A stretch of 62,592 bases of DNA. Source: Basidiobolus meristosporus CBS 931.73 (taxonomy: Eukaryota; Fungi; Basidiobolomycota). Under the pieces are notes generated by a model that was given only the letters and a program-made list of their open reading frames with translations, was not told where the DNA came from and did no database searches. A program made the position numbers and the translations under genes. This document shows positions 1-62,592 of the stretch, piece after piece. The DNA lies in the NCBI GenBank assembly GCA_002104905.1, contig MCFE01000523.1, positions 1-62,592 on the forward strand. The letters are read 5' to 3'. Positions within the stretch are counted from its first letter, which is position 1. Each line of letters begins with the position of its first letter.

Positions 1-542
1 CAAATCTTCAGTTCTGGACTCTAGGGCTGATACAAGGCCCTGAAGCCTGTCTGTCAGGCTATTCAGGATGGTTACTATCACATCCTCATCAGTAGTTGGT
101 ACACCACCAGATTCCATCTCATCTACCAGCAGGGTAATTCTGTTAATTAGATTTTTCATTTCTTCTCCTGGCAGCATCTTTGTAGTAAAGAATTTTTGTC
201 TCAGATACATTTTCTTAGCAGCTGAATATGACTGGTAGTTGTCTTCTAATACCTTCCAGGCATTCTTACCATTTTTGCTCTGGAGCATTGAACTAGCAAT
301 TTGTCTTTAACATTAAGGCAAATGCAGTTAAAGGCACTTTGTCCTTTCTTATGGTACTTTAAGGTCTCCTCTCCCATGCTTTTAGGAAGGTGTTCTTCTC
401 CCATCACAGTGCCCCAAAGGCCTCATTCATGTAGCAGCATCTTTATCTTCCCCTTCCACACTTGGTAGTTAGATCCATCCAACCTCTCAGCAGAGGGAAA
501 AAATTCCGGTAATGGCAGTAGTAGACATTGCAGAGAGTGACA
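1..542 (-). pseudogene. Ty1/copia gag 5' fragment (UBN2-type gag), decayed; element continues off the left edge
   Basis: 1-~300 aligns with the gag at 58702-59065. ATG at 528 reads MSTTAITG..ERLDGSNYQVWKGKIKMLLHE*GLW with one frameshift and a TGA stop. Directly follows the PBS and 5' LTR on the minus strand. Confidence 0.9.
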
Positions 543-559
543 GCTTGGGGCTCATAACC
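543..559 (-). promoter_or_regulatory. Primer-binding site GGTTATGAGCCCCAAGC (Ty5/copia-type initiator tRNA-Met half-molecule priming)
   Basis: Immediately abuts the LTR end on the minus strand. Identical 17-mer follows the LTR at 5671-5687. Confidence 0.85.
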
Positions 560-907
560 TGCTGTAAGAGTCTTGGAGATATTGGAAGTGATTGGGAGGA
601 CAAGTAGATTATGTGGTTTTCACTCAATGCTTTGATGAATGTAAAAGTAGTGTTTATACTTAACATGATCCTGGCATAACAAGCACATAAAATTGGTTAA
701 GAAAGGTCCCAAGAACATGTGTGCAAAGTTTGGGGCTGTTTGGACAACCTTGAGAATTTTCATGTTCTGGGTACTTGGTATTTTGGTGAAAATATTCTAA
801 GTAAATCCCAACAAAGAATTTGGTCAGTATTCTCTAGGATTTGAAGGTAATGATCTAAGTGACTATGTTAGGTGAATACTTAGGTGGAATTTCAAATTTT
901 TACAATA
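560..907 (-). repeat. 5' LTR (~348 bp) of copia family
   Basis: TGCTG...CAATA termini (family consensus TGTTG...CAACA). Clearly alignable to the LTRs at 54631-54979 and 57148-57496. PBS adjacent. Confidence 0.92.
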
Positions 908-1181
908 GTAGCAAGCCTCTCGGCCATGAAGCATGCAGACAGCATAGGAAGTATCACAAGGATCACTGCCAGTATTTTGCCTCACAAATCATATTTTACA
1001 ATTCATTGGTCACTACTGTACAAACATTATCTTGCCTGCCAGTTAGTACTTCTATACTGGCACCTGGCTGTCTTTGTCACCTTGCGCAAATTGAGTCAGG
1101 TAAGTTTGTGACACCTTTAGGCTCACCTCAGCCTTCTGAATATGCATACAGAGTGATAGCTCTAACCAAGAAGGTCCACTG

Positions 1182-3560
1182 ATGAATTGTGAGCCTATCA
1201 CCGCTAACAACAGTACCATGTATGAGCCTGGTCAAATCCCAATATGCAATGAGACTACCCCTGTTGAAACAAATGCCAAGGATACTTCATGGAGCCAAGT
1301 GCGCCCAGTAATCCATCTATTAGTGAATGATGTAATGTTATGGCTAGAGAAGTGGCACATTTCCACTAAGATTGTTAATGGGGGCTTCAAGGAATTATTA
1401 CTACTTCTTGTCAAAATCATTCAGGGATGCAACTTACCATGTGCATGGCACAAGAGGCCAACAATGTACATGGTACAAATGAACAGCCATCACTCAGCTG
1501 GCAACATATGATCCAGAGACTGTCCTGATTCCGGCATGTGTTAACAGTTGCATGGCATTCACATCCAAAAATGCTACCATTGCAATGTGTCCAAATTGTC
1601 AGGAATCCACCACCATTGAGGGAAAACATTGTTCACACTCTGGATATATTCTGGTAATACCCTGACTGAGGAAGCTAATGCAGTCCAACAAATATTGCAA
1701 AGCTATACAGTACTGTACTCATATCAATCAAGCGCAAACATATCCAATACATTTGATGGCAAACATTACAAACAGCTAAGAAGCAAGGGCTACTTTGAAG
1801 GTATACATGACCATGCCTTTGCCTTAGCTCTTGATGGGTTCTCATTAAACAAGTACTCTACCAGCAAATCCGGCGGGCCACTGCCCCCTATCTTATGGTA
1901 TCAGAGCAACCATCTGATGGTAGTCTCACTGGTATCTGGGTCTATATCACTGTCCATCCTGGATAGCTACCTGTTACCATTACTGGATGCATTTGTATGC
2001 TTTCCAGCGGGATAAAAGTAAATGGCCAGCATGTAAAAGTGCATATTATTAACTGCACTGGAGATACCCCAGCCATCAGCAAGATAGCAGGCTTTTCTGA
2101 GCACAATGGATGGTATTGCTGTCAAATGTGTGAGTTCCAGGGGATTTACCCCACAACTCACACACATTATTATTACCCAAGGACCAGCACTAACAACATC
2201 ATCTTCCTACAGAGAGAACATACAGAAGTCAGCATACAATTGCAGCAAAGTTGGCAAGCTATAAGCCATTGGTTGGAATATGGAATCAATTGGAAACCGG
2301 AGATACATAAGATAGAGGGTATTTATTTGAGCAAAAGCTTTCCACTGGGAGTAATGCATTTGCTTTTCAACAAAATTCTTATACTGATGACAAAGTTGTA
2401 CATGGGGCATTTCAAGCTAAATGAGCCCTTCAATATACCAGAGAAATTTGAATGAATTGCAAGATATTACTGGATATCTGCTACCCTAAGTACTACTCAT
2501 GGGTGCCAATCAATATTCAAATGCATATGCAACAATACAAATTCAAAAACTGGATGAACTGGATATGTATTTATTCAAGTGGCATTCCAAAGTCATTCCT
2601 ACCAAGAGTACATTCAAAGCACTGGGAGTCATATGTGGACATAGTAGGAATATTTATCCAGAAGTGGATCACCAATGCCAACTTGACGCATTTACAGCTG
2701 TTGTGCAAGGAGTTTGTGATGAGGTTTGAGCAGCTATACTACAAACATAAAGCTGAACATGTAGATCTCTGCTGCTACTGTATCCATTCTCTACTCCATC
2801 TTGCATGGTGTGTGGAGAATATTAGGCCTTGCTTAACCTTTTGGGAGTTTCCTATGGAGCAGATGTGAGGAGAGATAGAAAGACAAGTCAAGTTGCAGGT
2901 ACTACCATATCCTAATCTCATCAAGAATATGACCTTCAAGTCCATCATGGATATGATGAGTTGGCACATGGAGGACAGCCAGGAAGCATTGGAAAATACT
3001 GAGGACAAATGTGCACATGGAGACACCTATGCCTATAGCATTAAGAAGCTAAGCTGCCCAATGCATGAGTAATCAGTTATGTAATGCAAAGTTGGGTTGA
3101 GTGCAACAAGCAACTAGTTTTAATTAGGAAAACTCTACCTAGGTATGCTGGGTTTTGCTTGGTTACAAGCCAACTTCTACACCATTTAATACAGATTTCA
3201 CACAAACAAGAGCCAGAGCGCACCTACAAGGGGGACTAGAATCCAGCAGGGAGAAAGAATATATTGGCTAAATACCAAGAAGATTTTTGCAGATATTCAG
3301 GAGGTATTCATGGCAGAGGTGGTGACAACCAAGCATATGTTTGCAAGATGTATATGTTACCAGCAGTACAAGGTATATGGCAACTTTGCAAGTGCCAACT
3401 AAAAAGCCGTAAAGTTGAGGTGATAGAAGTATGTCAATTGTAGCAGGTGTGCGCATTTGTAGAGGTTAGTAAGCAGGAGGCCACAGTTTTTTTGATTCAA
3501 AGTATATGTGGAATACCCAAGGTAGTAGTGGGTGAGCAAATAAAGAGGGGTGATTCTAAA
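1182..3560 (+). pseudogene. CACTA/EnSpm (Transposase_21 / DUF4218-like) transposase, frameshifted
   Basis: Successive frames give ACVNSCMAF..CPNC, NTFDGKHYKQL..ALDGF, GDTPAISK..HNGWYCCQMC, GVMHLLFN and HSLLHLAW..FWEFPMEQ. These are the typical ordered CACTA transposase motifs. No clear TIRs were found. Confidence 0.75.
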
Positions 3561-3999
3561 GCGGCATATATGAATTGTACAAGGGGAGGTAGAAAAAGGA
3601 AATACTGTTTGCTAAATTGGTATGGTAGCATTTTACAGAACTAGCTGTAGGCTGCCATACTGCCATTACAATGCCATCAGAATCCTGCTGTGAAGCTGTC
3701 AAAATACTGTCAAGTTTCTTGCCATATTAGGCAATTAGATGTCCTTGCCAGTTGGATCCATTTAAAATAGTTGTAGAGCTCAATAAGACTGCAACAGTAC
3801 CATGCAATTATTGTCACAGCACCAATCAAATCTTGTCAAGTATTATCCCTTTATTTGGCAGTAAAATTAGCAAAACACTGTTGTGATCCCATCATAAGAT
3901 TTTTATCAGAGTCACTAATTCCAAGCTGCTGGTATCATGACAGTCTCTAACCAGGATCCTGATAGCTGTCACAACTACAGCTCAGAGCTCAAAACAAGC

Positions 4000-4726
4000 A
4001 GTAAAGAGATGTTAAGTTGCCTGGAGAGTGTCAGCAAGGGACAAGCAGGCCAAAACAGATGCATGAGAGCAGAATTTATCAAGGAGAAAATGTAGTTCAT
4101 TACAAGATGCACTCAGAAAAAGTAGCAGTGAAAGACGTGACAGTAATAAAGGAAAATGGCAAGGGAAAAATGTCTACCCAAGCCTGAGACAGGGAAGGAT
4201 AAGAAAAAAGCTGCATTTCTTGCCAATTAATGCCATGAGCCTGGAACAGACTGAATCCCATCATAGCCAAGAAGAATTACCAACAAGAAAACAGCTGTTT
4301 TCACAATAGTTGGAAGCACATCCAGTTGAGCTACACTCCACTGAGGTAGAGGAGTTTGCAGAGAAAGGCAATTTGTCTACCACAGCCTCCATGTCCTCCA
4401 TTGATGGCTAAGTGGACATCCCACTGACAGACAAGGCTACAATGACAAGAACTTGAAAGACTATCAAAATGCCTTTGGTGGAATTTTCAAACATTAATAG
4501 GCACACAAAGAGGTTGCAGCACTTCTTCAGGAGCAGTGCTCAAGAAAACCCACTTGAATATTGCAAGGATTTATTGCAAAGACTGGAAGATGAGGTGCTA
4601 GACCTTGCAGTTCCAGCTGAAGACCAGGATGTGTGGGAACCAGTGAATGAACAGTGGTATAAAGCTGTTGGGTTCCCACTGAAGTCATGGAAACAGAGCA
4701 TTACAGCAGAAATACTTATTGAGTAG
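4000..4726 (+). pseudogene. Decayed ORF remnant, possibly the second ORF of the CACTA element
   Basis: Stop-interrupted acidic/helical reading frame ending ...EQWYKAVGFPLKSWKQSITAEILIE. Lies downstream of the transposase in CpG-depleted DNA. No family recognised. Confidence 0.25.
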
Positions 4727-5174
4727 TGGGTTTAATGGAGTTACTTGTTGAGTGTGTGGTTGGGCTTAATGTTAGTGTAAGGTATAGGGACTTATATAGG
4801 TCAATACAATTGGCAATTGAGGTACAACTGAAATTTCAAAAGAAATAAATCAATTTGTATGCATGAAAGGTAAGAGAAATGGTTGAGTCAGGAAGTAAGG
4901 AGTGTGAAAAAGAGGCAATAGCCAATTATATGTACACAAACATAGGAGGTGATTGAGTGCCTGGGATCACAAAGTGAGCAAATTGGCAGGGAGCCAATCA
5001 AAAGCCACTTATTTATTGTTGAGATGAGAATTTTTGACTAAGTTTTTTGTGAAATCTGGGGTGCAATTATTTTTCAATGGTCTCTGCACCATGTCCTCAC
5101 AGGATCAGTACCTCTTATTCATGGGACTTGGAGTTTGTGACAGCCTTTAGATGGGATCATCACAGTGATTTTTC

Positions 5175-5321
5175 ATAGGGATAACAAGCATGTAGAATAG
5201 GCTTAGCACGGTCCCAATAAGTGTGCTAAGTTTGGGGCTGTTTGGATGACTTAGAGTATTTTCACCTAATATCAGGTACCCAGAACATGAAAATTTTCAA
5301 AGTAAATCCTGACAAGGAATG
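5175..5321 (-). repeat. Older copia LTR, left part (split by the 5322-8632 insertion; contains an internal micro-inversion)
   Basis: Matches the LTR consensus up to ...GACAAGGAATG and resumes at 8638 with TGGTCAGTG. Confidence 0.85.
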
Positions 5322-8300
5322 TGTTGTAATTATTGAATTGTCACCTAAATATTCATGCTAACTTAGTCACATAGATCTTATTCTGTGATTAGCATTCTGT
5401 CCTGACTAGATTTCTTGTCGGGATTTACTTAGAATATTTTCACCAAATTGTCAGGTACCCAGATTATTATTTTTCTCAGAGTCGTCCAAAAGACCCCAAA
5501 CTTTGCACACATATTCTTGGGACCTTCCTTAACAAACTCTACACGTTTGTTTCCTCTACTTTATCAAAAGTATAAATACCATACTTTTGATCAATAAAGC
5601 TATAAGTGAATAACATGTAAATCCTCTAGTTCTCCACATCACTTCCAATACTCCTCAGAATATTGCAACAGGTTATGAGCCCCAAGCTTGCTGTCCTCTT
5701 GGTGTCTACTATGCTTTGGATCCTTTTCTGCTAGTCTGGAGAAAGACTTTCCGCACTATTGCTCTGCTAAGGTTAAAGAAGACTACCGCTGCTAAAGGAC
5801 TATGTTTATGAGGATATTGCTGTGGAGAAGAAGGCCTTGCCTTCAAAAGATGCCTTCAGTAACTATCCAAGTTAGTTATGAAGAAGAGTCAATCAAACTG
5901 GCATGTAATTGTGTCAAGAAATATAGTATGTTGGTGCTCTACCACTACTGAAGAAAATTGCGTAATTCCAGCAATTGAGGGTCCAGATCTACAATGAAAT
6001 ATACTGCAATATGTATTCATATGACCCCAATTGACTGTTAGACGAGCTCTTGGATAGGATATTATCCTGAATTGCAAAAAAAAAATATAGATCATTATTA
6101 ATGATTGCCGGAGGAGGATTTTACCAAAAATCTGTTGCCACTCAAAATACAGCTGAGAATGCAAATACTGGAGCTGTTAGCCGCCATTCTGGACTAACTA
6201 CTGATGGAAAAAGATCTCAGAAACAAGCTTCCTGAATTGTAAGGATCCCAATGATATATAATACATATATATCCACCTGGAGTATAGATATGTACTACAC
6301 AATCCATTAGAAGAATGCTATAATTGTATCAAGTGTTTTGATACTGAAACCAGTGTACCAGGAGCTAAATATGGAGCTGTTAGACGTGCTATCACTCTGT
6401 TTAAGTCTCAAAACAGTGGGAGAAAGTATTATACAAATTTAGCAAAATCAACTCATGAAGATTCTACCGCCAGCCAAAGGAGTGAAGCATATAATTGCAA
6501 GCCTGATTGGAGTATACAACCAAGCAACAGTTGGTCAGTACACAGCTAAGAGCCACTCAGAAGATAACATAGTACTTTATACTTGTTATATATATATCAC
6601 TTATTACAGTGGGAGAAAACACTTGGTGATATTTAACTTCTCTGGATCAGATCAGAAGAATTTTGATTGATCAAGTCACCGCCAAGTTCTGCAACTCAAA
6701 ATACTGATATATTAGAGTCTGATACCAAAGTATTGATGAAGCTAGCTATCAAATGCAGTTTATTTGATCAAATTTGGTCAACTCTATCAAAAGTTATGAA
6801 TGATCTAAGTGGATGCCGATTTTGATTATTTCACTCTCAAATAGTCAGATATTCTGGAACAATGATGTCATGGAGACTCTTGTGCTCAAAAACACCGTGG
6901 TCCCACCTGCAAGGAAGTCCAGAACCACCCCACAAAAGGAATTATCCCTGGGTCATCAGCAGAAAAAGAAAAGAAGAAAAAATGGAAAATACTACTACCG
7001 CAAACTAGGGTACTTCCCAAATGGTGCCAAAACTTATGTGGGCCATATTTGGACTATCTGGCAATGCAGATATGTTCTATGGAGCCTCTTGTACGAAGTT
7101 CTCAAGCTAGAAACCCCAGAAGAGCCTTGAAACTTCAACAGGATCTGTTAGATATTGTAGTATATATTAGAACAGATTATTTAGTGCAGAAGTCTTGATG
7201 TCTGCTGTCTATGGAGCTGAAAGAAAAAGGTGCAAGGATCAACCAGATGGTTTTTATGGATTCTGAAGACACTGAGAAGATCAGTTAGCCTTGGAAACCG
7301 AGCTCAAGGTTGAAAATAACTATCAGGAGAATAAGGATAATCAAAGCCCTTGTTAAGGAGAATCTCACTTCTGGAAAAGCGCCAATCTCTATTCTACAAG
7401 TATATTCTGATAAGACAAAAGCAGCTGTATCAATCCAAATCAGTAGAAGCACTCTAAGAATAGCTACCAAACAACCCATGGTGTTGTCCAATACCATACT
7501 GGGTAAATCAAGAAGCAAATGGATTTTGAATCTACCGCATATGAAGTAATCAGTCCAAAGAAAGTTATTGCTATTTAAAGAAGACAAAGATGACCATTCT
7601 AGATCATATTTGTGGATCTGAATCACTAAACAGACGTGGTTCAAGTGGGAGCAGGCCATCCCAGCTCAGAGTTGAGCAAAAACCTTCTTTTTTTGGCCAT
7701 GTTATATGTGCCACAGTGCCAGGAAACAAGGATAATCCGGATCAGGCGTAAATGACAAAACCTTAACTTGACCCAAAGTAGGTCACTATTTTTTACCTCA
7801 TATAGCATCTATATGATGGAAGTAACTGTCCCTGAGCCTAATATGGACACACAGTGAAGTTGTCTAAATGGATTAGACTGTTGGCCGGAAATAAGGAAAC
7901 TCCAGATCTGCCGTAAATGACAAAACCTTAACTTGACCAAAAGTGGGTCAATTTTGCTCAAATAAGAAGCATTGGATAGCCCAGAGGCTATATACCATTA
8001 TTACAATCTGTCAATTAGACTCAGCTTATTATTCAAGCCCGTACAACTGATCAAAGTTGATGATTAGTATTATGATCAGATCATTCAGATTTTTAGGCAT
8101 ATTACTAAGTAGATATGCATACTGAATTCCAAGTTACTTGTTCTATTAAGTTGAACACAAATGCATACACCTTTGGATAATATATTAGTCCAGTATGCAA
8201 AACAGTTAAATCTTATACGCTTATTACAGATTGCACACTCACAATATGTATTTATTACTCATGAATATTTTGTTGAGTGGGAGTGTTGTAATTATTGAAT

Positions 8301-8632
8301 TGTCACCTGAATATTCATGCTAACTTAGTCACATAGATCTTATTCTGTGATTAGCATTCTGTCCTGACTAGATTTCTTGTCGGGATTTACTTAGAATATT
8401 TTCACCAAATTGTCAGGTACCCAGATTATTATTTTTCTCAAAGTCGTCCAAAAGACCCCAAACTTTGCACACATATTCTTGGGACCTTCCTTAACAAACT
8501 CTACACGTTTGTTTCCTCTACTTTATCAAAAGTATAAATACCATACTTTTGATCAATAAAGCTATAAGTGAATAACATGTAAATCCTCTAGTTCTCCACA
8601 TCACTTCCAATACTCCTCAGAATATTGCAACA
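5322..8632 (+). mobile_element. Non-autonomous LTR retroelement (LARD-like, 3.3 kb) with 349-bp LTRs at 5322-5670 and 8284-8632
   Basis: TGTTG..CAACA LTRs differing at 2 positions by eye. PBS at 5671-5687, PPT GAGTGGGAG at 8275-8283. 5-bp TSD GAATG at 5317-5321 and 8633-8637. No gag/pol motif recognised inside. Confidence 0.92.
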
Positions 8633-8637
8633 GAATG

Positions 8638-8724
8638 TGGTCAGTGTTTGCTAGGATTTGAAGTTAATGATCTAAGTGACTTAGTTAGGTGAGCATTTAG
8701 GTGCAATTACAAGCTTTTACAACA
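8638..8724 (-). repeat. Older copia LTR, right part
   Basis: Continues the LTR consensus to ...CTTTTACAACA. Confidence 0.85.
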
Positions 8725-9700
8725 TCTTAAGCTTACAGACCAAATGGAGGCCATCCTGGTCAGCACAAGCATCACACTGGTCCATGTTGATGTGGTCATC
8801 AAGTTCCCTGTTTAAAAATGCAGCTTCTTTGTATGTTTGGTAAATGAAAAACTTATGTTTGGCCACAATAGCCAATATTAATCTGATGGAACAAAACTTG
8901 GCTACAGGTGCAAAGGTTTCAGTATAGTCCAGTCCATTTGTTTGATAGTATTCATTGGCTACAAGTCCTGCTTTTGATCTTTTGATTGTACCATGAGCAC
9001 TATATTTTGTCTTAGTGACCCATCTGCATCCAATTGATTTGCAGTTGCTTAGTACCTTGACCAGGTGCCAAGCTTGATTTTCCATTAGAGCCTAATATTC
9101 CTTGGTCATTTCAGATCTTCATGACTTAGCTTAAGGACTATTAGGGGCCTTTTTCACTGTCTATGGCACATCAATAAGGACTGAATAGGTGCAGGCTAAG
9201 CTTGTGCCCTCATTTATATAATAATAGTGGCTATTTCTAACAAGGTTGAATCTTCAGCTTTATGGTACTGGAATGATTACATTAAGGATACTCCTGGGCA
9301 CTAATACTACCTAAAATACAGCTTTCAAGTCCTCTAGAGTGGGAGAGCTCATTGTTGTGTCTGATAGGATTCTAACTGTTGCTGGGCCAGAGATTGAATT
9401 TTTGTCATTACCCAGAGTGATTTTGTGAAATTTTGAATAATTTCATGAGATTTGTACAGGCAAGTGAAGAGCTTTGAGGTATATATAACATCATTGTCAG
9501 TGTATATTTTGCTGAATTTCTTACTATCTCCTCTCTCCACCATGGCTTCAGGCTCCCTGAACTTGGGCAGAGCTTCTTCCTTGCTCTCATTGAAGTAGAC
9601 CTGTGTGTTTCTTGTCCATAGTGAGCAACTATGATTAAATACTTCTTTTTACCTAGGGATAAATTTTGCATGGGTTCACATAAATCTGAGTGAGCCACAT
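8725..9700 (-). pseudogene. Deleted/decayed copia integrase and RT fragments
   Basis: AHSDLCEPMQNLSLG..KY (integrase) and SIGCRWV..LVA..GLDYTETFAPVAK (RVT_2). Collinear with the pol at 55915-58938 but with large deletions. Confidence 0.88.
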
Positions 9701-9817
9701 AAGCTTTTCCTGAATTTTGCCTAATCCAATGCTGCTGAATGGTTGACTGACTTTTTTTCCATATATCCAGGTTTCCAGTGGTCTAATCAGCTAGGAATCA
9801 GTTTTTAGTCTGGAAAT

Positions 9818-10162
9818 TACTGTAAATTTTATTATTGTATCTTAGTATACACTCCAATTGATTGCCTAGATCATTGTCTACAAGTGTTAGAATGTTATGA
9901 CTAAGCTGCTTGTTAGGATTTATGCCAGCTATTTTCAGCAAAATATTAGGTACCCAAGACATTAAAAATCTTGGGGTTGCTCAAACAGACCCAGACTTTG
10001 CATATAGGCTCTTAGGACATTCCTGACAATATTCTGTATTTTGTATTCCCAAAACTATGTAAAAGTATCAGTACTACTCTTTCAATCAATAAATCATTGA
10101 GTGAAAACAACAAAATCTGTTGTTTTTCAAACACTGACATTATCTCCTAAGCTTGTATAGCA
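9818..10162 (+). repeat. Degenerate copia LTR
   Basis: Patchy match to the LTR consensus (GGATTTA..ATTTTCA..AGGTACCCA..CAATAAATCATT..GTGAAAAC). Ends approximate. Confidence 0.65.
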
Positions 10163-13100
10163 ATTAGCTACTAGTGTTCCAATGATATTCCAACCATACT
10201 TTGTCAGCATTTGGCCAGTGCTTTTTCTTCATGCTTTTAGATGCAATTTTTGTTGGAAGTTGTTTGTTACTGATGACCAAGTTTTGTATGAGGACTGGTT
10301 GGCTTAATTACCTCATAGAAGATATGCCTGCATGTCTGCTAAATAGCTAGTATCTGAGATAATCAGGATTGTAAGTTTAGAGAAGCTTGGAATTTAGCAG
10401 ATATTATACTAGTATTCTACTGGCCTTTTATTAATTAATTTACTTGGGGTATGGTGTGGCAATGCAACTGCATTTGCTTGCTTTTCTATGGCTAACACTC
10501 TTCCTGCTATTGAATGTTTTCCTGATATGTGCTTAAAGTACACAATTGTACTTTCAACTTCACACACATGCTCTTGAGACCTTCCTATGCATAGTTAACT
10601 GTATATTCTACCACAGTTAAATAAGAGAGTAAACACAGGTTGTACATTCAATAGGTTGCTATGGGGGATTAGATGAACTATTTACTCTCCTGACTGTTTC
10701 TGGTATTTCCAAGTCTCCCACAATGCCACAATGTGTTCTACTGATAACAGTGTTGGCATTCTCTATATTACAGAGTTCTTGTTGAATCTTTTCAGCATTG
10801 GAAAACATTTGGAAGAGAAGTCCATATATCCAGCAGCTGTCTCATAACTTTTAATTAGCTAAAAGCTGTCAGGATTTATCTCCAGTGTCTTGAAGGTGTG
10901 CAATGAGTCAGCTTTGTCAAAGTTGTTCGCAAAAGGTTGCAAGAAGTTGCCAGCGGAGCCAAGGAGCTTTTGCATCCATATGCAAAATTCAGATTGTGAT
11001 TTGATGCACTAAGAAGCAAATGAATTTCCAATGTTGATTCACGTGTTGCACTTTGACATTGTACTTATGACTACCAAAATCATCCTGTTCCAATTGATAG
11101 GGTGTGGCTAAGCCCCAGTAAACATTTTGATCTTCGTTTTTCTGCGAGTTTATGCCGATATTCCTAGGCCTTCACTAGAGGCTTCTGATGGTACACCCAG
11201 GAAGCCAAGACGCCTAGTAGGAGAAACCCGAAAAGATGGAGTAGGTGGCTGATGTTGAAATGAATACTACGTAAACCGCCCGATGTCCAACTAATGGCGT
11301 ATTTAGATATCTTGCAGGTGCTCTGTGAAGATGAAACCTATAGTTCGCTTTTTATCCGGTCCACGGGGTTATTCTCTACAAGGCATCGATTGATAACTAA
11401 CCAGTGCATCAAATATGAAGGTGCATGCCAGATCATCAGCGGCATCATCCAGCAATGCTGCATTTGGCTCGATTGGTTACACAGCTGAAGTGGCCTGCAA
11501 GCATACTAGTGAGAATGAGACATGCCCCCGGATAAAATTGGATCTCAACACAGCTATCCCCACCTCGAATATTTCGGACCAATTCACGCTAGCCTATGGT
11601 GGCTTGTGGCACATGCAGTAGTAATCAAGAGTGAACTATTCATGATCAGAAGCAAATAAAACCCCTCCCTCGACTCTAATACCAACAGGATGGCACAGAG
11701 ATTCAGCGATCGCGGTCATTCGTGCCAATATTGCAAGACGCTGGCAAAAGAGTTGAAACGATTGTATCAGAGCCATCGGTGATGATCGGGAACCAACCCA
11801 ACGCCATCGAAGACACCTGGAATAAGACCCGGCCCACCTCAAGCTCAGAACCGCCTATGCCCCCTCTCCTCCAGCACCGAAATGTCCGAATGTTGGTCTT
11901 GGTGCCCAAAAAGAGTGTAGAGTGTTGCAGAATGAAGATCCGATGCGTGGCCGCCGCTTTCAGTGGATCGATCCATCTTGGGCAGCTGAGTACAAGAATC
12001 TCGGGATTCCAAGGGAACCGCGCCAACTCGATCAAAGATTCGCTCAAAGTGGACGAAAAAGGACTTCGTGAGGTGGTCTGGGCAGTTGCCATTCCTCCAG
12101 GGCGGAGAAGCCGACGAACAGCTGTAGCGAATTCCCAATCTTGGGCTTTGCCGAGACGGGGAAACACACCAATCGAGGTTACACGTATTTCAAATTCGAT
12201 TGCAAACTAATTACCGGCAACGAGGTGCATGCTCATTTTCCACCTTCGGGAATGCCAGGTCTCAGCTAGTGTTAGATGCAGGGAAGTCTCGCCCATCGTT
12301 TCGCGCCCTCTGCACACCGATCTGGAATCGCCCGGGGAACCTGGCTGCCACAGTGTCTAAGGAGTGCGATGGTGATGTGTCATTTGTAACGCCTCCTGAT
12401 CCCTTCATCCAAGCATTTGGAATCCACAAAGCCGAACCCTCCATCCAATCGACGTACACTGCGGCGGTGGGATCTCCAAGGTGGATGGAAACCAGGTTGA
12501 CGGCAATCGTGATCCTGCTTCCTACCCACATGTCGAGAAAGCATGGAGCGAGGCCATTTTCCAGCACAATTGCACAATCCAGAGCCGCCATATGGGGAGC
12601 GTTCAGATACACCACCTTCCTGTCTGGGAAGTGCTGAAGAAAGTGCGTGGGTTACATCTCAATCGAAGAGTCGTTGGGGAATACAGGCTAAACGATACTT
12701 ACGCGGAATGTCCACCTTAAGCCTAAGCAATGACAGTGGCCACCCGGTTGGATCAAGGTCAACTGTGAGCGGGATCCACTCATGATCAATTGCTTCCCTT
12801 GATTCATCAGGCAATCAGCTACGACAGTTGGGATTGGACGATCACCAGCCATCAATGGCTTTAAGTGGCCAAGATCTTGAGATGAGGCCGTAAGCGCATG
12901 CAGAGCCCCTTTCCATTGACTGATGATCATTCGCAGCAGAAGGATGCATAAGTGTAGCATCTCGACAGGTTCCTGGTATTTAGATGGAAAGCGCCTACTG
13001 GGCTGTGGGTTGAATTCTATTGACATGCAGTGCAAGGCCCTAGTTGATTGGCTTAACAGCGCCGCTTGCCCACTGAATATGCTTCGTCGGTTTACAGATG

Positions 13101-13582
13101 GATCTGAGTCGATCTAGCACACGCTGGCTGCATCACCTCCTATTCAGCCTAACACCTTGAACACAACCCGCTGCCGAGTTGAGACACGAGCCATTGTGGC
13201 TTCCTTGGTTATTGGTGGCGCTGTACAGCAGAGTGCGGCGAGGAAGGCTGCCGTGGGTAGTCAGGTAGGTGTGACCCAAGGAACAGGAAACCATGTGTTG
13301 CGCACTGAATAGGTAAATATTAATCTAAAATTAGGAACTACTCTTCTCCAATCTTAACCCTAGAAGTTGATTTTATTTGGTTACACATTAGGAGTTTTTA
13401 ACCCATTCCGGACCCACCTCTGTGTAGCATTTCCCCTCACTTCGCTTATATTCCGACCTTGCGCCTCGCTATCGCTTCAATTTCCTCTTGCTTTTCCTGG
13501 TGATTAGCGTTCGCTGTACTTCCCTAGTCCCCGTCCTAAACATCCCTCGCTATCCTTGACCCTCCTCTTCAACGGTGCCTTC

Positions 13583-14723
13583 ATGAGTCCCACACCGATA
13601 TTCGAAATACGTCTTCAAAGCGAGAAGATCACATTTAATGGCTCCATCTCCGAATCGGCTGGGGCAGTGTTGCAAGGCGTTCTGTATCTAAACATAATCG
13701 AACCGATCAAGGTACGCTCAGTGGAGCTTCGGTTCGAGGGGAAGATGAAGGTGTGCTGGGACGAAGGTAAGCCTAAGTGGAGGATGCATCGGCCAGCCGA
13801 TGACCTTTCGATTTCTTTTGCATCCATCCCCAAGGCCTTTCCAACTTAGACATTCTTCAACCTACTCAGTTCCAGGATTAAAGCATCACTCCCGTCTCGA
13901 GACCCGCCCTCTGCTAAACTACTCTTGGAGGTTCTTCGAGAGCACCAAGAAGTCGGGGGTCTTGGAGGCTGGCGAGTACGAGTATCCCTTCCAGATTGGT
14001 GTCCCAGGGAATCTACCGGAAACGGTGTGCACTGAGTACGGCCAGATAAAGTATAAATTAAAAGGGATCTTAACCAGACCTACGTTTTGCGCGAACTATC
14101 TAATTGAGAAAGAGATACCCATTCAACGATTTCTTGCCCCAAGCCTCAGGCTATACGAACCAGTGACTATAACGGAAACCTGGAAGGGCAAGTTGGCCTA
14201 TGAAGTGTATATCTCCTCGAAAACGTTTGGTCCGAGCGAATCCATCGACATAATCTTGCACGTGTTACGAATGGCTCCGGAGATCCAGCTGAAGAAGATC
14301 AGTTGCCTGCTCAAAGAGTACACCTACTATCGTTTCCCAGGGAAAAGTAGAAACAAACTCCAGACTCGTTGGGTCACTCGCAATACTATCACCACTTTCC
14401 ATGTGGATGAGAGCAACGAACAGTGCCCCTCTTGGGAGGGGATCGTTCCGTTAGAGGTGCCCCCTTTTGGTAAAGTACACTCGGACTGTAGGACAGAGTG
14501 GATACAAGTAAGACACAAGCTAAAGTGTAAGATTGAGTTTCAACTGAACGACAGTACGAAAGCAGTGTATGTATGCCTGCCCATTATGATCTCGTCAGGA
14601 TCCAGCCAGCAGCTGCTAACCAGCTTACCACGGTATGAGGAGTTAAGCGCGGATGTGGTGCTTTGCCCCATAGCTTACAATCCTCCTACATATGACACAC
14701 TATATTCAAGAGGAATCCAGTAG
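13583..14723 (+). CDS. Alpha-arrestin (ART-type Rsp5/Nedd4 adaptor); exons 13583-13766 and 13870-14723
   Basis: Arrestin-N (LQGVLYLNIIEPIKVRSVELRFEG; GEYEYPFQIGVPGNLPET; GQIKYKLKG) and arrestin-C (IQVRHKLKCKI). C-terminal LPRY and PPTY PY motifs. GTAAGC..CAG intron keeps the frame. Confidence 0.9.
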
Positions 14724-15633
14724 CCCTCCGTTGCTTCCTTTGTATCCCCTTTTACCCAATCTTTACGACGAGATATCCAAAGCTTCGATACAAAAGCAAT
14801 AAACCATCCATGAGACGCTGCCCACTCGATCGATGAGGACATCGATCAGCGTGGATCACGTGGATATTGTGAAGCTGACGACGAGCCAGAGATATAGCAT
14901 TTGAACGAACATGAACTCCCCTAGACCAATGTTTTGGGGCAACAGCTGATTTCCAATAATTTGTGCAACGAGGGCCATCGATGTTCCACATTGGTTGATG
15001 TTTGTCGGATTACTGGGTGAAACAAGCAGAGCTGAGCCAGTCAGGTTGACTTCCTTCAATCATGCTCAACACCATCGTGGCGATCGACTCCCTAGAATGG
15101 AGAGAAGCAACCCACCTCTACAGCATAATCCCAGTCTCACAATACAGCAACCACTTGTGGAATCCTGGGTTACAAGGAAAGCAAAGCCGCTGTGGTTTCC
15201 ACCGCTGCATGTTGGCACAGCCACAAGGAGAAGTAACGAGAAAGGGCACTGTGCGTAGGGTCGATTTATACCGAAATGCACCCATCATACTTGCTTCGCT
15301 ACATAGGTGTTCGGCAACAGCCAGCAAAATCTATTGGCGTTTGATGAATGGATAAATGGTATTGTTCCATTGATTTAGTATTTATATACGGAATCGAGCC
15401 GGTTGCCATGATCCATTCAGTTCTTGTACAGCTGGTTGGGCGCGCCCAAATAGGAAGTCCACGAAATGATCTTCGCTGAAACCTAACTTGACTGACCACA
15501 TAAGAATACGTAAAACATCGTAGTCAGCTGTCCCATTGCGATATCATTGTCTGTCCAAAGCAGCTGTTATAGGCAGGCTAGATACGAGCAGGTGCAGTAT
15601 ATAAAAGGGGGATGATGCTTTGCACACAGACGT

Positions 15634-17559
15634 ATGCTCATCCAAGTACTCCACATCCTGGAGCCCTGGCTCCCCCTCGCCCTCTCTTGCTACATTATCT
15701 ATGCCGTAAGTTCTCGATTGAGCCACTTGTTGTCACCCCTGCCTGATTAATCTGTCTGCAGCTTTCCGAACGACTTCGATGCCCCACGCTGAGAATCCCT
15801 GGGCCAATTCTGGCCAAGTTAACCCCGCTTTATTATTACTACTTTACCTGTATTGGAACCCACCACCAAAAATGCCTGGAATGGCACAAGAAATATGGGC
15901 CCGTTGTTTTGATAGGTATGTTCACTGAGATCGGTTGGGCCGCGCCTCTATTTAACCCTTCTCAGCCCCTAATACTGTTAGCATTAATGATGTCGAGGTG
16001 ATGAGAGAGATATATGGCTCGATTGAATATGTCAAGGATCCAGAGTTTTACAAGATGTTTGGCGAAAATCAGTCCAGCACTTTTAATACTTCGTCAGTAT
16101 CTCGACCGCCCCTCACCTTGCTCTATTCAGCATACTAATGTTTAGTTGTGGGTTCTAGGGACGTTGCGTTCCACAAGAAGCGGGTAAGGCAGTCCATCAT
16201 TTCTCATCCTATTCGGCTGCTCACCCTTCATAAGAAACGTATCATTGCACCGGCCTTCAGTCAAGCTTATTTCAGTAGTATGGAGCCCCTGGTGTGGCAG
16301 TCGGGTGTAAGCGCTCTGATGCACAAGTTCCAGAAGTCGGCTGAATCTAAGGCGATTGTTAATCTTCACTCGGAGTTTCACTACATGGCATTTGTAAGTG
16401 ATGCCATTGATTCCATTGATCATCCCAATCGCCCAACATGCTCACTGCTTCCCAGGACATAATTGGGGAATTGGCGTTTGGAAAATCGTTCCATCTGATT
16501 GAGAATGCGGATCACCCTATACTTGGCTGGATTAAGGATTCTGATATCAGGCTAACGCTGGTAGAGTAGTTGGCGCTTATCCCTGCTGCTTGAAAACTTT
16601 CAACTGAGCGGAATCTCTCCTGTAGCGCATTTTGTTCCCGATCTTGAGATACCTGGAGCCCCCGGTATCCATCTTTAAAAGGGGCAAGCAAGCGGCAAAG
16701 AATATTGGCGAGGTACTCCCAATCCCATTGTTTGTGAGTGCTTCCATTAAACATCCTCCTATGACAACAGTTCGGCTTGAATGCTCAAAGAGAGCGTAGG
16801 AAAATGAACATCGCTCGTAGAGATATCTTTCAACTGATGTCTGAAGCCAGCGACCCTGACACCGGAGAAAAGCTTACCGAAATGGAGCTTTTGGGTGAGA
16901 GCTTGTCTCAAATGTAAGTGTGTTTGTTGGCGTCCACCAGAGTTATTTCGTTAATCATATGGGGTAGCTTTGCTGGCACAGACACAATTAGCAATACTCT
17001 GACATGGGCCGCCTATCTGCTATCTAAAAATCCCAATGCCACTCGAAAGCTCACCGAGGAACTGGATGGTGCGCTTCCAGAGAATCAAGCGAAGATTCTA
17101 GATAGTGCCTTGCAGCAATTGCCGTACCTTGAAGCAGTTATTTTGGAAACCTTTCGTTGTCTTCCGACCGTTCCGATTGGGCTTCCAAGAGTCGTTCCCA
17201 AAGGAGGGAAAAACATGAAAGGCTACTTCCTCCCTGGCGGAACGATTGTTTCGGTCCCTATCAATTGCCTTCACTCTGATCCGAAAGTCTTCCCTGACCC
17301 AGAGAGGTTTCAGCCTGAGAGATGGCTAGTGGAAGACACAAAGTTGATGAAGAGACATCTGATTCCATTTTCATATGGAAGCAGGAGCTGCATTGGTAGA
17401 CATATCGCCATGATGGAGCTAAGGCTCACATTGGCTTCCTTGTACAGGCGATTTAACGTTCAGGCGGTGCCAAATCAGATAGTGGAGGATCGAGTACGGC
17501 TTTTGATATTGAAGCCGAAAGAAACCGCCTTCAATGTTCATTTGGAAACCCGGAATTGA
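15634..17559 (+). CDS. Cytochrome P450, multi-exon (microsomal, CYP53-clan-like)
   Basis: N-terminal TM anchor, RIPGP and HKKYGPVV. I-helix AGTDT, ETFR (ExxR), PERF/PERW and heme motif PFSYGSRSCIG. About 8 GT-AG introns can be joined in frame by eye. Confidence 0.93.
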
Positions 17560-17868
17560 CGGCACTTGTGTACACGTTAGTATACTCCTGCCCATTAAGC
17601 ATCAACCTTGAACACACCCTTCAACAACTTTTATGGGTTTTCGAACAAGGGCCATTTTTCCACCTGATGCAACCACAACGGATCTCCAATTTTGATGTGT
17701 TTGATTTATTATTGAGTGATTAAATATGAAAATTAGCTGACATGTTTAGCGCTGTCGCAACTCATGCAAGCAGAAATCTGTCTTGAACACTGAAATTATC
17801 GATATTCTAACGTGCAGGCCACAAGTGGCGTTTCATTATCCAAAGCAAGAGAGATCTTCCGGGCAACA

Positions 17869-19057
17869 TTAGACCAAACTACAGATAGTGAGACTTCTCA
17901 TTTGACTCAGCACCTCGTCGATTCTTCCGTCGATGTGAATTTGAGCCTGTGGTGGTGGAAATTCCTGGCTGATGGCTGCCAATCGCCCATAAGCATCTTT
18001 AGCAAAGGTGTACTGCGCTTTGATCATGGCCTCGAACCCAGGGTCAATCACGTCCACCCTGCTATCTATGAGAGTGGGTATGATGTCAAGCAGCTGCTGA
18101 TTGATTACTTCGTATATCTCTCGAGCTTGGTTGGCAATGCCTTCGGTCTAAAGACATATATGTTACCGGTGGCTTCTTGGCGATGAATGAGGAGCAGCTG
18201 CCTACCTGAACAATCCGATCGTCGGCGGACTTATCTACCATCTTGCGGACTTTGGCACGCTGAGAATCATAATCGAGGAGCTTGCGACTACGTTTCTTTA
18301 TGCTCTTGTCGATTTCAGAGAAGTAACTACAATAACGTCCAAGAGGCTCTAATACAGCCTTTTCGAAATCATCACCCTACACTCCATTGTCAGCACTGGA
18401 CTGAGGCCGGCTAGGTTCTTTCATACTGACCAACTTATCCTTGGAATCTGCTTCGAGGCCCTCGACAGCCTGTAAATAACGGCGAGCACTCCCTGATAGC
18501 TCGCCAGTGCCGTCAGAGAACTCCGAAATGGATTTGGCAATATCAATCTGGGCGAGGGTCATGACTATGAACAAGGCATGGGTTAGTTACAAAATCGTGC
18601 CCGTCTCGCTCAAAGCAAGAAACAACCTTTGATCGCCTCTGTATATCCTCTGGCTTGGCGGTAAAGATCCTCGGCTTTGGTTTCAAGACTAGAAGGGAGA
18701 AGACTGAATCAGTACTGTTTCTTAGACAGTGGGGTGCCGAAACTCCGAACTTTCTAAAGCGTCGCTCTTCCTCATTGTATTTGTTATCGACCTGGGGAGT
18801 AAATGGAATTAGAGCAACCACGAAGTTGAAAGAACTTGACAGGGGTAAATACCGTTTTTTCGACGGAACCTGTCTTCTGACGAATCTGGAGAAGAATATT
18901 GCTTAATCAAAGAATGGTAAGGAAGAAAAAGGCCAAGAATATTTACAGTGGTCCCGGCACGATCAACAGCCTTTTTGAAACCAACCCTACAATGGCAGTA
19001 AACGACTGTTAGGTTTTACCCCGACGAGAAGAATTGGTAGGAAGCAAACCAGCTCAT
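17869..19057 (-). CDS. RVS161: N-BAR amphiphysin Rvs161/Hob3, multi-exon
   Basis: Spliced reading gives MSWVGFKKAVDRAGTT..VDNKYNEEERRF..VLEPLGRYCSYF..IKKRSRKLLDYD..RVDVIDPGFEAMIKAQ..IDEVLSQMRSLTIC, collinear with Rvs161 along its length. Confidence 0.9.
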
Positions 19058-21533
19058 GTTTACTAGCACTCGATAGAGAATAAGGTAGATGAGCTAGTGC
19101 TAGAAGCTATAGCGGATCAGAGCACATGTATTCGTTGGGAAATGATTGGAACGTTGCGATTGTATTTATTTTTTCCATAGATTTGTAATGATGTAATGCA
19201 AAGGTGCTTCAATGTATCACAGCCATGAAATATTTTGCCGTAGATAGCAGTTTGAAGGCCCATGGTGGGAATTAATCGTATATGGTTCAATGTTTGATTT
19301 TGTTTATAAAAAAGCAAATAGTTGTATCGTGTCTTAATTCTGGTTGCTCAACGGAGTAAATGAGCAAGCAGACTCAAAGACCGAATTGATATGGAAAGGT
19401 TTTCCCCGATTTCCCTAATGGGAAATGGAAGCGAGCGACTGCAGATCATGACAAGTTGTTCTCTACTATTCAGCATCACCCTTTCATGATGTAGCCCTGA
19501 TCCGGCTGGAACAATATCACCACAGTCCGCTCGTCTAAGAGCTTATGGGATGTAGTCAACATCGCGCTCATACCTGATTTTTCTGCTGATCAGGATATTA
19601 CAGGCACTGCATGTTCCACACACAAGTGATCAATTTAACCAGTGCAACACGCCAGATTTCCACATTAGTCGATCTTACCATACTACGAAAAATCGGTGCG
19701 AATACCCGTAGAGCCACACGCTGCCCAACAGACAATAGAGCTGCAACTCTACCGATAAATAGACAGGCGTACAACCTCTCTTGAAGCAAAGCATATCCGC
19801 ATTATGTGGCATGCTGCCTCGAAGAAATATCCGGTCAATTGGAAATATCATGCATCCTCCATTGCGGCTTTGTTGCCGAGGAAAACATGCAAGCGGGAAA
19901 ACAAATAGACAGCGACAATCCGACAACCAGGTGTTTGTTTGAAGCGAATGCATGCTCTACTTCTTTGCTTAGATTAGCCCTCTTGCCAACATATTACATA
20001 CACACAATGGAATCTCCACCACATGAACAATGCGTGCACAAAGTTAACACCGAATCTCACCATCAGATCACACTTCATAGGTGCATAGCTGGACACCGTA
20101 CTGCAGTGTTGAGGAATGTGAACCTCACATTCAAGTACAGACAATCCAAGAACAATGTGTCATCCAATACCGGAGGTAGATCTAGAATAAAGAGCAATAA
20201 ATGCAATCTAGCCTAGGCTCGTAGATTATGGACTTCAGCAGTTGGCTGTGGTAGTACTACGGAAGCTGCATCCCCAAAATATACCTGTGAACAGCGACTA
20301 ATCATGAGGTCCCCGTCGAGCATTTCCTAACCTGCCTCGGATACCTCCCCCACAAACAACTCGCCGCTCGCAGCAGCCCGCCTTACAAGCCCAAACCATG
20401 GAAAACCAATCCCGCTGCCCATCCGCCTTGTCGAATGTTGATTGATTTGTCTCCATTATCGTGGATCAAGCATCCACAAAATTAAATACGGGAATTGTCA
20501 CAGTATGAATGGAACCAAGTGCAGGCCACTCTTGTTACTGGTTGCAAACTGGGGGCTGTAGATATGTGATTTATATCCAATTAAAGTAGCAAACGATATT
20601 ATTTGTCAATAATATCATTATTATCATACATGTGCCATTTAGTTTGTTCTTTTAAATCGCTTGTGAGATGAAGTGGATTACAAAACTAAATACAAAGCTT
20701 GAATTTTTCGTTAATTTCCTGTATTACACAGCTCCAACCACTACACCATCTCCATACCCCTTTCTATTCTCACCCTTTTCAATTCTTTAAACCCCTCTGC
20801 TCTTTTTCATATTATTTATTGTCCGACTTTTATTCCTTATTCAGTTTCCTCTTTTTCCATTCTCTTTGAGACCACTTTGCTACCTCTAACCAGCAACCGC
20901 AAACGTTTCGTTGCCCGATAAACCGCTTACATCTTCATATTTGTACCAACCATCTTACCAGAAAGAAGGAAACTGAGAAAGAAAGGCTTAAACAACGGTC
21001 AATAAACATAACGCAGTAGCAACCACCCGACAACCACCAATACCCAACTAACTCACTCCTGGACTTTGAATCAAGTTAACCCACCGAGCCTCCTAGATTT
21101 CGAAAATTTCCTATTCTACCCTAACTGTGTTCAAAAAGTAGATTCACTCAAGTTGAAAAGTACGTGGTTTTTTGCTCTACTTCCGGTTCATCCTCAGTGC
21201 ACCTCGCCTCTTCCGTCTCCCAAGAACCTAACTCACACCTTCACTCTTCTAGTCTTCTACCTCTAGAAAACTCTACGAACTTTCCGAATCGCAGTCCACA
21301 TAACAAAAGCTGCAAGATCTTCTCAGTATGTCTGGGTATTTGTTTGGCAAACTGTGAGTTAAGATCTAGCATACAGCTAAAAGAATACAAAGAGCAGTTT
21401 GCTTCCCGCTTTTGGCTGATACTTGGGTTCCCGTAATAAGTATTAACGTTCAAGAGAAGAAACTCCACATAATCCGCCCCTTTCACTTCCACTTCCACTC
21501 CCACTACTACTCTCATTATATACCATACCTATC

Positions 21534-24500
21534 ATGTTCGCACCACCACTATCATCCCCCATCGCCAATTGGACTGACCTTCGCCGTCTGTACTACAGCG
21601 AAAACTACCAACGCCAAAAAGATATCCGCGAGGTCCAGCAGCTTCGGAACCAAAACCTAGCCTTGAAGCTGGCCACTCGAAAGTACTATCTGTTAGACGA
21701 CGCACTCGATCATCTTTACCAACTGTATAAGCATGAAGCGAAGAGCGAATTCGCCTCCATATACACTGCCAAATATGTTCACCTCGAGAAGTCGGTCATG
21801 GAAAGGGCATTGTCTAGCTCTCGCCACTCTAGCTTCACAGAATCCATCTCCTCACAAAGCACTCAGACTCTGCTTAGATTCATTGAAAAATTGAGGGACC
21901 AGCCTCAATTCATCGCCGGTATTCTCAGTGCACTCTCCAACGAGGAGCTTGAAAACCTGGTCAAGGCGGACAAAGCGTTAGCCAAGTCTACCGTCATCGA
22001 CCTGTTTATCTTCGTTCTCTACGGGTCCCCCGGGTTCGAGAAAGAGGAGTCCTTACGAAGGGGGCTTTGGAAAACCGTGTTCATCTCACTGATAAAAGAG
22101 AAGAAAGGGGAGAAGTTCATGCTTGACGTGCTTGACAAGTATGTCAGACTCACAGACTGGAGTTCGAAGGGTGTATTAGAGATTCAACTGATGCGAATTT
22201 TACGACGGAGCGAGACACTACTAGCCAACGAAAGCGAGGAGGAAACCCATTCCGTCTTCGGTCGGAGTAGTGGAGCCTCAGGCTCAGCGAGGTCTGCCGA
22301 TATGAGCACCTTTTTAGATAAATCCTGCATTGATATCCTTAGTATTCTCGAACAATATATTCCAACCTGTATATTATCCCTTTCCCGGGCTATTCTCGAA
22401 GAGTTGCCCGAGCAATTTCACCATAACGCTTCGTTATTTTTGATCGTGAAGTTCTTTTTTTACCGGTTTCTGGCCCGTGCCATCACGTACCCTGAGGTAT
22501 TTATCGCATGAGCTTGTCCTCTTCCGAAGACGTACTAACGAACATGCACCGTCCAAACGTAGTATTATGGGATGCTGGACGATTACTATTTCTCGGAGAA
22601 GCAGCGGCAGAGGATTTTGTTTCCAGTTCATCAAAGACTGTACAGCTATGTGACTAGATTTACCAATATATCTCCTGGATGGTAACTGATAGGCGCCCCT
22701 GAGACCTTGTATCTATTCCAGTGACTGAATTTCCGCTTATGTTAGGTCGAGATCTTCTGAAATGGACAACAAGATTCGGCATCTGGTGGAAAAAATAGTC
22801 TCTAGATTTTCCCCCCCTCAGTTGAATGAACTCAACCAGCCCAAAGCCTCAGGTAACCCGAGTTGCGCGCATCTTTGTTTTTCCGACTGCTCACCGCTTC
22901 ATTGAAAGATCCCGCCTCCGCATTTGCTCCTGTCTTCCATTTGCGCCCAGCGGTAGAAGCAGTCTATCCACCGACTGACATATTTTCCAACGTCACTCCT
23001 ACCATCGTCTTGTGCCCAAGTGATATAATCCACTTGGTTGACTTCGTGTCGCAGCACAAGCACGGTGCCGAGCCTCCCTCCACCACCAAGTCGGCCCAGT
23101 CCAACGGGAAGAGCTCGCAGGATTCACTCGACTCGTTGATTGCCCAGATGAGAAAGGTAGTGGACGAGCTTCGACATGTCGCTAGCGATTCCTGGTCCTT
23201 GTTCTATGTGAGTGCTACTGTTGCCGGAATAACGCTTAAGGATCCCAGTATGGAGATTGACGAGAGCTTGGATTTCCTGACTACCTCATTGGCTTCTTCG
23301 TCGTTAGTCTCGCCTACCTCGGAGCAGGATGACGCAAAGGGCCAACCCGAAATACCTGAGAGTGTCCGAACCATTGGCAACGCCATCCTTCGAGTAATCA
23401 GCACTTATGACGGGAGATACTATTCTCCAGGGACTCTATCGGACCGTAGTGGATCTCCGATGGATATATCTATTCAGCAACTGCTAGATGCGGGCATCCA
23501 TGCAGCCAGATTTTCGTGTAATTTAAGTGAGGCAACCAACTACCAACATGCAAGAAATCTACTGGATACATTGCCCGACTTCTATCGTAAAGACAACTAT
23601 ACAGAGCTCATTCAATGCACGGCACGCTCTTTTGGGCAGCAACAGGAATACCGGAAGGTGAAGCGGCAGTTACGAGAATGTTGGGGGGCTTACATCCATG
23701 AGTACGAGAACCGACTTCGATCGGCGTTGAGTAAGAAAGAGTACCGATTTTCTTGCCTGAGATTGCGGATGTTTTATACATCGTTTCGCAACACCAGGCA
23801 GTTCGAGCGGTCTAGACACACTTTAACCGAGATCTCCTCCAAACACACCTCCGATGAAAGCGACCAGTCCGAGGTAAAGAAATATCTTCAAGACAAAGGG
23901 ATTCATAACTTCATGTTGGGCGAGGAGCGCTTTCACCGATTCTGCATGGAGATTGAAGCGTTGAAGACAAGCGCCATGGTGGCTTTGTGGTGTAGCGAAT
24001 TGTACACCAAGGAAGCCGCTCTCCACTCACATCAAAACCGTAAAACACACGGAGGCAACGGCCTAAGTCGATCTGGCTCTTTGTCTTTTTACGCTGGTAG
24101 CAAATCATTCGTTCGCCGCGCAGTTCAACCTAGCTACCAACGCAAGAAGAGCATCCCTTCCTCGCCCTCTTCGCTGGGTAGAAACTCCACCTCCGGCACA
24201 GCGTCCAACCTTGGGCAAGAGCCGAAGGGCCAGTATTGGGCCAATGATACAGCGTATCACAATCTGACCGGAGGGGACTTTGCGCTTATCATGCAAATGA
24301 AATTGCTCGGGTTTATTCTGAGTGACTTCAACTATTTGTACAAATACACTGAAACCGACGGATGGTTTAACGAGTTTTTGAGTGCAAATGAGCCGTCTAG
24401 CGAAGAGTACGAATCGAATCCCAACCCTCAATACACGTCGCCTTATCCGGGAATCGCACATTGCTACGCCGATGACGAGCAACGCCACGCCTATCCGCTA

Positions 24501-25753
24501 TGCCAGGAGGTTTACCAACCATCTTCACCAAAAAGTGTCTCGACAGTTTCTTCCACCACCACAACTTCCGGGCTGTCGATCTCTTCCCCTGCTCCCACCG
24601 CTTCGACTTTCACACCACTCGGGGAAAGTTTGTCGTCGATTTTATCCGATACCATATCCTTGAAATCAACTTACAAGAACGGCTCACGAGCGCCATGTAA
24701 TGACTCCCTGGCATACAGTACGCTCTGCACTCATCTCACGCTTCACCCGTCCCCATTCCAAAAGCTTCACACACTATACGCCTTGGAGATGTTCATTGTA
24801 GCGCATTTGACATCGGAAAATGTCCCCGGAACTGACTCCATAGTGGATGAAATAGAGCTGGTGTTTCGCAAGGTGCGCCCGCGGGGGCTTATCCGGGATA
24901 TGCAGATCATAGCCAGCTTCATCCCCTCCGTTATACTGGACCTGAGCGATGAGGGAAAAGTGTTCTGGGACATGTCTTTGGCAGTCACTAGTCTCAAGAA
25001 GGAGGTAGTCAACAAGATTGTCACGAGAGGCACGGAGCTAGTAGATCAGGCCGGGGAATGGCGCAAAAACCCTAGGAAAGCCGAGGTCAATCACTCACCG
25101 AACGAGTCGAATTTAAGCATTAGTATTGATTATCAATTGGAGGAGCAGGAGGAGGCGCTCCATCAAATGGAGGCCGTGAGATTGTTTACCATTGGTAAGT
25201 GGTGCTTGAATGTATGTTGTGAATTGATTGTGAGAAAGCTGGACGCTAAAGTGTTTATCTAGCCGCCAAGGAAGATCATCCGGTTGCACAAAGGGAGCTG
25301 GCAATTCTATACTTGTCTTTGCCAACCATCCCCAGCAACCTTGGCTCCTTCGTTTGCCCGTCGCCCACGTCGCTAACGGGTGGTGTGCGAGGTCACCGGT
25401 CGCCAACGCCACCGAGTCCAAGTCCTAGCACACCCACCACGCCGACCTTCTTCTCGTTCATGTATGATACAAATGTTAAATATAACGAAGCTAATATAGC
25501 TTCCGCCATGTACTGGTTCTCCAAGGCCGCCACTCAAGGAGATACCTTTTCACAGCGATATTTAAAGCACCGAGACGGAGCCGGGCGTATGAGTACCATC
25601 ACCCCCAGCAAACCTCAGCAGAATGGGCATTTCTCGAGCATGGCATCGAGAAAGCTATACGGGCTATCAAGCTTCACAACCTCTAGAACTAGTACACCAC
25701 CACCACAGCCATCGTCGACCACCAAGCCATCCTACCTTAATACTAGTTTGTAA
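21534..25753 (+). CDS. Large multi-exon protein: RasGAP-like N-terminus, VPS9-like domain, Sel1-like C-terminal repeats
   Basis: Long ORFs 21534-22511, 22863-25262 and 25313-25753 joined by GT-AG introns. VPS9-like SPFQKL..GTDSIV..RGLIRDMQIIASF..EGKVFW. Sel1-like AAKEDHPVAQRELAILY and AMYWFSKAATQGD. Domain calls come from motif recall, not a search. Confidence 0.72.
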
Positions 25754-28034
25754 TATCCAATGAATCTGGTTCTCGGTCCACTTGCCATGCAATGACATTG
25801 AGCGGAGCAACCTTCTTTTTTTAAGTTATTCAAGACAACCTTTTGTTCTGTATTAAACAATATTTTCAAACATGGCATAAATGCACCGTTGGTCGGGCAA
25901 TGGAGGCGAGAGGACATCATATGTACCAATGGCACCCAGGATCGCCCATCACAAAGCCATTTTCGTCTACTGCCCCTCTATGTTTACCTGAATCGATTCA
26001 CCGCCATGTTCGATGGAGGCTGACTTCCAAATGAAACCATTTTTCTTCTCCACCAACCTTCCTTCACCCCATCGCCACAACAACGCCTTGATATTTTCGA
26101 CGGGCCATCAGTCAAACTCAAGTTCGCCACCCATTAACGATTGGGGAATGGAATCTACAGGGCCAGCTTGTATCAGACCACTCTTCTCCACTTCACTAGA
26201 TTGGCAGCGAAGGAGGTGTTGGGGCGCTGCGGCACATATGAAAGCCATTGTACACCTTATGGAATTCGACCTTGGCACGTTAACATCCGGTGCTCTTCAG
26301 GTTGGGAGAATCCTGGGGAGATGAATGACACTGGTACCTATTGTTAGATATGTGACAAACCCGTTTGCATACTATGTTTGGCAATGCGATATGGGTACTA
26401 CATTGTGTTGGAGGACACGGTGGAGGCCGTGATTCAATTCCTGTGCAGCACACCCATTAGAATCTCCGGTATATAGACTCAACCTGTTCTGACCCAAATG
26501 GAGGTGCAACTTAAATCGTGCTCCTCACTGCGCCCTGGCTGGCACTTTGACAATACCTTAGTAATGGAAATATCGCCAAGATCTCACGCCATCACGGTGT
26601 GACCGGTCTATTTTAAATAGAGTCTAATGTCTATCCAGCATCGTACCTTGCAAGTTCTGCACATGCACAAATGCCGAGAATAATAGATACCTGGACCCAG
26701 GGGAGACATAATCGATGTTACCCGTTCCCATTCCCTAACAAAACCCTAAACATGTGATCCCTACGGAGTGAGGAACCCGCTGGCTGGAGAAGCGGTCGGT
26801 ATTGGGCTCGGCGCCAATGGTGAAGCAATTCTGGGGCGAGCGTTCTATCTGCCAATTGTTCGGCAGTGCTGATCTATCTAATTAGGTATGCTGAGTTGAC
26901 CTTGGGCACTCTTCTGTTACTGATTGGGAGAGGCGTATTCACCCCACTTGTGGACCAAGACCGATGCACACCCAGCGATATCAAGGCATTTTGGCTGGAT
27001 GACTCCGTTTCTTCGAAAATACCGGAATCACCAGCACCTCGCTTGCATCATGTACAGCCCGACCACTCACCCAAGTTGGTGTCTGGCGTACATCCCATCA
27101 ACCACACTGAAATCGATCGATACGGGCCTAGCTAAGTTCAGGTCCATTTCACACGTGATGGATGCTATGGAGGCTATGATGCTCCGTGTAACAAAGATGT
27201 TTCCACGGCATTGATGCCACCAACTGTGTAGTTGCACCGGGGTTTCATTAGCAAATGGTTGCTGATAATCTCAGCCGTGGTAAATCCTTTCTTGTTTGGA
27301 CAATCAACTTGCTACCAGGCAGGGGGGTGGTACGGTAGGGTTTCATCTCTATGACGTGGACCAAGCGTCGCCCAGGTTTCATTCCTGGGCACCATCCACC
27401 CCTACCAAAAGCGAGCAGAAGAAGCGGGATGATTCTCACAAACCTCGAGGAACCATGTGTTGCCATTGATTAGCATAAGCTAAAACCACCCAAAGTTGAG
27501 TGCTGGCCTCCCAGGGCACAAATGGCATTGCGGAGTGTTTACGTGCAGTTTTGTCAGGCTAGCCACCCAGCCGCTTTCTTGTATGCATTACGTTCTGAAA
27601 CCACCGCATATGAAGCCATGATTGACCTGGGAGTGTCCGTGTCAATGTCGAACAAGGCGCCGCACTGCTGAAACATCACCAACGTATGTGCTGCGGATGC
27701 GCTAGATTATTAGACGCGATTGGAATAACCCCCTATCCTGAGCTTGTTTGATTCATACTAGCATGATGTCTTTGTGCGATTATTCATAGTTCAAGGTCAG
27801 CTAAGATTAACTGGGTGCACCATTGGACTAAACTAGCATTGTCGGAACGATGCATTTTGTTTTGGTAGCATTAACAGCGCCATTGTGTCTCTTCAAGCGT
27901 GAATGATGCCGCCAACTCACCGAAGCTCGACAAGTGACCAAGTGCTACGGACGGCTTCTCACGCATATATATATATGCCAGTGCAAGCCGAACATGACAC
28001 CTCGGTTCCGCTCAAGTATTCACCACACTTTATC

Positions 28035-28473
28035 ATGAGATTCCCAGTTATACTTACTGCTCTTGTCTCCACTCTTGGCTTCGCTCTTGCTGACTTCGAG
28101 ACCATCACCCCCACACCTAACGGGCGATATGTCAGTGGACAGACCCTCAAAATTTCCTGGAAAGATAACGGGGACGGGAAGTTGATCAACGACCGCACCA
28201 CCTTTAGCATTCGACTCTCCAACGGACCTCGGGTTCGCCTTTGGCAGTAAGCTTCATTGAATTATCCTAATTGATCCCTGACCAATCACGTAACCGAACC
28301 TTTGTTTCAGCCCTGTCCTCGAGATTGCCAACTTCACCAAACCCTTCCCAAGTAGCTACAATTGGAAAATCCCCAAGAACCTGAAGGCCGATCGTTACTT
28401 CCTGGTCTACACCGACAACACCAGGACTCAACCCAAATCCGATTACTTCTTCGTGGACGGCCCCAAGCATTAA
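28035..28473 (+). CDS. Small secreted Kre9/Knh1-like Ig-fold protein (124 aa); exons 28035-28246 and 28311-28473
   Basis: Signal peptide MRFPVILTALVSTLGFALA. ITPTPNG..GQTLKISWKD..FSIRL and SSYNWKIPKNL..YFL..SDYF pattern. The intron restores the frame. Confidence 0.75.
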
Positions 28474-29994
28474 GAATCTGGGCCAACCCATGTTCCCCAT
28501 GAGTTTCCCGTGTTGGAAATCGATTTTTGGAATGATTCAAGTGCGCCTGTGGTTCAACATATTTTGGCCGTAAATTATGAAATAAATTGTTGTCGGGTGA
28601 CTCCGACTCTGCGCTCGGTAAATATATTGGCGGGATGCAAGGATCCGTTGGACAATGTCACGTTCCAACTGCGGATCAATAGCCAGTTCGTCTCGAGTGG
28701 TGGTGGTTGAAGAGCGTGCGTGGTAGAGTTAGCTACTCAATGATAGTTCATGTTCTGTTGTGTGTGTGTTATGGACAACGACGGCGGGGTGAAGAACTAC
28801 GTACCAACCGGATGGCCAACTGTAACTGCGCACCAAGTAAGGAATGTCTTGACAAAAGCTGAAGCCCATGCTCTGCTGACCATATATGGAATATCACTTC
28901 ATCTGAGCATCCGGGATTTTACGAGAGCCGTGAAAACAAACTTGCCAATTGCTTCATATATTCATAGTGTAGGCCCTCGATGGATTTACCATGGAACACT
29001 GGCTCTAGTCACGCCTATTCCAGGTTCTGGATCCAACCCGAGCTCAGTTCTCATCGGGACACGCGACCCTATTGCATGAGGCAATTTTAGTTAGTCCCAT
29101 TTTACCACTGAGAAGCCCGGCTTGAAAACTTTAATAACCATGCCTATATCGAGCAGTGTGAGCTGCGTTCCCAACAAAGTTAAATCCTGGCCGCAGCTGC
29201 CCTTTGGAGATCTGACTTCATGGTATTGGCGAATTGGCTCACTGAGGAATAGCCGGGCAGCCGCAATTCATGATGGTGGGAACGAATGCAGCAGGCTAAT
29301 TCCTCCCTGTTTCCACTAAACCCGAAGTCACTTGGGGGTTGCTTCATGTGTCACGTAGCGCATCAGATCTCCGTTGCCCTTGGTGGGTTGTATCGTGTGG
29401 CCTGCTTTGGCTAACAAACGATACAATTTAGTAGGAGGGGTTTTCAATACTACCAGGAACTTCCTTTTTGGGGATTTGGAGATCACACATGTTTGTGGTC
29501 AAGGAATTCGATTGAACGTACTGGATCCACGCTGCCTATCCAGAATAGGTATGCATGATCCACTCTGTCCAATCGTGCGGCCTCTGTCGAAACTAAGTTC
29601 TAGATTGAGCTTGAGCGATAGCCTATGACATTCGGATCTACAAAGCGTCCAGATATCCACCTTCTGGGTTGTCGCTTTTTTTCTTGCCAGATTTAATGCG
29701 TCCCCTGGGGTTGGAGCCATTGGTCATATTTTCTCCCCTCCCTGTCCCTCGTGGCTCCAGCTGCCTATAAACCCATCCCATCCTTGGCACGGTCACGCGT
29801 TTACTTTTATTGTCGTAAGTGAAGTTCTCCTCTCAACTTCTGCATTGTTTAGCGATACCCACTACCTGGTGTCTTCAACGCTTGTACCTTCATTCCGTAA
29901 CGTTTATTTTTGGTTACGCTTACACGCATCTGCATAGTCATTCGTTTCATACCACCCCAACCCTTTTGTCCTCCTTACACCGAGGTTTAGCAAG

Positions 29995-31214
29995 ATGCAA
30001 AACGTCATCGAAGACATCACCACCATTTTCGTTATTGGTTTCCCTGAGGACATGCAGGAGCGCGAGTTCCAGAACATGTTTACCTTTTGTCCCGGGTTCG
30101 AAGCGGCCACTTTAAAGGTCCCCCAGTCTGGCGATTCGGAAGACGGCACCGGAAACTCTCGTAAACAAATCGTAAGCGCACAAATTGTACCGCCAGTACC
30201 CTCCTTCCAACAGGTGTTGACTGACAGTTTCTTTCATAGATTGGATTCGCCAAGTTCCGGTCCAGACTAGAGGCACTCCAAGCTCGCGACGTACTCAACG
30301 GCCGTAAAGTCGATGCCGACCGAGGTTGTGTTTTGAAAGCCGAGATGGCCAAGAAAAACCTTCTAACCAAGCGGGGGCTTTCCAATGATAACAGTAGCAA
30401 CCAGCTTGGAAACGTAAGCATTAACCTTGCCCAGGCACTCACTCCCAACGGTGACCTAGGCCTCTCGGTGAAGAAGGCCTTCAGGTCCCTGGAAGGCAGC
30501 AACGCTGCTGTCGCTGCCGTCGCGTACGATGTTCTCCCGTGTGGACCAATTCTTCCCTCCGATCTCCTTTCTCCCCAACCACAACTCCACGAATTTTCGG
30601 TTACCTCCGATTCCGGAGCTGCCTCGACTACCTTTGATGATGAGAGAATTGAGGGTATTCGTGAGAACGGTGCTCCCCCAGGTCTAGCCGCACCTGTCTC
30701 TCGCGTGGTTGGCTACAACTCCAGTCGCTTAAATGGATTATCCTCCGGATTAGATACCTTCACCTTCCCAAAGTTCACGGGAGCAGGGTTCAACAATACT
30801 GGAAACTTCTTCGGAAATAGCAATGGCTTATCTGGTGCCAGTGAGAGCACCTTCTCTTTGGCGAGCGCGGAGGCCCCATTCTCAGGAACCAATTCCAGCG
30901 GGATGAACCAGAGCCCCAGCCAAAAGGTCAACTCGGGCGATCAGAATCCACCATGCAATACCCTCTACGTGGGGAATCTTCCCATGAACACCATGGAGGA
31001 GGAGCTGCGCCAGCTCTTTGCCGGCCAGCCGGGGTACAAGCGCCTTTGTTTCCGTATGAAGCCCCACGCGGGACCCATGTGCTTTGTGGAGTTTGAGGAT
31101 GTCTCACATGCCGCCCGTAGTATGAACGAACTTCAAGGGCATCTATTGAGCAACTCGATAAAAGGTGGAATCCGACTTAGCTACTCAAAGAATCCACTTG
31201 GTGTACGCCAATAG
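29995..31214 (+). CDS. scw1: Two-RRM RNA-binding protein, Scw1/Whi3 family; intron 30172-30239
   Basis: RRM1 [39 protein letters not shown]2 [44 protein letters not shown]. Confidence 0.88.
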
Positions 31215-33936
31215 ATTTGCATCGGTAGTAATGCACTACACAACGCTTGAACCCATAGACTAAATGCATCTCATTCCACGCCTCCGCCATCCTCTTGTAA
31301 TGAAATCCCCAACGAAGCTCCATCCTATACATACACAATTACCATGTACTGTTCCTCCACTCTGTCACCTTTCCTGGAATTCCCCTCCGTCTGACCACTC
31401 GTTGCCACTCCTATTCAGCATCTTAATTATGGACTCATCCCCTTTGTCTTCCCACACCTGCAACATCTAGCATAATTTCAGATCTGACTCATATCGTACC
31501 AGTTGACAAATGAAGTAATTTTCAATTTGACCTTTCTAGCAGGTTACATATTAGTAGAACACAAATGACGATGAATCCCTACCAATGGAGCTCCGGTTCC
31601 TCGAGTACGGATTGCGACTGTTGCCGGGTAAACGGTCGATATGACAACAGGATCTAATCCTCGGAAACCAATGGATCCACATCTGTAACCGTGCCAAGAA
31701 AGGGAACGGGAATGCCCTAGTTCAGGTGGGGAGAAGGGAACCTGACCAGCTTCCATCCATTACTGGTGGATGGTGATTGACTGGTTTGCTCAGCGAGTGC
31801 AGAAAATGCCCGTTAACCACAATGAGGCATTGGGTCGCGGTGATTGGAGGATGGATCGGGCAGATTGGAGATCTTATCATGGCTAATATTGTTCGTAGGA
31901 TTGTTCTAAAATCCCGCTTGGTGACATTGCGTTCGGCCACACATACGTGAGAGCGTTTGTCTTAGGGAATATTTGAGTGTTAGGTGCTATATAGATGTCA
32001 TGTTGACGGAATACTACATTGTACGTTGAGGTAGTGTGGATGATAAAGCCGGCAATGTTGCACGGGTGCTTTGATATGTGCCTTCAATCTTCATGGCTTT
32101 CCAATACGCTTTGTAGCCCTACTTGCCACAGCCAGTTTTCAACGTAACTACTGGGATGCACCAAGCCTTCCATTATCCCGCTCTACCACCGTCCTGTGTG
32201 CTCTATATGATTAGTATTACCCGTCGCCTGGAATGATGCGAGTAACCTTAGTATCCCTTCTGGATATAGAAGTATAATCTGGCTCTGGGGCTTCCGGATG
32301 ATCTATATGGGAACCAAAATGTCTACATAATTCATACATTCTCGTTAGTAAGGCATCCACTGTCCATCACTTAGGGATAATACTGCAGTGCGGTAAGTAG
32401 GACTATGAGAAACTTCGAATTTTCACACCAATAAAACCAGCTCACCGGTTTATTTTGCATTGCAAGCGCATGTTAGTGTGGCATAATTCAATATCCGGAT
32501 CGTCTGGTATTCTGTAGATTCCGATGCATTTTCAGGTATCACAGCTGGCAAATGAGGTTTCCAACATATCACATAGGGTAGCCTCTTTCTAGAGGTTCAT
32601 CGAGTCAACGATGGCTCTACTGAGGTTGAGAGACATGCTGGCCAACTAGTTGTGTGTGCTTAACCCTTGTCCACGTTTACATTAATGGGGGCCCAGTTCG
32701 AAGCATAATCCTTAAATACGTACCACAATAATAAAAATATCGAAGAGATAGGGGTATCAATGGTATCCAAACATCTTTCTCCACCTTTCACCAAAGGCAA
32801 ATATTATGTGAGCTAGAGAGCGGAATAGACTGCATTGAGGGACGTGCACTTGTTGAAGTGAAGTCAAACGTACTCAACAAAGAAGCATGTCAACACTGAG
32901 GGTAAGAAGGCTTCCTATTTCTATACTTTGAAGCTAGGCAAGTAGTGAGCTCCGTTCCCGTTCAGCTGGTTGGTGACATTACATACTTCTTCGTAGAAAT
33001 CAATATTCTGAATACCCCGAGTTGCTTCACTATAGACATACTTCGCTCCTTGGACTAGTTACACGTGTGGTACAGAATCCATCGCGAAATAATGCAAACA
33101 TAACGCGACTGAAACTAGAATGGCTACTTGGAATCCCTTGGTGCGCCGCTTGAAAATATACGCTTGGATTGAATTCTTGACCAATATTGTCATTTCAATG
33201 ATCCCTGCGTTTATTCATCTCGGGTCGAAATGCTTCCAAGGAGGATATTGTTCCAGGCTTCTACTATTTTGGTCATCCCCCCTTCATTTGTCGTTCCCCC
33301 GAGGATTGATAAATAACGTTACTTACTTCCATTGCTTTTGCCATTGTCGTCCAAACATATCTAGCTGCTCACCAATCCGGTTCTTTGAAGTGAGATCCAC
33401 CCCAACTGATTTCTAATCGAAAAGTAAATCTTACCATGTGTGTTTGGATTCCCATATTCTGTTATCTCATAACCTAAAGGGTCGCTGGCGCACGCCAGAT
33501 GCTAATGATTCGACAAGTGATGAACCCCTGTATCAAGGTCTACCCGTAGGGTACTCACACTGCTACATGCAAAAAACGTTCTATAGATTTATAATTGCAA
33601 ATTTTAGATTGCATCATTTGTTATCAGTCCAGGTTGGCTTTCTGGTAACCAGAGAGGTACTCCAGATAACCTTTATTAAGACAATTCTTCGCTAGAGTTA
33701 CCAAATCCAACATACCGAGAGGGTCGGTGTGATAGTTTGATGTAGGTGAGAAATATATTTGAATTGCTTCGATACTTAGACTGCACACACACCAATAACA
33801 ATCAACATCACGGTGCACTCTGCGGACGAGTTGGTGACGTTCTATACGTCCAAATCTATAAAAGCCACCAGGGTTGGATGAGGGATTCATCAAAATATAC
33901 TCACATTCCTTACTACTTTCCACAAAGCTGCAAGAA

Positions 33937-35109
33937 ATGAGCGTCCGGACAATTGAGAAAGCTATTTTGCTGATGTTGCTAGTAATATCGGTTTCTGGAG
34001 CCCCAACGCAAGGCACCGTCTCTGCCTCTGACGAGCATACCGGTAAATAGACATTGCTGCAGCTCGGTCTCCCGAGGCCTGGTTTGACATTCGTTTGATG
34101 ATTAACACTAGTCTTTTTAGTCTCTACCCACCATCAAGACCATCAAGATGGAGTTTGTAGTGTGGATGCATTTATCAGCTACGACTTGCCATTCCACATC
34201 GCTGCGATCTTTATCATCCTGGTTACCAGTGGTCTTGGAGTGTTTTCTTCCTTAATCCTCGGAAAATACCCGTCCTTCAAGATAGCAACATACGCTGTCA
34301 ACATCGCGAGATATTTCGGTACCGGCGTCATCTTGGCTGTCGGGCTAATTCATTTGTTCCCCAGCGCTCTCTTTACTCTGACCAACCCTTGTGTTCCAGC
34401 GGCCATCAGAACCAATTATGCTCCATTTGCAGGGTTTCTGGCCATGTTTGCCGCATTGGTGCTCCAATTCTTGGAATACTTGGCCAATTGGTACATGCAG
34501 AAGCATTCCAAACACTCCGAAGAGATCGAGGTCAAACAGGCCGGTCTTACCACATCTGAGGTAAAGGAGAATGTTCCGTATATGTCAGAGGAGTGTCACG
34601 CACACGGGAACCTCTTCACTTTTGAGGACCGCCGCATATCCACATACATGCTTGAGTTCGGCATTGCAACTCACTCCATAGTTATCGGCCTCTCACTTGG
34701 CGTCGCATCAGGATCCGGATTCCCCTCACTACTCGCTGCGATAGTATTCCATCAGTTCTTTGAAGGGATTGCACTTGGGGTGAAGATTGGGGAGCTCTCC
34801 TACAAGAATCGAGTAACCCCCTATCTTGCCGCACTTTTCTACAGCCTCATCACGCCCACCGGGATCGCCATTGGGGTTGGTACACACAGTATCTACAACA
34901 CCAACTCCGTCACCAGTCTATTGGTTATCGGAATATTTGACGCGATCTCGGCAGGGATCTTGATCTACATGGCATTTGTAAATCTGATTGCCATCGATTT
35001 TCACAATAGCACCAAGTTTACAAGCCAATCGGGTATAGTCAAATGCGCATACTACGTGGCTATGTGGTTAGGCGCGGGTGCAATGGCTTTGATCGGCCGT
35101 TGGGCTTAG
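33937..35109 (+). CDS. ZIP-family zinc/iron transporter (Zrt1/2-like); exons 33937-34042 and 34121-35109
   Basis: YDLPFHIAAIF, FGTGVILAVGLIHL, LEFGIATHSIVIG, FHQFFEGIALG and DAISAGILIY motifs. An upstream exon adds a signal peptide and a His-rich ectodomain in frame. TATA-like TATAAA near 33857. Confidence 0.95.
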
Positions 35110-36486
35110 CTCGGTAATAGACTCTTTGTAAATACTTAAAACTGTAGCGGTGAGATGAGGTCACCCACACATGAAGTTTCATATTAAACAGAATCCTGAT
35201 ATATCAATTGATGCTTGACAGCGATGCGAACTTTTTGACTCATGAATCTCCGATAACAACACTCTAACACCATTCGGATTGGACTCTAACTAACCATTGA
35301 TTGCCTATAGTAATGGTGGGAGTTCTTAGTGAAATGCCTATACGAGTGTGGTGATCCAAACTCAAACTACCAAGAATGATCCAAATAATAGCATGCGATG
35401 CATACAAACCCGGTATGATAACGATTACACGTTTACGCTCACGGCAAACACCATCAAACTATTCAAATGCAGAGAGCCTTTTTACTATGGTCTGATACAA
35501 CACCATACGTGTCAGCTTAAATATCATCTTGGGATACGAGATGCCAAACATATCACAATCCTATACTGATCAAGCTTATCCTAGTAGATCAGGGATAGTT
35601 TGCTTGGTCCAGGTTTGCAAAGGATGGAAACCAAGATGCTACACATACTTATGGGGTTGTGTGGAAGGTGTGTAGGTAAATGTGCATGCCTAGGCTACTC
35701 GTTAGTGGTGGCCTACCCACCAATGAACCTCATGTAAATATCGATACCTTTATAATAGTCGGCTCGTTTGAATCCTCATTCGAATGTATTACAAATGCTT
35801 GAGCTGTGTATATATATATAATAATTCGCTAAACATATAAGTATTGTCTACCATATGCTATTATCAACACTTCGTCACAAATCTAGGTGAGCTGTGACTC
35901 ATCAGAATAGTTTAACAGGAGGATACTATTACGGGATGCCCAATGAAGACATGTCCCTTCTGATCGATCTGGATTTCGTAAGCCTTCAAGTGGTGATTAG
36001 ATTATCCGGCAGCATTGGTTGTAGATACTCACGTGCATTTAAAACCATGACAAGTGTAGCCAATTCATAGCACGATCTTACCCGGAGTTCTCCATAGGAT
36101 AGCAGGAATCCTTTGAGAATTTTCGCGGCTGTAGCTCAGCATTAAAATTACGCATATTGCAAGTGACAACAAGATATACAGTCACCGGGTAAGGTGATAT
36201 ATATATTAATTGCACAAACCATTCAATAATGCTGGCCAGGCGTTGACAAACATTGCTCCTGCCAGGGGATTTGATAGAGCCGCTATACCGTGAAACAAGC
36301 ACTACCGGTGCAAATAAATTCACGCTTGTACTGTCTGAGATGGATGCTGAACCATGCGGGAAAAGTCTGCGGTCAATTACGTGACATACACTAGTCTGCT
36401 AGTATATCCATCTCTGTAATACTATTGTGGTCGATTTGAAGTGCAATAGTGTTTTTATTTAAAGACACTTGCTGTGTTGACAGTGA

Positions 36487-37203
36487 TCAAGACTTCGCCG
36501 AGTAAGACACCATCAAATTTTTATAATCTGGAACATACTTGGCAAAAAGGTCACCAAGGCTACCATCAGGGAAGTTTCTCCAGTCACGAGCCAATTCGCA
36601 TACTGTTGAGAAAAAATTCATAGGCTGAACACCGGCCTGAATCATTCGTGCTAGGGAAATGTCACGAACTCCTTCATTGAATGTTCCCGAAGCATCGATA
36701 ACTGCATACACATCATATCCCTCCTGAACCGCCGAGAGGGCCGGGAACGCGACACATACATCTGTGACGATGCCTGCCATAACGATTTGCTTTCTGCCAG
36801 TTGCTTTGACTGCTTTAACAACGTCTGCATTATCCCAAGCGTTGATTTCTCCCTGCCGAGGAACATAGACAGCGTTTTTTAGCAGACTCTTCACCTCGGG
36901 TATTAACGGCCCGTTGGGTCCATCCTCAATACTGGAGGTAAGCACAACCGGAATGTTCAGCAACGTAGTGGCCTCAGCCAGCCCTAGTACGTTGGCTTTC
37001 ATTTCGTTAGGCTGCCAATCTCTGGATAACGAGAATAAACCAGCCTGGTGATCAAGCATCAAAAATACAGTATCGTTGACATTTAGCCTCTTGTATAGAT
37101 CCCCATTCGAGTCTTGATTGAACTTCAATGCCCCAATGTCAGTAGGTAGGGCTGTAGCGGACAGGGCCAAAATTGCTGCATGAATGTAAGCCAAGAATCT
37201 CAT
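36487..37203 (-). CDS. ycaC: YcaC-type isochorismatase-family cysteine hydrolase with N-terminal signal peptide, intronless
   Basis: LDHQAGL, GPNGPL, INAWDN..VKAVKATG, VCVAFPALSA, DASGTFN, CELARDWRN and PDYKNLMVSY are characteristic YcaC motifs. First ATG is at 37203; the ORF track starts at a TTG. Confidence 0.92.
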   Translation of the reverse strand: MRFLAYIHAAILALSATALPTDIGALKFNQDSNGDLYKRLNVNDTVFLMLDHQAGLFSLSRDWQPNEMKANVLGLAEATTLLNIPVVLTSSIEDGPNGPLIPEVKSLLKNAVYVPRQGEINAWDNADVVKAVKATGRKQIVMAGIVTDVCVAFPALSAVQEGYDVYAVIDASGTFNEGVRDISLARMIQAGVQPMNFFSTVCELARDWRNFPDGSLGDLFAKYVPDYKNLMVSYSAKS

Positions 37204-38986
37204 GGTCGTCAATTGGAAAGGTTCTGAGTTTCAACAGGGAAGAATGGGGAGCATTATATAGGCAGCTTTTTCGAATCATCGACAGCGCCGCTCATCTCCC
37301 ACGGAAAAACGAAGCTCCATTGCAGCTAATTTTAAGGTTATCAAAGATACCGAAGCGAAGAATCAGTCAACACGATATATCGAGATGCGAATGAATGCTG
37401 AACCAAATTGGCTATCCAATACCCCAAAAGCCTTATTCCAATGAGTGGCCAATATCGTGACACGCACATTCGAAGCATTCGTATGTACCATGAACTGGGA
37501 ATCTTGAAATTCGAGTGTCGTAAAGGAACTAAGCAAATGAACCCCCATTTGGACTAAGTTCCCGGTAGGTGAATCAGCTTTTCTAGCCTCAGGGCAGCCC
37601 GCATTGTTGATGAGTCAACCATTCTTAATTTAACTGAACGTACTTCGACTTGAGTGATGTTCGGTTGATATCTCTCGGAAATAGCAACAAACATGGCCGC
37701 CAAGCCATCATTGAACTGGTAAACATTCATTGATTAACCAAAAGCTTCATATCCAAATGACTGGGCGGTGCTATCCTCTGCTGTCTCTCCGTACAATTTG
37801 AGTAAGCTGGTGGAGCAGAGCAAATCATTGAGTACATCCTATATGGATAAATATTAAAGAGTCTAGGGGCTAAGTGGCCAGATATAGTTGACGGTATGCT
37901 TTTGCTGCTAGTGCATCAGAAACACGTACTTACAAGTGATGATTTTCGCCTATCCTATCTACCAACTGGTTTGTAGCTGCATGATCATCATAAATGGACG
38001 AATAGAGCGAATGCAACTCTATCTTACGCTAGATGAACCGATGATCATCTATCTTGTACTCAGGCTATCAGCTGAATGGTTATTAGTTTTAAACTTGGTG
38101 GTTGGAAGGAGTAAGAGAGCATATTATGGCTGGTTGGTTAGACTAAGATAACATGATTCTTTTTTCCTCGTGATTTTTCAAAGCCAGCTGTTGAGTTTCT
38201 TGACTCTAGGCTCTCGAAAGTAGTCTATATTATTTGAGTCTCCAGGCGAACCTTGCAAGGATATTCAGCAAGAGGCTTATCTCGAGGGAATATTCATAGA
38301 AAAGCCTAAACATACTTCCGATAATATGCAAATTTGAAAGTCAGATATATATTACTGTCTGACAATGCATTATCCTTCTAGCTGCTAGCTTACAATGCAA
38401 CCTTAGCATTAAATAGTTATTTGGCATTATAACACTTGCAGATAGTACACTCTGGGTACTTGGAAATCGATGCTACAGGAAGCAATGATATGACCCTTGT
38501 AGAAAACTGAAGGATCCCATTGGAACACAGCATGAGAATCAACAAATATTCAACCTAAAGATAGCTTATATGCTAAAGAAAATGCTGCTAGGGGCTATCT
38601 TTGAGCAGAATTCTGTGCGCAGTATGTAGGCCTTTAGATATGCTATCCTTGTGCCTTTTGTTAAGCCGAGCTGCTGGTTCTCTGGTAGGGTATAAAGGAT
38701 ACAAAATCTTTGGCTGTATGTAGGGTGGAATGCCATCACAAGCCAGGAGTGGAAAGGTATGAGAACCATAAAAAAATCCACTTATAGCTATTATTGGAGT
38801 AGGGTACTTACACTAAGTACATGCTTGAAACTCCTGACTGGATTCCAATATTACTATATCCACTGATCCGGTGGTTTCTATTTTAGCTAATCTGTGTGCA
38901 GTTGTGGCATAGCCAGAAATGTCTGCCACTATAGCTACTGATATATTCAATATACTCTTGGTATCTTGTGTATCACAGCCTTAAAT

Positions 38987-39280
38987 TGCTGTGTGAGTCT
39001 TGGAGATATTGGGGTGATTGGGAAACAAGATAGATTAAGGGAGTTTCACTTAATATTTTATTGAATGTAAGAATGCCATATATCCTTTTACATATTCTTG
39101 GCAACAAAAATTGATACAGCATATTTAGGAAGGTTTCACAAGCATGTGCATAAAGTTAGAGGGCTTTTGAACAACTTAACAAACCTTCATATTCAGGGCA
39201 CCTGATATTTTGGAGAAAATATTCCGGGTCACCCCCGACAAAGATTACTCTTCATTAGCAAGGATACAAAATTTACAACA
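38987..39280 (-). repeat. Degenerate solo LTR with TSD TAAAT
   Basis: TGCTG..CAACA ends. TAAAT at 38982-38986 and 39281-39285. Internal match to the LTR consensus with a deletion. Confidence 0.8.
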
Positions 39281-39448
39281 TAAATACCATATTCTGTGGT
39301 GCAAATAAATAGTTTATCACCATGATTCTCATTAAGCTATTTCATAGATGGCCTAGTAAGATTACTAATTCCAATAGCATCAGCTATCTATCCAGCAAGA
39401 TAAATTTGGAAACATCATGATTTGTCAATTATAAAGGACCTTACTTCA

Positions 39449-39751
39449 GTTGGGAGTATTACGGTATCGGATGTGATTGGGAAAACTAGTCATTTATGTG
39501 GTTTTCACTAAATAATTAATGGAATGCAAATGGGGCACTTATACAAACACACACAATGTGCTTAGCAAGTATTCGAAAACTTTTGTGCCAAGTGTGAGTC
39601 TTGTGGACAACTTTAAGAATATTGTATTCTGAGTTTCTTACATTTTAGTGAAAAGTATTTCAAACAACATCCAGCCGAGATTTTAACCAGAAATGAAGTC
39701 CATAAACCAAGTCAATGTATATTTACAATTGTAAATACAAAATTCACAACA
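39449..39751 (-). repeat. Highly degenerate copia LTR
   Basis: GTGATTGGGA..TATGTGGTTTTCACT..GGACAACTTT..AAATTCACAACA. Left end approximate. Confidence 0.65.
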
Positions 39752-41442
39752 CTCGCAAGCACTTCAATATTGTGAAATGTAGTATCTCAAGTTCAAGGAA
39801 CTACTTGTATGAATAAAAAATGGATAATCAGCATAATGATTTCCCTGTCCAGCCAGATTTCGAGACAACTACAGAGATGGGAAGCAATTCACTGCGACTT
39901 GACTCAAGTGTATTTCTTACGCATATTTTGGAGCAATACCATGGTCTGGCTGAGAATCCAACCCAGGACCTCCTTCCCTTTCGCAAGGCAACCACTAAGC
40001 AATCAGCTCTTATCAACCATCGCTTATTTTCTAGATGCTCATACACTAGATTTGGGGGGGGGTTTGGGAAATTTCGCTAACTTCCTTTCACTTCGGTTCT
40101 TTCGCAATCAGCAAATTTGATAAAATTATTCCATCAAAAGCTCTTGATCCAAATTAATTTCGAAATATTTCTCCAAGTAAATTATTTATTATACGAATAA
40201 TGACTGAATAACTAATAGAACCACATGTAGATAGTCTAGACCAGAATACTTTGCGTGTATATACTCACTCAATACCGTTTTATTTGGCTTACATCAACTA
40301 AATAAGCAATTGATTTTACATATCGTATCTACATAACGGTTGGTTTTGTTTGCAATAATTCTCCGATATGGGATAGGGCCCAGATCCAGGCTAATCATAA
40401 TTTAGTGGTCTAAATACCATTACGCTTCGTATATTAATTTCTAGGGTCTACTCAACAAAAAGCAATCAAATGTTGTTTATTCAACATATCGCGAAGAGTA
40501 AATGTTCATCACGTTACTTCAGGCACTCCCAGTCCGCCGCAAATAGAAGCAATTACGTAAATTCCATAGATTTCCTGCGACTTATTGCCCAATAATAGCA
40601 GTGCTACGATACTAAGTATTCTGGGTCCCCATGAAATTTGACTATCCCGATTAGGTATAGACCCGGTTGGATACTGTTGTGAATAACGATTAGAATAGAC
40701 AGTGGGTATCATCGACCCAGGGCATCTTTATTCAACTCTGCTATTCAACAGTGGTACGATGATATTCATAATTTTCACATGGACTTTCAATCTTTATCAT
40801 CATAAGCCTGTGACCATCACTATTACTTGCAGTTTAGACACCAGGACCCAAACTGGTACAGCAATCTTATCTTGAGAGTGTGAAATATCCACATTCTCGG
40901 TAATGCAGCTATTGTAGTAGGAATCAATTCAAGACCCAACAGATTGTGTAAATATTTGTTTTCAATTCGGAAAAATGAATCGCACCGGATTACCATAATA
41001 GAATCCGTCTGGACCAAAAAGGCATCGAACCAGATCGACTAACCAGATTGATACAGCAGAAATAATAATTTGGTAAAAATTGACATCTGATGTCGCGAGT
41101 ACGAGGATGAGGCTCACATTGCCATACTAACCAGCTTTGTCATATCTACTTTCGACAATATCGCCAAGCACTGTGGTATATTTATTTATAGCATTCTATT
41201 ACATTCAATATACACTACACTTGTAGATAACACACAAAAGTGGCATCGAAAGTTTATGAAAAACAAATAATGAGTGGCTGAAAAGATCATGTACCCTGGA
41301 AATTGTCACGACCACTCCTAAAAACCGCGCTTACCTAGTGGCAGGAGCACTTAAAATAAGCGAGCGATTTGTATATAAGTGAAGCGAGGGTACCTTCACA
41401 TGCTCAAGACAAGTCTTCCATTCAATATTCGCTCATTTCACA

Positions 41443-43032
41443 ATGGGTCTTCTGCAAAATCGATTTGTTAAAATCACAGCCATAACCATTGTGGTGGTTG
41501 GCCTCCTGTGTCTTATCATCATCACACCAATAGTCCAACACGACAAGCATCATCGTCACGATGGAAAGGATTACAAAGAAAATGCCTCGATCGAGCTGAA
41601 GAATCACGCTACTAAGGAGAGCACCGCTTCGGCCGTAGTCTCCAGCGCCAGCACAACCTCTGGCTCGGCATCCAGTACCGTGTCGAGCTCATCTTCCGCG
41701 AGTGCATCCTCAAGCTCCTCAACTTTGTCTTCGTCCTCCTCCACTTCTAGCACCCGCACCACCACCAGTTCTTCGGCCTCCCCTACACCCACGTACGCCA
41801 AGTGGATTGATGAGGACACTCCACAGGAGTTCCGAACCAAATCCATTGGTGGACAGAACTTCACTCTGGTATTCTCGGATGAGTTCAACACACCTGGCCG
41901 CCAATTCGCTGAGGGTAAGGATCCCAAGTGGACTGCTGTGGACCTCTGGTATTGGCCAACAGACGATCTGGAATGGTACAATCCTGAAGCGGTGACCACC
42001 TCTGACGGAAGTATGAAGATCAGAATTACCAAGGAGCAGATCAATGGCAAGGACTACAAGAGTGGAATGGTCCAAAGCTGGAACAAGTTCTGCTTTACCG
42101 GGGGAATACTCGAGGTCAACGTGTCGCTCCCTGGCAAGGGCAACGTCTTTGGCTTCTGGCCAGGCATTTGGACCATGGGCAACTTGGGCAGAGCCGGATA
42201 TGGAGCCACCACCGATGGTACCTGGCCCTACACCTATGATACTTGTGACAGCGCCGTCGGCCCTGACCAGGACTTGCCATACAAGCTATCTAAGCTTCCG
42301 GGCCAGAAGCTCAACAAATGCGTCTGCCCAGGCCAAGACCACCCCAACCCAGGAACCGGCCGTGGTGCTCCAGAGATCGATATATTTGAAGCAGCTGGTG
42401 CGTACAAACGGAGCGGCCTTGGCACTGTGTCCATGTCTGACCAGATCGCCCCCTTCAACCACGACATGAAGGTGAATGAGAAGTTCGTCACTCTCTACAG
42501 CCCAGACGCCCATAAGAACTCTTACATTGGTGATCCATTGCAACAATGTGTCTCAGCCATCAACACTGTGCCCCTGGATGCCTACGAAGGCAAGGCTTTC
42601 CAGACATACTCGTTTGAGTATGTACCAGGACCCACCGGGTACATCATTTGGAGAATCAATGATCAGCCCATTTGGAGACTGGATGCCGCAGCCATCGGAC
42701 CTGATCCCATCTCCAAGGTGGCCCAAAGACTGATCAGTGCCGAGCCAATGTCGATTATCATGAACCTGGGATTCTCGCATTCTTGGGGCTGGCTTGATTT
42801 CTCGTTGATTGAGTTCCCTAGCACCATGTGGATCGACTACGTTCGTGTCTATCAGCTTCCGGATAAGATCAACGTTTCTTGCGATCCCCCGGATTACCCA
42901 ACCGCCAAGTATATCCAGCAACATCCGAATGCTTACAACAACCCCACCCCTAGAACTTGGAAGGAAGCTGGGTACGAATTCCCCGCCTATAATGTCAACG
43001 GTGTCTGCCCCGGTACCAACAAAACCTTATAA
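41443..43032 (+). CDS. KRE6: KRE6/SKN1 beta-1,6-glucan synthesis-associated GH16-like protein, copy 1 (529 aa)
   Basis: Type II TM, Ser/Thr stalk, LVFSDEFN, SGMVQSWNKFCFTGG, WPGIWTMGNLGRAGY, GRGAPEIDIFE (ExDxxE), EPMSIIMNLG and DYVRVYQ. Confidence 0.95.
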   Translation: MGLLQNRFVKITAITIVVVGLLCLIIITPIVQHDKHHRHDGKDYKENASIELKNHATKESTASAVVSSASTTSGSASSTVSSSSSASASSSSSTLSSSSSTSSTRTTTSSSASPTPTYAKWIDEDTPQEFRTKSIGGQNFTLVFSDEFNTPGRQFAEGKDPKWTAVDLWYWPTDDLEWYNPEAVTTSDGSMKIRITKEQINGKDYKSGMVQSWNKFCFTGGILEVNVSLPGKGNVFGFWPGIWTMGNLGRAGYGATTDGTWPYTYDTCDSAVGPDQDLPYKLSKLPGQKLNKCVCPGQDHPNPGTGRGAPEIDIFEAAGAYKRSGLGTVSMSDQIAPFNHDMKVNEKFVTLYSPDAHKNSYIGDPLQQCVSAINTVPLDAYEGKAFQTYSFEYVPGPTGYIIWRINDQPIWRLDAAAIGPDPISKVAQRLISAEPMSIIMNLGFSHSWGWLDFSLIEFPSTMWIDYVRVYQLPDKINVSCDPPDYPTAKYIQQHPNAYNNPTPRTWKEAGYEFPAYNVNGVCPGTNKTL

Positions 43033-45602
43033 GGAATATCTTTCCCGATATATAGAATCATAACTATTACATTATCCACTTCGTTTCCCGTACATTAGAT
43101 CCCCAATACTATGAATTAATAATAAAGCATTGCATCAATAATACCGATTACTTTTATGAGAAGTTAGGATGCTCCACATCCATCTTATTGATGAAAAGCT
43201 AAATGACATCAAGTATAACATCTGTAGCTCTGAAAAGGATATTTATCTTACATAATTTCGGCTGAGTAATAAGTTAGCGTACCATACGAAATGCTTCATA
43301 ACTTTCTTCACCAGATGAATGCTTGGTTGCCTAATTGTAATGATATAGTAACGTGACATTCTCAAGCAAATCAAATATATGGCACTTAAAGCCTAGAGTA
43401 AATCTATATTCATCGCTACCAATGGTATACCGTCAGTAAGTGCTGACGTAAAGCCGTAAGGGGATGTGAAGCCACTGAGTTTCCCCATTTATAAAGCAGT
43501 AATTTTAAAGACATTTGAGTTAACACTTCGATGAGATAAATAGCAATTGACTGGTATGGCTTGCTGCTCCACCAGCACTGAATCTCATTGACATAATATC
43601 CAAAGTTTTTCGTCTTCATCCAAGCACATGATGAGGTACTTTTTTCTGATGATCACTGTTTACGGAATTACATATACAACGCGATACTCGTCATCCCGGA
43701 AGAAATTCATCACTCTTCCAGTTCTATAGATTTACCTATTGCTGTGGGTGAGAGTGCACCTATCGAACCCCTCTTGTCGCTTACAACAACTTAGTCAATC
43801 ATGCACATGTGGGCATTAACCTTATGATAACGCCAAATTTCAAAGATTTTAGTTTTGCTCGGCACGAGCTAGAAATAGGGAATTGCAAAGCAGTTACCAT
43901 AACAGGAATTACCAAAAGAGTATTTGAAGTACTTCGGCGTAGTAAAAGAAAGCCCGCCATTCATCCAAGTCAACGACCCCGTTTTATCACTGATCAACTT
44001 GTTGAGGTGTCTAATACCTTCCCAGATGTATGGATATCAGCCTTTTACGATACAGCTCCGATCTAGCACTTCTGAAGTTCATTGGCATTGTTTCATTTTA
44101 CCGCCGGGAGCAGTTTTCAAAGTTCTATCACTATTTCTTGAACATATGTATCTCGAGTACACCTTTATTGTCTACCTCAAAAAAGTTGACTAACTTTTAT
44201 ATAGGAGCTATAGGTTCACTCTGTACGTACGCCGGGAGTTTACATACTATCTCCTGAGAAGCAAGATTTTTGAGATCCAACTAGTCGACTTATTACCTAT
44301 TGCGGTTGTCATTGAGCTTTAGACTAGCGCTTGGAGTTACCAGTGTATAGTGACAAGCAAATCAGTTATTTCTTCGATACTACTTGGAGGTTCATATAAA
44401 ATGATACAAACCAAAAGTGAAAGCACTAAGCATGAAGCAAAATATTCTACCCAACCTTGCACTTAGGGGGTACTATTCTAGTACTCAAGAATTCTGAAGA
44501 ATTAACCAGACATCATAAAAACAAATTTTCGAAATCCAAATAAATCTCCAAAACATTCCGTAAACCTAATTTAAGTAAAATGCGATACCTTAAACCAAGC
44601 GTAAATAGGCGCAGCTATGAGTATATCTTAAGTAAATATTCGGGATTAACTGCTCAATAAGCGCAGTAGTGTGTTTACAGCCACATATTGATATTTTAGA
44701 ATTCGTAAACGAGATAGCTATTTGGCCCTTGTATAGAATGAAGATAGGCCATTTTAGAACTCAAGATCCTCCGAATAGGAACAGCCAATGGTTGGAAAGA
44801 TTAGATTAGATACATGATATTTTTATATATGAAATAGATTGCTATTCAACATAATGATGATTCCTTTCCATTAAAAATATACTTGTAGAAGTCAACTTAA
44901 TCTATATCACCCTTGTTCACTCAATCCGTGCCAAAATCCCCCTGTATTATTCACATCGTGAACAATCGCTACAAAATCTCCTGACACATCCAAGCACACC
45001 CGCAATTTCAGGTTTGCTCTTCTAGATTTCCTATAAAACCTGTCACCACCACTAGTGTCAGCAGTTTAGACTCCAAGGCCAAAATAGGTATGGTGATCCT
45101 ATCATCGAATGTGCAAATATTCATGTTCCCGGTATTGAGCGATTGTTGTAGAAATCAGTCTAGACCAAAAAGAAATCGAACCCAGATTGACTAACCATAT
45201 TGATGCACTGGGACTAACTATCCAGATTAGTATGAAATGGTTGTATCTGGTATCGCAAGTGTGAGGATGAGCCTCACATTGCCATACTAACCAGCTTTGT
45301 CATATCTACTTTCGACAATATCGCCAAGCGCTGTGGTATATTTATTTATAGCTTCCTATTACATTCAATATACACTACACTTGTAGATAACACACAAAAG
45401 TGGCATCGAAAGTTTATGAAAAACAAATAATGAGTGGCTGAAAAGATCATGTACCCTGGAAATTGTCACGACCACTCCTAAAAACCGCGCTTACCTAGTG
45501 GCAGGAGCACTTAAAATAAGCGAGCGATTTGTATATAAGTGAAGCGAGGGTACCTTCACATGCTCAAGACAAGTCTTCCATTCAATATTCGCTCATTTCA
45601 CA

Positions 45603-47192
45603 ATGGGTCTTCTGCAAAATCGATTTGTTAAAATCACAGCCATAACCATTGTGGTGGTTGGCCTCCTGTGTCTTATCATCATCACACCAATAGTCCAACA
45701 CGACAAGCATCATCGTCACGATGGAAAGGATTACAAAGAAAATGCCTCGATCGAGCTGAAGAATCACGCTACTAAGGAGAGCACCGCTTCGGCCGTATTC
45801 TCCAGCGCCAGCACAACCTCTGGCTCGGCATCCAGTACCGTGTCGAGCTCATCTTCCGCGAGTGCATCCTCAAGCTCCTCAACTTTGTCTTCGTCCTCCT
45901 CCACTTCTAGCACCCGCACCACCACCAGTTCTTCGGCCTCCCCTACACCCACGTACGCCAAGTGGATCGATGAGGACACTCCACAAGAGTTCCGAACCAA
46001 ATCCATTGGTGGACAGAACTTCACTCTGGTATTCTCGGATGAGTTCAACACACCTGGTCGCCAATTCGCCGAGGGTAAGGATCCCAAGTGGACTGCTGTG
46101 GACCTCTGGTATTGGCCAACAGACGATCTGGAATGGTACAATCCTGAAGCGGTGACCACCTCTGACGGAAGTATGAAGATCAGAATTACCAAGGAGCAGA
46201 TCAATGGCAAGGACTACAAGAGTGGAATGGTCCAAAGCTGGAACAAGTTCTGCTTTACCGGGGGAATACTCGAGGTCAACGTGTCGCTCCCTGGCAAGGG
46301 CAACGTCTTTGGCTTCTGGCCAGGCATTTGGACCATGGGCAACCTGGGCAGAGCCGGATATGGAGCCACCACCGATGGTACCTGGCCCTACACCTATGAT
46401 ACTTGTGACAGCGCCGTCGGTCCTGACCAGGACTTGCCATACAAGCTATCTAAGCTTCCGGGCCAGAAGCTCAACAAATGCGTCTGCCCAGGCCAAGACC
46501 ACCCCAACCCAGGAACCGGCCGTGGTGCTCCAGAGATCGATATATTTGAAGCAGCTGGTGCGTACAAACGGAGCGGCCTTGGCACTGTGTCCATGTCTGA
46601 CCAGATCGCCCCCTTCAACCACGACATGAAGGTGAATGAGAAGTTCGTCACTCTCTACAGCCCAGACGCCCATAAGAACTCTTACATTGGTGATCCATTG
46701 CAACAATGTGTCTCAGCCATCAACACTGTCCCCTTGGATGCCTACGAAGGCAAGGCTTTCCAGACATACTCGTTTGAGTATGTACCAGGACCCACCGGGT
46801 ACATCATTTGGAGAATCAATGATCAGCCCATTTGGAGACTGGATGCCGCAGCCATCGGACCTGATCCTATCTCCAAGGTGGCCCAAAGACTGATCAGTGC
46901 CGAGCCAATGTCGATTATCATGAACCTGGGATTCTCGCATTCTTGGGGCTGGCTTGATTTCTCGTTGATTGAGTTCCCTAGCACCATGTGGATCGACTAC
47001 GTTCGTGTCTATCAGCTTCCGGATAAGATCAACGTTTCTTGCGATCCCCCGGATTACCCAACCGCCAAGTATATCCAGCAACATCCGAATGCTTACAACA
47101 ACCCCACCCCTAGAACTTGGAAGGAAGCTGGGTACGAATTCCCCGCCTATAATGTCAACGGTGTCTGCCCCGGTACCAACAAAACTTTATAA
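45603..47192 (+). CDS. KRE6: KRE6/SKN1 protein, copy 2 (529 aa)
   Basis: Same motifs. Differs from copy 1 by one residue (V66F). Offset 4160 bp. Confidence 0.95.
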   Translation: MGLLQNRFVKITAITIVVVGLLCLIIITPIVQHDKHHRHDGKDYKENASIELKNHATKESTASAVFSSASTTSGSASSTVSSSSSASASSSSSTLSSSSSTSSTRTTTSSSASPTPTYAKWIDEDTPQEFRTKSIGGQNFTLVFSDEFNTPGRQFAEGKDPKWTAVDLWYWPTDDLEWYNPEAVTTSDGSMKIRITKEQINGKDYKSGMVQSWNKFCFTGGILEVNVSLPGKGNVFGFWPGIWTMGNLGRAGYGATTDGTWPYTYDTCDSAVGPDQDLPYKLSKLPGQKLNKCVCPGQDHPNPGTGRGAPEIDIFEAAGAYKRSGLGTVSMSDQIAPFNHDMKVNEKFVTLYSPDAHKNSYIGDPLQQCVSAINTVPLDAYEGKAFQTYSFEYVPGPTGYIIWRINDQPIWRLDAAAIGPDPISKVAQRLISAEPMSIIMNLGFSHSWGWLDFSLIEFPSTMWIDYVRVYQLPDKINVSCDPPDYPTAKYIQQHPNAYNNPTPRTWKEAGYEFPAYNVNGVCPGTNKTL

Positions 47193-47701
47193 GGAATATC
47201 TTTCCCGATATATAGAACTATTACTATTATAATATTCACTTTGTTTCCTATACACTATGTCCCACTACTCCTCAATCAATCGCTAAAGCTTCGCATAATT
47301 GTTGTCACATTACCCTCTATCAGCTCTTTATCCGTTAATTTTTCTATCCGTGATCAATTGACGAAAGTATTTTTATTCACGAAAGAGAAATAAAAATTAC
47401 AATACCAAGTAACTTCGGGGATTAGCAGTCCAAAGGGTACACTCACTGTGAGAATGCAGCCTTTAGTAATAAAGGTGCATGAAGAACTAGGTGAGGAACG
47501 CCGGTGTAGGAGAGATTGTTTGTAAACAATCGCGGAATTCCATGTTCATTATCACCAAAGATTCATAAAATGATAGCAAACTCTGAATTGAAATGTACTT
47601 GGGTATATTTTTATTAGTGATCTGATACGTTTTGGAGTACTCGAGGGTTATTATGATATTCACTTGCTTAGCTATCCTATAGGCCAGGTCTGGGTAAAAC
47701 A

Positions 47702-48045
47702 TGTTGTAAATTTTATATTTACCTAAATATTTCATTTACTTAGCTACTTAGATCAAAGTTTATGAACCTTACATTTTCTTGCCCAAATTCTTTGTTGTGA
47801 TTTACTTGGAATATTTTCACCAAAGTGTCAAGTACCCAGAACACGAGAACTCGATAAGTTGTCCAAGAGCCCCCAAGCTCTGCACACTTGTTGTTGGGAC
47901 CTTCCTAGTTATTTTGTATATAATTGCTCCGTCAGAACCATGTCAAAGTATAAATATCACCTTTACGTTCAATAAATCATTAATTGAAAACCACATAATC
48001 TACCTATTTTCCCAATTACTTCATAATATACTAGCTCTCACAGCA
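47702..48045 (+). repeat. Solo copia LTR (near-TSD AAACA/AAGCA)
   Basis: TGTTGTAAA..CAGCA ends. Alignable to the LTR consensus throughout. Confidence 0.8.
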
Positions 48046-48477
48046 AAGCACACACGGTGAGCATGGCCAAGGAGTTCACGAGAGCACATGGGCAATAGTT
48101 GGAGCTGTTTATACACTTTTGGTATCTAGTGTTTGGGAGTAATTACTCCAAGTAATCCCTGTTGAAAAGCCATTTTTTGCACGAATCCATTTTTGGTTAT
48201 TACTGTTATGATTATTTGGTAGAACGCTTAAATCAATCAATAGTTTAAGTTTTGACTTATCTAATTGAGATGTTTGCAATCGTTGACTATAGTTTTAGTT
48301 CATTAGTATGCCAGAAGTTATCCAAACTATCGGCCTCATCAAAATGCTCCAAACTTTGTCCATCACTTCTGTAAATCGTGTTCTCCATCTCTCTATCCTA
48401 ACGGAGTTGTATAGTAGAGTTGAGTAACAGACTTGTTCCGTTGGATAGTGCCACATAGTGACAGATCAATTGGGCAC

Positions 48478-48823
48478 TGTTGTGAATTTTGTAATTACAC
48501 CTGAACATTCACCCAACTTAGTGACTTAGATCCTTGTCTACGAATCTTTGAGAAATTTGATGTTCTGAGCACCTGCTTTTTGGTGAAAATATTCTCAGTA
48601 AATTCCGACAAGGAATTTGGCCAAAATTCTCTAAGCTGTTCAAGCAGCCCCAAACTTTGCACACATGTTCTTGGGACCTTCCTAAACATATTCTACGTGC
48701 TTGTTTTGCTAAGATCATGTAAAAGTCTTTTTACTACTCTACATTCAATGAATCATTATGTGAAGACCACATAATCTAGTTGTTCTCCCAATCACTTTCA
48801 ATATCTCCAAAAATCTTACAACA
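48478..48823 (+). repeat. Copia LTR with an internal 90-bp inversion
   Basis: TGTTG..CAACA ends. Flanks match the consensus in one orientation and 48546-48635 in the other. No TSD. Confidence 0.85.
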
Positions 48824-49069
48824 ATCTCAACAAAGAGTAAAGCTCATAAGTAGAGACTTAAGTGACCAAATGTTTAAGTATTATCTGAAATATAGACCTA
48901 TAGTACCAAACAGTGAAAGGACTGTTGTGTTCATTCAAAATTTGAAATTCATGTATGGTGCTTGTACTTCTGAGTAAGTGATGTAGGATATACTATAGGA
49001 TCTCTATGATAGCCATTTCCAGGTGCTGTCTTCAGATTTTGAGATCTTGTGGGCTCTAGTGCTTTTGCG

Positions 49070-49412
49070 TGTTGAAAATTTTGTATTTACACCTAAGTAT
49101 TCGCCTTACCAAGTTACTTAGAGCATTACATACAGGTCTTAGAGAATTTTAGCCCAAATTCCTTGTTGGGATTTACTCGGAATATTTTCACCAAAACATC
49201 AGGTACTCAGAACATGAAGTATCTCAAAGTTGCGCAAGCAGCCCCAAACTCAGTATACATACTCTTGGGACCTTCCTTAGCACATTCTATAGGCTTCCTA
49301 GATAAAATGTACAAATAAATGCAACTATTACATTCAATATAACAATTAAGTGAAAAGCACCAACCTACTAGTTCTCCCAATCACTTCCAATTTCACCAGA
49401 ACTCTTACAACA
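49070..49412 (+). repeat. Solo copia LTR (near-TSD TTGCG/TTGCT)
   Basis: TGTTG..CAACA ends. Collinear with the consensus. Confidence 0.85.
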
Positions 49413-51863
49413 TTGCTATATAGTGCTAACCAGCATTGATATTGTTATGAAAAAGGGTGACATCAGAAATTGTAAGTAATTAGTCACCAATATATTTCCG
49501 GTCAACATTACATTTTGGTTTGGTTATGGCAGTGGCTGATATTTTGAAGTCTTCTAGTTACTGCTCAAGGATTTGCAAGGGTGCAGCACAGTACTGTTGG
49601 TATTTCATCACAATAGCATTATACTTTTGCTGTATATTCAACTAGGAGTGTCATGTCATTGAGGGAAGAAAGTGCAAAGACCTCATGATCCAGTCAACAC
49701 AAAATGCATATTACTTTTATGTAGATCAATGTCACCATTGCTCCCTACAAAATTATCAAACAGAGGGCACATTCTATCAAATGTGGGGAACCGTTCCAAA
49801 TTCCTGCATCTTTGAATTAGCAATATAGTTGTATCAGAGATCAACACTGCTTACACTATCACATGGATAAATAAGATATGGGATTGGCAAAATTACTTCA
49901 AATGGTCTAGTGATTGTCTGAAGTGTAGGCCATATTGTAGGCCAAATGACAAAAATCAACCAAGCAACCATTGTCTTCCCATTATTTAACAAATATTCCC
50001 AAACTGAAATCACTGAGATATTGCCGGATTAGCAAGCAATTGCTGTTGCGCTATTTCACAAGATTTTTCTATATGATGCTCTTGATGAAAACATGGCGAA
50101 ACAACCCATCAACAAAAGGAGCAATATTTCTTGGGTCACTACTCTATTGGGAAGATATCCCACTGTCAATAGCTTATTCTAATTTCTAATTGGAGACTTC
50201 GCATATATCTTTTGCTCAACAACGGGGCCAAATTTCTCAGAAGTTGCTGATGCTCATATCAGTACCACATGAGACATATTTGACTAGTAGCTGAGTCATT
50301 AGAGAATACCAACACATCCTCCCATAACTGCCCACTATTTCCTAAAGGTTGAACGGCATTACTTGCGCCGGTTTTCTTTGCAGATTACTCTCTAAACGAG
50401 CTACAGTGGGGTATCATACATGCCAAGAGAAAACATCAGATTAGGTACCAAAGGAATCTGGAGCTTTCAAGGTAGTCACAAGCCTACTTTTTCAATATGT
50501 ATTTATTGTGCTGAATACTGCGAGATAGAATCTTGATTAAGTGATTATAATAAGGAACCCGTAGCTTAAATTAGTTCAATCACAGCTGGAGCTTGGGAAC
50601 ACACATTTCGCAGAGAATGGTGAGGTAAACGAGCAGCTAAGGATACCGCTTAGATTTTCAATATCCCATTCACAGTACTATTTGAAAAAGTGACTTTCAC
50701 AATTCGAATGTGCAATTGACTGACAATAGCGGCTTTGCAGTTGGGATTGTTGCAATAATTTCATGGCCATCAACGTCCATATATAGCCTTGGAATTATTA
50801 ACAAGTGTCCAATAAAAGAGGCCAGATATGCCCTTACTTGTAGCAGCTCCCAATAAAAAGCAGCGGAGTATTTGGATGGTTGATTGTTCATCTATGTATA
50901 TGATATTTTCGTTGATGATGAAGACCACAGAACATACCTCTCTGTAATGGACGGGAGAATACGCCTAGGGCTTGATCAGGTTTCTGGTAGGAGGGAAATC
51001 CTGAGTCATTGTTGGGCGTGGTCAGAAGACTCCGATAAGCATAGACTCAATAAGACGCTATTGATGATTGTTCGACTATAAATGAACTCGGTCTAACGCT
51101 GTGCTTCTTGAAAAGCCGGGTTGTTCAAGAGCAAGTACCCCACCAAATCTAGCTTCCCTTGTAGTAAAAACACTCAGCTTACTGCTGTTTTTTTTTGGAA
51201 AGCTGAAGCTCTCTGGAACAGGAAATACAATAAGTAGAGCTTCTCCTACAATATACCAAAGAGCTTTACTGGCGTGTCGTACTCCTTGCAATCACTTTCA
51301 GTTCGGTTGTTCAAATATGCCAATACTAAGGTCACCATAGTAGGGCGTACTTGTGAGATAACAAGCTATTGGATAATCTACTATAATTAGAAGCCACTAA
51401 ATCATTGACTTGTGGCGCCTAGCTATAGCTTCCTCCAAAACAAATTCTGGCCCTCTGGAAATCTATCAAGGCTTCAAAGCGGCAGTCTGGTTGTTGGTTA
51501 AAGTCGACATAAAGAACCATATCGTCGACATAAGAAAGGGCGACTCTCCTGTATCTCCGTAAACAATAACCTTTTCATAGGCTGACTATTTCCTGAAGGT
51601 TAAACATCTTTAGCTATGCCAGATTTACTTTAGTAAGTGTTGCCTAATATTAATTTCACTAACATATGAGTACTAATTAGACTTCAAGAGAAACGGTTCC
51701 AAAACTACTCTACAATTATTGGTGGGACAAAGTGCACCTAAGATGGGGTATATAATTTACGCGAAATCGTTGCGATCAATTGATAGTATCAACGAATTCA
51801 GTGCATGGGGAGCCAAGTGAGTAATGTAATAGTTGTGATTCTATGCATCTGGAAAAGTATTCC

Positions 51864-53393
51864 TTATAAGGTTTTGTTGGTGCCGGGGCAGACACCGTTG
51901 ACATTATAGGCGGGGAATTCGTACCCAGCTTCCTTCCAAGTTCTAAGAGTGGGGTTGTTGTAAGCATTCGGATGTTGCTGAATATACTTGGCGGTTGGGT
52001 AATCCGGGGGATCGCAAGAAACGTTGATCTTATCCGGAAGCTGATAGACACGAACGTAGTCGATCCACATGGTGCTAGGGAACTCAATCAACGAGAAATC
52101 AAGCCAGCCCCAAGAATGCGAGAATCCCAGGTTCATGATAATCGACATTGGCTCGGCACTGATCAGTCTTTGGGCCACCTTGGAGATGGGATCAGGTCCG
52201 ATGGCTGCGGCATCCAGTCTCCAAATGGGCTGATCATTGATTCTCCAAATGATGTACCCGGTGGGTCCTGGTACGTACTCAAACGAGTATGTCTGGAAAG
52301 CCTTGCCTTCGTAGGCATCCAAGGGGACAGTGTTGATGGCTGAGACACATTGTTGCAATGGATCACCAATGTAAGAGTTCTTATGGGCGTCTGGGCTGTA
52401 GAGAGTGACGAACTTCTCATTCACCTTCATGTCGTGGTTGAAGGGGGCGATCTGGTCAGACATGGACACAGTGCCAAGGCCGCTCCGTTTGTACGCACCA
52501 GCTGCTTCAAATATATCGATCTCTGGAGCACCACGGCCGGTTCCTGGGTTGGGGTGGTCTTGGCCTGGGCAGACGCATTTGTTGAGCTTCTGGCCCGGAA
52601 GCTTAGATAGCTTGTATGGCAAGTCCTGGTCAGGACCGACGGCGCTGTCACAAGTATCATAGGTGTAGGGCCAGGTACCATCGGTGGTGGCTCCATATCC
52701 GGCTCTGCCCAAGTTGCCCATGGTCCAAATGCCTGGCCAGAAGCCAAAGACGTTGCCCTTGCCAGGGAGCGACACGTTGACCTCGAGTATTCCCCCGGTA
52801 AAGCAGAACTTGTTCCAGCTTTGGACCATTCCACTCTTGTAGTCCTTGCCATTGATCTGCTCCTTGGTAATTCTGATCTTCATACTTCCGTCAGAGGTGG
52901 TCACCGCTTCAGGATTGTACCATTCCAGATCGTCTGTTGGCCAATACCAGAGGTCCACAGCAGTCCACTTGGGATCCTTACCCTCGGCGAATTGGCGACC
53001 AGGTGTGTTGAACTCATCCGAGAATACCAGAGTGAAGTTCTGTCCACCAATGGATTTGGTTCGGAACTCTTGTGGAGTGTCCTCATCGATCCACTTGGCG
53101 TACGTGGGTGTAGGGGAAGCTGATGAGCTGGTTCTAGAGCTTGTGGAGGACGAAGACAAAATTGAAGAGCTTGATGACACCATGGTTGAAGCGGAACTTG
53201 CGGTGGCACTGGAGCTTTCGCTAGTATAGTGGTTCTTCGGCTGGATTGAGGCATCGTCTTTGTAATCCTTTCCATCGTGACGATGATGCTTGTCGTGTTG
53301 GACAATTGGTGTGATGATGATAAGACACAGGAGGCCAACCACCACAATGGTTATGGCTGTGATTTTAACAAATCGATTTTGCAGAAGACCCAT
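51864..53393 (-). CDS. KRE6: KRE6/SKN1 protein, copy 3, inverted (509 aa)
   Basis: Catalytic domain identical to copies 1/2 except P->L near the C-terminus. Shorter, different Ser-rich stalk. Confidence 0.95.
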   Translation of the reverse strand: MGLLQNRFVKITAITIVVVGLLCLIIITPIVQHDKHHRHDGKDYKDDASIQPKNHYTSESSSATASSASTMVSSSSSILSSSSTSSRTSSSASPTPTYAKWIDEDTPQEFRTKSIGGQNFTLVFSDEFNTPGRQFAEGKDPKWTAVDLWYWPTDDLEWYNPEAVTTSDGSMKIRITKEQINGKDYKSGMVQSWNKFCFTGGILEVNVSLPGKGNVFGFWPGIWTMGNLGRAGYGATTDGTWPYTYDTCDSAVGPDQDLPYKLSKLPGQKLNKCVCPGQDHPNPGTGRGAPEIDIFEAAGAYKRSGLGTVSMSDQIAPFNHDMKVNEKFVTLYSPDAHKNSYIGDPLQQCVSAINTVPLDAYEGKAFQTYSFEYVPGPTGYIIWRINDQPIWRLDAAAIGPDPISKVAQRLISAEPMSIIMNLGFSHSWGWLDFSLIEFPSTMWIDYVRVYQLPDKINVSCDPPDYPTAKYIQQHPNAYNNPTLRTWKEAGYEFPAYNVNGVCPGTNKTL

Positions 53394-54578
53394 TGTGAAA
53401 TGAGCGAATATTGAATGGAAGACTTGTCTTGAGCATGTGAAGGTACCCTCGCTTGACTTATATACAAATCGCTCACTTATATTAGCGTTCCATTCCTAAG
53501 CTGCCACTCGGCAAGCACATTTTTGGAATGGCCGTCGCAAATTTAAGGGTACGTGATCTTTTCAGCCACCTGCAATTTGTTTTTCGTAAGCTTTCGCTGC
53601 CAGTTTTGTACGTTATCTACTAGTGTAATGTAGCGATAGGATACTATAAATAAATCAATCACAGTTCTTGGCGATATTGTCGAGAGTAGACATATCATAG
53701 CTGGTTAATATGATGGTGCTTGCCTCGTCCGCACACCTACCACTTCCTAAACTGCCGATTTCTACTAATCTGGATAGTCACACTATATTAATCTGGTTTG
53801 GTACATTTTTGGTCTAGACTGATTTCTACTTTGTCAATGACTGGCGCGATTGACTCTACCGAATCGACATTTTGTGATCGGATACATCGTGGATGCCTAT
53901 CTACCATATTTGCTCATTACCGAGAATATGTATATTTCCGTATTTGAAAACGTAATCATTATATCAATATTGACCTTGGAGTCTATGCATTGAGGATGGC
54001 AACGGCGTTAAGTTGGTATTGCGAGCTAGAATAGTAAGACTAAATACGCGAACGTGTTTATGTGTTTCTAAAGACAATCTATTAATTGTTAAAAACATAG
54101 GTACAACAGATTCGTTTTTGGCACAGGGGAAATAGCATTGGTGAAGTCAACAAGGTCTATCATTGTGCTAATTTTGGCTCTGGAAACTATATCGCTGACA
54201 ATAGTTATGATCCCATATCGCTAAGAGACCCAGATTAAGACGACTGAAGATGTGGGTGTGTTTGTATGCCCCCAAAGGCAGCGTAGCAATAGATCAAAAT
54301 GTGAATTTTATAGCTGTGGCTGTGGCAAACTGGTTGATTAACGAGTGGCTAAATTGTTAGCCTCAAGCTATTTCACTACAATGATCCAAGCAGGGGATGG
54401 AAGTAGTGCCTCCACTGTTTCAGTTGAGTAAGCAAATGAGCTTGGTGACCAATCAATATTATTTATCAATACCAAGCTTGGCTATGCTCACAACACCATA
54501 CACAAGCTATTTGAAAATTAAATATTTAGCATACAAGTGCTTCTGTTATGGTATTTAGAGTGTAGGTATTATAGTAAG

Positions 54579-54630
54579 TGCTGTAAGAGTCTTGGAGATA
54601 TTGGAAGTGATTAGGAGAACAAGTAGATTA
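54579..54630 (-). repeat. 52-bp LTR end fragment abutting a full LTR
   Basis: TGCTGTAAGAGTCTTGGAG..AGTAGATTA is directly followed by TGTTGTAAGAG. Confidence 0.85.
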
Positions 54631-57600
54631 TGTTGTAAGAGTCTTGGAGATATTGGAAGTGATTGGGAGAACAAGTAGATTATGTGGTTTTCACTTAATG
54701 ATTTATTGAATGTAAAAGTAGTATTTATACTTTTACCTGGCCTTGGCATTACAAACACGTAGAATAGGTTAAGGAAGGTCCAAAAAACATGTGTGCAAAG
54801 TTTGGGGCTGTTTGGACAACTTTGAGAATTTTCATGTTCTGGGTACCTGGTATTTTGGTGAAAATATTCTAAGTAAATCCCAACAAGGAATTTGGTCAGT
54901 ATTCTCTAGGACTTGAAGGTAATGATCTAAGTGACTAAGTTAGGTGAATATTTAAGTGGAAATGCAAATTTTTACAACACTCCCACTCAGCTAAATGCTC
55001 ATACTGACTAGTCCTAATTTTGACCTCAGATATTCAAACTTGTCTCTAGCTAATGGCTTGGTAAATATGTCTGCAATCATTTCATCTGTAGGACAGTAAA
55101 CTAAGCTAACTAAGCTATTCTCTATAGCTTCACGTATGAAATGATGTCTAATATCTATGTGCTTGGTTCTGGCATGAAAAGTTGGATTTCTACCTAATTG
55201 TATACATCCTTGATTATCTTGAAATAAAGTAATAGGCGTTTTTTGACATAGGCCGAAATCTGTAAACAGCTTTCTTAACCACATTGCTTCTTTTGTAGCT
55301 TCACAGGCTGCCATATACTCTGCCTCTGTGGTGGAAAGTGCAATGGTTGGTTGTTTTCTTGAATTCCATAAAAATGCTCCTTTGCAGTAAAGAAAGGTGT
55401 ATCCTGTGGTGGATCTTCTGTCTTCTAAATTTTGTCCCCAATCTGCATCAGAGTATCCCACAGGATCTTGTTCTGAGTCCTTATAAGTGTATATTAAGCA
55501 AATATCAGCAGTTCCTTTTAGGTATCTAAAAATCCACTTAACTGCTGCAATATGATCAGATCCATAGTTCTGATTATGTTGGCTGACAACTCCCACTGAA
55601 TATGAGATATCTGGACGTGTTCCAAGCATGATATACATCAGACTGCCGACCATAGATTGATAAGGAAAGTCAGGGCTTTCAGATGGCACCAAGCTCTCTT
55701 GATTTGGTTGAGTTTTGACCAAGTTAAGGTTTGTCTCCATTGGGGTAGCTGCCGGTTTACAGTCTTCCATTTTGTACTTCTTTAGTATATCTTGAATATA
55801 CTTGGATTGGCTTAGGGTAATAGTCTGGGTACTTCTGTCTATGGAGAACTTAATCCCTAAGTAGTAACTAAGTTCTCCTAGATCGGACATCTTGAACTCC
55901 TTAGATAGGCTGGATTAAGTCTCTTCCAATGTTTCTAGGTTATTGGTGGCTATAATAAGATCATCCACATATAGAGCTAATAGAACTGGATTTGCTCTAT
56001 CTGGCTTATAGTATATACTATAGTCAGCATTACTCCTTTTGAAACTCAAAGAATCCAAATTAGAATCTATCTTGCAATTCCAGGCTCTTGGTGATTGTTT
56101 GAGACCATATAGTGACTTTTTAAGCCTGCAGACCAAATGGGGGTTATCTTGGTCAACAAACCCATCAGGCTGGTGCATATACACGTCCTCATCAAGTTCT
56201 CCATTCAAAAATGCAGTTTTTACATCCATTTGATGAATAAAAAACTTATATTTGGCTGCAATAGCCAATATTAATCTGATGGAATTAAACTTGGCTACCG
56301 GTGCAAAGGTCTCAGTATAGTCAAGTCCTTTTGTTTGAGAGTATCCTTTGGCTACAAGTCTTGCTTTGTATCTTTCAATTGTACCATCAGCCTTGTATTT
56401 TGTCTTGAAGACCCATCTGCGTCCAATTGATTTTTGGTTGATTGGTAATTTGATTAAGTCCCAAGTTTGATTTTCCATCAGTGCCTGATATTCCTCAGTC
56501 ATTGCAGATCTCCAAAACTTTGTCTGAGGGCTATTTAGGGCCTCTTTTACAGTCTGGGGTTCACCAATATGGACTGAATAGGCATAGGCTAAGTTTGTAC
56601 CCTCATTAATATAGTAATTTGGGCTATTTCTTGTCCAATTTGATCTCCGGGCATTTGATACTGGAATGATCACTTCTGGGATATTCCTGGGCACTGATTC
56701 TGGCTGAACCATGGTTGTAGAGTCCTCTGGAGAGAAAAAGCTTTAATTGTTTTGCTCTGATTCAATCCTGACAATTGGTGGACTTGGGACCAAATTTTCA
56801 TCATCATCTGATGTCATTTTTTGTGAAAATTTTGAATTTTCATCAAACAACACATCCCTGGACTTGATAAGCTTCTTTGCTTTGGTATTGTAGAGTCTGT
56901 ATGCCTTATTCTCATTGCAGTAGCCCAAAAATATGCATTTTACACTTTTTGGCTCAAATTTTGACTGATTTCCAGCCAGTTTTTTGGCATATGCTGTACA
57001 CCCAAATATTCTTAGATGTTCTGCACTTGGTCTGTATCCATACCATGCTTCAAATGGAGTAGAATCACAAAGTATTCTGTTATAACTCCTATTTTTAAGA
57101 TGTACAGCAGTGGCAACTGATTCCGCCCAAAAATCATAGGATAATTTTGTTGTAAGAGTCTTGGAGATATTGGAAGTGATTTGGAGAACAAGTAGATTAT
57201 TTGTTTTTCACTTAATGATTTATTGAATGTAAAAGTGGTATTTATACTTTTACCTGCTCTTGGCATTACAAACACGTAGAATAGGTTAAGGAAGGTCCCA
57301 AGAACAGGTGTGCAAAGTTTGGGGCTGTTTGGACAACCTTGAGAATTTTCATGTTCTGGGTACCTGGTATTTTGGTGAAAATATTCTAAGTAAATCCCAA
57401 CAAGGAATTTGGTCAGTATTCTCTAGGATTTGAAGGTGATGATCTAAGTGACTAAGTTAGGTGAATATTTAGGTGGAAATACAAATTTTTACAACAAATT
57501 TTTGATCATGGATCATAGATCTTGCCATATCAATTATTGATCTGTTAGCTTGTTCTCCTACTCCATTTTGCTGTGGGGAGTATGGTACAGTAGTCTCTTG

Positions 57601-59065
57601 CTTTATCCCATGAATTTTGCAGAAGTGGATGAAGAGTTTTAAGGTATATTCTCCACCATGGTCAGATCGTATTTTCTTGATTTTTTTACCAGTTTCTCTC
57701 TCCACCATGGCTTTAAACTCCCTGAACTTAGACAGAGCTTCTTCCTTTCTCTCCATGAAGTAGACCCATGTGTATCTTGTATAATCATCAATAACAGTGA
57801 TTAAATACTTCATCCCGCCTAAGGATAAATTTTGCATAGGTCCACACAGATCTGAGTGAATTAGATCTAATTTTTTCTTAGTTTTGATTAACCCAGAGCT
57901 CTTGAACAGTTGTCTGGCTTGTTTCCCATATATGCAGGCTTCACAGTGCTCCAAATTAGCTGGGGGATCAATTCTCACTCCAGAAATTAGCTGATCTTTG
58001 ATCATTTTGCGCAAATAATCAAAATTGATGTGCCCAAATCTCCTGTGCCAAAGCATTGGTGTTTCTTCATTTAAGTTACTTATATTGGCTTCCAGATATA
58101 ATGGAATATAAGTCAACTTGTATAGATTCTGATCTCTGATGTCCAAAGCAATATGAGCACCATTTTGATCAGTGATCCTGCATCCAGAATTGTCAAAACT
58201 GAAACTGAGTCCTTCTGCTGTGGCCTTGCTTACAGAGAGTAGGTTCTTGGCTATTTCTGGTACATAGAGTACTTCTTTAAAGGTCAGTGTATGGCTTCCT
58301 TCACTGCTTCTAAGGTTTACTTCAATAGTTCCTTCTCCCACTGCATCAAGTGTTCTATCATCACCCATGAAAACCTTCTTAATTGGAATTTCTTGATATT
58401 GGGTAAAAAGTTCTTTTTGGTGTGTAAAGTGTTGAGAAGCTCCAGAGTCAATATACCATGTCTGAGAATCCTTGTTTGTGGTCATATTTAGTGCAGATAT
58501 GAATAGTCTATCTTCAGTTGTTGCAGCATTTCCATATTCAGGCTTCTTTTGCTGATAATCTCTGTTCTTGAGACACCGGTCTGATGTGTGTCCTTTCCTT
58601 TTGCAGTAGTTGCAAAATAGGTTGCTGTTGCCTTTGTAGGGTCTTGGGTACCTCCTTTGTTGGTTATCATTGCTTATTAAAGCATTTTCTTCTTCCTTCT
58701 TATTGGCGCTTGATTTTCTTAATTCTTCATCCAGGAGCCTTCCATATACATAATTTAAGGTCAAATCTTCAGTTCTGGACTCTAGGGCTGATACAAGGCC
58801 CTGAAACTTGTCTGTCAGGCTATTCAGGATGGTAACTATCACATCCACATCAGTAGTTGGTACACCTACAGATTCCATCTCATCTACCAGCAGGGTAGTT
58901 CTGTTAATTAGATTTTTCATTTCTTCTCCCAGCAGCATCTATGTTGTAAAGAATTTTTGTCTCAGATACATTTTCTTGGCAGCTGAACATGCCTGGCAGG
59001 TGTCTTCTAGTGCTTTCCAGGCATTCTTTGCCATTTTTGCTCTTGAGCATTGAATTAGCAATTTG
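54631..59065 (-). mobile_element. Ty1/copia retrotransposon, disabled: 3' LTR 54631-54979, PPT 54980-54988, gag-PR-INT-RT-RNaseH 54991-59065; 5' end displaced by insertion
   Basis: CNYCKRKGHTSDRC zinc knuckle, WYIDSGASQH protease, LWHRRFGH..CEAC GAG-pre-integrase and HSDLCGP..QQNGVGE integrase. RT LYVDDL and RNaseH YSDADW..STTEAEY..DNQG..KHIDIRHH follow in copia order. In-frame stops at 55915, 56743 and 58939. Confidence 0.97.
57148..57496 (-). repeat. Solo LTR of the same family inserted in the integrase gene
   Basis: 349 bp, about 14 differences from 54631-54979 by eye. Perfect TSD AATTT (57143-57147 / 57497-57501). Removal restores DQK|LSYDFWAE. Confidence 0.95.
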
Positions 59066-59985
59066 GTTAGGGGGAGGGAAAGTCACCAAAGTAGGTGAAA
59101 TCTTTATTTGATTTCAGACAAGTCTAACTACAAATAAAGAAGCCAGCTGGGAATAGAAGATTCCCAAAGTAAACACTAAGTTGAATATGAATAAATCTAA
59201 GCTAAAGTTAAGGCAGTATCCCAAAGTACACTGGAGTTCAGGTTCATGGGGGAGTGAAGCAGATAAGCTTGAGAGATATAATAATCTTTTAAGAAGTGGG
59301 TAACAGCAGGTGAAGGGGAGTTTTTGATAAGTGAAGTGAATCTTAGGGTTAGGGTTCTAGTGCTTTATTGGGAAATTTGCACAAAAAGTGCAACCTTGAA
59401 ATATGACAAAGTCATATAAGTATAGCAACTAATGTAAAATGATAACTACTTTGCCAGTAAAAGGGGTGAAGGAAACTGTAAAAGCTATAAAGGAAAAGCT
59501 GTGGACACAAGAAATTTACAGTACCATTCATTACCCTACATTGCAAGTAAGCTGAAGGAACATAAGGGGAAGCTTTAACAGACTGAACTAAAGAATCTTG
59601 CTCCATATCACAAACGAAACAATGAGGACTGCGGAAGCTTTAAAGGAAACAAAAGTTTCCATAGTGATGGCCTACCAGGAAATCCACAGAAGCATTCACT
59701 GATCCAACAGAAGGAAACAAGAGGCTAGAGTAATGTCATCAAAAGAAAATGAACCAGAAGCTGAAGATCAGGCACATACACCAAGTCCAATTATGCCAAA
59801 GGAAGCTGCAGAAGCTTGAAAGGAAACAGAAAGTCTCCATTGGGGTGACACCAGGGGAAATCCACAGTCAGCCCTTTACATCACCAGAGGTGGGCAGTGT
59901 CTGAAAGAAAGGAAAGAAAGAGTAAAAGAAAAGGGAAGGAGAGAAGAAAAAAGGAAGGAGGGAAGAATGGGGTGGGTGGGTGGGA
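59066..59985 (-). mobile_element. Non-coding element sharing its 3' terminus with the LINE (SINE-like/non-autonomous or highly diverged truncated LINE)
   Basis: Homology to gag stops at 59065 (compare 285-305). Shares GCTGGCTTCTTT, AATAAAGATTTCACC..GGTGAC and CTCCCCC with 60403-60460. Confidence 0.65.
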
Positions 59986-60404
59986 AATCTTATAGGTGAA
60001 GGATCTTGTCAAAGATCACATCACTAGGTTAGGGGAGATTGTTAGGGAAGGAGCATCAGGTCAGAAGACCCAATCTTATAGGTGAAGGATCTTGTCAAAG
60101 ATCACATCACTAGGTTAGGGGAGATTGTTAGGGAAGGAGCATCAGGTCAGAAGACCCAATCTTATAGGTGAAGGATCTTGTCAAAGATCACATCACTAGG
60201 TTAGGGGAGATTGTTAGGGAAGGAGCATCAGGTCAGAAGACCCAATCTTATAGGTGAAGGATCTTGTCAAAGATCACATCACTAGGTTAGGGGAGATTGT
60301 TAGGGAAGGAGCATCAGGTCAGAAGACCCAATCTTATAGGTGAAGGATCTTGTTAAAGATCACATCACTAGGTTAGGGGAGATTGTTAGGGAAGGAGCAT
60401 CAGG
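59986..60404. repeat. Tandem array of an 86-bp unit, ~4.9 copies
   Basis: Unit starts at 59986, 60072, 60158, 60244 and 60330. A single C>T variant at 60354. Confidence 0.97.
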
Positions 60405-62592
60405 GGGAGACAGTCACCAACAGGTGAAATCTTTATTTCAGTTGAAACAAAGAAGCCAGCGCTACTGTTGTAGCTTTGATACAAGAGTGTGTAGCTGAGG
60501 GGAATTTGTAGGTAAGTTAATAAGAAGTGATGATAGCTCTTCAGTGCTCAAGACACTGTTCAGTGGGAAGGGGGGTAGCAAGAGAGGTAAGAATGACTTG
60601 TGAACAACATTAATGAGGGGAATGTGATAAGGATTGATATTCATCATAAAGGGAGTGTGCTGCTGCAGATATTGCTGCCAAAGATCTGTCAAGTACTTCA
60701 GGTAGGCCAGCTTGGGTTTTTCTGACTGCAGAATAAAGTGAGCAAACTTCTTGACTTCAGGATCTCCAAGTATAGTTCTCCAGCAGGAGCCAGGTGTTGT
60801 GTGGTGTGTTCTCTTCCAGGCCTTAATCAGTGGGTTGTTGCAGTTGTGAAGTCTGAGGTATAATCTGGTTCTAAGGTAGAGAAGTCTGATCTTATAGGGC
60901 ATAAACCCAAAAGCACCAAGAATAGCATGTCTGTAGGGGCATTCAGGCAAATGAGGCACCAAGGAGGTAATGCACCAAACTGCAAACTTGTCAAGCTTAG
61001 TGCAGTCTCTAGAAGTAAGAGAGAGAAGTGGTAAGCCAAATTCCAGGACAGGGAAGACAAACTGCTTGAGTAGAAGGAGGCAGCTGGGAGCTGAAGTTGT
61101 AGGAGGAGTAACAGCCAACAGCTTGTGGAGTGCCTGTCTTGCAAGGATAATTCTCTTCTTCAGGTGTGCTCCAGAGTCTAGTCCAGTAGGAAGGAAAGGA
61201 AAGCCAAGATATGTAGCAGAAACCTGAGCAGGTAGAGTGGAGTTCTCCAAGTTGATGGGAGAGCCCAAAGGTACTGTCTTTGCAATGGAAAGCTGGAGAT
61301 TATTCTTCTGCAGATACTGGTGGATGGTCTGGGAATCTTGTTGCACATTGGAGGAGGATATTCTGATGTCATCAGCAAAGAGAGTAACCAGGCAGTCAGC
61401 TGAGAGTCTTGGGAAGTCATTCAGGAAGATGGCAAACAGTATAGGACCAAGCACAGAGCCTTGAACCACTCCATTAGGAACTGAGAACACAGCTGATTGC
61501 TCACTTGGGTGCAGAATTCTTGCTTGTGGATCCAGAAACAGAGACCTGACAAGGAGGGTGAGAGAGGTACTGGAGAAGCATTGCAACTTGGACCAAAGCA
61601 GATTTCTGTCAACTGAATCAAAGGCCTTAGTAATATCAAACAGAACAGAGGGATACTTGCACTGGAGAGAGTGATCTTGGCTAAGTATGACTGCATATTC
61701 CAAGGAGAGGCCAGGAACAAAGCCAAACTGTGCAGGATGAAACTTGAGGGAGTCAGAGTAGAGCTCCTGAGCAAGCAGAAGCTCAAACACCTTTCTGCAG
61801 GTGGGCAGCAGAGATATTGGCCTATAGGAGCTAGGATCCAGGTGCTTTCCTTTACCCTTGTACAGTGGCAGAACATTTGCAAAGGACCATTCCTCAGGAG
61901 TAGAAAGCTGGGCTGAGCATTGCTGAAACAGTGGAAGCAGAAGTGCAGACATGGCCTTGGTACTAGTCTTCAGAAGCTCATAAGAGATTGTGTCCACACC
62001 TGGAGCAGTAGAGTAGGGAAGCCTCTTGAGCACATTATGGATTCTCCTTTGATCAAGTGCAAGTGGGATGGGCAGAGTCTTGAAGTCAGGATGAAAGCCA
62101 GGAGTTGAGTACTGCTTTGTAGAGAAGAAGATGTTAGCCAGCTGTTCTGTTGAAGGTAACTTCCTGGAAGAGGGCCTCATTGCTCTGTAGAGTCTTGATA
62201 CTGTTCTTGTTATAGAGTTGGAAGATTGCAGAGGCAAAGAACTCATAATATGATCCCAGAGCTGAGTATGCAGAGTGTGGTGAATTGCCTTGGAGTGGTG
62301 TATTGCTGTCAGGAGGAGTTTCTCTGTTTTTGGGTTAGGGAAACTCAGGTAGCTTTGTTGCAGGGCTGAAACAATGGATTCCCATTTTCTTGAGGTAACA
62401 GCAGTAGTCTTGCAGGGCAGTGAGAGGGAGGCAGACACCAGAATCAGATGCTTCACAAAGAGCCAGGCATAGTTGAGATCATCTGGCAGAGAAAGTAGCA
62501 AACTGGCAAGCTTCAAGTAGTTCCCAAAGTCTTTCTTCTGATTCTTGGTAGCTTTGTGGGTGAGCACAGTAAGTTTGGCAGCTTCTTCTTCA
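60403..62592 (-). mobile_element. Non-LTR (LINE-like) retrotransposon 3' part; RT ORF 60462 to beyond the window edge, uninterrupted
   Basis: APGVDTI, ANVLPLYKGKG..SYRPISLL, QFGF, DITKAFDSV, GVVQGSVLGP, FADD and YLG are non-LTR RT domains 0-7. The frame stays open to base 62592. Confidence 0.95.

Follow-up and report, generated by a model that had tools for sequence, protein, structure and literature searches.

Absence of CpG across a clade of telomere-repeat-tailed LINEs from Basidiobolus meristosporus and its presumed relatives

The window analysed here is a stretch of 62,592 nucleotides of Basidiobolus meristosporus CBS 931.73 (assembly GCA_002104905.1, contig MCFE01000523.1, positions 1 to 62,592). 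By sequence comparison, the stretch at its far end is the reverse-transcriptase (RT) half of ORF2 and the 3' module of a B. meristosporus telomere-repeat-tailed LINE with a putative APE-like domain. The element (family 1), its neighbours and two copia sequences used for comparison are listed below.

60462–62592, minus strand: C-terminal 709 codons and stop of ORF2 of the telomere-tailed non-LTR retrotransposon (family 1); zero CpG
62592 (window end), minus strand: cut of ORF2, about 10 residues after the endonuclease domain position known from relatives
61197–61835, minus strand: reverse-transcriptase domain (residues 253–465 of the in-window frame; Pfam RVT_1; FADD at residue 405)
60403–61199, minus strand: stretch common to six 5'-truncated copies at two other B. 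meristosporus contig ends (L011, L012), 93–99% identity
60403–60461, minus strand: 3' untranslated module (AATAAA, a short stem and a C-run), kept across the clade
59986–60404, no strand assigned: 86-bp tandem array (4.9 units, 99% matches), CpG-free, abutting the 3' end of the element
59065–59354, minus strand: a second telomere-tailed LINE, present as a 3' fragment that matches the L012 copies at 97.5% identity
8507–10928, minus strand: broken copia remnant (largest ORF 122 aa), 2422 bp without CpG where 81 are expected, longer than any other such run in the window
54991–58938, minus strand: copia element with three long ORFs, CpG observed/expected ratio (o/e) 0.09–0.21

A preliminary description of this DNA had reported an open reading frame of more than 700 codons with RT motifs, only AGA/AGG arginines and no CpG, at a GC content of about 46% and with some 100 CpG expected. 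All of this is borne out. The 2131 bp of 60462–62592 contain no CpG against 106 expected from their C+G content (GC 46.1%), and the minus-strand frame, entering at the window end, stays open over 709 codons until a TAG stop (60462–64). It matches Pfam RVT_1 with an E-value of 1.7e-25 over profile positions 6–204 of 205, with FADD at residue 405. Its 26 arginine codons are AGA (20) or AGG (6), NCG codons are absent, and C|G codon junctions number 0 against 37 expected. The CpG-free run spans 60461–62592, and the nearest CpG (60460–61) lies one base beyond the stop, where the description had placed it. GpC occurs 121 times in 60462–62592, and TpG and CpA stand at o/e 1.21 and 1.55; the sense strand is skewed (C 29%, G 17%). 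Finding no CpG in this interval has a probability of ~e^-106 under base composition, and still of 3e-6 if the low CpG level of the window's transposon DNA (o/e 0.12) is taken as the baseline. As had been stated, CpG is frequent in the host genes of the window (o/e 0.66–0.97). Also correct was the view that this is not RIP of the ascomycete kind (a CpA-to-TpA bias in any duplicated DNA), which conflicts with the CpA excess of the element (o/e 1.2–1.55) and with duplicated genes at 92–98% identity that show no hypermutation. The element cannot be called intact within the window: the frame leaves it just after the endonuclease domain, and that domain and ORF1 lie outside.

The assignment to LINEs holds, the RT being of the RVT_1 type with an intact catalytic motif, but the element is telomere-repeat-tailed and not a generic LINE. 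The best solved-structure relative of the related protein P0003 is human L1 ORF2p (E 9e-16). As in LINEs, LTRs are lacking and the six copies at L011 and L012 are 5'-truncated at differing points. In the relatives, an ORF1 of 434–500 aa precedes ORF2; for the window copy it falls off the end. Membership of the N-terminal domain among APE-like endonucleases is suggested by weak Pfam hits and motifs in the relatives: Exo_endo_phos_2 in P0007 is marginal (27.5 bits, cut-off 27.4), Exo_endo_phos in P0003 and L001 stays below its cut-off (23 bits against 24.5, the domain lying outside the window), and GDLN..HPEN and SDH motifs are conserved. A profile of this domain matched no solved structure. A regular-expression scan of the window ORF, P0003, P0004, P0005 and P0007 for the C-terminal restriction-enzyme-like endonuclease motif of the CRE clade (CCHC ... 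RHD/N ... E ... R/KPD, as defined in PMC12857005) found none, which sets the element apart from the CRE-clade telomeric elements MoTeR, FoTeR and Cnl1. No publication was found that describes a fungal LINE system in which an APE-like endonuclease goes together with telomere targeting, the kind of system to which the element would belong.

The 3' ends of L004–L009 consist of a C-run followed by TAACCC repeats. The copies at L011 and L012 have CCCTAACCCTAA between them and are located within 5–13 kb of contig ends. Joining of the 3' end to telomere repeats in a fixed orientation is thus seen in other copies and in the relatives. At the 3' end of the window copy itself (60403) there is no telomere repeat; the 86-bp array occupies the position where other copies have CCCTAA repeats. 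A two-unit telomere repeat is found 1 kb further on (59343–59354), where it precedes the second LINE fragment. As its orientation is the same, the two elements form a one-way stack.

CpG loss in methylated transposons is textbook knowledge. In the window, CpG loss extends well beyond family 1. The transposon-rich DNA of the window has a CpG o/e of 0.119, ranging from 0 to 0.27 per kb, so the loss is not peculiar to the element, as the preliminary description had implied. Nor does freedom from CpG by itself mark activity, as also suggested there, given that the longest CpG-free run of the window is the broken copia remnant. TCG is the most depleted context in the transposon-rich DNA (o/e 0.055, followed by ACG 0.115, GCG 0.18 and CCG 0.20), a feature of the Pucciniomycotina type; in genes its o/e is 0.97. 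Sister LINE families with open frames retain CpG at o/e 0.1–0.2, among them family 2 (0.10–0.13), the copies of which share the same terminal stacks. What CpG remains in these families sits mostly in CGN arginine codons (9/13, 6/9 and 18/28 per family), as expected where selection slows decay. A single genome thus contains family 1 with an o/e of 0, family 2 with 0.1, another LINE with 0.2 and genes with 0.8. Such a same-genome contrast was found twice, in B. meristosporus (L011, L012) and in sample ERR14042384 (L006 vs L010).

CpG in transposons mutates about 19–25 times faster than other sites, with a bias towards TCG. In a pair of family-2 copies, transitions are found at 6 of 22 CpG positions and at 20 of 1827 others (ratio 25), and pooled transposon pairs give 17/56 vs 56/3492 (ratio 19), these estimates resting on 6–17 unpolarised events, mostly from families other than family 1. 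The excess is specific to transposons: gene duplicates give 41/704 vs 150/7071 (ratio 2.7), and the two classes differ with a Fisher p of 1e-7. A homology-dependent, RIP-like mutator would attack CpG wherever DNA is repeated, most severely in the family with the most copies, and would explain the TCG bias, which resembles that reported for Pucciniomycotina repeats (PMC3318451). However, tandem and nearby duplicates (three KRE6 genes and CHAP genes; 0.8–3 kb, 92–98% identity) retain their CpGs, with CpG transitions merely 2.4–2.9 times those at other sites, and such a homology-triggered cause is very improbable and was rejected. We infer that the decay is caused by deamination of 5-methylcytosine (5mC) placed on transposons. 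A published inventory lists for B. meristosporus a DNMT1 (ORX99839), two Dim2-type enzymes (ORX98566 and ORX84408), a UHRF1-like protein and HELLS, no DNMT3 or DNMT5, and a blank entry for 5mC status (eLife 2023, PMC10538959 source data). In a neutral simulation with a simple equilibrium model, a 25-fold CpG rate leads to an o/e of 0.124, which matches the transposon background (0.119) and family 2. This passive process accounts for the sister LINEs, for copia and for transposon debris, with their o/e of ~0.1–0.2.

Family 1 and its relatives are another matter. ORF1 and ORF2 of L001, L003 and L004–L008 contain no CpG, where 88–238 are expected in each (0 vs ~700 summed across the clade), and the non-coding parts hold 1 against 75 expected. 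The hosts of L001–L010 are taken to be Basidiobolus relatives from their protein identity of 49–80% and the common telomere-stack structure. The CpG-free relatives stand at 64–80% protein identity and have open frames. To judge from these sequences, freedom from CpG is a trait of the whole clade, inherited from the lineage and not acquired by the window copy. Within the clade dN/dS is 0.09–0.2 at saturated dS (>1.6), which indicates purifying selection. The recoding is complete: NNC|G occurs 0 times against 548 NNT|G, and NCG 0 times against 424 NCA (972 synonymous sites), and 21 conserved arginine columns are AGR, of which the outgroup L010 has 9 as CGN. Since the UTRs and spacer are equally empty, a shielding of just the ORF from CpG mutation was rejected as the sole cause. 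The literature on Basidiobolus in connection with CpG, 5mC or transposable elements yielded no report of such a trait, and a search for CpG-free retrotransposons that evade methylation yielded nothing relevant.

The earlier argument that passive decay of one copy cannot be the cause is therefore correct. Decay in place with a frame left open by chance has in its favour that CGA to TGA is the sole route to a stop, which a few percent of copies might escape. It is refuted, and its probability is close to nil, because CpG is equally absent from independent lineages at 64–80% identity that also have open frames, because conserved arginines persist as AGR and are not swapped for Cys, His, Gln or Trp, and because dN/dS is low. 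Recent activity is indicated by near-identical (97–99%) 5'-truncated copies. Between the L004–L008 contigs the element differs at just 2–8 sites, too few for a polymorphism test to have power. With the C-terminal 200 residues as query, a word search returned no further family-1 copies at E 1e-20, and the seven copies analysed, from three loci, are too few to give family 1 its own decay rate. The 3' module carries the sole CpG of the element (60460–61), which is present in the five young copies and reads CA in the two older ones.

The clade lies below the passive equilibrium. A 25-fold rate predicts ~44 CpG at its 972 synonymous sites where none is seen (P = 1e-19), and a 65-fold rate predicts 17 (P = 3e-8). 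Sister LINEs have synonymous CpG at 5/345 and 14/259 sites, which differs from the clade with Fisher p = 0.008 and 1e-6, respectively. The window copy by itself is compatible with rates of 65- to 200-fold (P = 0.015 to 0.25). Being at least ten-fold below equilibrium in both coding and non-coding parts, the clade needs an extra force that acts on the replicating lineage, and it was likely purged of CpG beyond passive decay.

Mutation alone could do so if family 1, or its masters at chromosome tips, were methylated far more densely than other transposons, CpG decaying 200 or more times faster towards an equilibrium of effectively zero without selection. The transposon-specific decay is real, CpG o/e within transposon DNA varies from 0 to 0.27 per kb, and non-coding parts are as empty as coding ones, as a mutational cause predicts. 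The CpG-free dead copia remnant (2.4 kb, 0 of 81 expected) counts against selection: decay is uneven along the genome, and zero may be reached in places without selection. Against this explanation, family-2 copies in the same terminal stacks retain o/e 0.10–0.13, and a 200-fold rate still predicts ~6 synonymous CpG in the clade ORFs (0 seen, P = 0.0035). Moreover, the new CpG of the 3' module persists in 5 of 5 young copies, and four newly arisen CpGs persist in dead copies; small as these numbers are, they fit a rate of ~25-fold better than one of 200-fold. Mutation alone is thus rather unlikely, though a serious competitor.

The force might also belong to the retrotransposition cycle, as CpG-sensing RNA restriction or CpG-context editing of RNA or cDNA, and would then affect the lineages that replicate but spare dead copies. 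The family with most young copies indeed shows the strongest purge, which extends over the entire transcribed unit; dead copies gain and retain CpGs, and the sense-strand skew is strong (C 29%, G 17%). Yet we found nothing in fungi that points to a system of this kind, host mRNAs use CpG freely, and sister LINEs with the same life cycle retain it. We consider this improbable, if a little less so than the RIP-like mutator.

The extra force is most likely selection against CpG itself. CpG-bearing masters would be selected against, either as methylated and silenced or as having progeny that decay faster. Purifying selection on the proteins would let pass the harmless routes only (NNC|G to NNT|G, NCG to NCA, CGR to AGR), and the lineage would thereby have been recoded over time with its arginines and reading frame retained. 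Taken as a whole, the best explanation is a lineage-inherited absence of CpG that results from passive decay, recoding and an extra purging force, to which we give a probability of about 0.5. In the proposal of an active lineage purged under selection, activity, purifying selection and a CpG content below passive equilibrium are thus supported by the data, and selection on CpG itself is what we infer from them. A stronger version, in which the clade is under direct selection for having no CpG and the DNMT1/UHRF1 system is left without a target to mark or mutate, is more tentative, falling somewhat short of even odds. Such selection could reflect an escape that the element evolved, or an exemption tolerated in an element that helps in rebuilding chromosome ends. 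The invisibility to methylation silencing put forward in the preliminary description is no more than a hypothesis here, and silencing may also take non-CpG routes, given the Dim2-type enzymes of the host.

5mC biology has been little studied in early-diverging fungi. The clade is an extreme case, an active retrotransposon lineage at zero CpG over 4–5 kb, through saturating synonymous divergence and with its essential arginines kept. The contrast within one genome could serve as a test of compositional adaptation of transposons to host defence by methylation and mutation. If the stronger version given above is true, the dinucleotide content of a transposon would itself be the adaptation, kept under its mutational equilibrium over a very long period.

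The closest known systems in architecture are TRAS1 and SART1 of Bombyx mori, APE-type LINEs specific to telomere repeats. Similar to these, the Basidiobolus element has two ORFs, an N-terminal APE-like domain (putative here) followed by the RT, telomere repeats attached to the 3' end in a constant orientation, and head-to-tail stacks of 5'-truncated copies at chromosome ends. Unlike them, it resides in a fungus, its 3' end runs directly into the telomere-repeat complement without poly(A), and its endonuclease domain is very diverged, with Pfam hits at or just under threshold. We do not know of CpG-freeness as a described feature of TRAS/SART. MoTeR, FoTeR and Cnl1 (PMC12857005) are likewise fungal, located at chromosome ends and associated with telomere repeats, but they belong to the CRE-like clade and carry a C-terminal restriction-enzyme-like endonuclease in place of the putative N-terminal APE-like domain.

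As for the loss of CpG itself, vertebrate 5mC deamination has similar marks: an excess of TpG and CpA, an order-of-magnitude rise in CpG transitions and an equilibrium o/e of ~0.1–0.25. To our knowledge, vertebrate L1 coding regions are not CpG-free, whereas the Basidiobolus clade lost every CpG and stayed functional. Pucciniomycotina repeats undergo TpCpG hypermutation (PMC3318451), and as in the Basidiobolus genome the loss is restricted to transposons and TCG-biased. As cited in Horns 2012 (PMC3318451), Hood 2005 described Microbotryum transposon lineages as poor in risky TCG sites, and the idea that transposon lineages lose the mutational target sites of their host is the same as the one put forward here. 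Unlike in Pucciniomycotina, the host belongs to the phylum Basidiobolomycota, depletion is total, in all CpG contexts and in non-coding parts too, and CpG in the clade is, in quantitative terms, lower than the passive equilibrium measured for that genome.

The 2131-bp stretch at 60462–62592 (GC 46.1%) contains no CpG in a script count, against 106 expected; the CpG-free run spans 60461–62592, and the closest CpG lies at 60460–61, one base past a TAG stop codon (60462–64, minus strand). GpC occurs 121 times, and the observed/expected ratios (o/e) of TpG and CpA are 1.21 and 1.55. Counted from the window end, 709 codons are open on the minus strand, and this frame matches RVT_1 of Pfam (E = 1.7e-25, profile positions 6–204 of 205), with the FADD motif of reverse transcriptase at its residue 405. 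All 26 arginine codons are AGR (20 AGA and 6 AGG), NCG codons are absent, and there are no C·G codon junctions (the dot marks the junction) versus 37 expected. CpG o/e in the window's host genes is 0.66–0.97. These figures bear out the preliminary description, which had reported zero CpG with the nearest one just past the stop, a frame open for more than 700 codons with reverse transcriptase motifs, only AGA/AGG arginines, about 46% GC with some 100 CpG expected, free use of CpG in host genes and abundant CpA and TpG. It had also described the element as intact, a term that cannot be upheld because the window end cuts the frame, leaving ORF1 and the endonuclease domain outside; the cut falls ~10 residues beyond the point where the endonuclease domain of relatives ends. 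The sense strand of 60465–62591 (minus strand) and related LINE ORFs are poor in G (17% G, 29% C), and amino acids whose codons begin with G (Gly, Ala, Val, Asp, Glu) account for 19–23% of LINE proteins versus 26–32% of copia and most host proteins. This low share is also seen in CpG-retaining LINE families, so G-poverty is a compositional trait separate from CpG loss.

The nearest named proteins to the window ORF are B. meristosporus CBS 931.73 gene models, which reach 98% identity across part of it; a second family among these models shows 64% identity. The window's three SKN1/KRE6 genes are consistent with a fungal source. Full-length relatives from public assemblies (L001–L010), whose hosts are presumably relatives of Basidiobolus, carry an ORF1 of 434–500 residues with a coiled-coil-like stretch and an ORF2 in which a putative, diverged endonuclease domain precedes the reverse transcriptase. 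Exo_endo_phos_2 scores 27.5 bits (cut-off 27.4) in one relative's protein, P0007, and Exo_endo_phos scores 23 bits, below its cut-off of 24.5, in P0003 and L001; GDLN..HPEN and SDH motifs are conserved in the endonuclease region of the relatives. No restriction-enzyme-like endonuclease motif was found in the LINE ORFs examined. Among solved structures, the nearest reverse transcriptase is human L1 ORF2p. The elements lack poly(A). Their 3′ end is a conserved module of AATAAA, a short stem and a C-run that in L004–L009 passes straight into TAACCC repeats. At the other end, a lone CpG (L004:546, L005:74, L009:149) sits inside the conserved 5′-terminal motif TACGCATTTTGAT; it is retained in two diverged lineages of otherwise CpG-free elements, possibly because function constrains this site at the element start.

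Six 5′-truncated copies with 93–99% identity to the window copy lie head to tail, separated by CCCTAACCCTAA, at two other B. meristosporus contig ends, L011 (MCFE01000244) and L012 (MCFE01000090). In the window, all features between 54991 and 62592 have minus-strand orientation, like a one-way chromosome-end stack, which suggests that the chromosome end is situated past 62592.

Features of the terminal stack
60403–62592, minus strand: copy of the telomere-repeat-tailed LINE (family 1)
59986–60404, listed with the minus-strand stack: 86-bp tandem array, 4.9 units, 99% matches
59343–59354, minus strand: two-unit telomere repeat TTAGGGTTAGGG, preceding the second-LINE 3′ fragment
59065–59344, minus strand: 3′ fragment of a second telomere-tailed LINE family, 97.5% identity to two L012 copies
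from 54991, minus strand: copia element, next after the second-LINE fragment

The 86-bp array holds CCCTAAC-like motifs and adjoins the LINE 3′ end, where other copies have clean telomere repeats.

CpG is scarce in all transposon DNA of the window, with o/e of 0.119 at 1–11000, 0.175 in the copia region and 0.037 at 59000–60402, and the depletion is uneven along it. The window's longest stretch without CpG is not the LINE but 8507–10928 (2422 bp, where 81 CpGs would be expected), a copia remnant that is broken and rearranged, with a largest ORF of 122 residues and ~75% identity to the copia at 54–59 kb. A dead element can thus match the LINE in this respect, and CpG-freeness alone is no mark of activity. 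Open frames elsewhere, however, keep some CpG: o/e is 0.09–0.21 in copia ORFs, 0.10–0.13 in the family-2 telomeric LINE of the same genome, and 0.22, with 18 CGN arginine codons, in an open 998-residue frame of another non-LTR element (L011:7874–10870; 26–28% identity to the telomeric LINEs). Most residual CpG in such elements is in CGN arginine codons (6/9, 9/13 and 18/28), and C·G junctions are nearly absent (1/34, 1/41 and 4/41), which is the expected order of loss if a mutational drive is slowed only at protein-altering changes.

In family 1, CpG-freeness is a trait of the clade. ORF1 and ORF2 of L001 and L002 (80% protein identity), L003 (65%) and L004–8 (64%) contain no CpG against 88–238 expected each, so the window copy is not a depleted member of a CpG-rich family. 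The more distant L009 (61%) has 3 CpG in ORF2 and 12 in ORF1, and L010 (49%) has 13 in ORF2; the last three CpGs of the L010 contig belong to an Illumina adapter at its end (L010:3827–3852), an assembly artefact outside the element. Between the CpG-free lineages dN/dS is 0.09–0.2 (Nei–Gojobori) and dS is saturated (>1.6); the lineages are therefore old, separately evolving and functional, which rules out decay of the window copy alone, as had been argued from its open frame. Arginine occurs at least three times in 24 alignment columns, 21 of them inside the window-covered part of the protein; CpG-free lineages use AGA or AGG in almost all of these 21, and nine are CGN in the outgroup L010. The arginines of the clade were recoded rather than lost.

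The genome's own CpG decay was estimated from closely related copies, on few and unpolarised events. In a family-2 pair (98% identity), transitions affect 6/22 CpG positions versus 20/1827 others (ratio 25); three independent transposon pairs pooled give 17/56 versus 56/3492 (ratio 19). Gene duplicates with 92–98% identity, namely three KRE6/SKN1 genes (40999–53132) and CHAP-domain gene repeats (L012:10595–18769), give 41/704 versus 150/7071 (ratio 2.7), and transposon pairs differ from them in CpG transitions (Fisher p = 1e-7). Both gene sets have normal CpG levels, with CpG transitions 2.4–2.9 times those at other sites. The drive is aimed at transposons, and duplication in itself does not trigger it; this speaks against a RIP-like process set off by homology. 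In transposon DNA (1–11000 and 54001–60402), o/e is 0.055 for TCG, 0.115 for ACG, 0.18 for GCG and 0.20 for CCG; in genes (11001–38000), TCG shows the weakest depletion of the four contexts (0.97). We infer methylation as the cause of the decay, rather than observe it, because the published B. meristosporus inventory (DNMT1, two Dim2-type enzymes, a UHRF1-like protein and HELLS; DNMT3 and DNMT5 absent) carries no 5mC data (PMC10538959).

In a simple neutral simulation, 25-, 65- and 200-fold CpG transition excesses lead to equilibrium o/e of 0.124, 0.051 and 0.018. The measured 19–25-fold rate is therefore enough to explain family 2, copia and the transposon background (0.12). Family 1 lies below this equilibrium in two purely synonymous site classes.

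Counts and CpG transition excess in two synonymous site classes
Family-1 clade: NNC·G 0 versus NNT·G 548, excess above 209; NCG 0 versus NCA 424, excess above 172
Sister LINEs: NNC·G 5 versus NNT·G 340 (pooled), excess 63–77 per element on 1–3 counts each; NCG 14 versus NCA 245, excess 18
Other LINE: NNC·G 4 versus NNT·G 94, excess 20
Copia: NNC·G 6 versus NNT·G 108, excess 16
Other LINE and copia pooled: NCG 9 versus NCA 215, excess 16
Host genes: NNC·G 231 versus NNT·G 216, excess 1.6; NCG 118 versus NCA 159, excess 2.2

A 25-fold rate would leave ~44 synonymous CpGs in the clade (P = 1e-19 for the zero seen), a 65-fold rate 17 (P = 3e-8) and a 200-fold rate ~6 (P = 0.0035); the two classes separate it from sister LINEs, related families that retain some CpG, at p = 0.008 and p = 1e-6. 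The window ORF alone is a weaker test, with ~10 expected at 25-fold (P = 3.5e-5) and ~4 at 65-fold (P = 0.015). The contrast holds between families 1 and 2 sharing terminal stacks in B. meristosporus, and between L006 and L010 from one sequencing run.

An extra force seems to act on family 1. Protection of ORFs alone is insufficient because the non-coding parts (5′ region, spacer and 3′ module) are equally empty, with 1 CpG versus 75 expected. Dead family-1 copies contain four new CpGs among ~115 substitutions; the five young copies share the single CpG of the 3′ module, which is CA in the two older ones and so was probably gained recently by the master, the copy assumed to seed new insertions. 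All these CpGs persisted through 0.2–1.2% private divergence, which, in small numbers, fits a 25-fold loss better than a 200-fold one. We accordingly favour selection against CpG-bearing masters, with a probability of roughly 45–50%; a much higher CpG decay rate peculiar to family 1 is the less likely but serious rival. Removal of CpG by a process coupled to element copying has a low probability.

CpG decay through methylation is textbook; the novelty here lies in degree and persistence: the loss is total, extends throughout the element and the clade, and leaves less CpG than this genome's passive equilibrium would. No report of such loss in Basidiobolomycota was found in the literature searched. 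A precedent comes from Microbotryum, where transposon lineages depleted of the host's mutational target sites were described (Hood 2005, as cited in PMC3318451), and the TCG bias reported in Pucciniomycotina resembles the TCG-biased loss in B. meristosporus transposons (PMC3318451). The known fungal telomeric elements MoTeR, FoTeR and Cnl1 belong to the restriction-enzyme-like CRE clade (PMC12857005); the family-1 LINE, which lacks the restriction-enzyme-like motif, does not. In its way of life it is like TRAS and SART of the silkworm, APE-type telomere-specific LINEs.
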